From a virus (lineage: Duplodnaviria > Caudoviricetes): DNA of 64,000 nucleotides. The notes under the pieces were generated by a model. That model saw nothing but the letters and a program-made list of their open reading frames with translations, was not told the DNA's origin and did no database searches. Where the stretch lies: the IMG/VR virus record IMGVR_UViG_2571042740_000001, positions 10,801 to 74,800 of that record; one strand, given 5' to 3'. Of this stretch, positions 1 through 64,000 are shown in pieces; positions within the stretch are counted from its first letter, which is position 1; the number at the start of each line of letters is the position of its first letter. The position numbers and the translations under genes were made by a program.

Positions 1-59
1 ATTGCCTTTCTTCTGCTTACAACAGTCTCAGCAAGCAGCTTCGAAGATAAGTGCTTCAT
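1..59 (-). CDS. 5' end of a probable host gene (MKHLSSKLLAETVVSRRKA...), resembling an N-terminal XRE-type HTH; runs off the window
   Basis: ATG at 59 with GGAGGT SD just upstream; only 19 codons visible. Confidence 0.45.
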   Translation of the reverse strand, partial: MKHLSSKLLAETVVSRRKA

Positions 60-121
60 AAGTACCTCCTATGCAAAGTGTTACCACTAGCAACACTTGT
101 GATTTCTAATATGATGATATT

Positions 122-150
122 ATTATAGCAGATGTTATGCAAAAAGTCAA
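122..150 (-). promoter_or_regulatory. sigmaA promoter TTGACT-N17-TATAAT for the gene at <1..59, flanked by two inverted 19-bp operator-like sites (78-96, 210-228)
   Basis: Plus-strand attata 122-127 and agtcaa 145-150; gtgttaccactagcaacac versus the reverse complement of gtgttgctatcggtaacac match 17/19. Confidence 0.7.
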
Positions 151-232
151 TGTATACGTTGCCAAATATGAACTCATAAATACAATTCACTTTATACATT
201 GTGACGCCAGTGTTGCTATCGGTAACACAAAA

Positions 233-285
233 TAAAAAAGCCCACTAAGCTGCTACCGGATTCATTCGGTAGTTGCTCAGTGGGC
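233..285 (-). terminator. Intrinsic terminator
   Basis: gcccactaagc...gctcagtgggc long stem next to an A-run (U-tail on the minus strand). Confidence 0.65.
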
Positions 286-305
286 GGAGGTGGTAGATAC
301 GCCTA

Positions 306-640
306 TTAAATAATGATCCATTTTCCATTGCGGGCAGAGCCTTCTCGTTTGATGCGATTATTCTTCTTCAAGTTATCCAATGCTGTTTTTGTCTGTTTGA
401 GAGTAATACTCAGTTTAGAAGCTATTTCCATTTGTGTTATACAGGGATCTGCTTTAATCAACTGAAATACCAGTTCAACCCTTTCAGCTATTTCAGTACC
501 TTTTTTAGTACCTTTTTTAGTACCTTTTCCAAAAAGGGACTGATCTTTCTCAACTAAAGGAAGCGTAACAATCGTCTTATCAGGCTCATTTGTTTCAGTA
601 TTGCCGAAGAACTCCTCAATATTCGGCTCCACACAGAGCA
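306..640 (-). pseudogene. C-terminal winged-HTH remnant resembling the tail of AlbA/HATPase-HTH (RecG-like) regulators; appears 5'-truncated
   Basis: PDKTIVTLPL...ITQMEIASKLSIT...L.KNNRIKREGSARNGKW.I; KGTK x3 linker; no SD-backed start; the ORF-track start at 782 lies inside the recombinase gene. Confidence 0.5.
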
Positions 641-711
641 AACTGGCATTAAAAGTATTATACCACAAACGCCTCTCATTTACAAGGGGCAAAAGCTGTT
701 TTTCGCTTGAT

Positions 712-1902
712 TTATGTTGTTTCGACCGCAATATCCTCTTCGGTGATAACCACACGCTGGATTTGTCCGGCGTTCTCGGCATTCACCTCACACCCGATGC
801 TCTCTTCTATAGTCTGAAGCAGCAGATCCTCCTTGATCGTCCTCAGCTTGCAGCCATTTCCTTTCCGTCCCTCATGGCGTCCTCTGCAGGTCCATACCTT
901 ATGTTTGATTCCTTTCGGGCCGTTCAGTGTACGTCTTGTCATCGGTTCACCGCACTCGCCGCAGAATAGCTTTCCGTACAGGAAGTGCGGTCTGCCGCCA
1001 ATTCTTCCGACCGCAGCCGTAACAGCTTTCTTTTGTCGCATGATCTCCTGCACGGTATCCCATGTTTTCCTGTCCACAATAGCCTCATGATCATTTTCAA
1101 GATAATTGCTCTCATACGGCGCTCTTTCATCCGGCTTCTTCGTCAGGAAATTCTTTGGAGGCTGTTTCTGAAGCAGCTTATCTCCCATATATGTCTCATT
1201 CTGAAGGATATACATGATATTATTATGCGCCAGCGGCTGGCCTTTTTTCGTCCTGATTCCATAATCAGTCAGTAAACGGCGGATCTCCTCAATGCTCTTG
1301 CCTTCAATATACATCTGAAAGATCATGCGGACCGCATCCGCATCCTGATTCGGTACAAGTTTGCCGTCAACACAGTCATATCCAAGGATACGGTTATTCC
1401 CAAGGTTATACTCTCCGCGCTTGAAGCGTTCCCGATATCCCCACCTGACGTTTTCCGAAATAGAGCGGCTCTCGTCCTGCGCGATTGCAGAGAGAAATGA
1501 AAACATCATGGAACAGGAAGGTTCGGCGGTATCCAGATTCTCTTTATCAAAATGTATATCAACGCCGTTACCGTGCAGAAGATTGGCGTATTTCTGGCAA
1601 TCCACGATATTTCGTGAGAATCTGGATATGCTTTTTACAAGGATATAGTCCACTTTGCCGTTCAGCGCATCCTTGATAAGTCTCTGAAATCCCGGGCGAT
1701 TTGAGGCCTTGACACCGCTTTTCTCGTCGCTGTATACTCCTGCAAAGTCCCAGTCGTCATGCGCCTGTATGAGCCTTGTATAATAGGAAAGCTGCGCCTC
1801 GTAGCTTTCTTCCTGCTCGTCAAGAGTTGTAGACACACGGCAGTAGGCCGCTACACGCTTCTTATGCTGATCTCTGATTCTGGGGATTCTTGTAATCTTC
1901 AT
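712..1902 (-). CDS. Large serine recombinase 1 (resolvase + recombinase + zinc ribbon)
   Basis: AAYCRVST catalytic motif, KSISRFSRN, CGECG...WTC...GC. Confidence 0.93.
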   Translation of the reverse strand: MKITRIPRIRDQHKKRVAAYCRVSTTLDEQEESYEAQLSYYTRLIQAHDDWDFAGVYSDEKSGVKASNRPGFQRLIKDALNGKVDYILVKSISRFSRNIVDCQKYANLLHGNGVDIHFDKENLDTAEPSCSMMFSFLSAIAQDESRSISENVRWGYRERFKRGEYNLGNNRILGYDCVDGKLVPNQDADAVRMIFQMYIEGKSIEEIRRLLTDYGIRTKKGQPLAHNNIMYILQNETYMGDKLLQKQPPKNFLTKKPDERAPYESNYLENDHEAIVDRKTWDTVQEIMRQKKAVTAAVGRIGGRPHFLYGKLFCGECGEPMTRRTLNGPKGIKHKVWTCRGRHEGRKGNGCKLRTIKEDLLLQTIEESIGCEVNAENAGQIQRVVITEEDIAVETT

Positions 1903-3407
1903 TTCTTATCCCTGCCTTTCCCTTTACTTGTCTTTTTCTTTTCAGCTTTCCTCTGCTGCTGATTATAATAGCGCTTTGCAATTCTGCCCGGAAGATCCGA
2001 ATCATAAAATACGTCTGAAGGAACCGTTGTCACAAGACCACATTTCCAGAAGACTTTCATGGATCTGTCATCCGGATCAGGTGTTCCTTTCACTTCCAAA
2101 GCAATCAGTTCCTTTGTGGTCCTGATGTGTTTTCCGAACTCAATATGATCAACAAGATCATCCACCCACCAATAATCGACCTTTTTCATTCTGGGATATT
2201 CTCTTTTGTATCTCAGCATAATTTCTGCCTCAGAGCCGAATTTTGGGCTGTCAAGTTTCTTCTCTACAATGCCGGCGTCCAATGTGTGATAAGCATTGAG
2301 CAGCGCTTGATCCACAAAGCTTGCACGGATAATAAACTGCCGACAGGCATGCTCACCGATCTCGCAGCTCCATCCGCTTCCGGGTCTTTGTATCTTGATA
2401 CTCCTCTTAAACAGTCTGGAACCGCAGATCGGACACACGAGTTTGTCGCCGAGCGGGTACTGATTGTTATACTTACCGGGCATATCCGGATGAGGTGTTC
2501 TTCTTAATGCAAAGATCTGCTTACACCGATTGAATTGCTTCCTGCTGATTATGGCTTGATGATGATTTTCAATATAGTAACTGGGCACCTCAGTGGTATC
2601 ATTCTTTATTTGCTTATGTGTAATATGGCTTTCGCAGATGGTCTTTTGCAGGAGAATATCTCCACAGTATCTTTCATTCTGAAGCATTAACCGCACTGTA
2701 CACATGGACCACGTTTCGCAGTTTTCCGGTGTTGGAACATGATTGCTCTGTAAATGCTTCATGATCTTGTCGATGGACTCACCGTGCTCATACAGCGTGA
2801 ATATTTCCTTCACAACCCTGGCCTGTTCCGGCACGATCTGGTATTCTCCGTTTTCATTCTTCTCGTATCCGTACAGTTTGCTCCAACGGGATCTTCCTTC
2901 CTCATAGCGTTTTCTGATACTCCATGTCGTATTCAGCGAAATAGAGCGGCTTTCCTCCTGTGCAAATGCTGCAAGGACGGTCAGAAGCATTTCTGAGAAT
3001 GCAGTTCTTGTGTCGATATGATTGCTTTCAAAGATAAGATGTACTCCGATCTCATTGAGGTGTCTGACAAACGTCAGGCATTCAAGGGTATTTCTGGCAA
3101 AGCGGGAAATACTTTTAGTTACGATAAGATCGATTTTTCCTGCTTCACAATCCCTGATCATTTTCCGGAATTGTTTTCGCTTTGAAGCACTGGTACCTGT
3201 CATGCCTTCATCTGCATAGATTCCTGCCAGCTTCCAGCCCGGTCTGCTTTCTATCATATCAGTGTAGGATCTGACCTGATTCTCGAAGCTGGTTCTCTGC
3301 TCATCATTGTCAGTAGACACACGGCAGTATGCTGCAACTCTCAGTTCTTTCGCAGAATCCGGCTCTTCAGGACTCTGCGGCTCAAGAATGATCTTCTCAA
3401 TATTCAT
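1899..3407 (-). CDS. Large serine recombinase 2
   Basis: AAYCRVST, KSISRFARN, CPICG zinc ribbon; start MNIEK chosen from SD. Confidence 0.93.
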   Translation of the reverse strand: MNIEKIILEPQSPEEPDSAKELRVAAYCRVSTDNDEQRTSFENQVRSYTDMIESRPGWKLAGIYADEGMTGTSASKRKQFRKMIRDCEAGKIDLIVTKSISRFARNTLECLTFVRHLNEIGVHLIFESNHIDTRTAFSEMLLTVLAAFAQEESRSISLNTTWSIRKRYEEGRSRWSKLYGYEKNENGEYQIVPEQARVVKEIFTLYEHGESIDKIMKHLQSNHVPTPENCETWSMCTVRLMLQNERYCGDILLQKTICESHITHKQIKNDTTEVPSYYIENHHQAIISRKQFNRCKQIFALRRTPHPDMPGKYNNQYPLGDKLVCPICGSRLFKRSIKIQRPGSGWSCEIGEHACRQFIIRASFVDQALLNAYHTLDAGIVEKKLDSPKFGSEAEIMLRYKREYPRMKKVDYWWVDDLVDHIEFGKHIRTTKELIALEVKGTPDPDDRSMKVFWKCGLVTTVPSDVFYDSDLPGRIAKRYYNQQQRKAEKKKTSKGKGRDKK

Positions 3408-3461
3408 AATTTGCCCCTTTCTGAATGGGATCAACTGAGTATTATCCCTCAGCGTTATCCT

Positions 3462-3490
3462 ATTATTGCGTAAAACAGCCGATATATCAA
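3462..3490 (-). promoter_or_regulatory. Putative promoter for recombinase pair 2-1 (TTGATA-N17-AATAAT)
   Basis: Same register and same GCTGTTTTAYGC spacer motif as the promoter at 6062-6090. Confidence 0.55.
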
Positions 3491-3595
3491 GTCATTTCGC
3501 AATCATAAATCGGAGAATAATCCCGATGTTTCAGCAGGATAACTGGTCAATATACAGAAAAAAGCGGCCTCCTGTAATCAGAAAGCCGCATAGTA

Positions 3596-5071
3596 TTATT
3601 TATTATTCCGCACTTCTTCAACAAGCTTCGGAAACTGTGAAGGGTACCTCAGAAGATAGGCATCCCATAATTCTGCCTTGTGCCTTGGATCCTGTGAGTC
3701 CCGCAGCACACCGGAAGATAATGTTGTCACACTGCCGCATTTCCAGTGAATGCTAATCGTTCTGTCATCAATACCGCCTTTTTTCAGTTCAGAAGCCGTG
3801 TGGCTGTGCAAGCCAAAATCGATCCTTTCAACCAGATCATCCAGCCACCAGTAATCAATTTTACTGAATGATGGATGTTTTTCTTTTACCTGCAGGAGCA
3901 GTTCTGCATTTTCTGCTCTATCAGCATTTTTGCTATTTACGATACGCTTCACTTCTTCTAAATCAAGCATTTCATAGGCTTTAAGAATTGCTTTTTCTAC
4001 TTCCTGAGACTGTATTACGAATTCTCTGCATGCTCCTTCGCCCTCACAGCAGAAATGAGTATAACAGTTCTGGATCAACAGTTTTCTGTGGCGGAGAACA
4101 TGTCCACAATAGGGGCAGCGGATGAATTCTGCAAATGGATACTGCAGCGGCGTTGTTGATTTCTTCAGTTCAAGGATCACATTGCACCGTTCAAACTGTT
4201 TCCTTGATATAATGGGCTCATGGTGATTTTTTATATATACACTTGGCAGTGCTCCGTTATTCCGGCGTGAACGATGAGTGATATAATCCTTTACATAGTA
4301 TTTCTGAGCTATGATATCACCAACATATTTCTCATTGGCTATCATGTAGTGGATCCTTGAATCGTCCCAAACCTTATCTTTTCCATCCGGTCTCGTATAT
4401 CCTTTCTCATACAGTATCCTTGTTATCTCAGGAACAGATGTCCCGTGTTCATATAAATCAAAAATCAGTCTGACGGCCTCTGCCTCTCTTGGAACGATTT
4501 CTATATTATCGTTTGCTTCATTCTTTCGGTAACCGTAGCACCTTATCAAAAGCGGTTCACCGTTCTGAAGCCGTTTCCGTTTTCCCCATCTTACATTCTC
4601 CGAATGTGAATGGCTCTCTTCCTGGGCGAACGCCGCAAATACAGAAAGCAGTATTTCGGATGAGATCATATCTGTATCGATTCCTTCTTTTTCAAGTATT
4701 AATCGGACTCCAAGATCTCTGAGCTTTTTGATACAATTCAGTGCATCAAGCGTATTACGCGCAAATCGGGACAGTGATTTACAGATCACGCAATCTATAA
4801 GGCCTTTTTCACAGTCTTCAAGCATTCTGAGGAACTCTTTACGTCTCGCCATCATTGTCGCAGAAGTACCTCTGTCGGCGTAGATCCCTGCAAACTCCCA
4901 GTCGGGCTCCGAAGAAATCTTTTCTGTATATACCGCAACCTGTGTTTCGTAACTGGTAAGCTGCTCTTCAGACTTTGAGGAAACACGACAATAAGCACAT
5001 ACACGCAGCTTCGGCTTTGTGGTCCCGGAAATATCCTGATTGAGTATTCGCTTTATCTTTGTGCTTCCCAC
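3596..5071 (-). CDS. Large serine recombinase 3 (paralogue of recombinase 2)
   Basis: CAYCRVSS, KSLSRFARN, CPYCG; C-terminal YWWLDDLVERIDFG/WKCG shared with recombinase 2. Confidence 0.93.
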   Translation of the reverse strand: MGSTKIKRILNQDISGTTKPKLRVCAYCRVSSKSEEQLTSYETQVAVYTEKISSEPDWEFAGIYADRGTSATMMARRKEFLRMLEDCEKGLIDCVICKSLSRFARNTLDALNCIKKLRDLGVRLILEKEGIDTDMISSEILLSVFAAFAQEESHSHSENVRWGKRKRLQNGEPLLIRCYGYRKNEANDNIEIVPREAEAVRLIFDLYEHGTSVPEITRILYEKGYTRPDGKDKVWDDSRIHYMIANEKYVGDIIAQKYYVKDYITHRSRRNNGALPSVYIKNHHEPIISRKQFERCNVILELKKSTTPLQYPFAEFIRCPYCGHVLRHRKLLIQNCYTHFCCEGEGACREFVIQSQEVEKAILKAYEMLDLEEVKRIVNSKNADRAENAELLLQVKEKHPSFSKIDYWWLDDLVERIDFGLHSHTASELKKGGIDDRTISIHWKCGSVTTLSSGVLRDSQDPRHKAELWDAYLLRYPSQFPKLVEEVRNNK

Positions 5072-6021
5072 AATTTTACCTCCTTTTCCGCGATCTTTTG
5101 GCTTTTTTCCATCAGATATTTTTCTTCAGCAGAGAATACTGATCTTCCGCCTCCGATTGTCCCGTGTTTTATCAATTCCTGAACAATGTCGAATAACTCG
5201 TGGCTTACGATGGCCGGATGATGCCCTTCAATAAGGATCTGATCTACAAAACCTTTATTTTTGACTCTTTTTTCCTTTCCGTTACTATCAATGATCGTAC
5301 ATTCTTTGTTGGATAGGAAATCACCCACATAGTTCTCACTGCGCAGAAGCAATGCCACAGTAGGATTTGTCCATACTTTTTCGCTTCCTTCTTCTCTTTC
5401 CATACGATTCATTTCATCTCTGATTTCAGAGTATGTGTGGCACATAGCCGCCATATAGAAGGCCATTCTGACAACTTCTGCCTGATTCGGAACGATCACC
5501 CATCCATGATTTTTTCCGTCAGATGTGTAGCCATATCTTGGAGGAGACCATGTTTCTCCTCGTTCAAGGTGTTTCATTCTGCTCCATGCCTGATTCTGCG
5601 ATAAAGAAATGCTCTCTTCCTGCGCGATCGTTGCAAGTATACCGAGTATCAATTCTCCTGTCATGGTATCAGTATCAAGGTTTTCTTTCTCAAATAATAC
5701 ACGCACCCCAAGTTCCTTGAGATGTCTGACCGTTTCAACACAGTCTGCCATGTTTCTTGCAAATCGTGATATACTTTTCGTCAGGATAAGATCGATCTTG
5801 CCGTCTTCACAATCCTTAATCATACGATTCAGTTCTTCACGGTTGTACATCTTTCTGCCGCTTTTTCCGTGATCACCGTACACTCCGACAAACTCCATTT
5901 CCGGATCTGAGTTTATCAGTCTTTCGTAATACTCGCATTGTACTTCAAATGAGCCGTCCTGAGTATCACTTGCTGTGCTTACGCGGCAGTATGCACACGC
6001 TCGTATTTTCTTGTTTTCCAT
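5053..6021 (-). CDS. Serine recombinase 4 (resolvase + recombinase domains, no zinc ribbon)
   Basis: CAYCRVST, KSISRFARN, HHPAIVS; 322 aa. Confidence 0.92.
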   Translation of the reverse strand: MENKKIRACAYCRVSTASDTQDGSFEVQCEYYERLINSDPEMEFVGVYGDHGKSGRKMYNREELNRMIKDCEDGKIDLILTKSISRFARNMADCVETVRHLKELGVRVLFEKENLDTDTMTGELILGILATIAQEESISLSQNQAWSRMKHLERGETWSPPRYGYTSDGKNHGWVIVPNQAEVVRMAFYMAAMCHTYSEIRDEMNRMEREEGSEKVWTNPTVALLLRSENYVGDFLSNKECTIIDSNGKEKRVKNKGFVDQILIEGHHPAIVSHELFDIVQELIKHGTIGGGRSVFSAEEKYLMEKSQKIAEKEVKLWEAQR

Positions 6022-6061
6022 AAATACCTCCTATCTGACCACCGTCTTCTGCGGTCATCAT

Positions 6062-6090
6062 ATATTGGCATAAAACAGCATACATAGCAA
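6062..6090 (-). promoter_or_regulatory. Putative promoter for recombinase pair 4-3 (TTGCTA-N17-CAATAT)
   Basis: Plus-strand atattg 6062-6067 and tagcaa 6085-6090, upstream of a GGAGGT SD. Confidence 0.55.
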
Positions 6091-6174
6091 GTCTTTTCAG
6101 CAATTATTTTAAGACCACAGGGGGGTATTTATTTCTTATGTAAACAGAGGGATGTTTCCCTCCGTTCAGAGTGA

Positions 6175-7362
6175 TCACTCCTTGACAAAAGTACCCTTGT
6201 AGGTGTCGTTGCCAATCTTGATAGTTGCTGTTACAGTACTTTCGGTCTTGGGCGCATCAGCAACCTGCACAGGTACAGGAGCATTTCCCCAGCCGTTCAG
6301 CCCTTTGCTCTTGATAGTAGTCGGGAAATCCTTGTAGCAGATATCCAGATCCACATTACCGTTGATGCCAGCGACCTTGCCTTTCTCAGAATGCTGCCAG
6401 ATGCCGTAAGCACCGCTGTAATTGGTCTGATCGACCCAGTGCGCCAGCCAGATCGTGTACCAGGACTTGATATCATCAGCGGTATGCGTTGTGAGAGACG
6501 AAGCAGAGCCGTACAGACCAACAAAATAACCGGCGCTCTCAACCTTTTTGAGGAATGCTCGCATGATATCAGAGACCTGTTTCTTGCCGAGGTCGAACTG
6601 CTTCTTTTCCTCAAGATCGAAATAGACGGGCATCTCGAACTGTTTTCCCTTGATAACGGACAGGAAAACATCCGCTTCCTGTTCTGCTTCCTCCGGGGTC
6701 ATGGCATAGGAATACCAGTACGCACCGATAGGAAGACCGACAGCCTTTGCGCCGGCGTAATTCTGCTCAAACTTCTCGTCCTTCTGCGATGCCAGTCTGC
6801 CGTAGCCTGCACGCAGGATAGCGAAATCAATACCGTCAGCCTTGACCTTACCCCAGTCGATATTTCCGTTGTGAACGCTCACATCAATGCCCTTCATGTC
6901 CTCACCTCCGAAATACTTGTAGAAATCATCAGTGACCGTGCTGTTGCCGTGGACTTCATCGCCGTACCACTTGCCGTTGGGACGCACATCAACGTGAGTG
7001 TACTGGTAAGCGGCGGTGATATTTGCAATGCCCCTGAAACCGATATCCTGCGCCTTGCAACAGACCACCTTGGAGGAAATCGGCTGCCCGTCCTGCCCGT
7101 AACAGCAGATGTCAGCGGCATTGCCGAGTGTATGCTGTCCGGTTCCGCTGCCCTTTACTGCCTTATCGTGCGCAGGACAGCGGAAGCCGGAAGTCACAAT
7201 TATCTTAGAGCAGTTGAGGGCTGCATACAGCTGTTCCAGCTTCTGCACCAGTTCATCGAAGACACTGAACTCGTGCTCATTTCCGCACTTGCAGCGGAAC
7301 TCTTTTGCATTGAAATGCGGGGAAAGCTGTGTGGTATCATTGAATTCATATTTCTGGATCAT
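6175..7362 (-). CDS. Endolysin: peptidase M15 domain + GH25 muramidase
   Basis: HFNAKEFRCKCG, SGFRCPAH, HTLGNAADI, THVDVR; then KGIDVSVHNG, YFDLEE, WQHSEKG. Confidence 0.9.
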   Translation of the reverse strand: MIQKYEFNDTTQLSPHFNAKEFRCKCGNEHEFSVFDELVQKLEQLYAALNCSKIIVTSGFRCPAHDKAVKGSGTGQHTLGNAADICCYGQDGQPISSKVVCCKAQDIGFRGIANITAAYQYTHVDVRPNGKWYGDEVHGNSTVTDDFYKYFGGEDMKGIDVSVHNGNIDWGKVKADGIDFAILRAGYGRLASQKDEKFEQNYAGAKAVGLPIGAYWYSYAMTPEEAEQEADVFLSVIKGKQFEMPVYFDLEEKKQFDLGKKQVSDIMRAFLKKVESAGYFVGLYGSASSLTTHTADDIKSWYTIWLAHWVDQTNYSGAYGIWQHSEKGKVAGINGNVDLDICYKDFPTTIKSKGLNGWGNAPVPVQVADAPKTESTVTATIKIGNDTYKGTFVKE

Positions 7363-7399
7363 AATTCTTTCCTTTCCGCGAAAAATCGCTTGTTTTAGC

Positions 7400-7429
7400 T
7401 TGACTAAAACGGTATACTAATGCTATAAT
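7400..7429 (+). promoter_or_regulatory. sigmaA promoter for the plus-strand moron pair
   Basis: TTGACT-N18-TATAAT with TG extended -10. Confidence 0.65.
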
Positions 7430-7436
7430 AAGAAAA

Positions 7437-8078
7437 ATGAGTCTCTTTTCAGAATTGTGTTGCTGTGATAAATCAGAATGCGAGGTGATTGCTGTGTCCT
7501 ATTATGATGAAGACTTTAAGTTGGCCGAAGTCATATCCTTCCTGAAAAACAGAGACTATTCCTCCTTCGACTTCCGCCGCGAATACACCGCCAATGATGC
7601 CTTGATTTCTATAAAAGACACAGACGCGCTCCTTACCATCTGCAATGTTCCGGACAATATGATTCCGGAGCAAACAGTCATACAGGTGATAGATGTGCTG
7701 GAACATCTGGATGAATGCATCGAACAGGCGTCTGACTGGCTCACATCCCATGAATTCGAACTCGGATTGCAGCACATCAAAAATGACTGGAAACCCGGGG
7801 AAGCATGGGTCAGAAGGGTCAAAGCGTTTTGCGAAGAAAAAGAAAGCATACGTGACAGAATGAAAAAAAGATATACGGTATCCGAGATCTGTTTCAGATG
7901 GGATGATGACTTCTGGCCGCCTTCTGTTATTAATGAATACTGGCGGGGTCCTGAACCTCCAAAGGGTGCCGATGTTTTTTTCATAGATTTCTGCCACAGA
8001 GACTGTGATTCGGGCTTCCGCTTCATGTTCCTTTGCGAGGATCGGAGACTGTATAAGTTCATAATCCATATCCTATGA
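7437..8078 (+). CDS. Hypothetical moron protein (true start may be ~7495)
   Basis: 213-aa ORF with its own promoter, antisense to the late genes; GAGGTG SD at ~7482. Confidence 0.65.
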   Translation: MSLFSELCCCDKSECEVIAVSYYDEDFKLAEVISFLKNRDYSSFDFRREYTANDALISIKDTDALLTICNVPDNMIPEQTVIQVIDVLEHLDECIEQASDWLTSHEFELGLQHIKNDWKPGEAWVRRVKAFCEEKESIRDRMKKRYTVSEICFRWDDDFWPPSVINEYWRGPEPPKGADVFFIDFCHRDCDSGFRFMFLCEDRRLYKFIIHIL

Positions 8079-8138
8079 TTGACCGCAGGAACACTTTTCT
8101 TAAAATGGCGAAAAATAAAACACGGAGGTGCATGAACA

Positions 8139-8678
8139 ATGCCAAGAAATACTGCAAGCCTGAAAACCGATACTGCAAAGAAAACAACACGCAAGAAAAA
8201 AGCCGCTGTTGAAGCAGTCGCTGAGACCACTCCGATTACAGTAGCCGAAGTTGTAGAATCTGTTGCAGAAACAACAGCCGTTGATGCATCTGCTGTCAAA
8301 ACCCCTGCCAAGAAGCGCGGCAGAAAGCCTTCGGTAAAGAAAGCCGAAGCTGTTGTTGAAACTGCTCCGGTCATCGCAGAACCGATTGCTGAGACTGTCA
8401 CCGAAGCCCCTGTCGCTGAAACACCCGAAAAGAAAACACACAAGCCCAGAGCGAAGAAGGCTGACAAGAAAGCAGAGCCTGTTCTTATCACCACGCTTCA
8501 GCTTGGGAATGCGGAGTTTGACATCAGCGATATCGCAGCAAAGGCATACAAGGCATACAAGTCCACGCATAAGCGTAAGGCTGTAACAGAATTCCGTGTT
8601 TATGTCAAGCCCGAAGAGGGAGTGGCATACTTCACTGTCAACGGTGAAGGTTCACCTGATTTCAAGATCAATCTATAA
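8139..8678 (+). CDS. Lys/Ala/Glu-rich histone-like protein with DUF6465-like C-terminal domain
   Basis: GGAGGTG SD; KKTTRKKK, KKRGRKP; C-terminal VYVKPEEGVAYFTVNG. Confidence 0.75.
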   Translation: MPRNTASLKTDTAKKTTRKKKAAVEAVAETTPITVAEVVESVAETTAVDASAVKTPAKKRGRKPSVKKAEAVVETAPVIAEPIAETVTEAPVAETPEKKTHKPRAKKADKKAEPVLITTLQLGNAEFDISDIAAKAYKAYKSTHKRKAVTEFRVYVKPEEGVAYFTVNGEGSPDFKINL

Positions 8679-8696
8679 TACACCATCTCCTTTATA

Positions 8697-8720
8697 ATGC
8701 AGTCGAGCGATCGGCTGCAT
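8697..8720. terminator. Hairpin between the convergent moron and holin genes
   Basis: atgcagtcga-gcga-tcggctgcat. Confidence 0.5.
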
Positions 8721-9181
8721 TACTTTTTTCCGTCTTCAAGATCATCGATCATTTCCTGAATATCATCGTCAATGTGCTGCGCTCTCTTTTGAAGCACCTC
8801 GATAGCTTTCTTAATAGCAGGCGGATACGGGATTCCCATGAGACTGGTGTTTTCAATAATAGAAAGCAGTTCATTGACACAGAAGCCAATGCAGGTCGCA
8901 TCTCGGATATATGTGGTACCGATCATGATATCCATACGGACAGCCACAACCACCATGAGCAGAATGCAGAACTTCTTCGCAAGCCCGACCCAGCCTGCTT
9001 TGGAACTCAGTCTGCCGGTCTTGCTGTGCTTGCTTCTGCCCATAGATGCGGTAATCAGTCCGGTTGTGAAGTCGATTGCCATGAAAATGAGGATTGTTGC
9101 CAATGCTGAATCCCACCCTCCGAGCAGCGCCGCAAAAAAGCCGCCGATGACCCCGGCGGCAGTACAGATATTTTCTTTCAT
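8720..9181 (-). CDS. Phage holin (toxin secretion/phage lysis holin family)
   Basis: GGWD, DFTTG, GLAKK, NELLSIIEN, hydrophobic helices. Confidence 0.9.
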   Translation of the reverse strand: MKENICTAAGVIGGFFAALLGGWDSALATILIFMAIDFTTGLITASMGRSKHSKTGRLSSKAGWVGLAKKFCILLMVVVAVRMDIMIGTTYIRDATCIGFCVNELLSIIENTSLMGIPYPPAIKKAIEVLQKRAQHIDDDIQEMIDDLEDGKK

Positions 9182-9193
9182 TCAATCATCCTT

Positions 9194-9865
9194 TCAAATT
9201 GTCACATCTACAACCTTCACAGCGCGGATCATCGGACTGGTATTGTCGGTGATCGCTTTCCATGCAAGGTAATACTCTCCCGAAGGAATGTTACTGCACT
9301 CATGCAGTACATTGACATAGTTGCCCACAGTGCCGAGCCAGCCGAACGGAACAGAAATAGCACTATGATTCCGGATAGCCTCATAGATATACCTTGCAGT
9401 TTCTGCCGAAGAAAGACCGGCGTTATTTTTCGGAACAAGCCACATCTCACCGATATCCGTAGCACCCGACTTATAGCTCAGCATGATCTTGTTAGAAGAG
9501 CTGATGTGAACAGGCTCCACACACATCGTGTAAATGGTCTGCCCCCAGTTGAAGTCCGGCTGATTGTAGTAGATCGCATAGCCGTTCTCTTCGCAGCAGA
9601 AATGCTGATAGGATTCTGTGAAGCCTGCAAGGGAGCGATAGCCGTCGTTATAGAAGGTGTAGACCTTTTCGCCGTAATCATGGAGCGCGTCAATGGAAGC
9701 CCTGAACAGCGTGACATCCGGCTTTGTCTGCGGGATCTGTAGCACCTTCGGCACGAGTGAGTTCAGCTTTTCAGATTCCGAAGCCTGCACGCCCATTGTG
9801 ACAAGATTTCGGGCTAAAGCATCCCTCTGCTCATCGAGAGCCGTCAGATAGTTTCCGATACTCAT
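9194..9865 (-). CDS. Hypothetical tail-associated protein
   Basis: Overlaps the upstream fibre gene stop; position between tail genes and holin. Confidence 0.7.
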   Translation of the reverse strand: MSIGNYLTALDEQRDALARNLVTMGVQASESEKLNSLVPKVLQIPQTKPDVTLFRASIDALHDYGEKVYTFYNDGYRSLAGFTESYQHFCCEENGYAIYYNQPDFNWGQTIYTMCVEPVHISSSNKIMLSYKSGATDIGEMWLVPKNNAGLSSAETARYIYEAIRNHSAISVPFGWLGTVGNYVNVLHECSNIPSGEYYLAWKAITDNTSPMIRAVKVVDVTI

Positions 9866-11220
9866 GTCGTCACCTCCACAATATCCGCCAGTGCTGTCTC
9901 AACTCCGGAGAGGGCTTCCTCAACAGCAGAAAGCCTTGAGAGAATATCCGAGATACTCGTCCTGCACCCCTGCATATCATAGAGGATCTCAGTCTTGAAG
10001 CGCTCAAATACTCCCTCATTGACACCCACACGCTCAGTCAGATTCATGGCTGTAGTATATGCATCGTTCCAGCGAGTGACGTGGGATTCCGTGATACTGT
10101 TCAGCGTCGTAAGGTTGTGATGCCAGTGGGCCTGTCCGACAACTGTTGCGATGGATGCGATATCATCAAGCATTTCCTGTGTGATGCCGTCCAGCACTGC
10201 CTTGTTTGTATGCGAATGCGACTGTGCGGAGACTTCGCTCAGACCTGTAGACAGCCCATGCAGAGCGCTTGCGGTTGAAGCCTGAAAAGCAGCTTGATCA
10301 CGCATATACTGTTCTGTGATGGTATCCAGCACATCCTTGTTGTTATGTGTATGCGCAGCAGAACTGATCGGAAGAAGTGCTTCCCGGATATCATGAATAT
10401 CATAGGTTGTTGCATCCTCAAACTGCTGCAAGCCCTGCAGGTCAGCAAGTAGCGCCGCCGTCAGTGCATTCAGCACATCGAGATTCGCATGGCTGTGCGT
10501 ACTCGGTCTGAGGTTCTCCACAGCTTCGTTCAATGTCTGAATCTCGTACTGTGTTCTGTCCTCAAACTGCTGCAGGTCGTCAAGCTCCTGCAGAAGTTCA
10601 GGTGTGATTGCATCGAGCGTTTCCTTGTTATCGTGGCTGTGTGCCTCTTCTGCAACGGGAGCGATCTCACGCTCGATGATCGTTGTGACCTCAGATGTTT
10701 TCGGGTACTCCGACATATCCGGCGTGATGCCGTCCTTGCCCTTCAGACTTTCCAGCCACTCCTCTTCAGTGCCGACATAGCCGTGCTCCACAGCGATTTC
10801 ATAGGCACTCTTGCCGTCCAGTCCATGCTCTGCATCCTCGATACGCTTCAGAAGCTGCGTATACAGATCAGGTGTTGGCGGGATGGGCGGATCATCACCC
10901 TCAAAGCCGGATTCACGAATATTCAGCGTAACCGGAACAGTTGTTGCTCTCACGGTTGTATCGGATTCCGTATCGTAGCCGAATACAGCCATTTTTGCCG
11001 CACCTGCGTGAAGCTCCGCAGGCAGATACAAAGTCGTTCCATCCGTGCCGAGCACAACGGAATACACCTCATCACACTGCGAAAACTGCACGACCTTGTG
11101 AAAACGCTTCCAATCGCCGTCAAATGTGAATTTGAACTGCACATACTGAATCTGGTGGTCCGCAAGCACTTCACGTTCAATGATCTCAATGCTCTGGTTC
11201 TTTACAAGGAATTTCCACAT
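9862..11220 (-). CDS. Tail fibre / upper baseplate-like protein with HxH-N repeats
   Basis: N-terminal baseplate-like domain, GKSAYEIAV..G motif, five H.H.N...L..(I/L)T repeats. Confidence 0.75.
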   Translation of the reverse strand: MWKFLVKNQSIEIIEREVLADHQIQYVQFKFTFDGDWKRFHKVVQFSQCDEVYSVVLGTDGTTLYLPAELHAGAAKMAVFGYDTESDTTVRATTVPVTLNIRESGFEGDDPPIPPTPDLYTQLLKRIEDAEHGLDGKSAYEIAVEHGYVGTEEEWLESLKGKDGITPDMSEYPKTSEVTTIIEREIAPVAEEAHSHDNKETLDAITPELLQELDDLQQFEDRTQYEIQTLNEAVENLRPSTHSHANLDVLNALTAALLADLQGLQQFEDATTYDIHDIREALLPISSAAHTHNNKDVLDTITEQYMRDQAAFQASTASALHGLSTGLSEVSAQSHSHTNKAVLDGITQEMLDDIASIATVVGQAHWHHNLTTLNSITESHVTRWNDAYTTAMNLTERVGVNEGVFERFKTEILYDMQGCRTSISDILSRLSAVEEALSGVETALADIVEVTT

Positions 11221-12569
11221 TATTCACGCACCTCCGTCCATTCGTGGGTTTCTGTATCATACTGCATATATCCGTCAAGACAGATGACCCTGTGCATATT
11301 ACCGGGCGCAGTACTACTATTGCCGTCCCAGTTAGATTCCTTTGTCACTGCTGCCCATTCTGCAAGAGTGCCCTCATAGGTGATCTCCTGAATTGGAGTG
11401 TAATTTATCATATGAGCGCAGATCTTTGTTACATTATGGCTCAGAGTAAGGCTCCGAAGCGGTGTGCTAACAAAACAAAAACCCGGAACTATAGCACATT
11501 CTACTCTTGCTCTTGAAAGATAAGGGCAGCCCATGAAGATATATGTGCCGAGTGTAGTAAGTGTTTCTGGAAGTGTCACATTCGTAATATGCTGGTCCAC
11601 AAATGCTTTCTCTCCGATTGCGGTTATATTCGCCGGAATAATAAGCTCGGTTAGTCCGCCGTGTTCGTACATAAAGAATGCACGCTCTCCGATCTCGGTA
11701 AGAGTTGTCGGAAAGCTGACAGACTCCATATTTTTACATCGTTCAAAGTTACTCTTACCGATAGCGGTAATGCCTTCGGAAATAACAAGTGAACGGATAT
11801 TTTCATTCTCCCAGAACGGTGAATCACCAAGTTCATAATCATAGGTCACACCGGTACCATGAAGAAGCAGTTTTCCGTTCTCGTACAGTACATAGTGGAT
11901 ATGCTCGCCGCAGGTACCGATCTCAACGATACCGCCGATGATATCATCGACTTCGGTCTGAAGTGCCTCCACCTGATGACTGAGTTCTGCAATGGTCTGA
12001 TTGTTCTCCTGAACCTCTGCGATAAGCTGTGCAAGCTGAGACTGCATATCCGTTACTTTGCATTTACCGAGGATGCATTTGCAGTAGCCGCAGACATTCT
12101 TGTCCTCTCGATAATCGTACCAGTCACGCTCTGTAAGGTCGGTAGCACCCGGATTCAGACGAACCGCATACATGAGCAGTCTTGTTTTATATTCATCTGT
12201 CGGCAGTGACGGCAGGCTCGGATTCTCCGCAGGCGTACCGGGCGTTATCTCAAGAGATACATTTCGTACTGATTCTCCGACATCAAGCAGAATTGCGATC
12301 GCCACATAACGCGGTAGCGACTCATCCTGATACTCTGTAAGGTCAATGGTGTAGCGGGAGTCGTTGACGAAATAGTGGCCGTCGATCCATGCTTTGCCTG
12401 TGCCGAGCCTGACTTTGAGGCCGGTGTCGGCGGTGGTCAGCTTGAAACACTGCCCATATGTGTCGAGAATACCGTTGCAGATGATGCTACTGAGATACTC
12501 TGTGAAGTTCTCTGCCGTATAGGTTCTGTCAAGCCCTTTTGAATTGAAAAAACCGCATGAAAATGCCAT
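11220..12569 (-). CDS. Minor tail protein with C-terminal BspA-like leucine-rich repeats
   Basis: N-terminal GFFNS...DRTY phage structural domain; repeats ISEGITAIG..F, FPTTLTEIGERAF, IPANITAIGEKAF. Confidence 0.8.
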   Translation of the reverse strand: MAFSCGFFNSKGLDRTYTAENFTEYLSSIICNGILDTYGQCFKLTTADTGLKVRLGTGKAWIDGHYFVNDSRYTIDLTEYQDESLPRYVAIAILLDVGESVRNVSLEITPGTPAENPSLPSLPTDEYKTRLLMYAVRLNPGATDLTERDWYDYREDKNVCGYCKCILGKCKVTDMQSQLAQLIAEVQENNQTIAELSHQVEALQTEVDDIIGGIVEIGTCGEHIHYVLYENGKLLLHGTGVTYDYELGDSPFWENENIRSLVISEGITAIGKSNFERCKNMESVSFPTTLTEIGERAFFMYEHGGLTELIIPANITAIGEKAFVDQHITNVTLPETLTTLGTYIFMGCPYLSRARVECAIVPGFCFVSTPLRSLTLSHNVTKICAHMINYTPIQEITYEGTLAEWAAVTKESNWDGNSSTAPGNMHRVICLDGYMQYDTETHEWTEVRE

Positions 12570-12573
12570 AATA

Positions 12574-13686
12574 TCATTCCTTTCTGAATGTCGGTGTCAG
12601 GCTTCTGCCGTTCTGATCGAAAGCCTCGATCATGCCGATAAGCTGCACTTTCGGCTGTAGCATACCAAATCGCTTATGCTCGACAGTCACATAATCACCG
12701 ACGAAATAATCACGGTTGTAGACATATTGCGTGCTATCCGCTGCAATCTCCGACTCCGATGCAGTTTTCGGATCGACCAGCTTTTCAGACCCGCGTGTTT
12801 TCAGCAGTGCGATATACTGCCCCTCCGGAATCGGCACTGTTTCACCTTCGACCTGTTCCTCCTCTGAGATGTCCTTTGCATCAACATAAAGCTCGTACCT
12901 GTCAAGATAGGTCGGCTCAGTATCCACACAATATGTGGTATTCTTGCGCTCTGCGCCCTCACCGTGACCATAGATGTAGGCGAAGTTGCGAGTAACAGCA
13001 GAATCTGAAGCATATGAGAATGACAACAGATTGCTGTAGGCATCGGAGAATATAATGTGCGGATTCTCTTCCTGCAATAGACTGCGGTCTGTGCCTTCTG
13101 CGAGATCAAGCACCATTTTATAGGTTTCGCCAACATCCTTCACAAGTCGGATATTTGCAGAGCCGCCGATCTTCTCACAGATCGTGTATACCCATTCCAT
13201 GAGATTTTCATAGGATACCTGCAGCGTTGCGGTTTGTTCCCAGCAAGCCCCCGATACTGAGCCGAGTGATAAGCCGGGAATGCGACGGTTATCATTGAGA
13301 AGTGTATTCTGCCTGACAATATCATGCACAATTTCGCTGTATGCCTTCTGCGCCGTGACATTATATGTCGGGTGAATGATGCGGCGCTCCAGCAGGCACA
13401 TGAGAAATCTGCCTTTTACGGTCAGATAGTCGCCGTTCTCAGCATCTGTATCAATTTGAACGGAATCAATAATGCCGAAATGCTGACTGTCATCATCCCT
13501 GCCGACAATTCTGCCTGTCTGGAAGATTGATAGATTCTCCGGATTGGCGGCGATATACACTTCAAAGCAGCCGCACTGATAATACTCAATATCCCACAGT
13601 AGCGAGGAAAAACTGTCACACACTGCTTCGAGTGTGATCGTTAGGCTGTCTGCCTCAGCGTCCATTCTGTATACTTCAATCTGCAT
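12574..13686 (-). CDS. Siphovirus Gp37-like (ReqiPepy6-type) tail protein
   Basis: SLLWDIEYYQCG.FE, RYELYVDAKDI, DYFVGDYVTV; follows Dit. Confidence 0.8.
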   Translation of the reverse strand: MQIEVYRMDAEADSLTITLEAVCDSFSSLLWDIEYYQCGCFEVYIAANPENLSIFQTGRIVGRDDDSQHFGIIDSVQIDTDAENGDYLTVKGRFLMCLLERRIIHPTYNVTAQKAYSEIVHDIVRQNTLLNDNRRIPGLSLGSVSGACWEQTATLQVSYENLMEWVYTICEKIGGSANIRLVKDVGETYKMVLDLAEGTDRSLLQEENPHIIFSDAYSNLLSFSYASDSAVTRNFAYIYGHGEGAERKNTTYCVDTEPTYLDRYELYVDAKDISEEEQVEGETVPIPEGQYIALLKTRGSEKLVDPKTASESEIAADSTQYVYNRDYFVGDYVTVEHKRFGMLQPKVQLIGMIEAFDQNGRSLTPTFRKE

Positions 13687-13689
13687 ATA

Positions 13690-14547
13690 TCACACTCCAA
13701 GATAAGCATTTGTGTGTACGATCGTCACTTTCAGATTTTGCAGTCCGGTACCGCGCAGATAAAAGCGGTTTTTGCCTTCACGCAGCGTCAGCCATGTTGA
13801 ACCGGAAACAAGACGGTTGATGATATTCGTCTTAACGCCGCCTCTGTCAAGCGTGACCGTCTTATGACCTGTCTTTGTTGTAACAGTAATGATATCACCT
13901 GCGAGAATATCGCCCGTGATCTGCAAATATTCATCGGTATCCGCATTGTACAGCGTGGGTGATCTTGCATCTTCGAGGGCTTCAATCTGCAAAGTAAAGC
14001 CTATCTCGTCACCATCGTTGATGATCTCCATGATGTTTTGTGTATTGTATTTGCCCAGTACAAATGGCTCCGGGTTGCTCTCGGTCGGAAACGGGAATGT
14101 GAAAGCGCCAGTGATCTGGCTGTAATATGCCATGACGGATTCCGTGGAGTACCAGTAGATGTCCGGGCAGAGTATGGATATCTGTCCAGTGACAAGCTGC
14201 TCAAAGTTGCTGACCTCGCAAGTTTCCACATAGCCCTCGGTGAAAACATCTATGCCTGCCGTCTTGTAGTAGACCTTGACATATCGGCTCGGTTTCACCA
14301 CCTTGTATAGCTGATGTCGGCGGCCTTCTACGCCCACACCTCGCATCTCAAAGTGAATGACCACATTACGCTTCTCGATGAAGGCGTTGTTCAGATAACT
14401 GCCGTCCATACCTGCGTAGGAGGAGGTGCTGATCGTGCCGGGCGGCGGAGAAAGCCCCTCGATCTTTGAGGTCATATATTGGTTTGCGGTCGCCGTCATG
14501 TTGATCTGGACTCCGGCTGCATTTTCTAATATAAGGCTGAAAAACAT
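13690..14547 (-). CDS. Distal tail protein (Dit)
   Basis: Directly downstream of the tape measure gene; GMDGS, ISILCPDIYW, WLTLREGKN. Confidence 0.8.
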   Translation of the reverse strand: MFFSLILENAAGVQINMTATANQYMTSKIEGLSPPPGTISTSSYAGMDGSYLNNAFIEKRNVVIHFEMRGVGVEGRRHQLYKVVKPSRYVKVYYKTAGIDVFTEGYVETCEVSNFEQLVTGQISILCPDIYWYSTESVMAYYSQITGAFTFPFPTESNPEPFVLGKYNTQNIMEIINDGDEIGFTLQIEALEDARSPTLYNADTDEYLQITGDILAGDIITVTTKTGHKTVTLDRGGVKTNIINRLVSGSTWLTLREGKNRFYLRGTGLQNLKVTIVHTNAYLGV

Positions 14548-14620
14548 GATAAGCACCCCCCTTGTTTTTTCTATGGGATTGATGTATAATACTTATATAA
14601 AAGTCTGAGAGGAGTTAAGT

Positions 14621-15625
14621 ATGAAACAGATTCAGATTGGCGATTACTTATTTATGTCTTGTGATGAAAAAGATAAAAAGAACATTGTAAATGATTTCAT
14701 AAAGAATGAAAGTGTGACTTTCCTCGAATACTATCAGTTTTTGCTAAATGGAGGATTTGATGAACTTGAAAAGCAACTGTTTGAACACTTTAAAATCAAA
14801 AAGTGGCCTTCAATAACGAATGACGATATTATTTGTAGCATTCTCCCTAAATCAGAACCTGATCGAATTAATAAAAGAAAAAAGAAAGACTATTATATAG
14901 CAAATGCATACTGTGCATTTGATGTGTTAAAACAGATATACAGTTTGGAATTATATAACCAATTGAAAAATATATCATCAACATACTATTTTACATACTA
15001 TCTTATTCTAAAAAACATCATGATGGATATAGATCAGCTTAAAAATTTATATAGTAATTTAATTGAAAACGACTTCAGATATCCAGCTTCTGTAAATAGA
15101 CCCATACATACAATGGAACTACACAATGTTCTACGCCAAGCTGTATACGGAAACATCTCTTTTCATTCATTTGCTGATTATGAAACCGCTGCACCTATTG
15201 CTGTAATTAGACAAATTATTGAATTGCGTATTCGGAGAGCAATCGGTGTTCTGGGCTATATTGATGAATCGAGTAATAACATCTATCCTTTGAAAATGAC
15301 AAAGGTATTTGAAATAATTAAACAGTATCCAGATATTATATTTCCAAATCACTTGACTTATCTTGAGCGAATATATCAATGGAGTAATTTGTACATCCAT
15401 TCTGGCAAAGGAGATTTTGCTTGGATTACGTTTTTCCTTGAGAAATATTTGCGCCCATTAAGTTTTGGAGACAGAAAAAAAGATGGGAACTGGAGCTTTA
15501 AAAATGCTATTACCGTAACCAAAGAAACATTAGATAATATTAAACAAGATATACAGAATCTGAATCCAAACCTTCAGCTATTAACGTGTGATCCTGAATG
15601 TGAACTTACTGAAAGACAGGATTAA
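14621..15625 (+). CDS. AT-rich moron, hypothetical (possible HEPN-like/defence protein)
   Basis: Low GC, own TGnTATAAT promoter (~14585), SD and downstream hairpin; WSNLYIH motif. Confidence 0.75.
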   Translation: MKQIQIGDYLFMSCDEKDKKNIVNDFIKNESVTFLEYYQFLLNGGFDELEKQLFEHFKIKKWPSITNDDIICSILPKSEPDRINKRKKKDYYIANAYCAFDVLKQIYSLELYNQLKNISSTYYFTYYLILKNIMMDIDQLKNLYSNLIENDFRYPASVNRPIHTMELHNVLRQAVYGNISFHSFADYETAAPIAVIRQIIELRIRRAIGVLGYIDESSNNIYPLKMTKVFEIIKQYPDIIFPNHLTYLERIYQWSNLYIHSGKGDFAWITFFLEKYLRPLSFGDRKKDGNWSFKNAITVTKETLDNIKQDIQNLNPNLQLLTCDPECELTERQD

Positions 15626-15641
15626 AAAAACATCTCCTCAA

Positions 15642-15678
15642 GAGCAACGCTCAATTATTAAAGTGTTGAGCGTTGCTT
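15642..15678. terminator. Hairpin terminator between the moron and the tape measure gene
   Basis: agcaacgctcaa...ttgagcgttgct. Confidence 0.6.
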
Positions 15679-15693
15679 GTGAAGAAGATATTT

Positions 15694-18600
15694 TTATATA
15701 TTAAGTGCATTCCGCGTCTGACGATAGATTTCCAGCCGTGACAGCGATTTCGGACTATTATTGGTCTGATTCACTGTGCGGCTGTTGTCGTTATTGTAGT
15801 TGTTCACCACAGTTGTGCCGCCCGCGCCTACCATTGCGCCGGTCACACCGGACATATCCACATTGAAGTCAGAATTCATCGCAATGGCCATAGCGTCCGC
15901 CACACCGGAGATTGCCTTCTCGACATATTTCTTGCTCTTGTTGATACCCTGTGCAAGCCCCTTCATGAAGTCCGGCATCCAGCTTTCAAACTCCGTCAGA
16001 GGTCCCTTATCAGGAACGGAGAAATGCAGATAATCGCTGATCGCTCGTGCCACATCCGCAACAGTGTTGATGAGATTGCCGAGCATATAGTTCAGACCGT
16101 TGATAAGGTTCTGCATGAGGTCGCGTCCCCACGACCATGAACTGTTGACCTTGTCCATGACCGCATCATATACAGCCCTCATTGCATTTGTGACTGCATC
16201 ACGCACGCCGCCAAGCCGATCACCGATACCGTTCCGGATATTATCCCAGATAGACAGCACAGCGTCCTTTACCTGATTCATTGGATTTCTCACGATATCC
16301 GGCATCGCGTTCCATACAGACTGCACCACGGTTCTGATCGCATTCAGCGCAGTATTCACTACATCCTTCGCAGCATTCCATGTTGTAGAGATCATATTTT
16401 TGATGTCAAGCTGTCCGGTATTGATGAGCGTTTTCATTGCTGTCCAGACCGCAGTCACGATCTTTTTGATCCCATCCAGTGCTGCCTCAATAACAGATAC
16501 AGCCGCTTTCCATGTTGTGGTGATGACCTTTTTGATGCTGTCGAGCGCATTTTCAACCACGGAAACAATGGCCTTCCATCCGCCTGTGATACCGATTTTG
16601 ATCTGCGACATGGTCGCATCAATTGCTGTATTCGCATTTGCCCAGACGTTTTTTACAGTATCAAAGACCTGTTCCATGAACCCCTGCACTGCAGTGACAA
16701 CATTGGACAGAGCATTTCTGATAACAGTGCTGATCGTTTCTGCAAGATTGCCTGCAAAGCCATTGATTGCATCGCCAACAACACCAGCGTTCTGGTTGAT
16801 ACCGTCTGCAAGTCCCTGCATGAAGTCAGGCATCCAGCTCTCGAAATCAGCCAGAGGTCCTTCATCCGGTACCGAGAAGTGCAGGAAAGACTTGATCTTA
16901 TCTGCAACGCCCTTTACAGCGTCTGCAACCTTGCCTATACAGTTTTTAATACCGCTGACAATGTTGTTGATGATATCCGCGCCCCACTGAAATGCCTGAG
17001 AGCCGAGATTTTTAATGAAGTTTACTGCCGCATTGAAGCCGTTGACAATCGTATCCTTGATGGCTGTGATCTTTTCGGTGACCGCTGATTTCACACTGTT
17101 CCAGATATTGGAGACAGTGTTTTTTATTGCGTTCATGACTGTGCTGACTGTATTTTTGATGCCGTTCCAGATGTTGGATACCGTAGAGGAAATAGCGTTC
17201 AGGACGCTGCCGACAAATCCGCTGATCGCATTCCATACAGCCGATACGACTGCATGAATCGCATTCAGCGTATTGGTGATGTGATTCTTAATGCTCTCCC
17301 AGATAGAGGAGATCACTGACCAGATTGCATTCAGAATACTGGAGATGAAGCCGGAGATCGCATTCCATACGGTAGAGATCACATTGGAAATGGTATCCAT
17401 TACCGTGCTGACAGTGGTAGAGATCGCATTCCAGATCGTTTCAAAAAATGTCTTGATGCCCTCTAGAACGATTGTCACAACAGCTTTTATCGTCTCCCAT
17501 GTTGTAGTGATCTTTTCGTGAATCCAGTCCATAACACGGGAGATGATCACATGGATCGCTTCAAAAATCGTCTCGAACAGATACCTGAATGCCTCCAGCA
17601 GCGGAGAGATAAAGTCGTAAATGGTCTGCCATACAGTTGTGATAACCGACCAGATCGCATTCAGCACCGTGCTGATCGCTGTATGAATCGCGTTCCAAAC
17701 GACAGTGATAACAGTTTGGATGAGGTTGATTTTCTCTGCGACGCTGTTGTAAATTGCAGTCCAGATACCGACAAAGAAATTCTTGATACCCGTCCAGATA
17801 GTTGTGAAAAAGTTCTTGATCGCATTGAGGACTGTGCTTACGAAGTTCTTTATACCGTTCCAGATGTTCACAAAGAAGTTCTTGATGCTCGTCCAGACGC
17901 CTACCCAGAAGTCCTTTACTTCACCAAGATCTGTACCGAAAATACCGCAGAGCATATTCAGCGCATTTTTCAGCGTATCCTTGATGAAATTCCATACCGC
18001 TACGAAAATACCCTTAATACCGTTCCATACCTTATCCCAGTCTCCCGTGAAGATGCCGACGAAAACATCCAGAACACTCAGGATGATGTCTGTCACGGCC
18101 TTGAAGATATTCGCGATCTGCTGGAACTGCCCCTCAAAGATCGGTTTCAGGAACTTGCAGAGACCGTCCCATACAGCCTTGATGATCTCGGTGATGTTTT
18201 TGAAATCGAAGCCCAGCGCATTGATACGGTCAACGATACCCTGACAGAAGCCGGAAAAGATACTTTTGATCTGTTCCCAGATCGCAGTGATCTTGTTTCG
18301 GAAGTCCTCATTTGTTTTCCATAGATGCACAAAAGCCGCTACCAGAGCGGCGATGACCGCAATGACAGCGACTACGGGTGCGGATATACCGCCGATAGCT
18401 GCGCCGAAGGATGAAAATGCTGCTTTTGCGCCTGCGATCATGGAAGGCAGGTTTGCTACAAGCTGCATCAGCTTGCCGACACCGACCATTGTTTTGCCGA
18501 TGACGAGAAGCAGCGGCCCCAGTGCCGCCGCCACAAGAGCGATTTTCACGATAGTCTCCTTCGTTGCCGGAGACATCGCATTGAATTTATCAATAAGTCC

Positions 18601-20571
18601 CTGAATACGGGTAACAATAGACCTGATTGCAGGCATCAGGATCTCACCGAAGCTGATTGCAAGCTCCTGCAACTGAGATTTCAGGATGGTCATCTGTCCG
18701 GCAAGGTTGTCCTGCATGGTGTCTGCCATGCCCTTCGCAGAACCTTCACAGCCGTAAATGGCAGTAGAGAGCTTGTTATAGTCCTCCTCACTGGCATTGA
18801 TGATCGCAAGCATACCCGCCATATTCTGCTTACCGAAGATAGCGGCAGCCGCCTGCATCTGCTCTGCCTGTGCAAGGCCCTCTGTTGTTGTTGACAGTTC
18901 TGCAACAATATCATCGAAATCACGGGCATTTCCCTCGGCGTCTGTCAATTCCACATTGACCTTGCCCATTTTCTCGCGGAGCATACCCATGATATCTCCG
19001 AGCGAACGCATATTGCCGTCTGCATCGGTCATGAGTGTATTTGCCCCGGCGATCTCTTTGGAGACACCTTCCTGTTCTTTTGCAAGTGCCTCCTGCGCAC
19101 GGGCAAGTTTCAGCTGTGCTTTTTCGTAGTTATTGCTTGCAAGCTGTGCCTGCGAACTGCCCTCGCCGTACTTGCTGATCGCATCGTTCAGTTTGATCTG
19201 TGCATTGTCAAGGGAGATAGTCGCATCCTCTACAGCCTGTTCAGCTTTCTCAACCTTTGCAAAGTCGATTTTCTGAATGGTCTCAGTGCTGATAAAGCCG
19301 AGCTGCTGCATTGCTGCCGCCTGCTGTTTGGTCGGTTTTGTGAGGTTTACAAGTGCGTTTTTCAAGCTGTTACCGGCCTGAGAGCCTTTGATACCTGAAT
19401 TAGCCATGAGTCCGAGAGCAATAGATAAGTCCTCCGCACTCGCTCCCATTGAACCGGCAATCGGAGCAACATATTTGAAGGATTCGCCCATGAGAGACAC
19501 ATTCGTGTTGGCGTTACTCGATGCTGCCGCGAGGATATCTGCGAAGTGCGCAGAATCATCCGCGCTCATACCAAGAGCCGTCAGAGCGTCCGTAACAATA
19601 TCCGATGTCGTTGCAAGGTCTTCACCGGAAGCTGCAGCGAGGTTCATAATACCCTCGACACCGTTCAGCATATCCTCGGTTTTCCAGCCCGCCATTGCCA
19701 TATAGTTCATGGCATCAGCGGCTTCCGATGCTGAGAATTTCGTCTGACTGCCCATCTCCCGGGCCTTATCTCTCAGTGCCTGAAGATCCTCACCGGTCGC
19801 ACCGGATACAGCGGAGACCTTGCTCATGGATGCATCAAAATCCGCTGTAGTTTTTACAGCGGCAGTTCCGAGTCCGAGGATCGGTACAGTCACATATTTT
19901 GTCAGGTTCGTACCGACCGTTGCGATCTTGTCGCCGACCTTTTCAATAGATGCTCCCGCTTCACCGATTTTTACAAGTGCCGTCTGAGAATTTGCAGCTT
20001 CCTGCTGCAGATTTCGCAGTTCCTGTTCCGTATCGACAATTTCACGCTGAAGGGCGTCGTACTGCTCAGGCGGAATCGGATGTCCGAATTCATCGGAGAC
20101 ATCCTTTGCCTGCTGTTTCAAGCCGTTCAGCTCATCGGTGGTCTGCTTGATCTCACTTTGCAGGGCATCATATTTCTCCTGCGAAATTTCACCGCGGGAA
20201 AGCTGTTCATCGGCGATGCGGCTCTGCTCCTTCAGTTCCCGGAGCTTTGTCTCAGTCTCACCGATCTTCTGCTTGATAGGGTCGTATTTTGCCTTCCACG
20301 CATCGTAATTGTCTTTGGTTTTGGCAGCCTGTTCGCTGGCTTTTTTCAGTGTTTCGAGCTTGTCACTGGTCGATGATACGGCATCGGCAAGCAATCGCTG
20401 TTTCTGCGACAGCAGTTCCGTATTGGTAGGGTCGAGCTTCAGCAGCTTTTCGACATCCTTGAGCTGTGTCTGCGTGTTTTTGATATTCTTATTGACACCT
20501 TCAAGGGCTTTGCTGAGTTTCGTGGTATCGCCGCCGATCTCAACGGTGATGCCCTTGATTCTGTTTGCCAT
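15694..20571 (-). CDS. Tail tape measure protein (TP901 family)
   Basis: ~1625 aa; TKFSASEAA, GIKGSQAG core; 11-aa W/F periodic repeats. Confidence 0.95.
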   Translation of the reverse strand: MANRIKGITVEIGGDTTKLSKALEGVNKNIKNTQTQLKDVEKLLKLDPTNTELLSQKQRLLADAVSSTSDKLETLKKASEQAAKTKDNYDAWKAKYDPIKQKIGETETKLRELKEQSRIADEQLSRGEISQEKYDALQSEIKQTTDELNGLKQQAKDVSDEFGHPIPPEQYDALQREIVDTEQELRNLQQEAANSQTALVKIGEAGASIEKVGDKIATVGTNLTKYVTVPILGLGTAAVKTTADFDASMSKVSAVSGATGEDLQALRDKAREMGSQTKFSASEAADAMNYMAMAGWKTEDMLNGVEGIMNLAAASGEDLATTSDIVTDALTALGMSADDSAHFADILAAASSNANTNVSLMGESFKYVAPIAGSMGASAEDLSIALGLMANSGIKGSQAGNSLKNALVNLTKPTKQQAAAMQQLGFISTETIQKIDFAKVEKAEQAVEDATISLDNAQIKLNDAISKYGEGSSQAQLASNNYEKAQLKLARAQEALAKEQEGVSKEIAGANTLMTDADGNMRSLGDIMGMLREKMGKVNVELTDAEGNARDFDDIVAELSTTTEGLAQAEQMQAAAAIFGKQNMAGMLAIINASEEDYNKLSTAIYGCEGSAKGMADTMQDNLAGQMTILKSQLQELAISFGEILMPAIRSIVTRIQGLIDKFNAMSPATKETIVKIALVAAALGPLLLVIGKTMVGVGKLMQLVANLPSMIAGAKAAFSSFGAAIGGISAPVVAVIAVIAALVAAFVHLWKTNEDFRNKITAIWEQIKSIFSGFCQGIVDRINALGFDFKNITEIIKAVWDGLCKFLKPIFEGQFQQIANIFKAVTDIILSVLDVFVGIFTGDWDKVWNGIKGIFVAVWNFIKDTLKNALNMLCGIFGTDLGEVKDFWVGVWTSIKNFFVNIWNGIKNFVSTVLNAIKNFFTTIWTGIKNFFVGIWTAIYNSVAEKINLIQTVITVVWNAIHTAISTVLNAIWSVITTVWQTIYDFISPLLEAFRYLFETIFEAIHVIISRVMDWIHEKITTTWETIKAVVTIVLEGIKTFFETIWNAISTTVSTVMDTISNVISTVWNAISGFISSILNAIWSVISSIWESIKNHITNTLNAIHAVVSAVWNAISGFVGSVLNAISSTVSNIWNGIKNTVSTVMNAIKNTVSNIWNSVKSAVTEKITAIKDTIVNGFNAAVNFIKNLGSQAFQWGADIINNIVSGIKNCIGKVADAVKGVADKIKSFLHFSVPDEGPLADFESWMPDFMQGLADGINQNAGVVGDAINGFAGNLAETISTVIRNALSNVVTAVQGFMEQVFDTVKNVWANANTAIDATMSQIKIGITGGWKAIVSVVENALDSIKKVITTTWKAAVSVIEAALDGIKKIVTAVWTAMKTLINTGQLDIKNMISTTWNAAKDVVNTALNAIRTVVQSVWNAMPDIVRNPMNQVKDAVLSIWDNIRNGIGDRLGGVRDAVTNAMRAVYDAVMDKVNSSWSWGRDLMQNLINGLNYMLGNLINTVADVARAISDYLHFSVPDKGPLTEFESWMPDFMKGLAQGINKSKKYVEKAISGVADAMAIAMNSDFNVDMSGVTGAMVGAGGTTVVNNYNNDNSRTVNQTNNSPKSLSRLEIYRQTRNALNI

Positions 20572-20622
20572 GCGGATCACCTGCCTTTCGCATGGGTATA
20601 TTCAAGCATTAAAAATGTGCTG

Positions 20623-21276
20623 TTATTGTTTCATCAGCCTGAATGTTTCTGACAGGCTTTTGTGTTTCAGCTTCCTCGGCTCAAACCCGATCACATCGAA
20701 AAACAGGTGCATAACAGCACCGCCGAAAAATACAGAAATGAGTGTACCAATACCAACCGAGCCGCCGAGTAACCACCCAGCAAATGTGATAACTGCCCAC
20801 AGTAGTATCTCAACCACCCCGATCGGTATCTTCGGCATTCGTTTCCCGATAGCAATCAGCAGCCCGTCCTTCGGACCACAGCCCTGTTCTGCTGACATAT
20901 ACAGATACATTCCGAGTGAGATAAACAGAAATCCGAACAGCATCAGTACGATACCCAGCCAAATGCTGTGATTCTCAGGATATGGGGAATAATCGTTCAA
21001 TAGCTGTGTCAGGTTCCCGGTTATAACAGCATCCAGTATTGTCGCAGACCCGATACGCTCCAAGAAAAGAAGCTGTATCAGAACCGCAGTCACAGAGATC
21101 AGCACCATAGAACTGCCGTAGTTCAGCGGTGTATGCTGTGCGATACCCATGCCGAGGCAGTCCCAAGGTGCCAGACCAATGTTTGCGGCTATCGTCAGAT
21201 GCACACCGAAGGAGTAAACGGCAAGCCCGAATAAGATCCGCAGCCAGCCGGAAACGATGTGCTTTTTAGAAGGCAT
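20623..21276 (-). CDS. YczE/YyaS/YitT-family membrane protein
   Basis: ANIGLAPWD, GCGPKDGL, GGSVGIGT; multiple TM helices; start MPSKK overlaps the upstream stop. Confidence 0.85.
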   Translation of the reverse strand: MPSKKHIVSGWLRILFGLAVYSFGVHLTIAANIGLAPWDCLGMGIAQHTPLNYGSSMVLISVTAVLIQLLFLERIGSATILDAVITGNLTQLLNDYSPYPENHSIWLGIVLMLFGFLFISLGMYLYMSAEQGCGPKDGLLIAIGKRMPKIPIGVVEILLWAVITFAGWLLGGSVGIGTLISVFFGGAVMHLFFDVIGFEPRKLKHKSLSETFRLMKQ

Positions 21277-21430
21277 CGAAGTTTTCCTGCGTTGCCTTGA
21301 TCGGGTAATCATAATCGTCATTATCCTTTTCAATGAACATTTCGTTGACCATCCCGATAGTGAGCAGATCAAGGTCGGAAAGACTCAGCCCGATCTGCAC
21401 ACATCGGAGAAGGAACAGCGGCGTTGTCAT
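21266..21430 (-). CDS. Tail assembly chaperone C-terminal extension (gpT-like), reached by -1 frameshift; not in the ORF track
   Basis: MTTPLFLLRCVQIGLSLSDLDLLTIGMVNEMFIEKDND...FDAF*, open in the -1 frame from the A8G run at 21452-21460. Confidence 0.8.
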   Translation of the reverse strand: MTTPLFLLRCVQIGLSLSDLDLLTIGMVNEMFIEKDNDDYDYPIKATQENFDAF

Positions 21431-21807
21431 CTCGCGGTCAACTGGGCGAGACTTTTTTTTGACTCTGCCTGCGTCTCCAGATTCACGCCCCAGAGTTCAA
21501 AGAGCTGCGGCAGCACTTCGTAGATTGAGAAGGTGTTGAACTGCTCCAACCACTCATCCGGGCTGTCCGGAACGCCCTCCGGGTCAGCGTGCTTTGCCAT
21601 AGTCCAGGCGATATTCTCGAACACCTCAAGGCTCTCGATACCGAGACCGGAATTCTCCTCATCGCTCTCGTCAACCGAATCCTTCAGCGCAGAGAAATCC
21701 TTGAAGATGTCCTTGCGGAACTTTGCACGGTAAAGGCGAGGCAGTGTAGCACTCGCCTTGAAAGGAACCTCGATGCCGTCAACAGTAATTGTTTTTCTGA
21801 TAGCCAT
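21427..21807 (-). CDS. Tail assembly chaperone (gpG-like)
   Basis: Between the major tail and tape measure genes; ends with a slippery site (ESKKS). Confidence 0.8.
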   Translation of the reverse strand: MAIRKTITVDGIEVPFKASATLPRLYRAKFRKDIFKDFSALKDSVDESDEENSGLGIESLEVFENIAWTMAKHADPEGVPDSPDEWLEQFNTFSIYEVLPQLFELWGVNLETQAESKKSLAQLTAR

Positions 21808-21822
21808 ATACTTTCCTCCGAA

Positions 21823-22473
21823 TCAGTCAGTAGTAGTGGATGCGGCTGTGCTGCCGCCCTTTGTGGTACTTGCGGAACGTGTATTGGTGCTGTTGTTGGT
21901 AGTAGCCGCTGTCGGGATATAGACGGTGTTGTACCAGTTGTTGTAGGTGGTCTCATCTGTGCTTTCACAGGTCTTGGACTTTACCAGACCGGAAGGCAGC
22001 GCAGAAGCCTTCAGCGACAGTGTCTCTGTCTTGACTTCCTTGCTCTCCTCAGTGGTCTGACCTTCAGTTGCAGGACGGGATGCAGAGCAGCAGTACAGCA
22101 CATGACGAATGTGATTTTTGTCTCCGTCAAACTCGAACAGGAGTGCGAACTGCGATGTCTCCGCATCGTTGCGCTCCACGAGAACGCCCTTGCTGTCGAG
22201 CTGTTCGCCGAGGATATCGGTTGCGAAATCGGTGGTGATGAGCGCGATTTCGAGGTCACCCTCATAGCCTGCGTTGTTGTTGATAACGTAGTAAACGGTG
22301 TTGTCGGCGTAGAAATTGTCGTTCTCGCCGTTTGCGTCAATGCTCAGCGAGACTGCACCGGGCAGACGGACAGGCGTTGCAAATGTCGGCACACCGTCAT
22401 CGCTCCACGCTGTGATCTTTGCCCAGTGAACCTTGTTCAGACCGAACTTGACCTTGTTTTTCTTCAGAGCCAT
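21823..22473 (-). CDS. Major tail protein (phi13 family)
   Basis: KVKFGLNKVH, FYADN, FALLFEFDGD. Confidence 0.9.
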   Translation of the reverse strand: MALKKNKVKFGLNKVHWAKITAWSDDGVPTFATPVRLPGAVSLSIDANGENDNFYADNTVYYVINNNAGYEGDLEIALITTDFATDILGEQLDSKGVLVERNDAETSQFALLFEFDGDKNHIRHVLYCCSASRPATEGQTTEESKEVKTETLSLKASALPSGLVKSKTCESTDETTYNNWYNTVYIPTAATTNNSTNTRSASTTKGGSTAASTTTD

Positions 22474-22475
22474 AT

Positions 22476-22793
22476 TCATACCTCCAATGTGTACAGGACC
22501 TCATAGAGCCGTTCGCTCTCGATCCATGTTTCAGATTTTGTATAATAAATATTGTGCTGATGCAGTACTTCCTCTACACGCTCCTCCGCATCCGGGGATT
22601 TTTCATCGGTGTACAGTTCAATATGCAGCCGCTTGAAGCTGACATACATCAGATTATCCGCACTGAATGTATTTTCACCGGGAGACAGAAACAGCGTGAA
22701 CGGAGGATCTGGGCTTTCACCCTCTGCGAAATGATGATACGCAAAGGGCAGCCCGATCTCCTGCATCATCTCGGAAATTTCTTCGTAGGTCAC
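22476..22793 (-). CDS. Putative tail terminator
   Basis: AYHHFAEG, FSADN, WIESERLYEVLY; synteny. Confidence 0.75.
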   Translation of the reverse strand: MTYEEISEMMQEIGLPFAYHHFAEGESPDPPFTLFLSPGENTFSADNLMYVSFKRLHIELYTDEKSPDAEERVEEVLHQHNIYYTKSETWIESERLYEVLYTLEV

Positions 22794-23158
22794 GATAACT
22801 CCTTTTTAATGAGCGTTTCGAGCATATCCGCACCGTTTGCTTCGGCAGGAGCGATATGCGGGATAGCCGCCACACGTCCGCCGCCGCGCTTTGCATGACC
22901 GTGTTCGAGGAGATGTGCGATCTGATAGCGGTCTTTGCTGTGGACGGTCATTTCCAGTGTGTGGCTGTTTTCCTTCGTTTTCTTCGCTGTCCAGCTTCGC
23001 TTGTAGCGCCCGGACTTCACAGGGGCGTTGGCAGAGATCTCGTTTTTGACCGCTGTTGCCGTTTTTCTCACAGCGCGTTTCATGCCCGCATCTGCAAGCT
23101 CCGCATATTCCGTCAGTCCCTTCATGACCTCCGATGCCAGATCGTCAATAGATGTCAT
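22790..23158 (-). CDS. HK97 gp10-family protein
   Basis: APVKSGRY, HLLEHGH, PHIAPA. Confidence 0.85.
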   Translation of the reverse strand: MTSIDDLASEVMKGLTEYAELADAGMKRAVRKTATAVKNEISANAPVKSGRYKRSWTAKKTKENSHTLEMTVHSKDRYQIAHLLEHGHAKRGGGRVAAIPHIAPAEANGADMLETLIKKELS

Positions 23159-23510
23159 CCTTCGCACCTGCCTTTCTGGATTCGCAGATCAGCTTCATAT
23201 AGTCCTGCGTCTGATAATTCGGCACAATGCCCTTGATGTCATAGTCAATACCTTCAAAGCGGATGCGGTATACGGTAGAAGCCATCTTTTTTGTCTGCGG
23301 GGTCTGACGGATAATGACCTCCAGCTTTTGTATCTCTCTGGTCACTCCGGTATTTGTTTCCTCAGCTGCACCGCCCACGGTATTGGATACCGTCACGGAA
23401 GCCCAGAGGGAGAACACCTCCTCCCACCGGGCTTTGTGATTTCCGATCGCATCTTTTTTGACATGATTTTCGAGGACGGCGATCCGCTGATTCAGTTTTC
23501 CAATCTCCAT
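23145..23510 (-). CDS. Head closure / head-tail adaptor
   Basis: GKLNQRI, DAIGN, RIRFEGIDYDI. Confidence 0.85.
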   Translation of the reverse strand: MEIGKLNQRIAVLENHVKKDAIGNHKARWEEVFSLWASVTVSNTVGGAAEETNTGVTREIQKLEVIIRQTPQTKKMASTVYRIRFEGIDYDIKGIVPNYQTQDYMKLICESRKAGAKDDIY

Positions 23511-23788
23511 CAGACCACGCCCTCTCTTTGTGCGAATAATAGCGCCCTGAGTGTCAGTGTCAGTGCATGATAATCTGCAGTATTGCGGTTTTCATAGAGG
23601 TAAGATACAGTATACAGCATAGCCTGCCGGGAGGTTTCCTCATTTTCCGCTAACTGTTTTTCGGTCATGCGTCCCACATCCATCACGAGCCGCTGCGCCG
23701 TATCGATCAGAGTGAGGATGAGCTTGTCATCCTCACAGTGGTCAACACGGAGGTAGTTTTTTGTTTCAGGCAGTGAGATCAGATTCAC
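23510..23788 (-). CDS. Head-tail connector (gp6-like)
   Basis: KNYLRVD..EDD.LI, YLYENR. Confidence 0.88.
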   Translation of the reverse strand: MNLISLPETKNYLRVDHCEDDKLILTLIDTAQRLVMDVGRMTEKQLAENEETSRQAMLYTVSYLYENRNTADYHALTLTLRALLFAQREGVV

Positions 23789-23808
23789 TTATCTGCCCTC
23801 CGTTCTTA

Positions 23809-25065
23809 TCAGCCGTTGCCGCCGGTATTACCGCCGGTTGTACCGCCGCCGGTGGTGTTGGACTTCGTACCTGCCATCTTCAGCACCTTCACGGACTCCG
23901 GCAGGATCAGACGACCGTCCACACGCTGTGTGGTAAGGAAGCCGACCTGATCGGTGCGGGCATACAGCTCGTTCAGACGGCGGAAGGTGCGGTTCTGACG
24001 GTCTGCCACCCAGTAATTCTTCATGTCACCGAAGAGAAGCACACGCTCGCCCTTGGCGATACCGGGCATGAAAGAGCTGGTGCGGATCGGTCTGCCGAGC
24101 AGAGTGTCCGGCTTTGCGATGTCGAGGGACGGCTTCCAGAGGTAGTTGTCGTTCTTGTCCTTCAGCTTCATGAGCTGAAGCAGGATTGTCTCATTGCAGA
24201 CGAACTGTGCGTTTCTGCGGTAGGGAGACTTCAGGCTGTAGTAGAGATCAAAGATCTCATCGAAGGTGATCGCTGTCTGCGAAGCGGCAGTCACGCCAAG
24301 CTCTGCACCGCCGGTCTCATCGAGGATACCGAGGGGCTTCTTGTCGCCGTCACCGGTGAAGAATGCACGCTCCTCGGCATTGCCCATTGCAACACCGAAA
24401 CGTGCAGCGATATACGATGCGAGGTCAAAGGCGGAGTCGTGCAGAAGCTCGTTGCTGATCTTGATCATCGTGCCGAGCTTGTATGCGGAGAGGGTCGTCT
24501 GACCGAAACGTGTATCGGTCTCCGGGATCTCCTCACCCTCATCGATCCACTGTGCCTCCATCGTATCGTTCGCAATCGGGATCTTACGGGTGCCGGAATT
24601 GGTCTTGATGACCGTTGCCATCTGACGGAAGATGTTGTTCTCTTCCAGTGCCTGAATCAGTCTGCGCTCGAACTCGTCCGGCACAGTGTAGCCGCCCTCG
24701 GTGTCCTCACCGACAGAGAGTGCGTTGCGGACTGCAAGCTGATCGCCCTTGTTGCGGATCATATCCCAGAAGGCAGACTTGTACTCGTCAGTCGCGGTCG
24801 GGTTGGTGGGCGGCGTATTCTTTGTGCAGGGAGCGTTGGTGACGGGCTTGGAGGTCGGTGCGGAAAGTGCCGCATCGAGGGCTGCCTGCTGCTCAAGGCG
24901 CTCGATCTCTGCGCCCAGCGCCTGCACCTCACCGGCCATTTTGTTGTACTGCTCCACTGCGGAAGCCTCCACGAGACCGTTCTCACCACGGTGCTTTTCG
25001 AGGAATGCCTTTGTCTGCTCCCACAGGGTATTACGCTTGCTGCGAAGTTCCATGATCTTGCTCAT
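23809..25065 (-). CDS. Major capsid protein, HK97 family
   Basis: EGGYTVPDEF, ISNELLHDS, FFTGDG.KKP.G, RVDG. Confidence 0.95.
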   Translation of the reverse strand: MSKIMELRSKRNTLWEQTKAFLEKHRGENGLVEASAVEQYNKMAGEVQALGAEIERLEQQAALDAALSAPTSKPVTNAPCTKNTPPTNPTATDEYKSAFWDMIRNKGDQLAVRNALSVGEDTEGGYTVPDEFERRLIQALEENNIFRQMATVIKTNSGTRKIPIANDTMEAQWIDEGEEIPETDTRFGQTTLSAYKLGTMIKISNELLHDSAFDLASYIAARFGVAMGNAEERAFFTGDGDKKPLGILDETGGAELGVTAASQTAITFDEIFDLYYSLKSPYRRNAQFVCNETILLQLMKLKDKNDNYLWKPSLDIAKPDTLLGRPIRTSSFMPGIAKGERVLLFGDMKNYWVADRQNRTFRRLNELYARTDQVGFLTTQRVDGRLILPESVKVLKMAGTKSNTTGGGTTGGNTGGNG

Positions 25066-25119
25066 ATCTTTTCTCCGTTTCTGCCGGATATCTCCGGCTG
25101 TCATAAAAATACAGCCTGC

Positions 25120-26049
25120 TTATCTCAGAAAAGCAAGCTGCTGTTTCAAAATCTCATACGGCATAGCGCCGTCAGCGGTTTTGCCGTCCATACCGATCAC
25201 AGGTATTTCCGGCACTGTAACTGTCGGTACGGTCAGCTCTTCCTCGGAAGGTTTCTGTGCATCATCTGCCTTGCCGTCATCGGACGGCTCTGCGCCTCCC
25301 GGTGCTGCGGAAGCGGTGATCTTTCCCAGAATGGTCTGTCCCATGACACGGGTACTGTACTCCCAAAGGGCATCGCCGGTGTCCAGCTTGAACGGCTTCT
25401 TTTCGGTCTCTTTCTTTTCATCGCCCTCATCGTCACCGCCTTCCTTATCGGGCTTGTCAGGCTCGTCCGGATCGTCAGGATCATCCTCCTTCTTGTCCGG
25501 TTCGGGCTTTTCGTCAAAGAGGATCTCATCAGCAAAGCCCAGCTCGACCGCCTTTTTCGCATTGATCCATGTCTCATCGGACATGAGTTTGCTGATGCGG
25601 TTTCGGGAAAGACCCGTCTTTGCGGCATATGCGTTGATGATGCTTTCTTTGACCTCGTTCAACGTTGCAATTGCTTTTTCCATGTCCTTTGCATTGCCGA
25701 AAGCAATGGTGGACGGGTCATGGATCATGAGAAGTGCGGTGGGAGACATCTGCACGGTATTGCCTGCCATAGCGATCACACTTGCCGCTGATGCAGCGAT
25801 GCTTGCGATTCTGACAGTGACATTGTGCGGATAGTCACGGATCATTGTGTAGATCTCTGCAGCGGCGAAGACGTTGCCGCCCGGTGAATTGATCCAGAGT
25901 GTGAGGTCGCCGTCCTCGGTATACAGCTCATCTCTGAAATCCTGCGGCGTGATCTCATCGCCCCAGAACGAATCCGAGTCGATCGGTCCCTCCAGGCGGA
26001 GCACTCTACCGCCGCTGTCATCGTGAATATAGTCCCAGAATTTCGGCAT
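25120..26049 (-). CDS. ClpP-like prohead maturation protease
   Basis: WINSPGG, AASAASVIAMAG, MIHDP, ETW. Confidence 0.92.
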   Translation of the reverse strand: MPKFWDYIHDDSGGRVLRLEGPIDSDSFWGDEITPQDFRDELYTEDGDLTLWINSPGGNVFAAAEIYTMIRDYPHNVTVRIASIAASAASVIAMAGNTVQMSPTALLMIHDPSTIAFGNAKDMEKAIATLNEVKESIINAYAAKTGLSRNRISKLMSDETWINAKKAVELGFADEILFDEKPEPDKKEDDPDDPDEPDKPDKEGGDDEGDEKKETEKKPFKLDTGDALWEYSTRVMGQTILGKITASAAPGGAEPSDDGKADDAQKPSEEELTVPTVTVPEIPVIGMDGKTADGAMPYEILKQQLAFLR

Positions 26050-27420
26050 TTACATCCCTCCGTTTCGTACTTTCTTCCTGCGCCTTTTCCGCAGGAATCT
26101 GTCATCGGTCGATTCTTCATCCGGTTCGTCCTGTTCCTCTGTATCTGTCTGCTCCGGCTCGTCCAGGTCGTAGGCGGCACCTGCATCCTGCAGCTTGTTA
26201 TAGCTGCCGTTGAGGTAATAATCATCACCGCCGAGATCGTGCGGAATAAGATCCATGTTTTCAAGCCTGCGCACATCATTCGGGCTCATAAAGCCGTTAC
26301 CGACACCGATCGCATAAGCGTTCATTCTGCTCTGATAATCGCCGCGCATCAGGCCGTCCACATTGAATTTCGGGAAATATACATCCTGTTCCTCCTCCAG
26401 CAGAAGGTCTTTGATGATGCCTTTTTCAATGCGGATGATCCACGGCATGAGCGAATACTGCACAAATGCGATGCCCTGATGCTCGATGTTATTGAAGGTG
26501 CTGCGCTTCAGGTCCTGTACCAGATGGGGCGGCACCTGAAACATTCGGCAGATCTCTTCCACATCAAATTCTCTTGTGGATAGGAACTGCGAATCCTCCG
26601 GCGGCAGCGAGATCGGTTTATACTGCATTCCTTCTTCTAGGACTGCGATGCGGTGCGCATTGCGGGAACCGCCGTACACCCTCGTCCAGTTCTCACGGAT
26701 CTTTTCCGGATTTTTCAGCACGCCCGGATGTTCCAGAACACCGGCAGGCTGCGCTCCGTTTTTGAAGAAGGCGCTGCCGTAACGCTCCACCGCCATTGCT
26801 GCGCCCAGCGCATTTTTCATCATGGCAATGGGTGAAAATCCCACAAGTCCGTTGAATCCCAGACCGGGAATGTGAAGAATCTCGTCCCGCTGAAAAATGA
26901 TATCCTTGTCATGCTCACCGGGCTTTTCGTCGGTGTATGCATGGTAGGTGTAAAACAAGTCGCCGCTTTTCGGGTCGCGGTCGATCTCCATGTTTTCCGG
27001 AAGCAGCGGATACAGACCGAGGATCTCGTTCTTACCGTCCCGGACGATCTGTGCGTATGCGTTGCCCCAGAGCAGCAAATGACACATCAGCGCCTCCCAG
27101 AATGAAAATGAACTCATTTCGGGATTCGGCTGCCGGTAGAGTATCTTATACAGCGGATGATCGGTAGCGCGTTCCTTATCCTCTCCGGCACCTGTATATC
27201 TGTACAGATGCAGCGGAAGCCCTGCGATAGTATTTGACAGCAGTCTCACACAGGCATAAACGGTCACGATTTGCATTGCCGTTCGTTCATCGACACGCTC
27301 TCCGCTGTGCGTCATTCCGAAAACAAACAGATTACCGGAATCGCGGACATTGTCCCGGATATCCGGCAATGACGGTGCATCTCTCGGCTTGTTGATGCCA
27401 AGCCAGCTTAATAAGCCCAT
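26050..27420 (-). CDS. Portal protein, HK97 family
   Basis: VYACV, PNPEMSS, LLLWGNAY, GLVGFSPI. Confidence 0.95.
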   Translation of the reverse strand: MGLLSWLGINKPRDAPSLPDIRDNVRDSGNLFVFGMTHSGERVDERTAMQIVTVYACVRLLSNTIAGLPLHLYRYTGAGEDKERATDHPLYKILYRQPNPEMSSFSFWEALMCHLLLWGNAYAQIVRDGKNEILGLYPLLPENMEIDRDPKSGDLFYTYHAYTDEKPGEHDKDIIFQRDEILHIPGLGFNGLVGFSPIAMMKNALGAAMAVERYGSAFFKNGAQPAGVLEHPGVLKNPEKIRENWTRVYGGSRNAHRIAVLEEGMQYKPISLPPEDSQFLSTREFDVEEICRMFQVPPHLVQDLKRSTFNNIEHQGIAFVQYSLMPWIIRIEKGIIKDLLLEEEQDVYFPKFNVDGLMRGDYQSRMNAYAIGVGNGFMSPNDVRRLENMDLIPHDLGGDDYYLNGSYNKLQDAGAAYDLDEPEQTDTEEQDEPDEESTDDRFLRKRRRKKVRNGGM

Positions 27421-27432
27421 AAATATTACCTC

Positions 27433-29073
27433 CTACAGAACGATCAGGTCATGATCGGGTTCGTCATAGACACTGCCCTGCATTTCATGGCGGATCACTC
27501 TGTCGAGTGCCATGATCCATGCGACAATGCCGTCGATTTTCTCAGTACTTTTCTTTTTGCTCGGTTTGATATTCTCCGCCGCATCAATTTCAGCGACCAC
27601 ATTTCCTGCCATCCATCTGAGAACGGGATTGCCGCCGTGAACGAACATACCTTCGAGTATGAGCTTGTACAGCTCCTTCATCGGCGGTGACATATCCTTG
27701 AAGCCCATGCCCATCGGAACAACGGTAAATCCGTCTCCCTCAAGGTCTGTGATCAGCTGTGTAGCGTTCCATCGGTCGGCTGCGATCTCCTTAATGTTAT
27801 ACATGGTGTGCAGTTCGTTGATCGTTTTACGAACAAAGTTATAGTCCACCACATTGCCCTCTGTGATATGAAAAAGTCCCATGCGCTCCCAGACATCGTA
27901 GGGAACATGATCTCGCCGCACACGCAGGTCAAGCGTTTCTCTCGGCAGCCAGAAGTGTGGGACAACGATGTATTTTTCGCCCTCTGTCAACGGCGGGAAC
28001 ACCAGAACAAAAGCGGTGATATCCGATGTGCTGGAAAGGTCCAGTCCCGCATAGCACTCTCTGCCTCGTAGCTTTTCAAGGTCGATCGGTAGATTTCCTC
28101 TGTCGTAGATATGCTCCGGGATCCATGCGACCGCACTGCCGACCCACTGGTCGAGTCTAAGCTGACGGAATACATTTTCTTCAGCAGGATTTGTCAGCGC
28201 CTCACGGTGCGCATCACGGACACGGTCAATGGTGATCGTATGCCCGAGAGACGGATTTGCTTTGTACCATGATTCCTCGGCGTTCCAGTCGTCATCATCG
28301 TTCAAGCCATATATAACAGGATAGAAGGAAGGGTCGATGCGTCTGCCGTCCAGAATATCTTTTGCTTTGGTGTGGTATTCGTAGCAGATGCTGTTGCGGT
28401 CAGTGCCGGCGGTGGTAATAAGGAAGTACAGCGGCTGTGTTCGTGCGTCGCCGGAGCCCTTTGTGAGAACATCCACAAGGCTACGGTTCGGCTGCGCGTG
28501 AAGCTCGTCAAGTACCAGACCGGATACATTCAGACCGTGCTTTGTGCCGACTTCAGCCGAAAGCACCTGATAGAATCCCACATTGCTGTAGTTCACCAGT
28601 CGTTTTGTCGCCGCCATGATCTTGGAGCGTTTCAGAAGCGCCGGCGTCATTTCCACCATGCGCTTTGCAACGTCAAAAACGATGGAAGCCTGCTGCCGGT
28701 CAGCGGCAGCACCATAGACTTCGGCGGACGGCTCGTTGTCGGCGTACAGCAGATACAGTGCAATTGCCGCTGCAAGCTCCGATTTTCCGTTTTTCTTCGG
28801 AATCTCAACATATGCTGTACGGAATTGCCGGGTGTCGTCTTCTTTTACAACACCGAAAATATCCCGGATGATCTGCTCCTGCCACGGCAGCAGCCAGAAC
28901 GGTTTGCCCGCCCATCTGCCCTTGGTGTGGCAGAGGTTTTCTATAAAGCGAACAGCCCTGTCCGCTTTTGCCGCATCGTAATGGGAGTCCGGCAGCATGA
29001 AGCGGGTGGGCTGATAATCGGTGAGTTTCGGATAATTCGCAGGTCTTTCTCTTGCTTTTGCTGTTCTTGCCAT
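27433..29073 (-). CDS. terL: Terminase large subunit
   Basis: Walker A PKKNGKS, VLDELH, GLDLS, KIDG. Confidence 0.95.
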   Translation of the reverse strand: MARTAKARERPANYPKLTDYQPTRFMLPDSHYDAAKADRAVRFIENLCHTKGRWAGKPFWLLPWQEQIIRDIFGVVKEDDTRQFRTAYVEIPKKNGKSELAAAIALYLLYADNEPSAEVYGAAADRQQASIVFDVAKRMVEMTPALLKRSKIMAATKRLVNYSNVGFYQVLSAEVGTKHGLNVSGLVLDELHAQPNRSLVDVLTKGSGDARTQPLYFLITTAGTDRNSICYEYHTKAKDILDGRRIDPSFYPVIYGLNDDDDWNAEESWYKANPSLGHTITIDRVRDAHREALTNPAEENVFRQLRLDQWVGSAVAWIPEHIYDRGNLPIDLEKLRGRECYAGLDLSSTSDITAFVLVFPPLTEGEKYIVVPHFWLPRETLDLRVRRDHVPYDVWERMGLFHITEGNVVDYNFVRKTINELHTMYNIKEIAADRWNATQLITDLEGDGFTVVPMGMGFKDMSPPMKELYKLILEGMFVHGGNPVLRWMAGNVVAEIDAAENIKPSKKKSTEKIDGIVAWIMALDRVIRHEMQGSVYDEPDHDLIVL

Positions 29074-29546
29074 CAGCCGCCTCCCAGAAGTGCATCCATA
29101 TCGTCAACGGCGGCGTCCTTCATATCTGCACCGGCAGTGATACGGCTTCTTGCTGCCGGAGTCAGTCCGAACTGTTCTGCGATCTTGTTCATGATCTTCA
29201 GATAGGTCTGCGCAATGCTGACCTGCGGGACCTGCTGCCAGTAGCCGGATTTTGTTTTTACGATCGTGCCGTGCTGCGTCATGAATTCCTCGGCTTCCTT
29301 CCAACGGGCGTATGCCTGACAATAGGATGCGAATGCCGCCTGATCGACCTCGGTCAGCACACCGATCGCTTCAAGCTGTTTGGATAGCCTGCGCCATTCC
29401 TTTTTTGCTTCGGGCTCCAGCCACTTCGGACAGGGCGGTGCTTTTTTCACAGGCTTTGGTTCAGCCTCATTCAGCGGACGCTTGCCCGGATTGCCTTCCA
29501 GCTCTTTGATCGCAGTGGGTTTTGGTTTTCTGCCTCTCTGAGCCAT
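29073..29546 (-). CDS. terS: Terminase small subunit, P27 family
   Basis: GRKPKPT, GNPGKR, FGLTPAAR. Confidence 0.92.
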   Translation of the reverse strand: MAQRGRKPKPTAIKELEGNPGKRPLNEAEPKPVKKAPPCPKWLEPEAKKEWRRLSKQLEAIGVLTEVDQAAFASYCQAYARWKEAEEFMTQHGTIVKTKSGYWQQVPQVSIAQTYLKIMNKIAEQFGLTPAARSRITAGADMKDAAVDDMDALLGGG

Positions 29547-29627
29547 CCGCATCACTCCTTCCTGTAAAAATGTGCATAAAGAAAAGAGCCTGCATTTGCA
29601 AGCCCTTTCTATGTATGTTTGCTGCCT

Positions 29628-29867
29628 TTAGTTGTACTCATGCATCAGGATCGCCAGCGCCATTTCTGCGGCTTCGTTCTGGGGCGGAACATCTTCGCCC
29701 CGGTCGTAGTTGTAAATGACCTTGCCCTCGACCTTCAGTGTCAGTTTGCTGATCCTGCCGCCCTCGATTCCGTACTGGCTGCCCTCGTCGTAGGCTTTCA
29801 CCCAGTAGTGAACCACCGTGTACTTTCCGTTGTCATTCGGGACTCCGATCGTACCTTCATGCCACAT
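29628..29867 (-). CDS. Small hypothetical protein (cassette 1)
   Basis: MWHEGTI...YGIEGGRISKL...NYDRG; strong SD and own promoter. Confidence 0.8.
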   Translation of the reverse strand: MWHEGTIGVPNDNGKYTVVHYWVKAYDEGSQYGIEGGRISKLTLKVEGKVIYNYDRGEDVPPQNEAAEMALAILMHEYN

Positions 29868-29924
29868 AATGTTTTCCTCCGTATTTTCGTAGTTTTCGGC
29901 TCGGTTTCCCGTTCCGTTGTACAC

Positions 29925-29953
29925 ATATTAACTCTAAACATTGAATATATCAA
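29925..29953 (-). promoter_or_regulatory. Cassette promoter P1
   Basis: TTGATA-N17-TAATAT; plus-strand core catattaactct. Confidence 0.85.
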
Positions 29954-30047
29954 GTGTGAGTAATAACAATGATCTCTGCGGTAGTTTCCGCTTGTTTGTG
30001 TACTTTACGCCCGCCCACAGGAGACGTGTAAACGTACTGTTTGGGGC

Positions 30048-30076
30048 TTGTATTTTCAGTCGAATAATGATATACT
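30048..30076 (+). promoter_or_regulatory. Moron promoter TTGTAT-N17-TATACT (TG extended)
   Basis: Directly upstream of a structured leader and an AT-rich ORF. Confidence 0.65.
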
Positions 30077-30207
30077 GTTAATGTGAGGTTATCATCTCAC
30101 ATATATGAGATGGTAGGCTCGTATCCCCCACAGTTATTGGGGGTAAAACTAAAGTTTTCTATTAATCTGAGATGATTTTGCTCACATTTGAGTTGGTGGT
30201 ATTAATT

Positions 30208-31176
30208 ATGGATAATATGTATTGGCCGGTATATAAAAATATCGAAAGAGAGTTTTTAAAAATTGCTGAATATATTAATATTTGTGACGAGCAGTTGAAA
30301 GTATATTCGTTTCATATTGCTGATTTAATTATTAGATGCGCAATTGAAATAGAGGCTATTTCAAAAGAATTATATAAAAGATTGGGCGGAAATATGAACC
30401 CAGTAGATGAGAATGGAAAAACAAGAGACTTATATTTTGATACGGATTGTTTAGGACTCTTAGAAGAAAAATGGGGCATCAGTAAAAAGAAGGTAAAAGT
30501 CTCTGCATTAGAAGTGTTTTTGACTAGAGAAGAAAATATAATTCTTACTCCTTTGAAAAAATCGAATAAGAGGGGATCAAGTGGCTCACAATGGAAAAAG
30601 GCGTATCAAGCATTAAAGCATGACAGGCGAAATTCACTAAAATGCGCAACTATTGAAAATTTAATTTCTTCAATGGCTGCCTTATTTATTCTTAATTTGT
30701 ATTATAAAGATGAGACATCTGATCTTGGAAGATTATATATGAATGATAGAACATTTGATAGTAGAGCCGGCTCAGACATCTTTAATGCATATGTAGTATC
30801 TGCAACGACTTTAAGAATGGAACTAGAAATGGATGATTTAAATATAATAAATATAGATGAAGAAAAGAGGAAAGAATCCATTTTTATTATAAAATACACT
30901 GACAGCACATACCGTGAAATGCATAGAGCTTTTTGCTTAGATTATTATGAGACCAAAAGTAACTTTGACAAATCAGAAGTTATACAAAAATATGTGGCAG
31001 AACATCCTGAATCCAAGGAGAAGTCTATGAACGAGATTTGCATTGAAGCTGGAGGACATGAATTATTATGCAATATTTTTGTTAATAGGCATTCTTTAAA
31101 TTCAAAAAACTATAGGACAGAAGTTATCGTTAATAAAAATGAGGATATATATCAAAAATTAAAATACATAGATTAA
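30208..31176 (+). CDS. AT-rich moron, hypothetical (HEPN-like; possible defence protein)
   Basis: Low GC; ADLIIRCAIEIE and WKKAYQALKHDR motifs; likely start MDNMYW. Confidence 0.75.
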   Translation: MDNMYWPVYKNIEREFLKIAEYINICDEQLKVYSFHIADLIIRCAIEIEAISKELYKRLGGNMNPVDENGKTRDLYFDTDCLGLLEEKWGISKKKVKVSALEVFLTREENIILTPLKKSNKRGSSGSQWKKAYQALKHDRRNSLKCATIENLISSMAALFILNLYYKDETSDLGRLYMNDRTFDSRAGSDIFNAYVVSATTLRMELEMDDLNIINIDEEKRKESIFIIKYTDSTYREMHRAFCLDYYETKSNFDKSEVIQKYVAEHPESKEKSMNEICIEAGGHELLCNIFVNRHSLNSKNYRTEVIVNKNEDIYQKLKYID

Positions 31177-31345
31177 TATTTATCAATACGGATGGTTGAA
31201 GAATAATCATTATATAAATGATAGGAGCAACAATTTCGCAATCCATTTAATAATTGACATTAGCAACGCAATGCAGAAAATTGGAGGAGCGTAGGAATAC
31301 TACTCACTAAGCAAGACTTTATTACTATCACAGAATACATAACGA

Positions 31346-31373
31346 GGCAGAGGCCCCTTTCGGGGGTTCTGCC
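31346..31373. terminator. GC-rich hairpin at the end of cassette 2
   Basis: ggcagaggcccc-tttc-gggggttctgcc. Confidence 0.55.
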
Positions 31374-31380
31374 TTTTGGC

Positions 31381-31725
31381 TTATCTGCCGGTCATCCATT
31401 CCCATTCGCTTTCGCAGGCGTCTGCGTACTCTGCCTCGAAAAGTGCATCGTCGTCGATCCATTCGGTTTCGTAGTCAATATCCTCGATGCCCTCAAAGGT
31501 CGTGCCGTTTGCGGCGGCATCTTCCTGCACAAGGCTGTCGGCGTTCTCCTCAACCCAAGCACTGAAGTCTTCTGCGTCGAGGTCGTCCTCGTTCTCGACC
31601 TCCAGTTCGTAGCCTTTATCCTCGGTGTCGTACCAAAGGATCGTGGCGCTTCTGATCGCCTCGCGTGCGTTCCAGTCGTCTCTGCCTGCCATTGCTCTTG
31701 CCTTTGCCATTCCGTAGCTGATCAT
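31381..31725 (-). CDS. Very acidic small protein (cassette 2)
   Basis: 114 aa, about 35 D/E versus about 7 K/R by hand count; GGAGG SD. Confidence 0.8.
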   Translation of the reverse strand: MISYGMAKARAMAGRDDWNAREAIRSATILWYDTEDKGYELEVENEDDLDAEDFSAWVEENADSLVQEDAAANGTTFEGIEDIDYETEWIDDDALFEAEYADACESEWEWMTGR

Positions 31726-31780
31726 TGTTTTTTCCTCCGCTTTTCGTTGTTTTGGTGGGCTTTGCCCTTCCGTTGTGTAC

Positions 31781-31809
31781 ATATTAACTCTGAATGCGAA
31801 TAATAGCAA
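31781..31809 (-). promoter_or_regulatory. Cassette promoter P2
   Basis: TTGCTA-N17-TAATAT. Confidence 0.85.
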
Positions 31810-31917
31810 GCCGCTAAATGTACAGAAGATACGTGAAAAATGTTCGGCAGGTGTTGTGTATTATATGCCGCCTATATGAGGTTCGGCAGCCCCTCCGCAG
31901 AAGGGCTGCCCGCTGGT

Positions 31918-32280
31918 TTACTTGCTCTTGCGTCCCGCCTCGTAAGCCGCCGTGAGCGCCTCCTTGATCTCCCAGACGGCGACCTCGAAGAAGTCATCGT
32001 CGTCCTTCATGCGGGTTTCGAGGTCACCCCGCTGTTCCACGCTTATGATGTGGGAGAAGGCGATGCCGGTGATGACCTTATCCACCCCGGTCAGGCTGTC
32101 GAGGTGCGCCATTCGCAGTTCCGCCTTTGCCTTGCCGAGGGCTGTCTGGAGGTTGATCAGGCAGGTCTCCTTCGGGATGCCGTAGATCTCCGCGCAATCC
32201 TCATCGGTCATCTGCTCGGTGGCAGTGATGCCGTTCTCCAGCATCTTGATCTTCTCCTCGATTCTCTGCTTCTTGGTCAT
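31918..32280 (-). CDS. DUF6900-like protein (cassette 3)
   Basis: LETR..D.DDF.EVAVWEIKEALTAAYEAG. Confidence 0.75.
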   Translation of the reverse strand: MTKKQRIEEKIKMLENGITATEQMTDEDCAEIYGIPKETCLINLQTALGKAKAELRMAHLDSLTGVDKVITGIAFSHIISVEQRGDLETRMKDDDDFFEVAVWEIKEALTAAYEAGRKSK

Positions 32281-32335
32281 GTTTATGTCCTCCGTGTTTT
32301 TATTCCGGTGGGCTTTCCGCCCTTCCGTTGTACCC

Positions 32336-32364
32336 ATATTAACTCTGAAAGCACATTATATCAA
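32336..32364 (-). promoter_or_regulatory. Cassette promoter P3
   Basis: TTGATA-N17-TAATAT. Confidence 0.85.
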
Positions 32365-32463
32365 GCCACTAAAACTACAGAAGATACGTGGGAAATGTGT
32401 GGCGGGTGTTGTGTATATTACTTCGTAGTAGTCAAATAGTTGGTTTGATAAATCACAGTTCAC

Positions 32464-32492
32464 TTGACAGACCTTTCCCAATTTGATATAAT
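32464..32492 (+). promoter_or_regulatory. Consensus sigmaA promoter for moron
   Basis: TTGACA-N17-TATAAT with TG. Confidence 0.85.
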
Positions 32493-32525
32493 GTAAGCAA
32501 ATTATTGAGCAACTTGGAGGTCAAC

Positions 32526-32855
32526 ATGGATGAGAAAAAACTAAACCCATTTGAGATATTGAAACAGTATTCATCATATGGTCATAATAGTGGTGAACGT
32601 TATCAGGCCCATGTTTTGGGCACAACATGTGACAAGAATAATTATAACGCGATTCTCTTTGTTTGTTTACAGATTGATGTCAATCGAAATTATGCAGAAA
32701 TCATCATAGAGGGAGATGCACAGTATTTCAATTACAGTTTTAAATCCTCTTATTCAACCGACAATAGTGCATTCAAATTGATAAACAGAACACTTATCAT
32801 TAAAGGAACAGATAAATTCGGCAACAACATAACACTTGAAATAACTGAAAAATGA
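32526..32855 (+). CDS. Small AT-rich moron, hypothetical
   Basis: GGAGGT SD before ATG 32526; consensus promoter. Confidence 0.75.
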   Translation: MDEKKLNPFEILKQYSSYGHNSGERYQAHVLGTTCDKNNYNAILFVCLQIDVNRNYAEIIIEGDAQYFNYSFKSSYSTDNSAFKLINRTLIIKGTDKFGNNITLEITEK

Positions 32856-32936
32856 GTGCGGAACGGAGGTATGTGTCTTGGTACACTAACCTCCGTTTTT
32901 TACTATCAGTCCTATTATCCTATCTGCAGTTCAATA

Positions 32937-33290
32937 TCAATCGTCGAGAGGAATCGGCATCAGGATGTTGCCGACCAGTACGAAATCGTATGCCTGCCGG
33001 AAGAACTCCGTGTATTTCTCGGTCAGCTCCTGCGGCAGGTCGGTGAAGTCATCCTCGCCCAAACCGCAAAGGAAGAACGTACCCTTGATGACACCGTAGC
33101 CTTTGATTGGGCGGTTCCATTCCTGCTCCGGATGGTAGAGGGCTTCCTCCTCGCACACCAGTGCGACCGGATCATCGAAGGGGTAAATCGCCTGAATGTA
33201 TCCGCCGACCGTCTGCTGCAGGCTGTCAAGCTCTCCGCTGATCTCCTTTGCGTAGGGGCGCTTTCCCGGTTCAACAACTAAAATGTTCAT
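32937..33290 (-). CDS. DUF3846-like protein (cassette 4)
   Basis: ILVVEPGK.PY, LQQTVGGYIQ, IKGTFFLCG. Confidence 0.8.
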   Translation of the reverse strand: MNILVVEPGKRPYAKEISGELDSLQQTVGGYIQAIYPFDDPVALVCEEEALYHPEQEWNRPIKGYGVIKGTFFLCGLGEDDFTDLPQELTEKYTEFFRQAYDFVLVGNILMPIPLDD

Positions 33291-33335
33291 GTGAATGCTC
33301 CTTTGTGTTTATTCCGCTTCTCTTGCGGTAGTGAC

Positions 33336-33364
33336 ATATTAACTCTGAACCGAGGATATATCAA
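33336..33364 (-). promoter_or_regulatory. Cassette promoter P4
   Basis: TTGATA-N17-TAATAT. Confidence 0.85.
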
Positions 33365-33425
33365 GCATTATCGGCAAAATAAATGTGACAAACATCGCGG
33401 CGGAAATGCCGCTGAATTGTACATC

Positions 33426-33530
33426 GCACAAGAGCCGTACACGTGCGCTGTGTGGGGCTGGTTACCGAAAGGGATACCGTTTGGAGGATATCCGTCCCGC
33501 GCCACACGTTGCAACGTGGCGGCTCTGTGC
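33426..33530. repeat. Long imperfect hairpin, copy A (candidate structured RNA)
   Basis: gcacaagagccg...gtgtgg / ccacac...cggctctgtgc arms; inner ccgaaaggg..ttggaggata.ccgtcccgc shared with copy B. Confidence 0.7.
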
Positions 33531-33533
33531 GCC

Positions 33534-33737
33534 TTATTCTTCGCCTTCGTACTTCTCGTGGATGATGCCGAGAATCTTGTCCTGTTCCTCACGTCCGACG
33601 CCGATGCTTTCAAGTGCCTCACGCGTTCCGCAGTCGGGGCAGATCGGGCTGTTATCCACGCGGGAAAGGGCTGGTCGGGCGGTATACGCCTGCCCGCATT
33701 TCGGGCAGATGCGCGGCTCGTTGTTGCGGTCTTTCAT
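33534..33737 (-). CDS. Small zinc-finger protein
   Basis: CPKCG...CPDCG; overlaps the GGCT stop. Confidence 0.75.
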   Translation of the reverse strand: MKDRNNEPRICPKCGQAYTARPALSRVDNSPICPDCGTREALESIGVGREEQDKILGIIHEKYEGEE

Positions 33738-34198
33738 CGCTGTACCTCCTTTGCGCTGATTTCGTAGGCGGCATCGAGGAACTTGGTATCGAAGCCGAAG
33801 TTCCGGTAGCCTTCCTCGCAGGTGCGGATGTAGGCAAGCGACGGAATGCCGAGGCTGCGTTCCTCATGCATGATGTATACGAAGGCGGTCAGCTTCTTGG
33901 TCTTGCCACTTGCCAGCTTCACCGGCAGGCGGACTTCCTTCTTGTAGTAGAAGGTCGGGCAGCCCTCGTAGGCATCCAGCCGTTTCTCGTCGGCTGCGGT
34001 GACCTCCCAGACCGCAATCGGAACGATGCCGTTCTTCTTCGGTTCAATGGTCAGGTACGCGCCTGTCTTGCTGCCCTTGTAAAGCAGCTCGTAATCGGGA
34101 ATCACCGTGATCCCGATGGGCTTTGCGCCGGGGCAGCGGTACCGCATCTGGCGGATGTTCAGGTTCGAGCCGTAGGCAAGGTAGTACTTCTTTTCCAT
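33734..34198 (-). CDS. Gamma-glutamylcyclotransferase (AIG2-like) protein
   Basis: YLAYGSNL..QM..RCP, LDAYEG.P..Y. Confidence 0.9.
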   Translation of the reverse strand: MEKKYYLAYGSNLNIRQMRYRCPGAKPIGITVIPDYELLYKGSKTGAYLTIEPKKNGIVPIAVWEVTAADEKRLDAYEGCPTFYYKKEVRLPVKLASGKTKKLTAFVYIMHEERSLGIPSLAYIRTCEEGYRNFGFDTKFLDAAYEISAKEVQR

Positions 34199-34276
34199 GT
34201 CAATCGTCCTTTCCGAAGGAAGTCTCCTTCTACCACCCTGAGCCGCCCGTAGGCGGCAGGTGGGGAAAGGCGGCAG

Positions 34277-34471
34277 TTACTTTTCCGCCTTGCCCAGTTC
34301 GTATGCCTTGCGGAGCATCTCTCGGATGCCCCAGACGCTCACCTCCGGGAAGTCATCGGTGTCGTTCCAGCGGGTGTCCAGCCCGCCGCGCTGTTCCAGT
34401 GCGTAGTCCGCTTTCATTGCGATCTGCTCCAGCTTCTTGTCGGTTTCCGTTCCCCATTCGATGTTGCTCAT
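34277..34471 (-). CDS. Second DUF6900-like protein (cassette 5)
   Basis: EQRGGLDTRWNDTDDFPEVSVWGIREML.KAYELG. Confidence 0.75.
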   Translation of the reverse strand: MSNIEWGTETDKKLEQIAMKADYALEQRGGLDTRWNDTDDFPEVSVWGIREMLRKAYELGKAEK

Positions 34472-34523
34472 TGCTCGTTCCTCCGTGTTTGTTTTTCCGG
34501 TCGTTTTCCGTTCCGGTAGTCAC

Positions 34524-34552
34524 ATATTAACTCTTTTCGGGGAGAATAGCAA
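34524..34552 (-). promoter_or_regulatory. Cassette promoter P5
   Basis: TTGCTA-N17-TAATAT. Confidence 0.85.
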
Positions 34553-34624
34553 GCCGCTAAATGTACAAAACATCACGGGGGAAAATGTGCCATTCTTTGT
34601 GTAGTATATGCCTTGCCGTTGTTT

Positions 34625-34714
34625 GCGCCGTGCGCGCCCGTGTGCGGGCTTTTTCCGAAAGGGGCAGTTACTTGGAGGATACCCGTCCCGCCCCACACGG
34701 GGCGCTGTGGGCGA
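34625..34714. repeat. Long imperfect hairpin, copy B (candidate structured RNA)
   Basis: gcgcccgtgtg / cacacggggcgc arms with the same inner motif as copy A. Confidence 0.7.
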
Positions 34715-34749
34715 CTGTTTCGCCGCCCTTGCCCGTGGCGGCAGACCGG

Positions 34750-35694
34750 TTAAGGTCTGCCGAATCGGAAGGCGTTGTCGCCGGTAAGGTTCTGCGTCAG
34801 GGTTTCTCTTGCGGTGGCGAACTCGTCGCCAATGAAGCCCATTCTCATCAGCCAAGTCCGCATCGCGAACTTTTTGTTTTCTTTCTGCTGTTCCTTCGGG
34901 CTTGCGCTGCGCAGGTCTTTTGCCATCTGGCTCATTGCGAGGCAAAGCTGAATGTAGCTCTTGAGCTTGCCTGCGTGAAGCCCGTTCTGCTTGCCGCCTG
35001 CGGGCTTGTCGAACTGGAAAAGGCGGAATTCAATCGTGCCCTTTGTGAAGGTGGCGTGGAGGTTCAGCATATGGTAGCGGCTGTCGTTGTAGTGGTGGGT
35101 TCTGCCGTAGTCGCATCCCTGTGCGCCGTACCAGATGTCTGCAAGCTGCGCCATCGTGGTGGGCTTCTTTTTGTTGAGCTGCTGCAGGAAATTCGGGTTT
35201 ACCGTTCTGCAGTAGCGGTTCATTCGGCTGCTGTCAACCTTGATTGCTTCGGCGATCAGCGTTTCGTGGCTTGCCATCAGGTTTGCGAGGTTTCTCAGGC
35301 TCTGCGGTGTGTGTCCCGCTGCGCCGATGTGAATGTGAACTCCGCAGCCCCTTGTGTAGTCGCTCTTTGCGCCCGCCTTGCGAAGGCGTCTGATCAGCTC
35401 CTGCAGGGTTTCGATGTCCGCGTAGTGCAGGATCGGTGTGACCAGTTCGCACTTTTCGCTGTCCGGTCCGCTGATGCTGCAGTCGCGCTGGAATTTCCAC
35501 TCGCGTCCCTGCGCGTCCCAAGCGCTGTAGGTTTCGTAGCCGTTGCGGTGTGCGGTGTACTCGCTGCGGTTTGTTCCGAAGAACTCGGCGGCGAGCTTTG
35601 CGGCAGCCTTGCGGGTGATGTTGTTCATCTCAACCTCAACCCCGATCGTCTGCTCCTTCATTCTGTTGATCTGTGCCTGTGTCTTTGCGTTCAT
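34750..35694 (-). CDS. Phage putative amidoligase (COOH-NH2 ligase type 2) (cassette 6)
   Basis: IGVEVE, D.SI, ELVTP, CGVHIH, SRY..LN, TIEFRLF. Confidence 0.9.
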   Translation of the reverse strand: MNAKTQAQINRMKEQTIGVEVEMNNITRKAAAKLAAEFFGTNRSEYTAHRNGYETYSAWDAQGREWKFQRDCSISGPDSEKCELVTPILHYADIETLQELIRRLRKAGAKSDYTRGCGVHIHIGAAGHTPQSLRNLANLMASHETLIAEAIKVDSSRMNRYCRTVNPNFLQQLNKKKPTTMAQLADIWYGAQGCDYGRTHHYNDSRYHMLNLHATFTKGTIEFRLFQFDKPAGGKQNGLHAGKLKSYIQLCLAMSQMAKDLRSASPKEQQKENKKFAMRTWLMRMGFIGDEFATARETLTQNLTGDNAFRFGRP

Positions 35695-35745
35695 GGTGGT
35701 ATCCTCCTGTTTGGTTTTTGGTGTGTTTTCCCTTTCGGTAGTCAC

Positions 35746-35774
35746 ATATTAACTCTAAACCGAGGATATATCAA
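35746..35774 (-). promoter_or_regulatory. Cassette promoter P6
   Basis: TTGATA-N17-TAATAT. Confidence 0.85.
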
Positions 35775-35918
35775 GCCGCTAAAACCACAGAAATACGAGG
35801 AAAATACAGCCTTGATGATTGTGTATTTTACATTCTTGACACACTTGATTTTCTATGGTAATATTGGGTACGATGGAATAGGTTCTCACATTTTCCGGCG
35901 CCCCCGGAGGCTGTAAAA

Positions 35919-36149
35919 TCAGCCGCCGGAGATGACCTCGAACTCGTCTGCGCCTTCGATCAGCGCAAGGCTTCTGCCGTTGTCCCACTTCATATGAATG
36001 TTGCCTGCATCGTCGATGATCGCAACCGTTCCGGTTGTTCCGGGCGGCACGGGCGCGATGTCGTCCGCCATGCGAATCAGTCGGATGCGTGTACCTACGG
36101 GATAACGCTCGCGCAGCGCCTGAAGCTGTCTTTCATTCGGAAATTGCAT
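35919..36149 (-). CDS. DUF4314-like protein
   Basis: [31 protein letters not shown]. Confidence 0.82.
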
Positions 36150-37164
36150 CGTTTTCTTCCTCCTCGCTATTCTGAGCATCACGCTTTGCCTTCTGCTTCG
36201 CTTCCCAGCGCTCACGCTCCGCTTCATTGCGGAATGCGGTATGCCCGGAAAGGTTCTCCATCAGGCGCTTGCGGTCTGCCTTGCAGTCTTTTCCGTTCAG
36301 CCCAAGGCGGATCAGCCAGACGCGGAGCGAATACTTCTCGTTGCTGTCATCGACATCCTTTGCCTGAACACGCTTCTGGGTAATTGCCATCTTGTTCATA
36401 GCTGCGGCAAGCTTCATGAAAGTCTGCACATGCTCAGCATCCTGTGCCTGACCGAAGCCGTCGAAGGTGAGCTTGTCATCATCGAAGGATATTCCCATCA
36501 GCGGAGTACTCATCTCACCCCATTCCCTAACATATGAAATCAATTCATTCACACTCCGGAATACCTTCTCATCAAGGATCGAATCCACCAGTTCCTTGTC
36601 TGCAAAAAATGTACCGCCGGTTGCTTTGGAGATCAGAGGTCCGCGGGAGTGGATCATACAGATCAGATTTGTGAGGGACTGTACTGTATGCGCATTCAGG
36701 GAAAAAGAGATTCTTGTGCAAAGATACTCATCTGATTCAGATTCCGCATTTTTGTAAACTGAATCCCGGCTTTCATCCATATCGCTTTCCGGAATGATCT
36801 CAGGCTCCGATTCTGACACTTCTGCAGGCGATTCTTCGATGAAGGGCGGCTCATCTTCAAGCTGTTCATCATCACCCCATTCTTCTGTGGTTTCAGCCGC
36901 AAGACTGATTTCCGGAGGTGTCTCCACATGTGTATCGTCTTCGCTGATCAGCGCACCGATCATACCTTCTTTTGTAAGAATGCCGATAATCAGTTCATCT
37001 GCATCATTCGTTGTTGTCAGTTCGCCGTCTTTCTCAACCGTGAATTCCCCGACTTCAAAAGCGCATCTCGGTACAAAGGTATATCTCGCTTTCTTCCTCG
37101 TAAGCTCTTCCAGTCTCTTTACCAGTTCTTTGCGGTTTGGAATCTTCTGTGCATAAGTTTTCAT
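36133..37164 (-). CDS. Phage 'virulence-related'-type protein with amidoligase-like C-terminal domain (cassette 7)
   Basis: N-terminal RKELV...Y...P..AF.VG; C-terminal [14 protein letters not shown]...NLSGHTAFR. Confidence 0.75.
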
Positions 37165-37231
37165 ATGTGTACGCTCCTTTTTCATTATTGCCGTCCAACC
37201 GTCCTATACGGTCTTCCCCGGCGGTAGTCAC

Positions 37232-37260
37232 ATATTAAGCTATTTTGCTGATAATATCAA
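37232..37260 (-). promoter_or_regulatory. Cassette promoter P7 (more diverged)
   Basis: TTGATA-N17-TAATAT; gcggtagtcacatattaa core. Confidence 0.8.
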
Positions 37261-37387
37261 GACTGTAAATCGGAGAATGTAAGGGGCTATATTGCCCATG
37301 TGATTGTGCATAGTACAGAATCTGAAATGCCGAACAGCTTACTTAGTATCAGTTCGTTCACAATTTGCTGCAGCGGCGGTACAGATA

Positions 37388-38668
37388 TCAGTCATCGGCT
37401 TCAGAATCATTTTCATCAGTAGGCATCTCTGCAACAGCTTCCTCGTATGACAGCTTCTGCCCATCACGGAGTACATATGCGACCTCGGCGGTCTGCTTCT
37501 CCCGACACCATGCGAGGTATCGCTTCACGATGACGTCCACGAATTTTGGGTCAAGCTCGATTCCACGGCAGACACGGTCTGTCTCACAGCAGGCGATCAG
37601 CGTTGAGCCAGAGCCGAGGAACGGGTCGAGAACGATACCGTTTGTCATGGTGCTGTTCTTGATCGGATATGCCATCAGCGGGATGGGCTTTGTGGTCGGA
37701 TGGTCGGGGCTGCTTTTCGGCTTGTCATATTCCCAGACAGTTGTCTGCTTGCGGTCGGCGTACCACTGATGCTTGCCCTTCTGCTTCCAGCCGAACAGAC
37801 ACGGCTCGTGGATCCACTGATACGGACTGCGTCCAAGCACCAACGAATTCTTCTTCCAGATACAGCAGCCGGAAAGCTGGAATCCTGCATCCTTGAATGC
37901 CTTTCTGAAATTCAGCCCCTCGGTGTCGGCATGCCATACATAGATGCTGCCGTCATCTGCAAGGCTGTCATACATACACTTATAGGCAGAGAGCAGAAAG
38001 TTATAGAAATCGCTGTCGCTCATGTTGTCGTTCATGATCTTGCCGGCGGTCTCCTCAACGTCCACATTGTAAGGTGGATCCGTCAGGACGAGGTTTGCTT
38101 TCTGTCCTTCCATAAGCTTTGTGTATGTCTCCGCGACTGTGCTGTCGCCGCAGATCACACGATGCCTGCCGAGTATCCAGATATCTCCCGGCTTGGAGAA
38201 GGTCGGTTTCTGAAGTTCCTCTTCCACATCGAAGCTGTCCTCTTTGACCTGCTTATCGTGTACCTGATTGAAAAGCTGCTCGATCTCCGGCGGGTCAAAG
38301 CCGGTCTTACCGAGGTCGAAATCGCTGCTCTGAATATCCTCCAGAAGTTCAGCGAGAAGGTTCTCGTCCCACGCGCCTGTGATCTTGTTAAGTGCAATGT
38401 TCAGCGCCTTCTCACGGACCTTGTCGATGTCCACCACAGCACACGGTACTTCCGTATAACCGAGCGCCGTCGCTACGGTCAGTCTTTGGTGTCCGCCGAT
38501 GATCGTCATGTCGGCATTGACAACAAGTGGGTCGGCAAAGCCGAATTCCTCTATGCTGTTTTTTATTTTCTCATATTCTTTATCTCCGGGCTTCAGCTTT
38601 TTACGCGGGTTGTATTCCGCAGGCTTCAGCTCCGAAACAGGAATCATACGCAGTTCTGCTGTTTTCAT
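37388..38668 (-). CDS. ParB-like N-terminal domain + N6/N4 DNA methyltransferase (orphan)
   Basis: YNPRK, IGGHQR; TDPPY, HPTTKP, LDPFLGSGST. Confidence 0.93.
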   Translation of the reverse strand: MKTAELRMIPVSELKPAEYNPRKKLKPGDKEYEKIKNSIEEFGFADPLVVNADMTIIGGHQRLTVATALGYTEVPCAVVDIDKVREKALNIALNKITGAWDENLLAELLEDIQSSDFDLGKTGFDPPEIEQLFNQVHDKQVKEDSFDVEEELQKPTFSKPGDIWILGRHRVICGDSTVAETYTKLMEGQKANLVLTDPPYNVDVEETAGKIMNDNMSDSDFYNFLLSAYKCMYDSLADDGSIYVWHADTEGLNFRKAFKDAGFQLSGCCIWKKNSLVLGRSPYQWIHEPCLFGWKQKGKHQWYADRKQTTVWEYDKPKSSPDHPTTKPIPLMAYPIKNSTMTNGIVLDPFLGSGSTLIACCETDRVCRGIELDPKFVDVIVKRYLAWCREKQTAEVAYVLRDGQKLSYEEAVAEMPTDENDSEADD

Positions 38669-38669
38669 C

Positions 38670-38969
38670 TCATTCCTCCCGTATATACATCTGCCGCAGC
38701 TCTGCGGCTCTTTTGGTGTTCGCATCTTTCAGCACCGTGACATCACGGAGCGTTTCTTCACTCAGAGGCTTGCCCTTCAGCTTTTCGGCAAGTGACCGGT
38801 ACTTGCGGATACTCCGGCGGAGTGCTGCATCGGTCACAGACACGATATACGCTTTGCCGCAATAGTCACAATTGAAGAAGCTGTATTCGATCTCTCCCTC
38901 ACGCTGCGTTTTCGGCTCCGGCACAAAGGCACAGCCGCAGGCATCGCAGCGGACATTCTGTTTTGTCAT
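38670..38969 (-). CDS. Hypothetical protein with two CxxC motifs
   Basis: CDAC...CDYC; coupled to its neighbours. Confidence 0.7.
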   Translation of the reverse strand: MTKQNVRCDACGCAFVPEPKTQREGEIEYSFFNCDYCGKAYIVSVTDAALRRSIRKYRSLAEKLKGKPLSEETLRDVTVLKDANTKRAAELRQMYIREE

Positions 38970-39433
38970 ATCGGTCTGCCTCCTTTGAGTCTGAGTATCC
39001 GCTGATTGCGGCTGCCGCGGAACTGAAGCGAGATATCCTTCTGTTCCAGCAGGAACGGCCCGTCCACAAGCACATCAACATAACGGAGAATTTCATTGTT
39101 CCGAAGTATCTCGTAAGTGTATCCGGAGAACAGCCAGGTGTCCGAATTCGGACACTCCATCTTTACCCGTTTCAGAAACGGTATAAGCACACGCTCGTTT
39201 TCTTCCTCGCATGGTTCACCGCCGAGAACAGAAAGTCCCTGTATCCAAGAAGGACGCAGGGATTCGATGATCTCATCTTCAGTTTCCTTTGTGAAGGGCT
39301 TCCCGTACCCGAAATCCCATGCCTCTGGATTATGACAGCCTTTGCAGTGATTCCGGCACCCGGATACAAACAGTGACACACGCACACCGTAACCGTTGGC
39401 AATGTCGTTTTTATTCAGACCGCAGTAATTCAC
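38966..39433 (-). CDS. nrdG: Anaerobic ribonucleotide reductase activating enzyme
   Basis: SGCRNHCKGCHN radical-SAM motif, GGEP, RGSRNQR. Confidence 0.95.
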   Translation of the reverse strand: MNYCGLNKNDIANGYGVRVSLFVSGCRNHCKGCHNPEAWDFGYGKPFTKETEDEIIESLRPSWIQGLSVLGGEPCEEENERVLIPFLKRVKMECPNSDTWLFSGYTYEILRNNEILRYVDVLVDGPFLLEQKDISLQFRGSRNQRILRLKGGRPI

Positions 39434-41571
39434 AGGTGCATCACCCGATCCTTGATCTCAGCGGTGCGCCCCTGATTCCAGAACTGCGTTCCAAGGTAAC
39501 CGCAGGTGCGGCGGCATACATTCAGTGTCCGCTGATCGCGGTTGCCGCAGTTCGGGCATTCCCAGATCAGCTTGCCGTCCTCCTCGGTGATCTGTATCTC
39601 GCCGTCATACCTGCAGACCTGACAGTAATCAGATTTCGTGTTCAGCTCAGCATACAGGATGGTTTCGTAGATATGCCGCATCAGCGCCAGTACCGCTGGG
39701 ATGTTGTTCTGCAGATTCGGTACTTCCACATAGGAGATTGCACCGCCGGGAGAAAGCGCCTGAAACTCCGCTTCAAAGGTCAGCTTTGAAAACGCATCGA
39801 TCGGCTCGGTGACATGAACGTGATAGCTGTTTGTGATATAGCTTTTATCCGTCACATGAGGAATGATGCCGTGCCGCCTTTGCAGACATTGTGCAAATTT
39901 GTATGTGACGCTCTCCATCGGTGTGCCGTACAGCGAGAAGCTGATATTAGTCTCGGCTCTCCATTTGCTGCACTTGTCATTGAGAAATCTCATGACCGCA
40001 AGAGCGAAGGTCTTACCGTCCGGCTCTGTATGTGAACAGCCTGTCATGCGGTATGTCATCTCTGCGATGCCTGCATAGCCGAGGGAGATGGTGCTGTAAT
40101 TGTTGTACAGCAGATCATCAATGATCTCGCCGTCCTTCAGTCTTGCCAGCGCACCGTTCTGCCAGAGGATCGGTGCAACATCGGACGGCGTTCCTTTGAG
40201 CCGTTCGTGCCTGCACATGAGAGCCTTACGGCACAGTTCGCAGCGTTCATTCAGAAGCTGCCAGAACTTATTCTCGTCACCGCCTGCGCTGCAAGCGATA
40301 TCCACAAGGTTGATGGTTACAACACCCTGATTAAAACGCCCGTAATACTTGTGATCGTCCGAAGGCGTGAGAAAACTTCGGCAGCCCATGCAGGCATACA
40401 CATCACCCTTCAGCTGTTTCATCACCTTGGCGGAGATGTAGTCGGGAACCATGCGCTTTGCCGTACACTTGGCGGCAAGCTCAGTCAGGTAGTAATATTT
40501 TGTTCCGGGTTGGATATTGTCTTCATCGAGAACATAGATCAGTTTCGGGAATGCTGGTGTGATCCAGACACCCTTTTCGTTTTTCACACCTTCGATACGC
40601 TGAAGCAGCGTTTCTTCGATGGTGAGCGCTAGGTCATCTCTGGTCTGTCCCTCCGGCACCTCGTCCAGATACATGAACACCGTTACGAACGGCGTCTGTC
40701 CGTTGGTGGTGAGCAGCGTATTGATCTGGTACTGAATGGTCTGCACGCCGCGCTTGACTTCCCGGCGTACTCGCTTCTCAACGATGTGGCTGATCTCATC
40801 CTCAGACAGTTTGCAGCCGCAGTCGCAGTTCACATCCTCGAATACTTCAGCTCGTATCTTCTGCCTGCTGACATCCACGAAAGGCGCAAGATGCGCCAGT
40901 GATACAGTCTGACCGCCGTACTGATTCGATGCGACCTGCGCAATGATCTGCGTTGCGATATTGCAGGCGGTCGAAAAGCTGTGCGGCTTCTCGATCATTG
41001 TACCGGAAACCACTGTGCCGTTCTGCAGCATATCCGCCAGATTGACCAGACAGCAGTTGTGCATCGGCTCAGCGATATAGTCCAGGTCGTGAACATGGAT
41101 GATACCCTCATCATGAGCGGCGATCACATCTGCCGGGAACAGGAAGCGCCGACAGATGTCTCTGCTGACTTCGCCTGCCATATAGTCCCGTAGCGTGCTG
41201 TTGATGATCGGGTTCTTATTGGCGTTCTCCTGTTTTGCCTCCTCGTTGTTGCGTTCGAGCAGGCTCAGGATCTTGCCGTCTGTGGTGTTCATCCTGCGCT
41301 GCTGTTCATGCAGCAGTCTGTATTCGCTATAGTGCCGTGCAAGTTTGTACGCTTCGGCCTTGTCCAGTTCATCGAGAACCATGTCCTGGACTTCTTCGAC
41401 ATGGACAGGTCTTGCAAGGGCGCTGCAGCGTTTTTCTACATTACTGACAATGAATCCGATCACGGTATCGCTGATCTTGCCATCGACCTCTGCGTTTGCA
41501 GCTGTGATCGCGGCACGGATCTTTTCGCAGTCGTAGGGAACCTCACACCCGTTTCTTTTTATAATTTTCAT
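39430..41571 (-). CDS. nrdD: Anaerobic ribonucleoside-triphosphate reductase (class III)
   Basis: ATP cone, HNCCL, MGCRS, TNSYH, CPNCG, RTCGYL glycyl-radical motif. Confidence 0.96.
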   Translation of the reverse strand: MKIIKRNGCEVPYDCEKIRAAITAANAEVDGKISDTVIGFIVSNVEKRCSALARPVHVEEVQDMVLDELDKAEAYKLARHYSEYRLLHEQQRRMNTTDGKILSLLERNNEEAKQENANKNPIINSTLRDYMAGEVSRDICRRFLFPADVIAAHDEGIIHVHDLDYIAEPMHNCCLVNLADMLQNGTVVSGTMIEKPHSFSTACNIATQIIAQVASNQYGGQTVSLAHLAPFVDVSRQKIRAEVFEDVNCDCGCKLSEDEISHIVEKRVRREVKRGVQTIQYQINTLLTTNGQTPFVTVFMYLDEVPEGQTRDDLALTIEETLLQRIEGVKNEKGVWITPAFPKLIYVLDEDNIQPGTKYYYLTELAAKCTAKRMVPDYISAKVMKQLKGDVYACMGCRSFLTPSDDHKYYGRFNQGVVTINLVDIACSAGGDENKFWQLLNERCELCRKALMCRHERLKGTPSDVAPILWQNGALARLKDGEIIDDLLYNNYSTISLGYAGIAEMTYRMTGCSHTEPDGKTFALAVMRFLNDKCSKWRAETNISFSLYGTPMESVTYKFAQCLQRRHGIIPHVTDKSYITNSYHVHVTEPIDAFSKLTFEAEFQALSPGGAISYVEVPNLQNNIPAVLALMRHIYETILYAELNTKSDYCQVCRYDGEIQITEEDGKLIWECPNCGNRDQRTLNVCRRTCGYLGTQFWNQGRTAEIKDRVMHL

Positions 41572-42062
41572 ATCGCATCCACCTCATTCTCCATATCAGC
41601 TTCTGATTCAGCCAGCAGATCATCGCAGGTTTTGTTCAGGTTTTTTCTGCACTGTGCGTTCAGTATTTCATACACAGCAGATCTTTCGTCATCGGTAAGC
41701 TCTATTGCATACATATCCTCATTGTCATCTGAATCTGAATTCCTGACGATGAAGTTTATACAGTTATCCACACAGCCTTGCTGATTGTTACCGAGAAATT
41801 TACTGATACCGATATAAAAATCATACCAGCCGTCATGATCCACTTCACCGTTTCGTCCGTCAATCGGATACATAGGAAGATATCCTTTTTCAAGACGAAT
41901 ACGATCAGCCATCTCAACAAGTGTTTTTGTTGCTGTGAGCATGAACTCTACGGTCGGAAAACGGTATGGGTAAGTATCATTGATCTGATCACTACTGTAT
42001 ACAATCTCAGCTTCGGGATCTATAAGTATTGCGTTATGAATAAAGTTTTCTGTCAGTGTCAC
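41568..42062 (-). CDS. Hypothetical acidic protein
   Basis: 4-bp overlaps with both neighbours. Confidence 0.65.
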   Translation of the reverse strand: MTLTENFIHNAILIDPEAEIVYSSDQINDTYPYRFPTVEFMLTATKTLVEMADRIRLEKGYLPMYPIDGRNGEVDHDGWYDFYIGISKFLGNNQQGCVDNCINFIVRNSDSDDNEDMYAIELTDDERSAVYEILNAQCRKNLNKTCDDLLAESEADMENEVDAI

Positions 42063-42262
42063 TTATCTGTCCTCCTCTGTGCCGGACACTCTCCGGCGTA
42101 TGGACAATTCATGCAGTTTCTGATACTGCACCTTCCTGTACGAGAAAACATTATACGAATCAGTGCTGCATTGCTTACGGCTAGAAATGCCAGAAGCACC
42201 CAGTTCAGAATAGCAAGCATCATGTTCACTTCCTCCTTATCATTTTTAATTACACTTATCAC
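42059..42262 (-). CDS. Small membrane-anchored Cys-rich protein (start probably ~42223)
   Basis: Hydrophobic N-terminus, C..C..CPY...C (FeoB-associated-like pattern); GGAGG SD. Confidence 0.5.
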   Translation of the reverse strand: MISVIKNDKEEVNMMLAILNWVLLAFLAVSNAALIRIMFSRTGRCSIRNCMNCPYAGECPAQRRTDK

Positions 42263-42536
42263 GAAAAGCTCTGGTCCTGCACCGACCTGAGCAGTATTTT
42301 TTTGACCGCCCGGTTTTCGGCTGTCTCAGTTTTTCACCGCACACCGGGCAGCGGTTGTTCTGCTTGCACCAGATAGAATAATTTGCTTTTACCAGTGTTC
42401 CGTCTCCTGCCAGACCGTTCATTCTGCAGTATAAATGGACCTGATCAACATTGAGTCCCAGACTGTTTGCGATTGCCTTATATCCAATGCCATCCATACG
42501 CATGGACCTGATCTGTCTCTTCTGAGCATCAGTCAT
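42246..42536 (-). CDS. HTH + zinc-ribbon protein
   Basis: GIGYKAIA..LGL HTH; CPVCG...KYCS.RCR. Confidence 0.75.
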   Translation of the reverse strand: MTDAQKRQIRSMRMDGIGYKAIANSLGLNVDQVHLYCRMNGLAGDGTLVKANYSIWCKQNNRCPVCGEKLRQPKTGRSKKYCSGRCRTRAFRDKCN

Positions 42537-42828
42537 ATCTTCACCGCCTTCAAATGTACCATTTTTGTAAGTTTGGGGTATCCACACGGGCTCCGCCAGG
42601 AAATGAATCAGAATGCGTTTCACCATTAAAAAGCACTGTTTTATATCAATTTTTGTCGTAAAATCGCTGTTTTAGAATGCAATTTGTAACGAAACTCAGT
42701 AATAAGATTATCAAAATCACTTCTCCGCAACGGCATATCAAAATGCGCGATAAATCAATGTTTCCTGACTCATGAAACGATTCTGCAAGGCAGTCAGAAT
42801 AATCTGGAAATAGTTCTTTGGATACCCA

Positions 42829-42956
42829 CCCCTTGCAATTTCGCGGTTTTTCACACGAGAGGGGCCGACGGTCTTGTGCTGCCCTCATTTTAGAGATTTC
42901 GACCCGCCCCCGGAGGGGCGCCCCAGCCCCAGGCCCCGCCCCATAGGTACACCCCT
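42829..42956. other. Putative cos / packaging initiation region
   Basis: GC-rich block directly downstream of HNH; minus strand GGGGGCGGGTCGAAATCTCT...GACCGTCGGCCCCTCTCGTGTGAAAAACCGCGAAATT resembles cos contexts of HNH/P27-terminase phages. Confidence 0.55.
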
Positions 42957-42965
42957 GAGCCACAG

Positions 42966-43325
42966 TCAATACTTGTACTCAGGGGTGTGATCCTCGTTTC
43001 GGGTCTTGATGCTGTGGTGACGATGGCAGAGGCTCTGCCAGTTGCTCTGATCCCAGAAGAGAACACTGTCTCCTCGGTGCGGCTTGATGTGATCGACATC
43101 GGTCGACTTGACGTAGCGGCCTTGCTTCAGGCACTCCACACACAGCGGATGTGTTTCAAGGTAACGCTTGCGTGCTTTGTTCCATGCAGTGCCGTAGCCT
43201 CGACTGCCTGCTGACCGTGTCTCCTCCGGGTGGAGGGAACGGTGCTTGTCACAGTACTTCGTACCGTAGGGAACGAGTGCCGCACAGCCGGGATGCCGGC
43301 ATGGTGTGTTCGGTCTGCTTGGCAT
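42966..43325 (-). CDS. HNH endonuclease (terminase-associated, HK97 gp74-like)
   Basis: PLCVEC, VDHIKPHRG, NWQSLCHRHHSIKT. Confidence 0.92.
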   Translation of the reverse strand: MPSRPNTPCRHPGCAALVPYGTKYCDKHRSLHPEETRSAGSRGYGTAWNKARKRYLETHPLCVECLKQGRYVKSTDVDHIKPHRGDSVLFWDQSNWQSLCHRHHSIKTRNEDHTPEYKY

Positions 43326-43409
43326 TGTCTCTGTCTCCTCTCTGTCTTTGTGTTTGGTAAGGGGCGGTCAGCCCCGCAAATGGTGTGTTGGTCGGTCTGA
43401 GCAACGTCC

Positions 43410-43448
43410 CTCATATACTGTCGTGGGAATGCCGAAATTTTCGGTATC
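43410..43448 (-). promoter_or_regulatory. 39-bp phage operon-upstream element, copy 1
   Basis: ctcatatactgtcgtggga-N6-aaattttcggtatc; 34/39 identical to 55935-55973. Confidence 0.7.
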
Positions 43449-43471
43449 ATATTCAAAAAAATTCAGTTTTT

Positions 43472-44566
43472 TTAAATTTCCCACGGAAGCCCCGATTTTC
43501 CGAAGTGTCCGTATGCAGAAACCTTGTTATAATCAACATCGAGTAGACCGAGACTCTCGATAATCCCTCTCGGTGTGAGGTCGTAGTTCTCACGGACATA
43601 CTGGTTGATAAACTCCGCATCCTGATGCTCTGTTCCGAAGGTCTCCACATACACGGACACAGGTTCGGCCACACCAATGGCGTATGCGATCTGCACTTCT
43701 GCCTTGTCTGCATATCCAGCACTGACGATATCCCTTGCGATCTTGCGGGCGGCATACGCACCGCTGCGGTCAACTTTAGTCGGATCCTTGCCGGACATCG
43801 CACCGCCGCCAATGTGTCCGATTCCGCCGTAGGTATCGCAGGCGAGTTTGCGTCCGGTCACGCCGCAGTCTGCAAAAGAGCTGCCGAGAACGAATCTGCC
43901 GGTCGGATTGACCAGTTTCTCAAAGTCAGTATTCAGTCCGTACTCTGTCGCTGTTCTCACCATCAGCTTTTCAATGATCGGTCTGAAATCCTCAACATCC
44001 ACATCGCGGATATGCTGTACCGAACAGAGGAAGGTCGTGATCCTGCCGCTGTCATAATCAAAGCTGACCTGCGCCTTGGCATCGGCTTTCAGCATGCGGC
44101 AGGGGTACGCTTTCAAAAGTTCCAGAAATCTGGTTGCGATCACATACGGGATCGGGAGCAGTTCCGGCGTTTCATTGGTCGCATAGCCGTACATCATGCC
44201 CTGATCTCCGGCACCGCCGGTATTCACACCGAGGGCGATATCGTTACTCTGATGATCGACCAGAATCGCAATGTCCAGATCATCGGAGGTGAAGTCCAGC
44301 TTATAGTCAAGTCCGGCATCGCTGTTCTCTGCACCGCCGTTGTTGATGCAGTCAAACACCTGCTGCACCAGAGCCTTGTAGTCCGGCTCATGGGTACTGG
44401 TCAGCTCACCTGCAATGACAAGGCATCGGTTCTTGAAAAGGCACTCGATCCCAACACGGCTGTCGCGGTCATGCTGAAGGCAGTCGGTCACAATTGCATC
44501 TGCGATCTGGTCACAGATCTTGTCGGGATGTCCTGCTGAAACTTGTTCACTTGTAATGATTCTCAT
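43472..44566 (-). CDS. metK: S-adenosylmethionine synthetase
   Basis: SEQVSAGHPDK, GAGDQG, GGGAMSGKDPTKVDRS, YGHFG. Confidence 0.93.
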   Translation of the reverse strand: MRIITSEQVSAGHPDKICDQIADAIVTDCLQHDRDSRVGIECLFKNRCLVIAGELTSTHEPDYKALVQQVFDCINNGGAENSDAGLDYKLDFTSDDLDIAILVDHQSNDIALGVNTGGAGDQGMMYGYATNETPELLPIPYVIATRFLELLKAYPCRMLKADAKAQVSFDYDSGRITTFLCSVQHIRDVDVEDFRPIIEKLMVRTATEYGLNTDFEKLVNPTGRFVLGSSFADCGVTGRKLACDTYGGIGHIGGGAMSGKDPTKVDRSGAYAARKIARDIVSAGYADKAEVQIAYAIGVAEPVSVYVETFGTEHQDAEFINQYVRENYDLTPRGIIESLGLLDVDYNKVSAYGHFGKSGLPWEI

Positions 44567-44567
44567 A

Positions 44568-44756
44568 TTATTTTTCCTCCTGATTTTTCTTTTCAAATAC
44601 GCACAAGAGTGTGCAGAATACATCCGAGCTTTCCAGCACCGTAGTCTGTGTAAGCTCAAATTCCGGATTCTTATCCAGCTTTTCGTTGATCACATCTGCG
44701 ATTGTCTTACCGTATTCCTTGTTGACGGTACCACGCAGAATTGCTGTTCTCTGCAT
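44568..44756 (-). CDS. Small hypothetical protein
   Basis: GGAGGT SD before MQRTAIL; abuts metK. Confidence 0.55.
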   Translation of the reverse strand: MQRTAILRGTVNKEYGKTIADVINEKLDKNPEFELTQTTVLESSDVFCTLLCVFEKKNQEEK

Positions 44757-44876
44757 AATATTTACCTCCATACCTTGACACCTGTTGCCCCTGCCACGTT
44801 TGTAGCACTCACATAGTTGGCATTTGCAACAGATGCCCACAGTTTTTTCTCGATATTACTTCATTTTCACTATCTC

Positions 44877-44990
44877 TGTAGCACTTGTAGCATTCCGTTC
44901 CATAACTTTTCCTATATTCTTCTTTATAGTAATATTTATATATTCACTTGCTACATTTGCTACATAAAATAGAATATATAAAGATATATA
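44877..44990. other. Putative phage replication origin
   Basis: TGTAGCA x2 (44877, 44886) and inverted TGCTACA x2 (44949, 44958) flank an AT-rich core, just downstream of the primase-helicase. Confidence 0.55.
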
Positions 44991-45055
44991 TACTAGAAAC
45001 AATAGAAAACTACAGAAGAAAGGCGCTTTTCAGCTTATGCGCCGGCCATAGGTCA

Positions 45056-47491
45056 TCACTCCTCATCGTCCAGAGGTACGAGATCCATTCCCGGTTCTTC
45101 TCCGCTTACCCAGGTGACATCGTTCACAAGTGACAGCGGATTCATATTGCCGGTCGTTGTCTGCTTCCACGGTCTGCGCTTGACAACGAGATATTCCAGA
45201 GAGAGCCGCTTATAGAAATTCTGAGAACTCTCATACTTGCATCCGTTGTCGCTGCACCATGTCTTGTAGTGACTGTATACCGCCGAGGCCTTGATCTCCG
45301 AGCCTTTTTCCTTTTTCAGGCACTGACGCATAAACTGCGCGATGCGGTCGGACTCCACACGATACTCCTCGGTAGCAGCCTTCACTTCCTCCGGCTCGTC
45401 AAGCCCCTCTGCCTTGTACAGGCGATAACCCTCGATACACCAGTTCAGGATGCCGGAGAGGTTCTCCGGCTGCATCAGTGTAGTCTTCAGCGTCTTGTCC
45501 TGTTCGTGGTCCTCGAAATGTCGGGTAAACGGAATGATCTTCAGTCTGCCGGATTCAAACAGTGTGCGTTCAGTGACATTGGGCAGATGGTTGGTGTCGA
45601 TGAAGATCTTCGCCTGCATATGGAATTCAAAATATCCCTCGTACAGAAAACGTGCTGTGATGCTGCCATTACCGGTGAGCTGCTTTGTCAGTGAGGCATT
45701 GATCGTCAGCTTTTGCTCCATTTCGGAAATGCCGACAAATCTTGCGCCGGCGAGACGTGCGACATCATCAGAGGAACCGTTGGACTGCCCGCGGAAATAG
45801 TTTGTGGCAAGCATATCCGGCTTGGCAGAACGGCCGTATTCTCCCATAACACGCAGGATCGTTTCGATGGTCGTGGTCTTGCCGTTTCTGGTCGTAGGGC
45901 CGAACATGATGAACAGACATTCCAGCGATGTATCGCCGGAGAGCGAGTAGCCGATTGCTTTCTGAAGATAGCGTGCAACATTCTTTCTGCCGACCATGAC
46001 CTCATCCACAAACTGGATCCAGCGCGGGCAGACAGCATTCGGGTCGTAATTGATGTGGCTGATCTTCGTAATGAGGTCCTTTGGGTCATGCTCATGAAAT
46101 TCCAGTGTCCGCAGATCGAGGGTGCCGTTCTCAAGGTTCAGTAGATAGACATTCGCATCAAAAGCGGACATCCTGATCGGATACACAGACTTTGCGTCCT
46201 CCACCATCGTCTTGCGGTTCTTTCGCATCTGGAGCTTCTGAACTCGCTTGATATATCTGTTGCGGGTGTCCTCGTCCCTGATCTGCAGTGCAAACGTATA
46301 CAGCAGATCGGCGAGGTGCTTTGCAAGCTCGGCTACGGCGAGAGCATTTTCGTCCGGCTGCCAGACCTTGCCGTCATAGACATACCAGACATTGCGGTCG
46401 CCGTTGAACCGTGCGATGGGTTTGAAATAATCGGCGAAAGCGTTGCCGATGCCGATCTCGTCGCGCTGATAGCGCGGATTCGTATGCGGCTGCATTTCGT
46501 CAAGTTTGAGGGTGATGCGGGAGAGATCGGGACGGAAACCTGCGTGTTCCTCCACTTCTTCTTCGTCCAATGCTTCAAAGTCATCCTCCGCCGATGTGTC
46601 GAAGATCGGTGTATAGATCTCAGATGTCGATGCGATGGCATTACGGATGGTGATCTGACCGTAAGTTCTGTCACCGGTCATACGATCCCACTTGTCACGC
46701 ATCAGACCCGATGAACGGAAGATACGGTCGATCTGCTCCTCCACATTGCCGCACCAGAAGCAGAGCATGGAAACAAACGCCATATCTGCATCAGATTGCG
46801 AATCATAGCCTTCCTCCCAGTGTCCCTCATAAAGCGCTTTGAACTTGTCACCGGAAGCAGAGGCAGATGCGTGCGCGATGACACCCTCGTCATCCAGATA
46901 GGATGCAGGCTCGATGGTCTTATTTGATACACGGGTGCTGCGCTTCATGAAGGTGTCGAGCAGATTGCGGAGCGTATCATCGTCACGCTCGACTGTGCCG
47001 GGGCGGAACATATCACCTGTGACCGTCACAAAGCGGTTGGTCGTTCCGGGCAGATAGACCTCCAGACCGTGCTTACGGTTGTTGATGTAGTACACTGTCT
47101 TATCGTAGGCGAAGTCGGGGCTGAGTTTGAAGAAGCCACGCAGTCCGGTTCCGGAGGGAGAGCGTTCAAAATATGCTGTGCTGAAGATACCGAGAATGGA
47201 TGCTGCCACATCATTCAGGCTTCCGTCCTCACGGATACAGTGGTCAATATCAATGGCACCAATGCCCTCGCTGACACGATAACCGATACCGTCCCAGCCG
47301 CCGATGGCGTATGCCTTCATCGCGGTCTTGAAGTCGGTGAAGGTGTCCGGCTCGTTTGTTTTGGCCATCTGTCTTGTTCTCGGGTCATAAGGCACCTTGG
47401 TCGGTCTGCCGCTGCGTTTTTCCAGTTTCCAGACACAGAAGGATGCCGACTGCTTCAGTGCGTCCGGGATATTTACAAAATTTACAGGCAT
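45056..47491 (-). CDS. Primase-polymerase / P4-D5 family helicase (NrS-1-like)
   Basis: IDIDHC, ERSPSGTG, SQSDAD; Walker A GPTTRNGKTT, ISE, DTNHLP. Confidence 0.9.
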   Translation of the reverse strand: MPVNFVNIPDALKQSASFCVWKLEKRSGRPTKVPYDPRTRQMAKTNEPDTFTDFKTAMKAYAIGGWDGIGYRVSEGIGAIDIDHCIREDGSLNDVAASILGIFSTAYFERSPSGTGLRGFFKLSPDFAYDKTVYYINNRKHGLEVYLPGTTNRFVTVTGDMFRPGTVERDDDTLRNLLDTFMKRSTRVSNKTIEPASYLDDEGVIAHASASASGDKFKALYEGHWEEGYDSQSDADMAFVSMLCFWCGNVEEQIDRIFRSSGLMRDKWDRMTGDRTYGQITIRNAIASTSEIYTPIFDTSAEDDFEALDEEEVEEHAGFRPDLSRITLKLDEMQPHTNPRYQRDEIGIGNAFADYFKPIARFNGDRNVWYVYDGKVWQPDENALAVAELAKHLADLLYTFALQIRDEDTRNRYIKRVQKLQMRKNRKTMVEDAKSVYPIRMSAFDANVYLLNLENGTLDLRTLEFHEHDPKDLITKISHINYDPNAVCPRWIQFVDEVMVGRKNVARYLQKAIGYSLSGDTSLECLFIMFGPTTRNGKTTTIETILRVMGEYGRSAKPDMLATNYFRGQSNGSSDDVARLAGARFVGISEMEQKLTINASLTKQLTGNGSITARFLYEGYFEFHMQAKIFIDTNHLPNVTERTLFESGRLKIIPFTRHFEDHEQDKTLKTTLMQPENLSGILNWCIEGYRLYKAEGLDEPEEVKAATEEYRVESDRIAQFMRQCLKKEKGSEIKASAVYSHYKTWCSDNGCKYESSQNFYKRLSLEYLVVKRRPWKQTTTGNMNPLSLVNDVTWVSGEEPGMDLVPLDDEE

Positions 47492-47967
47492 TCGGGATGT
47501 CTCCTTTCAAGGAAAAGCTGTGCAATGACAGCGGTTTCAATACGGTTCATCGCATCGGCATCCGAAATATGCCCTGCATAGCTGCGGAGCGCATGCTTGC
47601 TGACAGTCGTTAGCTGCTCCGCAAGGATCATGGACGGATCCAGATGCTGATGAAGATCGGAAATACTGTCGGGGAACAGATGCGTATGGCACGGCAGCTC
47701 CGGCTTTTTCAGATGCCGCGTCATGGGAACGATATTGACCGTGTCGGCGTGTGCGTTGCCCATATCATTCGAGAGAATGATCACAGGACGAATGCCGCCC
47801 TGCACGCTGGAATCCGGATGACTGCCAAGATCCGCAAACCAGATGTCACCGCGCTGCGGTTTGTGTTCAGTTGTGTGATGCTGCACCGGCGCAGTGATAT
47901 ATTTTCTCGGATCGAAGCCGAGCCCTCTGTGGTATTCTGTTTTCAGGCGTTTATTCTTACGCGCCAT
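47482..47967 (-). CDS. PemK/MazF-family protein
   Basis: RGDIWFADL, QGGIRPVIILSND, IVPMT, LAEQLTTVSK. Confidence 0.88.
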   Translation of the reverse strand: MARKNKRLKTEYHRGLGFDPRKYITAPVQHHTTEHKPQRGDIWFADLGSHPDSSVQGGIRPVIILSNDMGNAHADTVNIVPMTRHLKKPELPCHTHLFPDSISDLHQHLDPSMILAEQLTTVSKHALRSYAGHISDADAMNRIETAVIAQLFLERRHPECL

Positions 47968-48063
47968 AGTTTTCACCTCCGTGGTCTGCGGCGTAACCGA
48001 ATTGTCGCCGCTTTGCCGTCTTTCTGTCGTCAAATAGAGATAGATCATACTGCATGTATAAGG

Positions 48064-49434
48064 TTACAATCTTGCCTTGACTGCTGAAATCAGCTTCTCC
48101 TGCGTCACATCCTTTGAAGCAAGCGCTTTCAGGACATCATCATCTACAGTGTCTTTTGTTACGATGTGGTGGATGGTCACAGTGTTCTGCTGGCCCTGAC
48201 GCCAGAGTCGGGCGTTGGTCTGCTGATACAGTTCCAGACTCCACGTCAGTCCAAACCAGATCAGGATGTGACCGCCGGACTGAATATTAAGTCCGTGTCC
48301 TGCCGATGCAGGGTGTATGAGAGCGACCGGAATGTTTCCTGCATTCCAGTCTGTGATATCGTCGGAATCCTTAATATCCCTCGGAGCATAGCCGCAGGCG
48401 GTCAGATGCTCTATAATTCGGGTGCGGTCATGCTTGAACCAGTAACCGATCAGCACAGGCTGTCCGTTTGCCGCTTCGATCAGGTCTTCCAGCATTTCCA
48501 GCTTTCTGCTATGAATGTTGCGTGCTTCCTTGTTTTCGTCATAGACAGCACCGTTTGCCATCTGAAGCAGCTTATTACTGAGACTCGCAGCGTTGGCGGC
48601 ATCAATATCTCCGTCCTCAAGCGGGATGATAAGGTCATGCTTCAACTGATCGTAGAACTTTCGCTCCACTGTATTCATCTCGACCTCATGATTGACATAC
48701 ACGCATTCAGGCATATCCAGATAGTCCAGTGCTTTCATAGAAATGGTGATGTCGGAGATCTTCTGATATATCTGTTCCTCCGCACCGGGACGGGGTGTAT
48801 ATGAGAACACCACACCTGTGCTCGGATTCATGCTTCCGGGCTTGAAGTAGCTTTCGCGAAATCTGCCTATAAACCGACCGAGCCGTTCGCCGCCGTCAAG
48901 GATACCGATTTCTGCCCACAGATCCATGAGACCGTTGGATGTCGGCGTTCCTGTCAGTCCGACCCATCGTTTCACGAACGGACGTACCTTCCGCAGCCAT
49001 TTGAATCGCTGTGACTGATAGTTCTTGAAGGAACTCAGCTCGTCAATGACGATCATATCAAAATCCCAGCGGAGACCGTTTTTCTCATAATACTCTACAA
49101 GCCATTTCACGTTCTCACGATTCACGATGTAGATGAAAGCATTATGATTGACCGCTGCGGTGCGATCCTTAACGCTGCCGACAATGACAGATATTTCAAG
49201 ATTCTGCAAGTGATCCCACTTCTTTACCTCGGCGGGCCATGTGTCACGGGCGACTCTGAGGGGCGCGATCACAAGCACCTTGTTCACTTTCAGCTCGTCA
49301 AACATCAGAGCGTTGAGGGCTGTGAGCGTGATGATCGTCTTGCCGAGTCCCATGTCCAGAAATAATGCTGAAACAGGATGCTCCCGGATATATTCGATGC
49401 AGTATTTCTGGTAGTCGTGCGGTGTGTATTTCAT
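48064..49434 (-). CDS. SNF2-like DEAD/H helicase
   Basis: DMGLGKT, IDELS, LTGTP, GHGLN, QTNARLWRQGQ. Confidence 0.93.
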   Translation of the reverse strand: MKYTPHDYQKYCIEYIREHPVSALFLDMGLGKTIITLTALNALMFDELKVNKVLVIAPLRVARDTWPAEVKKWDHLQNLEISVIVGSVKDRTAAVNHNAFIYIVNRENVKWLVEYYEKNGLRWDFDMIVIDELSSFKNYQSQRFKWLRKVRPFVKRWVGLTGTPTSNGLMDLWAEIGILDGGERLGRFIGRFRESYFKPGSMNPSTGVVFSYTPRPGAEEQIYQKISDITISMKALDYLDMPECVYVNHEVEMNTVERKFYDQLKHDLIIPLEDGDIDAANAASLSNKLLQMANGAVYDENKEARNIHSRKLEMLEDLIEAANGQPVLIGYWFKHDRTRIIEHLTACGYAPRDIKDSDDITDWNAGNIPVALIHPASAGHGLNIQSGGHILIWFGLTWSLELYQQTNARLWRQGQQNTVTIHHIVTKDTVDDDVLKALASKDVTQEKLISAVKARL

Positions 49435-49898
49435 CCGGTATCATCCTCCTCCAAATTATAGAATTCTGCCAGATCATCGGGGTCAATCGGTTCCAGTGTC
49501 TCTCCGAAATCATCCATCTCAGACGGAAGCGTTGTGATCTCCAGATCGGGTATTTTCGCACCAATGCCCTCCGGAAAGGGCTCGCCGGGTGTCCATGCAA
49601 GGATCGCATCAATGCACGGTTTGATCTGATACAGCTTGTCGATGCAGAGAACGGGAAAGCCCAGCTTCATCAGCTGATGCCGTCTTTTTCTCTGCAGCGG
49701 GCGCATCATTTTGCCCGGCGCTTTCAGCTCGACAAACACTGTCTTTGCAGGAAAGAACAGAACGAGTCTGTCCGGCAGCCCGTTCGCTGTCTGCGATGTC
49801 AGCTTATATGCCACACCGCCTGCAGACTTGACTGCCTTGACAAACTCATTCTCAACAACATATTCTCTCAATGTCTGCCGTCCTTCCAGTATTCGCAC
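49431..49898 (-). CDS. VRR-NUC domain nuclease (start may be slightly downstream)
   Basis: GLPDRLV, FVELKAPG, RPLQ. Confidence 0.88.
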   Translation of the reverse strand: MRILEGRQTLREYVVENEFVKAVKSAGGVAYKLTSQTANGLPDRLVLFFPAKTVFVELKAPGKMMRPLQRKRRHQLMKLGFPVLCIDKLYQIKPCIDAILAWTPGEPFPEGIGAKIPDLEITTLPSEMDDFGETLEPIDPDDLAEFYNLEEDDTG

Positions 49899-50101
49899 CA
49901 GCCGGACGGGAACGGCGTATGATGACAGTTTCCATAGAAACGGCAGTTCTCACAGCACTGGTCGTCTACATACAGTTCCTCGTCACTGTGGTCGTAATCG
50001 TCATAGCCGCCGCGGGTATAATTACAGATCTCCGGCACAGGATATCCGCGGCGTTTCCTGCGTGTCTTATATCCTTTTCTGTCTTTCCATGTTCTGCTCA
50101 T
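49868..50101 (-). CDS. Small Cys-rich hypothetical protein
   Basis: CENCRFY..C...WCEYW; overlaps both neighbours. Confidence 0.55.
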   Translation of the reverse strand: MSRTWKDRKGYKTRRKRRGYPVPEICNYTRGGYDDYDHSDEELYVDDQCCENCRFYGNCHHTPFPSGWCEYWKDGRH

Positions 50102-51147
50102 GCGTTGATCTCCTTCCACTGTGTTTTCGGCATGGTCGCTACCTGCCAGCCGATGCCTTCCAGCGCAGTGGCTCTGTCGTAGGACTCTACATCCTGCGAA
50201 GCCCGCGTGATGGCATTGCTCAGGCCGTAGAGGGAGAGGTCGCCGCCCTTGATGAGATAATTCAGGATACTATCCTGTTCCGGCTGGTTGAGGTCATAAG
50301 CCTTGCCGGTCAGTTCGATGACATCCTGAACTCTGCCGGTGATCTTCGCACCGTGGCTCTGCTCCAATACACCGACGATCTGAGAAAACCTTGCTTCTTC
50401 GATTGCGGCAAGAGTTGTGTCACGGAGCTTCAGCATAAATGCGTGGTCTTCCGCTTCAAGCGTTTCATCTGTATAGATATTGAAGCTGTCTTCCAGAGCC
50501 TTTGCCGCTCTGCCCACATGGGTACGGCGTTCGCCCATACTGTTGACCACCATACCATTGGTGCAGGCAAGCGTATAAACAAGCGGCTGCACGGAAACTG
50601 CGCCGAGTCCGACTTCGGAATTGGAAATGATAACACCTGCCTGAACTCTGTCTCCGACACAAGCCATTTCAAGGCGATGATTGACGATCTTCAGATACAG
50701 CTTGTTCTCCGTGACTTCGCAGCTCATGACCTCCATGCCGTCCTGTCCTGCGAACAGCGGCAGTACCGCCGATGCAATCTCCAGATTGTCGATGCGGCGG
50801 TAACGGTCGGAAAGGAGCGCACGGGCGACCTGACCACTGCCGTAATCAAGGGTACGCACCATATAGCTGTTGCCATTATCGGAGAACCATGCGTTCACAT
50901 TATCTGCCAGAAGCTCCGGCTTCTGTTTCTGCATCATGTCATAATATCTCGCTGGGATACCGAGTGCCGATGCCACCTGACGATGAAAAAGCTGTGTTGT
51001 GCCAAAGCTGTGATCGTCTCCGATGCGGAAGGTGCTGCCGTCCTCGTCCAGACTGAATGCCTCTGCCGCACCGATATAGTCCTGCTTTGCTGCATTCTGA
51101 CGCTGAAGCTCTGTCAGAACCTCCGGTAATGCTCGTCCCTGTTTCAT
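50098..51147 (-). CDS. DUF932-family protein
   Basis: RALLSDRY.RIDN, ISNSEVG.G, LACTNGM. Confidence 0.82.
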   Translation of the reverse strand: MKQGRALPEVLTELQRQNAAKQDYIGAAEAFSLDEDGSTFRIGDDHSFGTTQLFHRQVASALGIPARYYDMMQKQKPELLADNVNAWFSDNGNSYMVRTLDYGSGQVARALLSDRYRRIDNLEIASAVLPLFAGQDGMEVMSCEVTENKLYLKIVNHRLEMACVGDRVQAGVIISNSEVGLGAVSVQPLVYTLACTNGMVVNSMGERRTHVGRAAKALEDSFNIYTDETLEAEDHAFMLKLRDTTLAAIEEARFSQIVGVLEQSHGAKITGRVQDVIELTGKAYDLNQPEQDSILNYLIKGGDLSLYGLSNAITRASQDVESYDRATALEGIGWQVATMPKTQWKEINA

Positions 51148-51159
51148 AGAAAAATCCTC

Positions 51160-53115
51160 CTAGTCTTTGAAATAATAATTGCCTGTATATCCGGCAGAGG
51201 ACAGCGGAAGGCCGTCCGCCCATGCCGGATTCTGATTCATGATATCGCACACATCATCGACAGTGTATTGTCCTTTCGGCACTTCGAGAATGACCTCATC
51301 GTGTACATGTCCGACAATGCCGAGCCCTACAAGCTCCATCCGGCGCATTGCTTCTGCAAGCAGGTCACGGGCAGTCGCCTGTGTGATGTTCTCTGTCAGC
51401 TTGCCGGAATAGGTTTCACCGCGTCTCCATTTGTTGTTTGCGCCGAGTCCTTCAAAGGTCAGTGCCATGCGTCCGAAACGATTTGGCTGTAATTTCGGTT
51501 TGATGTAGGCAAGCCTGCGACCTGACGGCAGCACGATCCACAATGTATTTGCTGAGAACTGAAAACCGATCCTGCCAACGGTTTTGTCCGTATGGTCATT
51601 TACTGTTTCGATCGCCGCTTTTTCCACGGCATACCAGAATTTCACGATCTCCGGGTTTGCGTCACGCCAGCTTGAAATGATGTCTGGAAGTTCATCCTCT
51701 TTCAGTCCCATATCCAGTGCGCCCATTGAGATCAGCGCACCGCTGCCGCCTCCGTAACCACAGGCAAGCTCTGCAACTTTGCCTTTCTGCCGCAGTTCGC
51801 CGTTGATGCCGTGCTTCACAACCGGAACGCCAAACATTTGCGAGGCAGATGCACAGTAGATATCCTCGCCGCGGACAAAGGCATCCAGCCGCCATTGCTC
51901 TCCGGCAAGCCATGCAAGCACACGAGCCTCGATAGCAGAGAAGTCAGCCACGATAAACTCACAGCCATCTTTCGGAATGAGCATCGTGCGGATAAGCTGT
52001 GACAGGATATCCGGCGTATTGCCGTACAGCGCTTCGATCATATCAAAACAGCCCATTTTGACCAGTTCTCTTGCTTCATCGAGCGTCGAGATGTGGTTCT
52101 GCGGAAGATTCTGCAATTGAATCCCGCGTCCTGCCCAGCGCTGTGTACGGTTCGCGCCGGAGAACTGAAACAGTCCGTGCGCTCTGCCGTCCTGACAGAT
52201 GTATCTCTCTGCCGCCTGATACTTCTTCACAGAGGACTTTGCCATCTGCAATCGCAGCTTCATCATATCCAGAGCTTCACCGTCTGCGCTGTGCTTGTCG
52301 AGGTCTGTGATAAGAGAAGCGACATTCTTTTTGCCGAGGGAATCCACCTCAATGCCGCGCTCCTCAAGCCAGCCCTTCAGCTGAGATACGGAGTTGGGAT
52401 TTTCAAGTCCTGTCAGGGCGTAGGCGCGTTTTGTCATTTCTTCGGACATTGCCATATTGCAGATGATCGCCTGCTGTACCAGTTCCTTATCGATCAGGAT
52501 GCCGCGGTCATTGATGCGCTGATCCATATGGTAGTAGTCCCATTCCTGCGGGAGCAGGGGGAACTTTTCAAGTCTCCGGCGAATATCCCGCTCGGTTTCC
52601 ACGTCCTGTATGCAGTAGCTTTTGAACAGCTTCCAGTCATCGGGAGCATGCTCCGGCAGATTCCTTGTTCTGCCGCCGTTTGCTTTGGTGGGCTTACAGG
52701 GCAGAGAGAAATAACGGATCAGGCGCTCACCGACGGCGTCCTTCTGCTGTGCGGTCTTCAGAGCCTGTGCCGCAGTTGCCAACTTCAGCGGCAGGGACAG
52801 CGATGCCGCCCACACCATCGTGCATTGCCAACTGTCCGGGGAAAGCTGTGTGCCGAGATATTTTGAAAGACAGGTACGCTCAAACTGTGCGTTCCATGCC
52901 GATTTGATAATACTGTCATCCTGCAGTGCATCCATAACATCCGTAGGGAGCTGCTCGCCGCAGGCCATATCCACGCATTGTGTTTCTTCATCGTCAAATG
53001 CATATGCGAACAGCAGGATATGGAAATCACCCTCAACATAGCGGTACACACCGCAGTTCGGGAGGTCAACATTCGAATAGGTCTCTAAGTCGATGGAAAG
53101 TACACGTCTGCTCAA
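51160..53115 (-). CDS. Phage family A DNA polymerase
   Basis: IDLETYS exonuclease, DFSAIEAR, RQKGKVAELACGY, HVHDE. Confidence 0.94.
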   Translation of the reverse strand: MSRRVLSIDLETYSNVDLPNCGVYRYVEGDFHILLFAYAFDDEETQCVDMACGEQLPTDVMDALQDDSIIKSAWNAQFERTCLSKYLGTQLSPDSWQCTMVWAASLSLPLKLATAAQALKTAQQKDAVGERLIRYFSLPCKPTKANGGRTRNLPEHAPDDWKLFKSYCIQDVETERDIRRRLEKFPLLPQEWDYYHMDQRINDRGILIDKELVQQAIICNMAMSEEMTKRAYALTGLENPNSVSQLKGWLEERGIEVDSLGKKNVASLITDLDKHSADGEALDMMKLRLQMAKSSVKKYQAAERYICQDGRAHGLFQFSGANRTQRWAGRGIQLQNLPQNHISTLDEARELVKMGCFDMIEALYGNTPDILSQLIRTMLIPKDGCEFIVADFSAIEARVLAWLAGEQWRLDAFVRGEDIYCASASQMFGVPVVKHGINGELRQKGKVAELACGYGGGSGALISMGALDMGLKEDELPDIISSWRDANPEIVKFWYAVEKAAIETVNDHTDKTVGRIGFQFSANTLWIVLPSGRRLAYIKPKLQPNRFGRMALTFEGLGANNKWRRGETYSGKLTENITQATARDLLAEAMRRMELVGLGIVGHVHDEVILEVPKGQYTVDDVCDIMNQNPAWADGLPLSSAGYTGNYYFKD

Positions 53116-53165
53116 TAATGATCACCACCTTGTGTATGTAAAAGGGAGGACACGCCTCCCTTGTC

Positions 53166-53747
53166 TCAGTTCAGAAAATCCATATCATCATCGTCAAGCT
53201 CGTCGGCATCATCGCCCTCGACCTCCACAAAATCGGATGCCGCAGTCGGTCTGCCGGCAAGGCGCTCACCGTGACGGACAAGCTGAATGTTCTGGAGTCC
53301 TGCTGCAATGCCCTTGTTACCGGATGCTGCAAAACCGTAGAAGTTGACGCTGACATTGCAGTAATCGCCGCTGCCGCATTCCATCGGGTCGAGAATCGGC
53401 TGCACATGGCGGTCAACGATCTGCGGTGCGTCCTTACTGGTCGCATTGAAGAAGAAATGACCTGCGTAGTTCTCGTCATCGGGGCGGTCAATATCGCCGT
53501 CATGCATGGGCAGTTTGAGATTTGCGGGGATCTTGCCGCTCCACTTCTTCTCCTTGGCAGCTTCCTTCGCAGCCTCGATCGCTTTCTTGATCTTGGCGAG
53601 GGTAGCCTTGTCATCCTTGGGGATCAGCAAAGAGACGGAATACTTTTCATCGCTGCCGTTGATGCTCTTGGGCTCCCAGATGTTTGCAAAAGAGATGCGG
53701 CAGGGCACGATGACCTTCGTTGCGGGTGCTGTATTGTTGTTTGCCAT
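53166..53747 (-). CDS. DUF2815 ssDNA-binding protein
   Basis: KYSVSLLIPK, DGD..R, GLQNIQ..R.GE; acidic tail. Confidence 0.88.
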   Translation of the reverse strand: MANNNTAPATKVIVPCRISFANIWEPKSINGSDEKYSVSLLIPKDDKATLAKIKKAIEAAKEAAKEKKWSGKIPANLKLPMHDGDIDRPDDENYAGHFFFNATSKDAPQIVDRHVQPILDPMECGSGDYCNVSVNFYGFAASGNKGIAAGLQNIQLVRHGERLAGRPTAASDFVEVEGDDADELDDDDMDFLN

Positions 53748-53773
53748 TGTTTTTTCCTCCTGAAATGTAGTTT

Positions 53774-55024
53774 TTATTCCTCGTCAGGCAGTACCGAAAA
53801 CTCCTGATCCGGGGCTGATGTGAGATCGACAGGCTCTCTCGGGTCGCTTTCCGGTACGAGAGCCAGCTTTCCGGGCGGCTTGGCGACATATGCACCGAGC
53901 AGCTCATTGAACTTTTTCTTGCCCATCATCTTTTCAAATTCCGTCAGCGTGATGAGCGTCTGCTTGTAAAGATCGGTGTAGCCGTTCTGCACAGCAGTAT
54001 CGACCACCGCCTTGGTGTCAGTGAAAATACGTTTACTTCTGCCTTCGACCACCTTATAGCCGGGAATGGGTACGCCGTGGTTGATCGCTTCAGAGGAGAC
54101 GAATGCGAACACAGCCTCTATCCACGAGGATATCCTGTTCAGCGTCGGCAGTATCTCCGCCAGTTCGGATATCGGGATCAGTCCCGGCTGCTTGAATACG
54201 GCGGTATTGGTATCCGCTTCATAAGGGGCGGTCATATCGCTTTCCTCTGTGGTATCATCAAATGCGCCTGCATCAAGGTCGAGGAAATCCTCACGGCAGA
54301 GCGCCAGTGCTTCATCGGCACACGCCTTGCAGACCGGCTTTGCACGGCAGAAGCGGCACCAGTCGCCGGGATGCTGTTCACCCTTGCCCTCGAAAGCAAG
54401 CAGAGCGGTCGGTTTGATGCTCTCGCCCCAGTCCTCAAGCTCCTGCCTGCTGCATTCAAAGGTGCTGATATTGTCAAGGCGGGGCTGGATGATGCTCATA
54501 CGAACGATCTCGATATCATACAAAAAGCCGTAGGCGGCTAAACCTCCGAGCGCGTACAGCATCATCTGACTGTTGTGGTCTGCATCCACGAACACGCCTT
54601 TGCCCGTCTTGAAATCACATACATGAAGCAGGCCTCTGCCGTTTTCGTCCTTGCCAATAATAAGCATATCTGCAGTACCAAAGCCGGAAGGAGCTATGTG
54701 ACTGTAATCGACACGTTCTTCAACGAAAGCAAGGGGTTCACAGCCGTTTTCCCGCATCTGCTCGATGATGGAAATGACGAATTCGGCATACACGTCGGTA
54801 ATCTGCTCAATTTCCTCAGTGTCGAACTCCTCTGACTGCGGGCGTTTCACACGCTCATGCAGATACTTTCGGACCTTGTACTCGCAGATCTCATGGGCGA
54901 ATGTACCTTCTTCGGCATAGACGGAGCTTTCGTTCGGGAAGTTCTCCTGCAACCGGACGGAAGGCGGACAGTGCAGCCACTGCTTGGAACTGGATGCGCT
55001 CAGAAGCGCATGTACATCCGGCAT
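53774..55024 (-). CDS. DUF2800 (Cas4/PD-(D/E)XK-like) nuclease
   Basis: HALLSASS, WLHCPPS, GTAD, DFKTG, QMMLYALG, WCRFC...C. Confidence 0.88.
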   Translation of the reverse strand: MPDVHALLSASSSKQWLHCPPSVRLQENFPNESSVYAEEGTFAHEICEYKVRKYLHERVKRPQSEEFDTEEIEQITDVYAEFVISIIEQMRENGCEPLAFVEERVDYSHIAPSGFGTADMLIIGKDENGRGLLHVCDFKTGKGVFVDADHNSQMMLYALGGLAAYGFLYDIEIVRMSIIQPRLDNISTFECSRQELEDWGESIKPTALLAFEGKGEQHPGDWCRFCRAKPVCKACADEALALCREDFLDLDAGAFDDTTEESDMTAPYEADTNTAVFKQPGLIPISELAEILPTLNRISSWIEAVFAFVSSEAINHGVPIPGYKVVEGRSKRIFTDTKAVVDTAVQNGYTDLYKQTLITLTEFEKMMGKKKFNELLGAYVAKPPGKLALVPESDPREPVDLTSAPDQEFSVLPDEE

Positions 55025-55038
55025 CCGATCACCTCCGG

Positions 55039-55527
55039 TCAGAGCTGGGACACATCGGTGAGGAATGCCTCATACTTGTCCTGCGGAATGTCGCTGACCT
55101 TTGCTGCGCCATATGATTTCAGCAGGGCGAGAACCTTGTCCTTGTTGGCTCTGTTCTGCTTGATCTTGCCGGTCACGACCTTAATAAGGTCATCGGCAGT
55201 CAGCTCCGATGCAGGCTCCTGTTTCTTTGCAGCGGCTTTCTTTTTCGGCTGATCCTTCGGCTTTTCCTCCGGCTCAGTGTCCCACGGAAGATCATCTGCC
55301 GAGAGGATTTCCTCAAACTCATCCGGATTGATAGTCTCCGGAGCCGTCTCAGCCGCAGGCTTCGGCACACCGTTGATCGCCATTTCTGCAAGCTGCTGTG
55401 CCATGCCCGGCTCCATTGAATTCAGAAGCTGGATAACACCGCCAAAGATCGTGCCGAGTCCGTCGATCAGCTTTTTTGCGTCTACCGGGATCGGCTCCGG
55501 CAGCTTGTTCTTTTTAGTCTCCGTCAT
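55039..55527 (-). CDS. Hypothetical phage protein
   Basis: C-terminal LLKSYGAAKVSDI...Y motif typical of the gene preceding DUF2800. Confidence 0.75.
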   Translation of the reverse strand: MTETKKNKLPEPIPVDAKKLIDGLGTIFGGVIQLLNSMEPGMAQQLAEMAINGVPKPAAETAPETINPDEFEEILSADDLPWDTEPEEKPKDQPKKKAAAKKQEPASELTADDLIKVVTGKIKQNRANKDKVLALLKSYGAAKVSDIPQDKYEAFLTDVSQL

Positions 55528-55873
55528 AGATCAGTCCCTCCTCGTCATCATCATAGTTTTCAGGCATCTTATCACTGACACCGCTGTCCCTGCGGAGCTT
55601 CTTCCTGAAATCGTCCGGGTAGCGGATCTCGAAGAAAACGCCCTCGTCATCGATCTTCAGGCGGAATACACCGACATCCAGTTCCATGTTCGGGAGCATG
55701 GCTGATGCCATCGACATGAAGCGAAACATATCCGTTGCGGTCTGTGCGATGTCTCCGGCACGCTTGTCCATTGCCGTTTCAAGCAGCTTCAGTGCATCCG
55801 GCTTAGCTGCGGACTTGCCGGGATCAGGTGCGGCACCGCCGTTGTAACGGTTCTTCGGGGTTCTGTTTTCCAT
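55514..55873 (-). CDS. Hypothetical protein, first gene of the replication operon
   Basis: AAAGGA SD before MENRTP. Confidence 0.65.
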   Translation of the reverse strand: MENRTPKNRYNGGAAPDPGKSAAKPDALKLLETAMDKRAGDIAQTATDMFRFMSMASAMLPNMELDVGVFRLKIDDEGVFFEIRYPDDFRKKLRRDSGVSDKMPENYDDDEEGLIYDGD

Positions 55874-55934
55874 AAGCTTTTCCTTTCTGTGCGGCCTTGC
55901 GGCCAATGTATTATCGTGAGGAGCATCAAGGCCT

Positions 55935-55973
55935 CTCATATACTGTCGTGGGAGTAGTCAAATTTTCGGTATC
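55935..55973 (-). promoter_or_regulatory. 39-bp phage operon-upstream element, copy 2
   Basis: Matches 43410-43448. Confidence 0.7.
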
Positions 55974-55995
55974 GACTAAAATTTTTATGTTTTGA

Positions 55996-56703
55996 TCAAT
56001 CAAGAATGCCTTTTGCTTTAGCAAGTGCATACTTCATATGCTGATGAACGGTTGATACACGGCAGCTCAGAATTTCGGCGATTTCTTCAATTGTCATGCA
56101 ATCTCTGTAATACATGATGAACACTTTACGCTGCTTCTCCGTCATCGCAGCCAGCATTTCTTCTCTGGTCTCACGACGTTCAACGGCATCCTGCGGATTC
56201 TCACCCATGCGTCCGTCGTACCAGTTGAAGGCTCTGCGAAAAGGGTCTGCTACCGCCAGTTCCATATCACCGTCCTTATCTCCGTTGTCTGCGCTGTCAT
56301 AATCTGTGGTGTCCTTGCGGCTGCCGGTGCGGTTCATGCTGTTTGCCTCGATGCGGTGGTCGCCGATCAGTGTCACTGCTAGGATCCACGGCTGTGCAGA
56401 GAGAAAGCCGTCCGGCAGTTCGTAGGTCTCTCTGAAGGTGTCCTTTTCCGAATCTCTCAGCTTATTAAAATAGAAAGTGAAGCTTTTGCAGTACGGCAGC
56501 CACACAACTGTGCGTCCGGTGATATTCTGATAGATTGCAAAGCCGTTGCTGAACAGTGTGCAGTCGTTTGTTTCTGCGATCGGATCACCGGCGGTCTCAA
56601 ACAGCTCTTTCGGTGTCGGAGTCTTGCCGGACTTTTCAGCAAGGTCGAGGAAGGTGAGCAGTTCTCCGAGGGTGGTCTTATCTGTTACTGTGATCGTATT
56701 CAT
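55996..56703 (-). CDS. Sigma-70 region 4 domain protein (phage sigma-like activator)
   Basis: MTEKQRKVFIMYY...TIEEIAEIL....STV..H...A. Confidence 0.85.
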   Translation of the reverse strand: MNTITVTDKTTLGELLTFLDLAEKSGKTPTPKELFETAGDPIAETNDCTLFSNGFAIYQNITGRTVVWLPYCKSFTFYFNKLRDSEKDTFRETYELPDGFLSAQPWILAVTLIGDHRIEANSMNRTGSRKDTTDYDSADNGDKDGDMELAVADPFRRAFNWYDGRMGENPQDAVERRETREEMLAAMTEKQRKVFIMYYRDCMTIEEIAEILSCRVSTVHQHMKYALAKAKGILD

Positions 56704-56706
56704 AGC

Positions 56707-57010
56707 CGTTCCTTTCCGCAAGGAACGCACTCGCGGCAGATGCTCCTACTGCGTAAAAGGCACGCAGGCAGACGATGTCCACACGGAATACAGCCGCGGT
56801 CTGTACAGACCACAAGTCCTACTGCATTCCGTTATGAGCATCTGTCCGCCAATGCGCGCCTTGACTAACAAATGTGATTTTTTATGCTTCGGTATAAGAA
56901 TAGCCGGATGCATACAGAGGGAGAACATACAGCCGGTCTGTCGTCCACAGGGTATAGCTGTGGCATTGAGACGTTAGCTGTATGAACATCCGCTACCGTA
57001 TGCATCCGGC
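56707..57010 (-). ncRNA. Candidate structured leader RNA (two related multi-stem domains plus an SD-sequestering hairpin)
   Basis: Nested stems 56733-56849 and 56903-57010; cgttcctt/aaggaacg hairpin over the SD. Confidence 0.5.
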
Positions 57011-57277
57011 AGTGAGGTGTTTTTTACAGTCCCGTAGGCTGATGCCTGTCCTTGACTGTGTCTATATCATAACATATCCGAATTTTCTTTTACATACATA
57101 AAAAATGGGGGCTGTTTTTTATGCACTGTGCTTGTATCGCCCTCTTGCATTAGTCCGTAGTTGTTCGCATTATCTAAATTAGATGGATATTATATGAACA
57201 TTCTATTTCTAAACTGTTTCAAAAACGCAAATCGCCCCCATTTTTTCCGGGGGCTGCATAAAATTATTTCAGGGTAT

Positions 57278-57303
57278 AAAAAAGGAGGCTCGAAAGCCTC
57301 CTG
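57278..57303 (-). terminator. Intrinsic terminator of the ImmA-like gene
   Basis: AGGAGGC-TTTCGA-GCCTCCT followed by a T-run on the minus strand. Confidence 0.8.
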
Positions 57304-57315
57304 AAAATGTCGTTT

Positions 57316-59244
57316 TTACATACTTTTCTTAGCGTACCGCTTCTTTTCCTCACAGTCTCTCGTCCACGGCGTAAAGCCTTCTGCCTTCAGCAGATCATTG
57401 ATCTGGTATACATTTGCCTTCGGCATCAGCTCGAAAATTGTCACATACAGCCGGTGGGCAGGATTACCCATGTCGAATTCGACTTTTGCCTTCTGCATAA
57501 GGTCAAGACGGAACGACTCCTCAAGCTCCAAAGCTACACAGAATGCCAGCACCGTTTCAAGCTTCACTTTCTTGCCGCTGCGCATCTTGTTGACAGTGTT
57601 CACGCCCATACCGCTGCGGTCTGCGACCTGATCTGAGGTAACACCGCATCTTTCCATATGGAATCGCACCGCCTTGCCGAATTCGTTGACAGCTGAAGGA
57701 ACGGCGAGCTTATCGTTTTCTTCAGATATCTCATACATTGCCATGCGGATCTTCTTTCGCTGCTCATCGCTGAACGAACGATTCTCAGCTGTGATCTCTG
57801 TCAATTCGTCCTTATGCAGCTCGCCATAGGTATAGCTGTAGTCAAATTCTGCATAGACACGTTTGAAATCCAGACAGCACTCTGCCATATGATGTCTTGC
57901 ATACTCGGTCAAGCCCATAGCGATACCGTGTTCCTTGCGGATATACCTGTCGCTGTTGATGATAACATGACCGTCCAGATATATGAACTTCTTGGAACGG
58001 ACAAGCTCTGCGAAGGTATCGCAGGATGCAAATACATCGGAGATGTGACTGAACGACAGCGTATAGGTATAATCATCCGGGAATCTCAGCTCTACATCGT
58101 AGTCCTCGACATATCCTGTGGTGTTGTAGACATACACACCGCGTACTTCCGGCCACCCCAGTTCAACGATACGCTTCTTCGCAGCATTGCGGGATACTCC
58201 GAACTTCCATTTTACAAGATCGATCAGTTCTCTGTAATCGTCCCAATCAGGCTCGCCGGGGAGCTTCTCAAAGAAGTTCAGAATGACCTCGGACGCCTGT
58301 TCCTCCGGCATCTGAATGAAGCGCGGGATCGCATTTGCCTGCGTTTCCATCCATTTCAGGCAACTGCGTTGTGTTTTGGAGTAAAAATAGTCATTGAACT
58401 CCGGCATCTTCCTGCCGACCATTTTCCGATAATAGCTCTGCAGCTCATAGAACAGGTTGTGAAGGTAAGCGTGAACGCACTCATGAATAATAGCGTTCTG
58501 AGCTTCTTCCTCCTCCAGAGACTCATCCACAAGGATCGTAGGACCGCCAATTTTCATTTTGATTGCTTTGCCGTCCTTATCATAGACGGTCGTATCCCGC
58601 TTATCAAGGATCAGTTTGGACTTGACCTTGCCGTTTTTTGAAAGACGGGCATACTTTATGTCAAGACCCATAAACCTCGCAATCACAAATGTATTGATGC
58701 AGCCTGGATAATTCGATTTATAGGGATAAAAGCCGTCAAATATCTCCTGAGCTATGCTCTCAAAATCCTTCTTTGAAAGGATAGGCACCAGAAATTCATC
58801 CAGAGGATTATTCAGTCGGATAAACTGCCCGTTGTATATTTCTGCATCACACAGAAAATCCGATCCGCCGTTGGAGCAGTAATAACCGTGTACGATATAT
58901 TTCTGACACTGCCTGTACCCGTTCATATCGAACACGACATTGCAGATCACATACATATCAAAGGAATCGTGGTCTATGCGGTCATATCTGCCTTCCTCTA
59001 TGATGACAGTTTCGATATCGGCCTCCCTCGGAACACCCCACGGCAGCGGGAGCTGACGATAGTAGTGTAGTTCACGGATGTGTCGGCCATACTCCAGTGT
59101 GTAGTTCCATTTGAGAAAATCGGTGAAGGACACGATCTCCGGAAGTTCCCCATGCCAGTCCGGGTTACGGATCACTTTGTACTGCCCCGGATGCAGCTTG
59201 TCGGGAATCGTGAGAAAAGGTCCTCTGTCAAGGTATATAGTCAT
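57316..59244 (-). CDS. ImmA/IrrE-like metallopeptidase domain + C-terminal XRE HTH
   Basis: IIHECVH (HExxH), WMETQAN; TSDQVADRSG..VNTV..MR HTH. Confidence 0.82.
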   Translation of the reverse strand: MTIYLDRGPFLTIPDKLHPGQYKVIRNPDWHGELPEIVSFTDFLKWNYTLEYGRHIRELHYYRQLPLPWGVPREADIETVIIEEGRYDRIDHDSFDMYVICNVVFDMNGYRQCQKYIVHGYYCSNGGSDFLCDAEIYNGQFIRLNNPLDEFLVPILSKKDFESIAQEIFDGFYPYKSNYPGCINTFVIARFMGLDIKYARLSKNGKVKSKLILDKRDTTVYDKDGKAIKMKIGGPTILVDESLEEEEAQNAIIHECVHAYLHNLFYELQSYYRKMVGRKMPEFNDYFYSKTQRSCLKWMETQANAIPRFIQMPEEQASEVILNFFEKLPGEPDWDDYRELIDLVKWKFGVSRNAAKKRIVELGWPEVRGVYVYNTTGYVEDYDVELRFPDDYTYTLSFSHISDVFASCDTFAELVRSKKFIYLDGHVIINSDRYIRKEHGIAMGLTEYARHHMAECCLDFKRVYAEFDYSYTYGELHKDELTEITAENRSFSDEQRKKIRMAMYEISEENDKLAVPSAVNEFGKAVRFHMERCGVTSDQVADRSGMGVNTVNKMRSGKKVKLETVLAFCVALELEESFRLDLMQKAKVEFDMGNPAHRLYVTIFELMPKANVYQINDLLKAEGFTPWTRDCEEKKRYAKKSM

Positions 59245-59444
59245 TTACGCCCTCCTGTTTTCGCGACTTGTGTTTCTTTGATACTGTCCCTATCTCTTGT
59301 TCTGTATCTCTCTATATATAGTGGCGAAGTGGTTTGATGGCGAAGTTGACGGTATTCTGAGCATAAACGGGATGAGCTTGTCCTGCCGCACACCGAAGGC
59401 AGATCGATGTCTCGTTTTTCCCCGGGCGGAATACCGATATTGCC

Positions 59445-59515
59445 ATTATATCACACTCTCAAACGAAATGCAAGCACAATTTTAAGTTGACAAAACACTG
59501 ATAGTGTGCTATAAT
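59445..59515. promoter_or_regulatory. Back-to-back divergent sigmaA promoters (genetic switch)
   Basis: Minus: TTGCAT-N17-TATAAT (59445-59473); plus: TTGACA-N17-TATAAT (59487-59515); both spacers end GA.AGTGTG. Confidence 0.8.
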
Positions 59516-59677
59516 GTAGTCAAAGATACAATGCCTACGGCATTTTTTGTAGTTCTAACAATTTTGGCGTTGAAAAGTCTTTGATAAACTTTGTAGAGTT
59601 GCACAGATTTCAATAAGAATATTTGTTCGTTTTGGAAATTGACATTTATCAGGTTTTGCTGAAGGGAGAGCTTTGTT

Positions 59678-60559
59678 ATGAAGCAGCATAAAAAATCGAA
59701 TATCTCAGTCTCACAGGGGAGGGAGGAAAGTGCAGGGAAAAAGAGTAATATCTCTGATCCTGCACACCGAAAGGATGCTCATGCTGTCGGAGGACGCATC
59801 AAGTACTACAGGGAGCGTCAAAAAATAGATCAGAAAGTGATCGCAGAAAAGATCGGCGTGACCTCTAATGCTATCAGTAACTGGGAGAACGGAAGAACAC
59901 GCCCGGATTTCAGTGTTGTTCCCAAGCTCTGTGAAGCACTTGGTATCACGCTGTATGAACTATATGGCATTGAAAACAAGCAAGATACCTATACGGATAA
60001 GGAGAAGTCTATGGTAGAGAGATACCGTGGACTGTCGTATCCACACCAGCTTGCAGTTGACAGCCTGCTCTCTTCGCTTGAGACAGCAGAAACCGTTGGC
60101 AGCTTCCCGGAAATTATCAAACTGGTATGCTGCGACAAGGGGCTTGCTGCAGGCTTTGACGTTGGTGCTGAGTTTGAGGATCACGGGACGCCGATCTATC
60201 TGTATCCGAATACGAACGCAGCAATACGACAGGCAGACCTTGTATTTCCGGTCAACGGAGACAGTATGGAACCTGAGTACCACGATGGCGACCTTGTTCT
60301 TGTGGAGAAGTATCCCGGCTGTCCTGAACTGCAATACGGCGAGGTCGGAGCCTTTATGGTGGGCAACAGTACATATATAAAGATATATGAAGAGGAAGGT
60401 CTGGTTTCGTATAATGAAATATATGATACTATGACGTTCACAGAATATGACAATGTCATTTTGATCGGGCGTGTTCTCGGTATCCTTGAACCTGCATCCA
60501 TAGCAAGCAAGAGAGATGCTGAGCGATACGACGCCATGCACGAGGACGATGAGGAGTAA
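59678..60559 (+). CDS. XRE HTH + S24 peptidase (CI/LexA-like) repressor
   Basis: IAEKIGVTSNAISNWENG; AAG cleavage site; VNGDSMEP; YIK. Confidence 0.92.
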   Translation: MKQHKKSNISVSQGREESAGKKSNISDPAHRKDAHAVGGRIKYYRERQKIDQKVIAEKIGVTSNAISNWENGRTRPDFSVVPKLCEALGITLYELYGIENKQDTYTDKEKSMVERYRGLSYPHQLAVDSLLSSLETAETVGSFPEIIKLVCCDKGLAAGFDVGAEFEDHGTPIYLYPNTNAAIRQADLVFPVNGDSMEPEYHDGDLVLVEKYPGCPELQYGEVGAFMVGNSTYIKIYEEEGLVSYNEIYDTMTFTEYDNVILIGRVLGILEPASIASKRDAERYDAMHEDDEE

Positions 60560-60564
60560 AATCT

Positions 60565-61122
60565 ATGGCAAAACTGATATTCCGTTATGGTGCGATGGGC
60601 AGCTCCAAGACCGCCAATGCGCTGATGGTGCGATATAACTACTATGAACGCGATAAGAAGGTTGTCCTTCTGAAGCCCCGATGTGAGGACAGGGATGGTG
60701 CAAAAGTGATAAAGTCCCGTATTGGTCTGGAGGAACCCTGCGAATTTGCAGAGGATTTTCTTGAAAACTATAGCGGTGAGCATTATGACTGCATTATCGT
60801 TGACGAAGTACAGTTCCTTGCGCCGGAGATCATTGACAGGCTCAGCGATCTTGTCGATACCTACGGCATCACCGTTATCTGCTACGGCCTGCGGACAGAC
60901 TTCCAGAGTCATCTGTTTCCCGGAGCACAGCGGCTCATGGAGCTTGCAGACGATATTGAGCAGATACGGACGATTTGCTGGTGCGGCAAGCGGGCGCATT
61001 TCAATGCAAGGCTGCTGAACGGTGAGATGGTCACAGAGGGCGAACAGGTACAGCTCGGCGGCAACGAGAGCTATATTTCGCTTTGCAGGAAACACTATAA
61101 GCAGAGAAAGATCGAGGGCTGA
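60565..61122 (+). CDS. tdk: Thymidine kinase
   Basis: YGAMGSSKT, VDEVQF, YGLRTDF, ICWCG, YISLCRKH. Confidence 0.93.
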   Translation: MAKLIFRYGAMGSSKTANALMVRYNYYERDKKVVLLKPRCEDRDGAKVIKSRIGLEEPCEFAEDFLENYSGEHYDCIIVDEVQFLAPEIIDRLSDLVDTYGITVICYGLRTDFQSHLFPGAQRLMELADDIEQIRTICWCGKRAHFNARLLNGEMVTEGEQVQLGGNESYISLCRKHYKQRKIEG

Positions 61123-61136
61123 AAGGTCGTGATTAT

Positions 61137-61769
61137 ATGTGTACTCGCTTTTATGTGGAGCCTGCATATTACGCTCCAATTATCACCAGAGCGCAGAAAC
61201 TGAAGTTAGCAGATGATATGATGAGGCATCTCGGTAAGCCGCTGACCATGTCCGGCGAGATGCGACCGACCGATGTCACCGCCGTTCTTGCGCCGAATAA
61301 AGAAGGCAGGGTTGCAGTTTTCCCAATGATATGGGGCTTCAGCCACGAAGCAACTGATGCACCGATAGTCAACTGCCGCCTTGAAACAGCAAGTCAGAAG
61401 GAAATGTGGAAGGACTCATGGTTCCGGCGGCGGTGCGTGATTCCCTGTAGCTGGTATTTTGAGTGGGAACACTTCAGAAGCCCGGATGGGAAACGTTCTA
61501 AGGTCGGCGATAAGTATCTGATACAGCCGAAAGACAGCCATACGACTATGCTGGCGGGATTATATCGGTTTGAGGAGCGTAATGGGCTGCAGGTTCCTGT
61601 TTTCTCAGTTCTCACACGGTATGCTATTGGCGAGCTGAGAGAAATTCATGATAGGATGCCCATGATACTGCAGCGAGAGGATGTTGAAAGCTGGATAAAG
61701 CCCAACGGAAATCCGCAGGAGGTTAGCCGGAGAGCTTTGACAGAGATGTGTTTTGAAAAAACAGGATAA
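61137..61769 (+). CDS. SOS response-associated peptidase (SRAP/HMCES family)
   Basis: MCTRF start, NCRLET, YFEW, IHDRMP. Confidence 0.9.
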   Translation: MCTRFYVEPAYYAPIITRAQKLKLADDMMRHLGKPLTMSGEMRPTDVTAVLAPNKEGRVAVFPMIWGFSHEATDAPIVNCRLETASQKEMWKDSWFRRRCVIPCSWYFEWEHFRSPDGKRSKVGDKYLIQPKDSHTTMLAGLYRFEERNGLQVPVFSVLTRYAIGELREIHDRMPMILQREDVESWIKPNGNPQEVSRRALTEMCFEKTG

Positions 61770-61995
61770 AATTAAGGCTCTATGCTGTGACACCTTTTTG
61801 GAATCATGGCACAGAGCCTTGTTTTGCTTGACAATTGCTCGATATTGTCAGCAAAGATGCGCTTGCGGTTGAGTACTATACATTTACTTTTTAGACGAAA
61901 AAGTGCGGATCGTGTATTGAAAAAATCAGCGGATTGTGCTATAATAACCAATATAATACATGGCTATAAGCATAGTTTTAAGAGGTGTAAATACT

Positions 61996-63501
61996 ATGGC
62001 TGAAAAGAATACCGCCAATATTGGCTTTGAAAAGCAGATCTGGGACGCTGCCTGCGTATTGTGGGGGCATATTCCGGCTGCCGAATACAGAAAAGTTATC
62101 GTAGGACTGATCTTTCTGCGTTACATATCGAGTGCTTTTGAGAAGCGTTATAACGAACTTGTGGCTGAGGGTGACGGCTTCGAGGACGAGCCTGACGCAT
62201 ACCTTATGGACAATATCTTCTTCGTGCCTGAAAAGGCTCGTTGGTCTGTGGTGTCCGCTGCTGCTCACACTCCTGAGATTGGCTCTGTGATTGACGATGC
62301 TATGAGGGCTATTGAGGAAGAAAACAAGACCTTGAAGAATGTTCTGCCGAAGAATTATGCAAGCCCCGATCTTGACAAACGTGTTCTAGGTGATGTGGTC
62401 GATTTGTTCACCAATATGGATATGACCGACACTGAGGACAGCAAGGACTTGCTCGGTCGCACCTATGAATACTGTATCGCTCAGTTTGCTGCCTATGAAG
62501 GTGTCAAGGGCGGTGAGTTCTATACTCCGTCAAGCGTGGTTCGTACCCTTGTTGAGATACTGCGTCCGTTTGAGAACTGCCGTGTATATGATCCGTGTTG
62601 CGGTTCCGGCGGTATGTTCGTACAGAGTGCGAAATTTATTCAGGCGCATAGCGGAAACAGGGGCAATATCTCTGTTTACGGACAGGAATCCAATGCCGAT
62701 ACATGGAAAATGGCTAAAATGAATATGGCTATCCGGGGTATTGATGCGGATTTCGGACAGTATCATGCTGATACTTTCTTCAATGATCTGCACAAGACCC
62801 TGAAAGCCGACTTTATCATGGCAAATCCGCCCTTCAATCTCTCCAACTGGGGACAGGATAAGCTAAAAGACGATATTCGTTGGAAATACGGTGTCCCGCC
62901 TGCCGGAAACGCTAACTATGCGTGGATACAGCACATGATACACCACCTTGCACCGAATGGCAAGATCGGTCTGGTGCTTGCGAATGGTGCGCTGTCTACG
63001 CAGTCCAGCGGTGAGGGCGATATTCGTAAAAATATCATTGAAGCCGACTTGGTTGAGGGTATCGTGGCGATGCCGACACAGCTTTTCTACTCCGTCACTA
63101 TCCCTGTAACTCTGTGGTTCATCACAAAGGGCAAGAAGCAGAAAGGCAAAACGCTGTTCATTGATGCCCGTAAAATGGGCTATATGGTTGACCGCAAGCA
63201 CCGTGACTTCACAGACGAGGATATTCAGAAGCTCGCTGATACCTTCAAGGCATTCCAGGACGGCACATTAGAGGAAGTCAAGGGCTTCTGTGCGGTGGCT
63301 GACATTCAGGCTATCGCTGCACAGGATTATATTCTCACGCCAGGCCGCTATGTCGGCATTGAGGAGCAGGAAGATGACGGCGAGCCTTTTGACGAGAAGA
63401 TGAAGCGCCTGACTTCGGAGCTGTCGGAGATGTTCGCAAAGTCCCATGAGCTTGAAAACGAGATCAGGGAGAAGCTGGGGGCGATTGGGTATGACATTTG
63501 A
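61996..63501 (+). CDS. hsdM: Type I restriction-modification methyltransferase subunit
   Basis: GEFYTP, YDPCCGSGG, ANPPF, LTPGRY; upstream TTGAAA-N17-TATAAT promoter. Confidence 0.95.
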   Translation: MAEKNTANIGFEKQIWDAACVLWGHIPAAEYRKVIVGLIFLRYISSAFEKRYNELVAEGDGFEDEPDAYLMDNIFFVPEKARWSVVSAAAHTPEIGSVIDDAMRAIEEENKTLKNVLPKNYASPDLDKRVLGDVVDLFTNMDMTDTEDSKDLLGRTYEYCIAQFAAYEGVKGGEFYTPSSVVRTLVEILRPFENCRVYDPCCGSGGMFVQSAKFIQAHSGNRGNISVYGQESNADTWKMAKMNMAIRGIDADFGQYHADTFFNDLHKTLKADFIMANPPFNLSNWGQDKLKDDIRWKYGVPPAGNANYAWIQHMIHHLAPNGKIGLVLANGALSTQSSGEGDIRKNIIEADLVEGIVAMPTQLFYSVTIPVTLWFITKGKKQKGKTLFIDARKMGYMVDRKHRDFTDEDIQKLADTFKAFQDGTLEEVKGFCAVADIQAIAAQDYILTPGRYVGIEEQEDDGEPFDEKMKRLTSELSEMFAKSHELENEIREKLGAIGYDI

Positions 63502-64000
63502 AACAGTAAGGCTCGGTGATGTTGTCCTATTCAATCCTCGTGAAAGCATTAAAAAAGGCGTAATAGCAAAGAAAATTGATATGTCTGTTCTCCAACCTTT
63601 CACAAGAGATGTTCCGTCTTATGAGCTTTTAGAATATAAGGGCGGTACAAAATTCAGGAATGGCGATACGATTATGGCAAGAATAACTCCTTGCCTTGAA
63701 AATGGAAAAACCGCCAAAGTAAATGTGTTAGGGGATAATGAAGTCGGTTTCGGCTCTACGGAATATATAGTTTTTAGAGCAATAAACGGCATTTCAGACG
63801 AAGACTTTGTCTATTATCTTGTATGTAGCCCTATTGTGCGCGAGCCTGCAATAAAATCTATGGTGGGTTCATCAGGTAGGCAACGTGTTCAAACCGATGT
63901 GCTTCAAAACCTTGAAATCAATTTACCTGACTTAGAAACACAACAGATTATAGGCTCGGTTCTTAGGAGCATTGACGATAGAATATCCTTAAATACTGCG
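63491..64000 (+). CDS. hsdS: Type I R-M specificity subunit, 5' part (runs off the window; not in the ORF track)
   Basis: MTFETVRLGDV...ARITPCLENGK...GSTEY...GSSGRQRV...P..ETQQ.I; overlaps the hsdM stop. Confidence 0.9.
   Translation, partial: MTFETVRLGDVVLFNPRESIKKGVIAKKIDMSVLQPFTRDVPSYELLEYKGGTKFRNGDTIMARITPCLENGKTAKVNVLGDNEVGFGSTEYIVFRAINGISDEDFVYYLVCSPIVREPAIKSMVGSSGRQRVQTDVLQNLEINLPDLETQQIIGSVLRSIDDRISLNTA

Follow-up and report, generated by a model that had tools for sequence, protein, structure and literature searches.

Seven alike promoter-leader modules carry a variable array of small-gene cassettes in a prophage of a gut bacterium

The analyzed window, a stretch of 64,000 nucleotides, comes from a temperate siphovirus, a prophage of a gut bacterium of the Ruminococcus/Oscillospiraceae type, and holds an array flanked by genes for a ParB-methylase and the small terminase. 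Each module of the array comprises an upstream dyad box (TACACAA ... TTCTGTA), a sigma-A-like -35/-10 pair, and an A-rich, U-poor leader, and is followed by one to three small genes and then a hairpin. Within the window, TTGMTA-N17-TAATATG is matched seven times between 29924 and 37260, always on the minus strand, while 0.02 matches are expected from shuffles (0/100 shuffles reach seven); the -10 boxes lie at 29925, 31781, 32336, 33336, 34524, 35746, and 37232, the coordinates at which the initial annotation had placed a seven-promoter repeat. The core AGAGTTAATATG (plus strand: catattaactct), claimed there for six promoters, is indeed found six times against 0.20 expected, and module P1 (37232) carries AGCTTAATATG in its place. 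An independent repeat search yields a 49-nt family with seven copies and longer families, 85-98 nt, for P2, P3, P5, and P6. The search of the host genome proposed with the annotation confines the strict motif to the array and finds none at host promoters: all seven matches in the entire 3,649,758-base genome lie inside the array, and the reversed control gives 0. With a weight matrix derived from relatives the seven modules score 27.3-76.5 and the next genome site 3.9; as this matrix and the family counts given below are built on loci found with the motif, invariance at its fixed positions is partly by construction.

All modules lie on the minus strand. P1 (37162-37312) has the box variant TGCACAA at 37306-37312 (position -50), the -35 hexamer TTGATA at 37255-37260, the -10 hexamer TAATAT at 37232-37237, and the start codon at 37164; it is the weakest copy (score 27.3) and has no AGAGT element. 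P2 (35692-35825; TACACAA 35819-35825, -35 35769-35774, -10 35746-35751, start codon 35694) scores 76.5, and P3 (34469-34603; TACACAA 34597-34603, -35 TTGCTA 34547-34552, -10 34524-34529, start codon 34471) scores 65.1. P4 (33288-33423; TGTACAA at about -59, -35 33359-33364, -10 33336-33341, start codon 33290) is 92% identical to P2 across 49 nt, spacer included, and P5 (32278-32415; TACACAA 32409-32415, -35 32359-32364, -10 32336-32341, start codon 32280) is 84% identical to P6 across 98 nt. P6 (31723-31860; TACACAA 31854-31860, -35 TTGCTA 31804-31809, -10 31781-31786, start codon 31725) and P7 (29865-30002; TACACAA 29996-30002, -35 29948-29953, -10 29925-29930, start codon 29867) score 69.3 and 54.7, respectively. 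The upstream box, also noted earlier, thus reads TACACAA on the coding strand exactly in five of seven modules, some 51 nt ahead of the -35 hexamer, with variants in P1 and P4. Among 474 modules it is present in 311 (14.2 in shuffles), and both dyad half-sites in 199 (0.8 in shuffles), with favoured start-to-start spacings of 34, 22-24, and 15 bp.

The earlier view of these sites as cassette promoters holds in that they look sigma-70-type: nine of 12 consensus positions are matched in the five modules of the TTGATA type, which keep A2 and T6, the key bases of the -10 hexamer, while the two TTGCTA-type modules score under the threshold of the consensus scan. A ribosome-binding site and an ORF follow 7/7 modules here and 137/137 unique related modules, with the start codon 40-59 nt past the motif in 103 of the latter. 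In diverged relatives the -10 reads GATATA/TGATATAT, which leaves the exact hexamer, and with it the start site, open to a shift of about 2 nt. Contigs from RNA libraries span the promoters; these may be contaminating DNA. From the letters of the modules we infer promoter activity and use of host sigma-A. The AGAGT element and the dyad box are conserved beyond what plain sigma-A needs, so an additional factor is likely; a regulator would act at the dyad box, and the cassettes may be co-regulated through the shared module.

The same conservation would also suit a different reading, in which the modules are the target of a phage-specific transcription factor that drives a middle or late regulon, and the host primary sigma alone is insufficient. 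The candidates are a sigma-like protein encoded at 55996-56730 (244 aa, with sigma-70 region 4) or a different activator that binds at the dyad; the strict motif is missing from host promoters, and the last module directly precedes the packaging genes, which show no visible promoter of their own. However, the sigma-like protein is unmatched (E <= 0.001) in three of five module-bearing relatives, one of them a 100%-complete provirus with seven near-identical modules, and this speaks for recognition by the host's sigma instead. The hexamers and the 17-bp spacing fit the primary-sigma consensus and not ECF-type promoters, and the array keeps its modules while moving between divergent backbones. 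We consider the dependence on a phage factor unlikely.

Alignment bears out the related A-rich leader noted after each promoter. It consists of 46% A and 6.8% U, is roughly 45-70 nt long here (median 39 nt in relatives), and has a mean fold energy of -6.4 kcal/mol vs -3.9 for shuffles. Pairing is concentrated near the 5' end, with the ribosome-binding site mostly open; the hairpin could stabilise the transcript. The leader might instead be a structured regulatory RNA (a riboswitch or protein-binding element) and the real cause of the repeat, as its stem sequences vary among modules while folding remains better than in shuffles, and GGA triplets number 2.45 per leader vs 1.04 in shuffles. That excess, however, is largely due to the GGAGGA ribosome-binding site, the short hairpins (3-5 pairs) are heterogeneous, and conservation peaks in the DNA ahead of the predicted start. 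The Rfam gathering search returns no family, and the search at E <= 1 only a chance miRNA match on the opposite strand. We regard this origin of the repeat as very improbable.

All cassette genes are on the minus strand. Cassette 1 starts with a 343-aa protein (36133-37164), a divergent amidoligase paralogue with an acidic insert, matching PHROG 2443 'amidoligase enzyme' (E 4e-38) and nothing in the Pfam search; over its C-terminal ~75 aa it shares 32% identity with the cassette 2 amidoligase (E 4e-12). The second gene of this cassette (35919-36149) encodes a 76-aa DUF4314 protein (PF14192, E 6.5e-30), with relatives on 19 plasmid records, five typed conjugative and four mobilizable. Cassette 2 (34750-35694) is an Amidoligase_2 gene of 314 aa (PF12224, E 2.4e-56; PHROG 2443, E 1.7e-117). 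Cassette 3 contains genes for a 64-aa DUF6900 protein (34277-34471; PF21841, E 4.6e-17), a 154-aa gamma-glutamyl cyclotransferase-like protein (33734-34198; PF06094, E 1.8e-11; PHROG 2520, E 2.6e-53), and a 67-aa zinc-ribbon protein (33534-33737; PHROG 2945, E 2.5e-24; zinc-ribbon Pfam matches weak, under the cut-off). Cassette 4 (32937-33290) encodes a 117-aa DUF3846 protein (PF12957, E 1.4e-29), to which a 45%-identical stretch is found within a Vescimonas plasmid CDS annotated 'antirestriction protein ArdA', and cassette 5 (31918-32280) a 120-aa protein with a C-terminal DUF6900 domain (PF21841, E 9.5e-18). Cassette 6 (31381-31725) codes for a very acidic 114-aa protein (D+E 35 vs K+R 7) with 111 relatives and no family match in Pfam or PHROG searches; its model (pLDDT 87.1) has no clear fold match, the best reaching Z 5.9, and Foldseek gives nothing for it at E <= 0.001. 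Cassette 7 (29628-29867) is a 79-aa DUF7678 gene (PF24726, E 1.3e-31). The cargo list of the initial annotation is hence amended: DUF7678, not DUF4314, occupies the last cassette, with DUF4314 second in cassette 1 behind the amidoligase paralogue, and cassette 3 additionally holds the zinc-ribbon gene. The PADLOC search for defence systems has no matches, and the literature searched for four DUF names and two Pfam accessions yields a single paper. Links of the cargo to host takeover or anti-defence are circumstantial, and a counter-defence role is plausible but unproven.

Of the seven post-cassette stretches, five form folds clearly more stable than those of shuffles (z -2.4 to -4.0); the one after DUF4314 does not fold significantly (z -0.5), and the GC-rich hairpin region after the amidoligase (34615-34749, minus strand) is marginal (-63.5 kcal/mol, z -1.78). 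The latter contains the first copy (34640-34710) of a second repeat, families D9/D19, whose other copy (33450-33519) lies in the long hairpin after cassette 3 (33425-33533, minus strand; -50.1 kcal/mol, z -3.97, 0/200 shuffles as good); in close relatives this repeat recurs about 133 nt upstream of a module. The inverted repeat I16 at 32862-32897, common to cassette 4 and a plus-strand gene, is followed by a T run on the plus strand, and the surrounding 81-nt stretch folds at -21.8 kcal/mol (z -3.91). The hairpin after cassette 5 (31885-31910, minus strand) has -25.6 kcal/mol (z -2.42), and that at 31345-31374, common to cassette 6 and the other plus-strand gene, -20.5 kcal/mol (z -3.42); it is terminator-like on the plus strand, with a terminator call at 31352-31368. 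Only the last post-cassette hairpin has a canonical U tail: at 29580-29610 (minus strand) a hairpin and then UUUUCUUUAU form the one canonical intrinsic terminator (-17.9 kcal/mol, z -3.84), separating the array from the small-terminase gene (29073-29555; Terminase_4, E 3.3e-31). Across the region, the number of terminator-like sites (14) does not stand out from that in shuffles (9.5 +/- 3.8).

The two plus-strand genes between modules are real; they occupy 30172-31176 and 32505-32855 within DNA of GC 0.32. The first in order of the modules (32464-32855, GC 0.33) has a perfect TTGACA-17-TATAAT promoter with TG at 32464-32492 (12/12 consensus positions) and an ORF of ~110 aa starting at 32505 or 32526; Pfam, PHROG, and PADLOC searches give no family match, its cluster size among 80 related loci is 1, and it is absent from contigs of relatives in three runs. 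The second (30172-31176, GC 0.30) encodes 322-334 aa, with the likely start at 30208, and is likewise unique among the 80 loci; its protein has 1140 relatives, none of them named. In the model of the protein (pLDDT 82.9) the N-terminal domain has a HEPN-like fold; among the 15 best structural matches, 12 carry HEPN or Csm6 in their titles, the best having Z 8.4 and rmsd 3.7 A across 125 residues, and Foldseek gives nothing at E <= 0.001. These two AT-rich genes are true morons, so the earlier description stands as to their reality and their own promoter and terminator; between-module morons are peculiar to this prophage among the relatives examined, and not a trait of the family.

The cassettes themselves could also be morons, expressed in lysogeny from constitutive promoters, with cargo serving the lysogen, for example by superinfection exclusion or cell-surface modification. 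An own promoter and a following hairpin per cassette are the defining moron anatomy, and the terminator shields the late genes from array transcription. One paper that discusses amidoligase-bearing prophages of Clostridium clostridioforme proposes, from the example of a phage amidoligase, that prophage factors may alter the cell surface and so hinder superinfection. Yet the cassettes match the lytic genes in strand and base composition, while the two AT-rich morons do not, and the dyad box upstream of most modules suggests regulation. A role confined to lysogeny is doubtful, slightly more so than the dependence on a phage factor; as to timing, our guess tilts barely toward expression after induction rather than in the lysogen.

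The motif occurs in viral stretches (at least 158) and genome stretches (at least 143), mostly from Ruminococcus/Oscillospiraceae. Five of five related phage records each confine their matches, 29 in total, to a single region and a single strand (control: 0). Comparison of 80 related loci shows that close relatives differ in entire cassettes; content is not invariant. The term 'recombination-shuffled' used earlier is borne out by cassette gains, losses, and replacements but overstates the case, as order stays collinear, with the amidoligase first and DUF7678 always last, just ahead of the packaging genes. DUF6900 of cassette 3 is variably present in close relatives (L175 and L179 lack a match to 34501-34196, with the break, 34502, at the end of the conserved leader), and relatives lack the block 31862-32936. 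Upstream of the -35 hexamer, the L172 module ahead of DUF7678 agrees with the acidic-gene module (96% over -50..0), and from the -35 hexamer on with the DUF7678 module (93-95%); this deletion junction is a chimera of two modules with the crossover at -35. Clusters of upstream halves and leaders occur in all four combinations in 12 quartets, and the array is 94.5% identical to that of L171 across 3.2 kb (methylase 69%, large terminase 66%). Breakpoint clusters fall in modules in 14 of 25 cases (modules are 17.7% of the region sequence) and are intergenic in 17; as module windows fill an estimated two thirds of intergenic DNA (1,372 of ~2,000 nt), this enrichment is not independent of gene boundaries and does not exceed that expected from intergenic position. 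The chimeric junction, the reassorting halves and leaders, and the breakpoints at module edges agree with the earlier proposal of the module as a crossover point.

Cassette gain and loss at repeats, together with four large tandem serine recombinase genes at the prophage end (712-6021), would also be in line with integron-like, site-specific recombination sites. But the repeat always stands at a fixed distance ahead of a ribosome-binding site and start codon, the L172 crossover lies where the two modules share identity, as expected of homologous exchange, and alignment and repeat search reveal no recombinase-type inverted-repeat core in the module; such a system is highly improbable.

We consider it probable that the array is a variable accessory-gene region of portable promoter-leader modules that evolves by homologous recombination between them. 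It lies between early/replication genes, ending in the ParB-methylase, and packaging genes, and consists of seven copies of an expression module of about 135-150 bp each. The host primary sigma would recognize TTGMTA, 17 bp, TAATAT; the leader offers a strong, accessible ribosome-binding site and, close to its 5' end, a short hairpin. Every module would drive one to three small genes, a GC-rich hairpin would close each cassette, and the canonical terminator past the last one would insulate the packaging operon. Given their likeness, the modules could recombine homologously, deleting, inserting, or replacing entire cassettes, and array blocks could move between otherwise divergent phages. Cassettes appear to be gained, lost, and swapped between related phages by recombination at the module, much as in the closest known system, the PeSL cassettes of T4-type phages.

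The motif search returned seven matches to TTGMTA-N17-TAATATG in the 64-kb window, all on the minus strand at 29924–37260. As 0.02 matches are expected and none of 100 shuffled sequences reached seven, the seven-fold promoter-like repeat described in the initial annotation is borne out. Six of the seven copies share AGAGTTAATATG. A repeat finder independently returned a 49-nt family of seven copies and, with modules numbered from P1 (near 37232) to P7 (near 29925), linked P2, P3, P5, and P6 by longer families of 85–98 nt; in the module alignment, similarity extends from about 55 nt upstream of the −35 box down to the ribosome-binding site. In the whole 3.65-Mb genome, the strict motif is seen at these seven places only. 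The seven copies score 27.3–76.5 with a weight matrix built from related modules, compared to 3.9 for the next best site of the genome, while a relaxed primary-sigma pattern has 326 occurrences. Hence, the question posed beforehand, whether host housekeeping promoters would share the motif, is answered in the negative, and the module is not simply a host housekeeping promoter. The array is a real, statistically unambiguous, and family-wide feature.

At least 158 stretches of viral contigs contain the motif, as do at least 143 from species-representative genomes. By a hand count of titles among the 80 genome matches listed, 53 are titled Ruminococcus, Ruminococcaceae, or Oscillospiraceae, 18 are unclassified Clostridia or Bacillota, three are Lachnospiraceae, and six are from other taxa. 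Each of the 137 unique viral modules precedes a ribosome-binding site and an ORF, whose start codon lies 40–59 nt past the motif in 103 cases; the first genes form 24 clusters, the largest being families found in this array. In five related phage records, 29 of 29 motif matches (4–9 per record) lie on one strand, within one region of 5–11 kb. In relatives, the final cassette, ahead of the packaging genes, is always that of DUF7678. A matrix match is missing in 11 of the 80 related, amidoligase-bearing loci, and the inspected ones keep a diverged version of the same layout. The nearest INPHARED phages (12 records) show approximately 74–77% identity, over the methylase, amidoligase, or small terminase only. 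No description of this module, as a conserved promoter or intergenic repeat of Ruminococcus prophages, was found in the literature searched, which consisted mostly of text outside subscription journals and without supplements.

The prophage reads along the minus strand of the window. The early and replication side comprises, in order, an HTH/M78 regulator, a sigma-like protein, a DUF2800 nuclease, an Enc34-type SSB, a family-A polymerase, an SNF2 helicase, and a D5-type primase, followed, up to the array, by SAM synthetase, NrdD/NrdG, and a ParB-methylase. After the array come the small and large terminase, portal, siphovirus tail genes, holin, an endolysin-like enzyme (GH25 and M15 peptidase), and four tandem serine recombinases. 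The cassettes carry a divergent amidoligase paralogue followed by DUF4314 (cassette 1); Amidoligase_2 (2); DUF6900, gamma-glutamyl cyclotransferase, and a zinc ribbon (3); DUF3846 (4); a longer DUF6900 protein (5); a very acidic 114-aa protein (6); and DUF7678 (7). Several other features were seen outside the array. The phage SAM synthetase, anaerobic ribonucleotide reductase, and its activase (43472–44659, 39430–41571, and 38966–39433, minus strand) lie just upstream of the ParB-methylase, and the replication module includes, between the primase and helicase, a gene (47482–48048, minus strand) for a 188-aa protein that combines an N-terminal extension with a PemK/MazF-like toxin domain. A BspA-type leucine-rich repeat protein among the distal tail genes (11220–12569, minus strand) may be a receptor-binding component. 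The four serine recombinases at the prophage end (712–6021, minus strand; 396, 511, 491, and 322 aa) stand in tandem, although one would suffice for integration. Just beyond the regulatory end of the prophage, an SRAP peptidase gene and the methylase subunit of a type I restriction-modification system (HsdM) are located at 61137–63501 on the plus strand.

The module core fits a sigma-70-type promoter: the five TTGATA copies match 9 of 12 consensus positions with a 17-bp spacer, and the two TTGCTA copies are just under the threshold of the promoter consensus scan. Among 474 unique modules from relatives, a TACACA-type box is present about 50 nt before the −35 box in 311 (14.2 in shuffles), and an inverted second half-site, TBTGTR, follows the first box in 199 (0.8 in shuffles). 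From start to start, the half-sites are preferentially 34, 22–24, or 15 bp apart, in steps of roughly one helical turn. The leader (median length 39 nt; 46% A, 6.8% U) folds at −6.4 vs. −3.9 kcal/mol in shuffles, with base pairing close to the 5′ end and a largely unpaired ribosome-binding site; the sequence of the stems varies from module to module. The idea of a CsrA-type leader was dropped, because the GGA excess is mostly the ribosome-binding site. No Rfam family reaches the gathering score within the window, and the sole match in the array at E ≤ 1 (32842–32912, plus strand) is a chance miRNA match.

The phage-encoded sigma-like protein (244 aa, with sigma-70 region 4, at 55996–56730) was considered as the specificity factor of these promoters. 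This reading is weakened by the lack of a match to it at E ≤ 0.001 in three of the five module-bearing relatives, one of the three being a 100%-complete provirus with seven near-identical modules. Given this distribution, the most economical reading would be that the host primary sigma reads the modules. The extra conservation of AGAGT and of the dyad box (TACACAA…TTCTGTA) points to an additional putative DNA-binding factor. Contigs of four RNA-library runs, amounting to small shares of the stretch (less than half in any run), cover cassettes of relatives and are continuous across promoters and hairpins, thus marking neither transcript starts nor ends nor transcription itself, with DNA carry-over possible. 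The activity of the promoters, its timing, and the regulator are predictions.

Hairpins are found after six of the seven cassettes, upstream of the next module and not within the promoter. Of the seven post-cassette stretches, five form folds clearly more stable than those of shuffles (z −2.4 to −4.0), the one behind the amidoligase is borderline (z −1.8), and the one behind DUF4314 does not differ significantly (z −0.5). A canonical U tail is confined to the last hairpin, which directly precedes the small terminase, and a consensus terminator scan of the region yields no excess of terminators. The canonical terminator in front of the terminase gene suggests that the array would be insulated from the late operon. 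No promoter is visible at 29556–29627 (minus strand), between the last-cassette terminator and the start of the small terminase; the late operon may be transcribed by read-through or anti-termination. A second repeat of approximately 70 nt occurs at 33450–33519 and 34640–34710 (minus strand), within the hairpins that follow the zinc-ribbon gene and the amidoligase, respectively. The TATCCTCC in this repeat is complementary to the amidoligase ribosome-binding site, GGAGGATA, and in close relatives the repeat is again present, some 133 nt ahead of a module.

Cassette genes in relatives were called with a promoter-anchored caller. In the closest relatives (amidoligase 93–100% identical), cassette order is kept, but presence varies for the acidic-gene cassette, the small DUF6900 gene, and the long DUF6900 cassette; cargo is different in more distant relatives, which have up to nine modules. 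Contigs of relatives from three sequencing runs join 31861 to 32937/32941, and in one of these runs 30051 is also joined to 31378; these joins skip the two blocks holding the opposite-strand genes. Homology breakpoints recur at start and stop codons, where the TACACAA box begins (−52/−57), and where the conserved leader ends (+50). Of 25 breakpoint clusters, 14 fall in module windows, which make up 17.7% of the region; since 17 of 25 are intergenic and modules occupy an estimated two thirds of intergenic DNA, breakpoint enrichment alone does not single out the module.

Direct evidence comes from a junction in L172, a related locus without the acidic-gene cassette. Upstream of the −35 box, its module before DUF7678 corresponds to the acidic-gene module of another related locus, L171 (96% over −50..0), and from the −35 box onward to the DUF7678 module (93–95%), which is what a single homologous crossover between two modules would leave. 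Among the 474 modules, upstream halves and leaders are strongly linked yet reassort, with 12 quartets showing all four combinations. On a larger scale, the array at 36152–32941 is 94.5% identical to L171, whereas identity is 69% in the flanking methylase and 66% in the large terminase on the other side; hence, blocks of the array appear to move between divergent phages. Over 36152–29627 the identity to L171, a provirus, is about 88–94%, the small terminase of L171 is different, and the left edge of the shared block is the DUF4314 start, not a module. The initial annotation had proposed a shuffled array with the promoter repeat as its crossover unit. The first part goes too far, as cassette order is kept and the differences are cassettes gained, lost, or replaced; the chimeric module with its crossover at −35, as well as the reassorting halves, agree with the second. 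A role of the module as a recombination handle in evolution is well supported.

A moron, in the sense of Hendrix and colleagues, is an extra gene with its own promoter and terminator between the genes of a temperate phage. By sequence features, both plus-strand AT-rich genes, moron 1 (32464–32855) and moron 2 (30172–31176, likely start 30208), appear to be textbook morons, with an own promoter, an own terminator, foreign composition, and absence from relatives. Moron 1 has a perfect TTGACA-17-TATAAT promoter with TG at 32464–32492, and each moron has a plus-strand terminator, the hairpin being common to it and the neighboring cassette. Their GC content is 0.30–0.33 vs. 0.48 in the array, and they have no relatives among the 80 related loci, each forming a cluster of size 1. 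In contrast, the seven minus-strand cassettes share the composition and strand of the phage and one common promoter module, and form a family-wide structured array, not independent insertions. The claim of AT-rich plus-strand morons between modules stands for the two genes here and does not extend to the family: 30 reverse ORF candidates were found in 16 of 63 sequences with at least two modules, and only three are AT-rich (two here and one in L240, a related locus). The remaining candidates, with array composition, are probably artefacts of the simple gene caller.

At least 1140 proteins make up the unnamed family of moron 2, in which K137-H138 is invariant and R140 nearly so. The model of its N-terminal domain resembles HEPN domains: 12 of the best 15 VIA matches have HEPN or Csm6 titles, the best one with Z 8.4 and rmsd 3.7 Å over 125 residues, a Z that is middling for helical bundles. 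Foldseek against PDB gave nothing at E ≤ 0.001 for the moron 2 model. The catalytic motif of HEPN nucleases is Rx4-6H, and its canonical form could not be placed in moron 2. A third opposite-strand ORF (14621–15625, plus strand, 334 aa) is situated in an AT-rich dip (GC 0.38–0.41) between Dit and the tape measure; it has no family match, and no paralogy with the 334-aa ORF at 30172–31176 was found (E 2.6).

Searches with the cargo returned nothing that demonstrates an anti-defence or host-takeover role. PADLOC, whose library contains defence rather than anti-defence models, gave no matches for 13 proteins; in NCBIfam, the cargo and moron proteins have no match, the sigma-like protein being the sole one; and ESM Atlas returned only unnamed clusters for cargo and moron queries. 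DUF3846, DUF4314, DUF6900, DUF7678, PF12957, and PF14192 are mentioned in one paper of the literature searched. The acidic protein (35 acidic vs. 7 basic residues, net charge about −28) has a confident structure model with no fold match, and Foldseek against PDB found nothing at E ≤ 0.001; similarity to the small phage inhibitors p56 and Gp2 (Z 4.0–4.5) is within noise. A DUF3846-like stretch is found inside a CDS annotated as ArdA, beside conjugative-transposon genes, on one Vescimonas plasmid, and DUF4314 is present on 19 plasmid records (five conjugative, four mobilizable). Clostridium clostridioforme prophages likewise combine two amidoligase genes with a gamma-glutamyl cyclotransferase (PMC11318856). 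These plasmid, ArdA, and prophage links to a putative counter-defence or host-takeover function of the cargo are circumstantial.

The closest described system is the promoter-early stem-loop (PeSL) cassettes of T4-type phages. These are repeated sigma-70-like promoters with stem-loops; they are strong promoters, concentrated in hyperplastic regions before ORFans, their recombination explains indels between close relatives, and the stem-loops are proposed to keep late genes free of early transcription (Arbiol et al., 2010, PMC2839356; Comeau et al., 2014, PMC4122927). Both systems have repeated sigma-70-like promoters with stem-loops in intergenic positions, spanning the DNA between a stop codon and the ribosome-binding site of the following gene, in a variable region with small downstream genes of unknown function, and in both close relatives differ via recombination between repeats. 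Among the PeSL features, the sigma-70-like repeat, the stem-loop, the variable region, and the repeat-located indel junctions (with an enrichment inseparable from intergenic position) are all found here, and by every sequence-level criterion tested the array seems to work as PeSLs do. However, PeSLs are carried by lytic T4-type myoviruses, in about 50 copies over several regions, whereas the present modules form one array of seven per genome in a temperate siphovirus of Gram-positive anaerobes; the hairpin follows the upstream gene, while that of PeSLs is inside the promoter; and a conserved upstream dyad box and a conserved leader are added. With siphovirus-type tail genes, serine recombinases, and relatives classed as proviruses, the array does not belong to the PeSLs by descent, although it would be PeSL-like in its working. 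For PeSLs, promoter activity, terminator activity, and mini-circles have been demonstrated by experiment; promoter and terminator activity of the present array is predicted from sequence.

The host-takeover genes of Bacillus phage SPO1 are small and driven by many host-sigma early promoters. The host-takeover module is described as 24 clustered genes with low similarity to known proteins (PMC10531801). The likeness is in a dense cluster of small Firmicutes phage genes, mostly of unknown function, with apparently several host-type promoters; SPO1, however, is a lytic phage that carries its module in the terminal redundancy. We know of no near-identical promoter-plus-leader repeat or recombination role in the SPO1 module. 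Its host-takeover functions are shown experimentally, while those of the cargo here are putative.

A more far-reaching, plug-and-play reading seems rather unlikely to us in its entirety. The dyad box, promoter, and leader would form a dedicated switch for an accessory-gene regulon in hundreds of Ruminococcus/Oscillospiraceae phages, in which a putative regulator bound at the TACACAA/TTSTGTA half-sites would activate every cassette at once. On this view, the array would correspond, in phages, to the anti-defence islands that conjugative plasmids carry in their leading regions, the module being both a regulatory site and a recombination handle for slotting in counter-defence genes.

To our knowledge, almost nothing is known of phage regulation in this group of gut and rumen Firmicutes. 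The T4-type mode of evolution, with repeated promoter cassettes as recombination handles, would also operate in temperate siphoviruses of these abundant bacteria. The sequence tag (−35 box, 17 bp, AGAGTTAATATG) marks the accessory-gene region in hundreds of uncultivated phages, and with it some two dozen cargo families that merit tests of counter-defence or host-modifying functions. The module itself is a candidate strong, portable promoter–leader part for genetic tools in hard-to-engineer bacteria.

Follow-up and report, generated by a model that had tools for sequence, protein, structure and literature searches.

Two paralogous hairpins in a prophage accessory array: candidate 3'UTR antisense elements directed at an amidoligase leader

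Why should a prophage carry, behind two sets of its accessory genes, two hairpins of about 100 nt that hold the complement of the ribosome binding site of one particular gene? The question is raised by a stretch of 64,000 nt, referred to here as the window, which contains phage structural genes (terminase, portal, capsid and tail) and is a prophage of a gut bacterium, of the Ruminococcus/Oscillospiraceae type. The window also contains an accessory-gene array in which seven near-identical sigma70-like promoters each head a small accessory gene; a scan with the promoter consensus (TTGATA-17-TAATAT) recovered five of these seven promoters. Elements A and B lie in this array, A behind an operon that is designated operon 2 and B behind an amidoligase gene. 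An earlier sequence-only reading had proposed that both are antisense to the leader of the amidoligase mRNA. The features that bear on this proposal are collected in Table 1.

Table 1. Features of the amidoligase and operon-2 region (window positions)
Feature	Position	Strand	Basis or remark
Amidoligase promoter, TTGATA-17-TAATAT, 1 of 7 copies	35746-35774	-	repeat family D1 and promoter scan
Amidoligase 5' leader, proposed target	35695-35740	-	predicted +1 35739/35740; 5' segment 35729-35740; SD 35698-35707
Amidoligase gene	34750-35694	-	PF12224, E 2.4e-56
Element B (HP1), paralogue of A, amidoligase 3'UTR	34625-34714	-	repeats D7 and D19, folds
Anti-SD of B, GGUAUCCUCC	34674-34683	-	13-nt apical loop, closing stem GGGUA/UGCCC
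Anti-5'-end of B, CCCUUUCGG	34655-34663	-	
Operon 2 (DUF6900-GGACT-Zn-ribbon), ends in element A	33534-34554	-	
Operon 2, promoter module	34506-34554	-	
Operon 2, DUF6900	34277-34471	-	
Operon 2, GGACT	33734-34198	-	
Operon 2, Zn-ribbon	33534-33737	-	
Element A (HP2), long imperfect hairpin, operon-2 3'UTR	33426-33530	-	folds, family alignment, stem wobbles
Anti-SD of A, UAUCCUCC on sense RNA, in or beside apical loop	33483-33490	-	complements GGAGGAUA of the amidoligase leader
Anti-5'-end of A, UCCCUUUCGGUA	33463-33474	-	perfectly complementary over 12 nt to the predicted start of the amidoligase mRNA
Small GC hairpin, then U-rich tail, 14 nt downstream of A	33397-33412	-	terminator-like site

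The A and B regions each fold into a long imperfect hairpin. The architecture consists of a long imperfect stem, a short apical stem (GGGUA/URCCC) and a loop that displays a CCUCC anti-SD with its flanks, and on the 3' side of the hairpin there is a second unpaired stretch, CCCUUUCGGUA, which is complementary to the very start of the amidoligase mRNA. Both hairpins lie just 3' of cassette genes, as had been described: A ends 3 nt from the stop codon of the Zn-ribbon gene (33534) and B occupies the stretch 36-125 nt beyond the stop codon of the amidoligase gene (34750). A terminator scan of the minus strand found no terminator-like site between the latter stop codon and B. The small GC hairpin downstream of A is possibly the 3' end of operon-2 transcripts. 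The same small hairpin also belongs to a conserved region upstream of the next promoter.

The sequence-only reading had given A and B a shared core between outer arms that differ in sequence yet pair. The core reads as it was written there, with an N7 spacer and TCCGTCCCGC in A and an N8 spacer and CCCGTCCCGC in B, and every motif was found at its position; in plus-strand letters A has TACCGAAAGGGA at 33463-33474 and GGAGGATA at 33483-33490, and B has CCGAAAGGG at 34655-34663 and GGAGGATACC at 34674-34683. The outer arms do differ between A and B while pairing in each, and a third version occurs in the relatives L004/L034. Element A, with a folding energy of -51.2 kcal/mol as sense RNA, is more stable than its shuffles (RNA z = -4.5 on the plus strand and -3.4 on the minus strand). 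The stability of B against shuffles is not exceptional (z = -0.4 and -1.55, respectively), and in an alternative fold of B two local hairpins flank the core. The hairpins had not been recognised as a described RNA family, and a search with the Rfam covariance models agrees: there were no matches at the gathering score in the whole window, and between 33250 and 35850 there were two matches at chance level only (E 0.75 and 3.6).

The proposed target is the leader of the amidoligase mRNA, whose +1 was placed from the spacing to the -10 box. On the minus strand this leader has TACCGAAAGGGA at 35740-35729, 7 nt past the promoter (35774-35746), and GGAGGATACC at 35707-35698, the SD being 3 nt ahead of the ATG (35694). 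The complements of the 5' end comprise 9 nt in B and 12 nt in A and begin at the predicted +1/+2. When both strands of the window were searched for CCGAAAGGG-N(4-30)-GGAGGATA three matches were obtained, namely A and B on the plus strand and the amidoligase leader on the minus strand, whereas none of 100 dinucleotide shuffles gave even one. The bipartite antisense relation of A and B to this leader is thus borne out.

A search for the element family gave 87 hits, which after merging represent 58 unique copies from related phages, and A and B are paralogues within this one family. In the relatives the usual arrangement is one copy immediately downstream of the amidoligase gene and another downstream of the GGACT-Zn-ribbon operon. 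A pattern scan of genome contigs returned 77 loci, for which the automatic filter was imperfect; by eye about 19 are real, the others being fortuitous matches in genomes rich in GC. The approximately 19 real elements come from Ruminococcus, Oscillospiraceae and Clostridiales MAGs. Additional loci that were collected brought in no new lineage except for one odd copy (L209).

The substitution pattern in the stems indicates which strand is relevant. Thirteen stem pairs (inner and apical) are 94.9% paired, compared with 29-61% when the partner columns are slid, the structure tested having been derived from these same family sequences. Only the inner and apical stems were tested, with pairing by hand, because MAFFT aligns the A- and B-type outer stems in different registers; RNAalifold on the mixed 51-sequence alignment gave no consensus hairpin (3 pairs, -1.2 kcal/mol). 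On the sense strand almost all of the stem variation is from G-C to G.U or from U-A to U.G, and there is one compensatory GC<->AU pair. At five stem pairs, canonical pairing is seen in 45-51 of the 51 rows if the sense strand is read, and in 31-42 rows only if the antisense strand is read. Because the G.U wobbles preserve the pairing on the minus (gene-sense) strand alone, RNA from that strand accounts better for the hairpins, in line with what the sequence-only reading had assumed. The MFE of the whole element averages lower on the antisense strand, and only 21 of 58 copies fold more stably as the sense strand, but this may reflect only the G+U richness of the antisense strand. Weak support comes from four RNA libraries with contigs that cover both hairpins; these contigs may contain DNA, carry no information on strand, ends or expression level, and have uncovered bins that are meaningless.

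Does the amidoligase mRNA fold back on itself? In the predicted fold of the 1141-nt mRNA the SD pairs with the anti-SD of B in a 10-nt perfect duplex (p 0.99-1.0) and the 5' end pairs with the anti-5' segment of B (p 0.98-0.99), so that the suggested fold-back of B on its own mRNA holds as a prediction. In each of 12 controls with a shuffled loop, 0 of the 10 SD bases were paired. Folds of full-length mRNAs from relatives gave SD-3'UTR pairing with p of at least 0.57 in 11 of 15; in the other four, whose hairpin lacks an anti-SD, p was at most 0.38. It had been considered that the antisense segments might be locked in stable internal stems, which was not found: they are unpaired with a probability of about 0.5-0.6, and each segment can be opened at a cost of 3.7-5.4 kcal/mol (4.9 kcal/mol for the anti-SD of A). 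The duplexes of the antisense segments with the leader have energies of -11.3 to -19.4 kcal/mol, the last value being that of the anti-5' segment of A.

The predicted pairing is also specific. Element B has a ddG of -17.4 kcal/mol with the amidoligase leader compared with -4.1 to -7.0 kcal/mol with the other six leaders of the array. The predicted target is the amidoligase specifically, because the other six leaders bind B far more weakly, and the earlier proposal that the hairpins silence the whole array is not supported. Nor does A pair with the leader of its own operon; in the fold of the operon-2 mRNA this pairing has p 0.0, and the CUCC loop bases of A have an unpaired probability of 0.86-0.94. 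The weak ddG of A (-5.5) is uninformative, since RNAcofold has no means of scoring a loop that pairs with its target while the hairpin stays intact, and the opening energies were used for A in its place.

Variations in the loop and in the leader have been observed among homologous elements from different phages. The window type matches its own amidoligase leader over 9-12 nt at the 5' end and 8-12 nt at the SD. The match to the phage's own amidoligase initiation region is 12 nt in L050/L053, 14 nt in L052, 15 and 18 nt in the two copies of L064 (the 18 nt being exact) and 12 nt in the second hairpin of L079/L080. Co-variation of the core with the leader across homologous phages, which the sequence-only reading had named as its own test, is therefore seen in lineage-specific matches and spans about 4-5 lineages. 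Since leader and hairpin travel as one cassette, gene conversion or an inverted copy may also yield such a match. A rank test of duplex energies against own and other leaders was noisy: of 33 loop-leader combinations, 12 placed the own leader at rank 0-1 of 18 and seven, all of the L048 type, at rank 8-14 of 18. In that type the two complementary segments stand in crossed order, not in leader order. In L174 the anti-5' segment has changed without compensation, and several A-type copies have CCTTG, CCTTA or CCTTC instead of CCTCC. Anti-SD sequences in the promoter spacers of 59 modules were not generally enriched (own mean 4.22 nt versus cross 4.06 nt), the pattern used having missed CGGAGG-type leaders.

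We give about an even chance to the model in which A and B are a 3'UTR fold-back or antisense repressor specific to the amidoligase and not to the whole array. Both would be carried in the 3'UTRs of gene-sense (minus-strand) transcripts of the prophage accessory array. Once its 3'UTR is transcribed, B would fold back on its own amidoligase mRNA; pairing of B with the SD would block ribosome loading and pairing with the 5' end would cap the end of the mRNA. Element A, behind the functionally linked GGACT-Zn-ribbon operon, would repress the amidoligase mRNA likewise, acting either in cis, where transcripts read through, or in trans, as an antisense RNA carried in a 3'UTR.

A different explanation, which we regard as less likely, is that the hairpins are mainly boundary elements of mobile, PeSL-like promoter/stem-loop cassettes and that the leader match merely results from common descent of the repeated promoter-leader modules or from gene conversion among them. 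The hairpins would then serve as an attenuator or terminator, a 3'-end stabiliser or an RNase III site that insulates neighbouring cassettes. The PeSL cassettes of T4-type phages are described as a promoter combined with a stem-loop, the latter ending transcription and mediating shuffling (PMC2839356). The window resembles this in that repeated strong sigma70-like promoters, seven near-identical copies each before a small accessory gene, and stem-loops flank such genes in a plastic phage region with recombination at the repeats. Elements A and B are each directly upstream of a promoter module, at 55-90 nt from the -35 box. Contigs of relatives diverge exactly at the edges of the promoter core (35743/35744 and 35775/35776, in 3-4 runs), as recombination at a repeat would give, one contig joins 35792 to 32937, and gene order varies among related loci; this fits a shuffling of cassettes by recombination between the repeats, as in PeSL. 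The relatives L061, L077, L079 and L097 have the hairpin in the same position without an anti-leader loop, and the retention of a post-amidoligase hairpin without an anti-SD in 4 of 15 relatives implies that the scaffold has some use of its own. By eye, there is also a likeness between the core and the spacer of promoters in the same phages (TATCCTCCG...CGGTA).

However, the long hairpin accompanies only two of the seven promoter modules in the window, whereas PeSL has a stem-loop in each motif, located within or next to the promoter and acting as a terminator. Elements A and B are about 100 nt long, stand farther upstream and have a target-specific antisense loop, and neither long stem is directly followed on the sense strand by the U-tract of an intrinsic terminator. 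Shared ancestry leaves unexplained why different lineages have their own extended matches to the SD region. The clearest counter-case is L064, with its matches of 15 and 18 nt and a promoter spacer that has no such sequence. In addition, the matches hit the amidoligase leader and not the adjacent leader.

A site that acts at the level of DNA, with the leader and hairpin cores as inverted repeats for a recombinase, which would invert the amidoligase cassette, or for a DNA-binding regulator to which the same motif is a site in either orientation, is improbable. Exact inverted repeats of 10-18 bp do flank the amidoligase gene, and a similar motif is found in the spacer of some amidoligase promoters (11 nt in L109). 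However, the gene was inverted relative to its promoter in 0 of 78 related loci examined, strand-changing joints were not found in four runs, and an invertase was not found among the subset of ORFs scanned. The stems keep their pairing through G.U, which is relevant to RNA and not to duplex DNA, and the change in sequence from lineage to lineage is not expected of a protein site.

The sequence-only reading had also offered that plus-strand transcripts of the hairpins are leader-mimic decoys, which would titrate a factor that binds the amidoligase leader. Seen on the plus strand, the core has the appearance of a shortened leader, the plus-strand folds average a lower MFE, and the plus strand of B has a local GC hairpin followed by TTTTT. 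The T-run is, however, missing from A and from the L048 type, whose segments are moreover not in leader order. No convincing plus-strand promoter precedes A or B; of the two strong promoters that come nearest, the one at 32464 gives transcription that terminates at about 32900 and the one at 35836 points away. The wobble substitutions would become C.A mismatches on the plus strand, and we consider the decoys very improbable. Chance similarity among GC-rich, SD-like sequences is hardly credible, for although CCUCC/GGAGG matches are common and the fold of B is no better than shuffles, the three bipartite matches against none in the shuffles, the exact match in L064 and the conservation of the element across dozens of phage contigs all argue against it.

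Other candidates were rejected outright. Conjugative-element readings (Frpo-like single-strand promoter, sso/ssi priming, attC-like) do not suit a window that is phage, and by eye the stems have no -35/-10 boxes. A role as terminator of a plus-strand moron was set aside since this gene already has one at about 32859-32900, and a small plus-strand ORF behind the SD-like core because it has no start codon.

Parts of the proposed repression of the amidoligase have precedents in other mRNAs. In the icaR mRNA of Staphylococcus aureus, a C-rich anti-SD in the 3'UTR pairs with the SD of the same mRNA, blocking initiation and making an RNase III substrate (PMC3868564). For B, likewise in a Firmicute, the prediction is similar: its anti-SD, in the amidoligase 3'UTR, would pair with the amidoligase SD. 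Unlike the icaR element, A and B are phage-borne, occur as two paralogous copies of which A is behind a different operon, are bipartite in addressing both the SD and the extreme 5' end, hold the loop on a long conserved hairpin scaffold, and are predicted from sequence.

In the hok mRNA of plasmid R1 the 3' end of the full-length mRNA pairs with the very 5' end (fbi/tac) and the mRNA is translationally inert. The predicted pairing of the extreme 5' end with B is similar, an analogy drawn already in the sequence-only reading. However, neither a toxin gene nor, at the leader, a mok-like overlapping frame, a Sok-like antisense RNA or an antisense promoter was seen; the gene is an amidoligase (PF12224) in a Firmicute phage, and occlusion of the SD would be direct. 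The hbs mRNA of B. subtilis reportedly has a 5'/3'-UTR interaction that controls ribonuclease access, protects the mRNA and couples its stability to translation. A 5'/3'-UTR contact in a Firmicute mRNA is predicted here as well, but A and B would mask the SD itself, as opposed to the protection in hbs. In T4 gene e and the B. subtilis sigma-B isoforms an upstream masking sequence is said to hide the RBS, and an internal promoter skips the masking. Long-range pairing that masks the RBS in some transcript isoforms is common to these cases, whereas the masking sequence considered here is downstream, in the 3'UTR. To our knowledge, pairing of mRNA ends and control by a 3'UTR are documented in bacteria by a handful of worked examples (icaR, hbs, hok), and from a narrow literature search we know of no such case in a phage of gut or rumen Clostridia.

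A broader version, which we think unlikely, is that A and B belong to a retargetable class of phage-borne 3'UTR antisense elements, in which the loop of a scaffold evolves to the initiation region of a partner gene and the copy on the GGACT side acts in trans. If so, expression of the gamma-glutamyl cyclotransferase operon would throttle translation of the partner amidoligase, giving a balance between ligase and antagonist at the RNA level, and the RNA might have as its partner the small Zn-ribbon protein, whose gene is immediately upstream. The phage lineages provide a natural series of variants, in which loop and target leader change in concert, and this opens the proposed pairing to a direct test with reporters and compensatory mutations. 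Should the hairpins be only insulators, the array would still be a clear Gram-positive counterpart of the shuffling PeSL cassettes of T4-type phages. The amidoligase/GGACT pair is a widespread, uncharacterised module of phages and plasmids, and its dosage appears to be tightly controlled by the phage.

The two hairpin elements B (hairpin 1), which lies 3' of the amidoligase gene, and A (hairpin 2), which lies 3' of the Zn-ribbon gene, carry a bipartite motif with one segment for the 5' end of the amidoligase mRNA and another for its Shine-Dalgarno (SD) sequence. The window has three copies of the pattern, in A and B on the plus strand and in the amidoligase leader on the minus strand; the match count in 100 shuffles was 0. 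Every coordinate and letter that the sequence-only reading had assigned to the motifs was correct. The repeat families D7 and D19 and reciprocal nhmmer matches indicate that, by sequence, A and B are paralogues. A forms a long imperfect hairpin with a stability clearly above that of shuffles. B folds, yet its stability is not above that of shuffles of its own GC-rich sequence, and an alternative fold has two local hairpins flanking the core. The apical loop, 8-15 nt long, holds CCUCC in all types. Immediately 3' of the apical stem of A, an internal loop contains the 12 nt complementary to the mRNA 5' end. The antisense segments are not locked in internal stems, since their unpaired probabilities are about 0.5-0.6 and opening costs 3.7-5.4 kcal/mol per segment, which is small compared with the -11 to -19 kcal/mol calculated for the duplexes.

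The key test proposed, whether the core co-varies with the amidoligase leader in homologous phages, came out positive with exceptions, as loops follow lineage-specific leaders. Loops of the window type match the leader at the 5' end (9-12 nt) and the SD (8-12 nt). Among related loci the matches are TCGGAGGATACC in L050/L053 (12 nt; 17/18 with flanking bases included), GATTCGGAGGATAC in L052 (14 nt), TAACTTTGCGGAGGA(TAC) in L064 (15 nt for the hairpin that follows the amidoligase, 18 nt for another one at a distance of 3.2 kb) and TTTACGGAGGAA in L079/L080 (12 nt, behind the Zn-ribbon gene). L061 and L077 have an extra G/C in both leader and loop (GGGG/CCCC, 12-13 nt), and in the L048/L050 type the former anti-5' segment has diverged and fits the region of the start codon instead (TGACTGAGA, 8-9 nt), in crossed order. 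Counter-examples are the lack of an anti-SD in hairpin 1 of L061, L077, L079 and L097, an uncompensated change in L174, and A-type copies with CCTTG, CCTTA or CCTTC for CCTCC, which retain about 8 nt of complement displaced by a few bases. A crude ranking by duplex energy gave a mixed outcome. The main rival, that the hairpins are chiefly insulators or stabilisers of the cassettes and have inherited their complementarity, is considered rather unlikely.

The strand of the RNA was addressed in a 51-sequence alignment by scoring an inner stem (GUGUGG../..CCACAC and two further pairs) and an apical stem of five pairs (GGGUA/URCCC). Standard pairs fill 94.9% of cells, and shifting the 3' partners by 1-3 columns lowers this to 29-61%. 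Nearly all stem variation on the gene-sense strand is G-C to G.U or U-A to U.G; one apical pair alternates G-C, G.U and A-U, and in one sub-lineage three adjacent altered bases (CAC to UGU) all pair as wobbles. The same five pairs are canonical in 45-51 of the 51 sequences on the sense strand and in 31-42 on the opposite strand, in a test whose stem structure derives from the very sequences scored and whose stem changes represent few evolutionary events. Because wobbles preserve the stems only on the gene-sense strand, the comparison speaks for RNA transcribed from the minus strand as part of sense transcripts. To the contrary, whole-element folds of the opposite strand, rich in G+U, have the lower minimum free energy on average.

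The suggestion that B folds back on its own mRNA agrees with folding predictions for an amidoligase mRNA of 1141 nt that begins at the inferred +1 and ends shortly past B. The SD is predicted to pair with the B anti-SD (p 0.99-1.0) and the 5' end with the second segment (0.98-0.99). Pairing of the SD with the 3'UTR is predicted at 0.57-1.0 in 11 of 15 relatives and at <=0.38 in the other four, all without anti-SD loops, and was absent in 12 loop shuffles. The leader pairs instead with A when a hypothetical read-through RNA of 2341 nt is folded. In the folded mRNA of operon 2 (DUF6900-GGACT-Zn-ribbon, ending in A) the operon's own leader does not pair with A, whose CUCC loop stays open. Silencing of the whole array is unsupported, as the preferred partner of B is the amidoligase leader (ddG -17.4; -4.1 to -7.0 for the six others), and plus-strand decoys likewise found no support.

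Several amidoligase promoters have spacers (-35 to -10) with 7-11 nt complementary to their own SD region, among them those of the window (35752-35768), L109 (at 2932, 11 nt), L052 and L047. Only transcripts that read through from upstream would have their SD masked by such a complement, as is reportedly the case for T4 gene e. The complements show no general enrichment in a set of 59 promoter modules (4.22 vs 4.06 nt).

Pfam scans place the elements inside a tailed prophage, where an accessory-gene array, made up of small genes, separates the terminase from the replication genes. A single sigma70-like promoter module (repeat family D1) is found seven times within it, and a consensus scan recovered five of the seven as TTGATA-17-TAATAT.

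Features of the prophage and its accessory-gene array
Feature	Position	Strand	Remarks
Small and large terminase, portal, capsid, tape-measure genes	about 15.7-29.6 kb	minus	Pfam
D5-type primase, NrdD/NrdG, ParB-methylase, SAM synthetase		minus	Pfam
PemK/MazF-like protein, SAM synthetase, NrdG + NrdD, Enc34-type ssDNA-binding protein	47482-48048, 43472-44659, 38966-41571, 53166-53747	minus	positions in the order of the names
350-aa ORF	36133-37185	minus	array; no Pfam match
DUF4314			array
Promoter-like site	35836-35864	plus	TTGACA-17-TAATAT with TG; strong
Amidoligase promoter (D1)	35743-35776		spacer complement 35752-35768
Other six D1 copies	29907, 31763, 32318, 33318, 34506, 37214		
Amidoligase	34750-35694		array; PF12224
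Hairpin B	34625-34714		
DUF6900	34277-34471		array
GGACT leader	34199-34276	minus	
GGACT	33734-34198		array
Zn-ribbon	33534-33737		array
Hairpin A	33426-33530		
DUF3846	32937-33290		array
Longer DUF6900 protein; 142-aa ORF			array
AT-rich gene	32527 (ATG) to 32855	plus	no Pfam match
AT-rich gene, promoter	32464-32492	plus	perfect TTGACA-17-TATAAT with TG
AT-rich gene, terminator	about 32859-32900		clean hairpin + T-run
334-aa ORF	30172-31176	plus	GC about 39%; no Pfam match
Terminator-like hairpin	about 31344-31370		bidirectional; after 334-aa ORF

The C-terminal part of the 350-aa ORF is similar to the amidoligase C-terminus (reciprocal tblastn matches at several loci, 27-43% identity over 50-122 aa). 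The AT-rich gene interrupts the minus-strand array and, with its promoter and terminator (32464-32900), looks like a moron. The promoter-like site between DUF4314 and the amidoligase promoter is directed antisense into the DUF4314 gene, and the low-GC 334-aa ORF separates the array from the terminase promoter. The GGACT leader, in the order hairpin, GGTGGTAGAAGG, variable self-complementary stretch, CTTCGGAAAGGA and start codon, is conserved in distant phages (L065-L108, downstream of the amidoligase) and may be a structured element that controls translation.

Searches of the fetched loci with A and B gave 86 and 77 nhmmer matches, merged into 87 places with 58 distinct sequences. The layout in relatives is amidoligase, hairpin 1, promoter, (DUF6900), GGACT-Zn-ribbon, hairpin 2, promoter and DUF3846; in more distant phages GGACT directly follows the amidoligase with no detectable hairpin. 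In the host genome (3.65 Mb, 39 contigs) the element is confined to this prophage. GenBank relatives are labelled Ruminococcus, Lachnospiraceae, Acutalibacteraceae and similar, and species genomes with the element are Ruminococcus, Oscillospiraceae and Clostridiales records. One genuine copy is on L159, a short contig that probably comes from a phage and was mis-binned into a MAG with the label Planctomycetota; other non-Clostridia matches in the species-genome scan (including L126 and L132) mostly arose by chance within coding sequence.

Contigs from four RNA libraries (activated sludge; pig, cattle and sheep gut), which are uninformative on strand, ends and true transcription, cover relatives of the region with both hairpins. 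Their divergence coincides exactly with the two edges of the 32-nt promoter core, with loose ends at 35743/35744 (X1, X3, X4, X9) and 35775/35776 (X3, X4, X9), and one contig joins 35792 to 32937. The divergence at these edges fits recombination at the repeated promoter, which looks like a junction for cassette shuffling, as in PeSLs.

Rfam has no family for the hairpins, and no paper on them came up in narrow searches covering the amidoligase/GGACT/DUF gene set and phage anti-SD UTR elements. Closest in mechanism are icaR and hok, the latter controlled by fold-back inhibition; hbs, where 5'- and 3'-UTR are reported to make contact (PMC5737220), is a third Firmicute example. icaR shows anti-SD pairing between 5'UTR and 3'UTR (PMC3868564). 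The genomic setting is closest to that of PeSL promoter/stem-loop cassettes in T4-type phages (PMC2839356). The comparisons with icaR, hok and PeSL show principles in common and no family membership. The best-supported reading, to which we give roughly an even chance and in which function is what we infer, is that the minus strand gives an RNA antisense to the leader of the amidoligase mRNA and that B folds back in cis.
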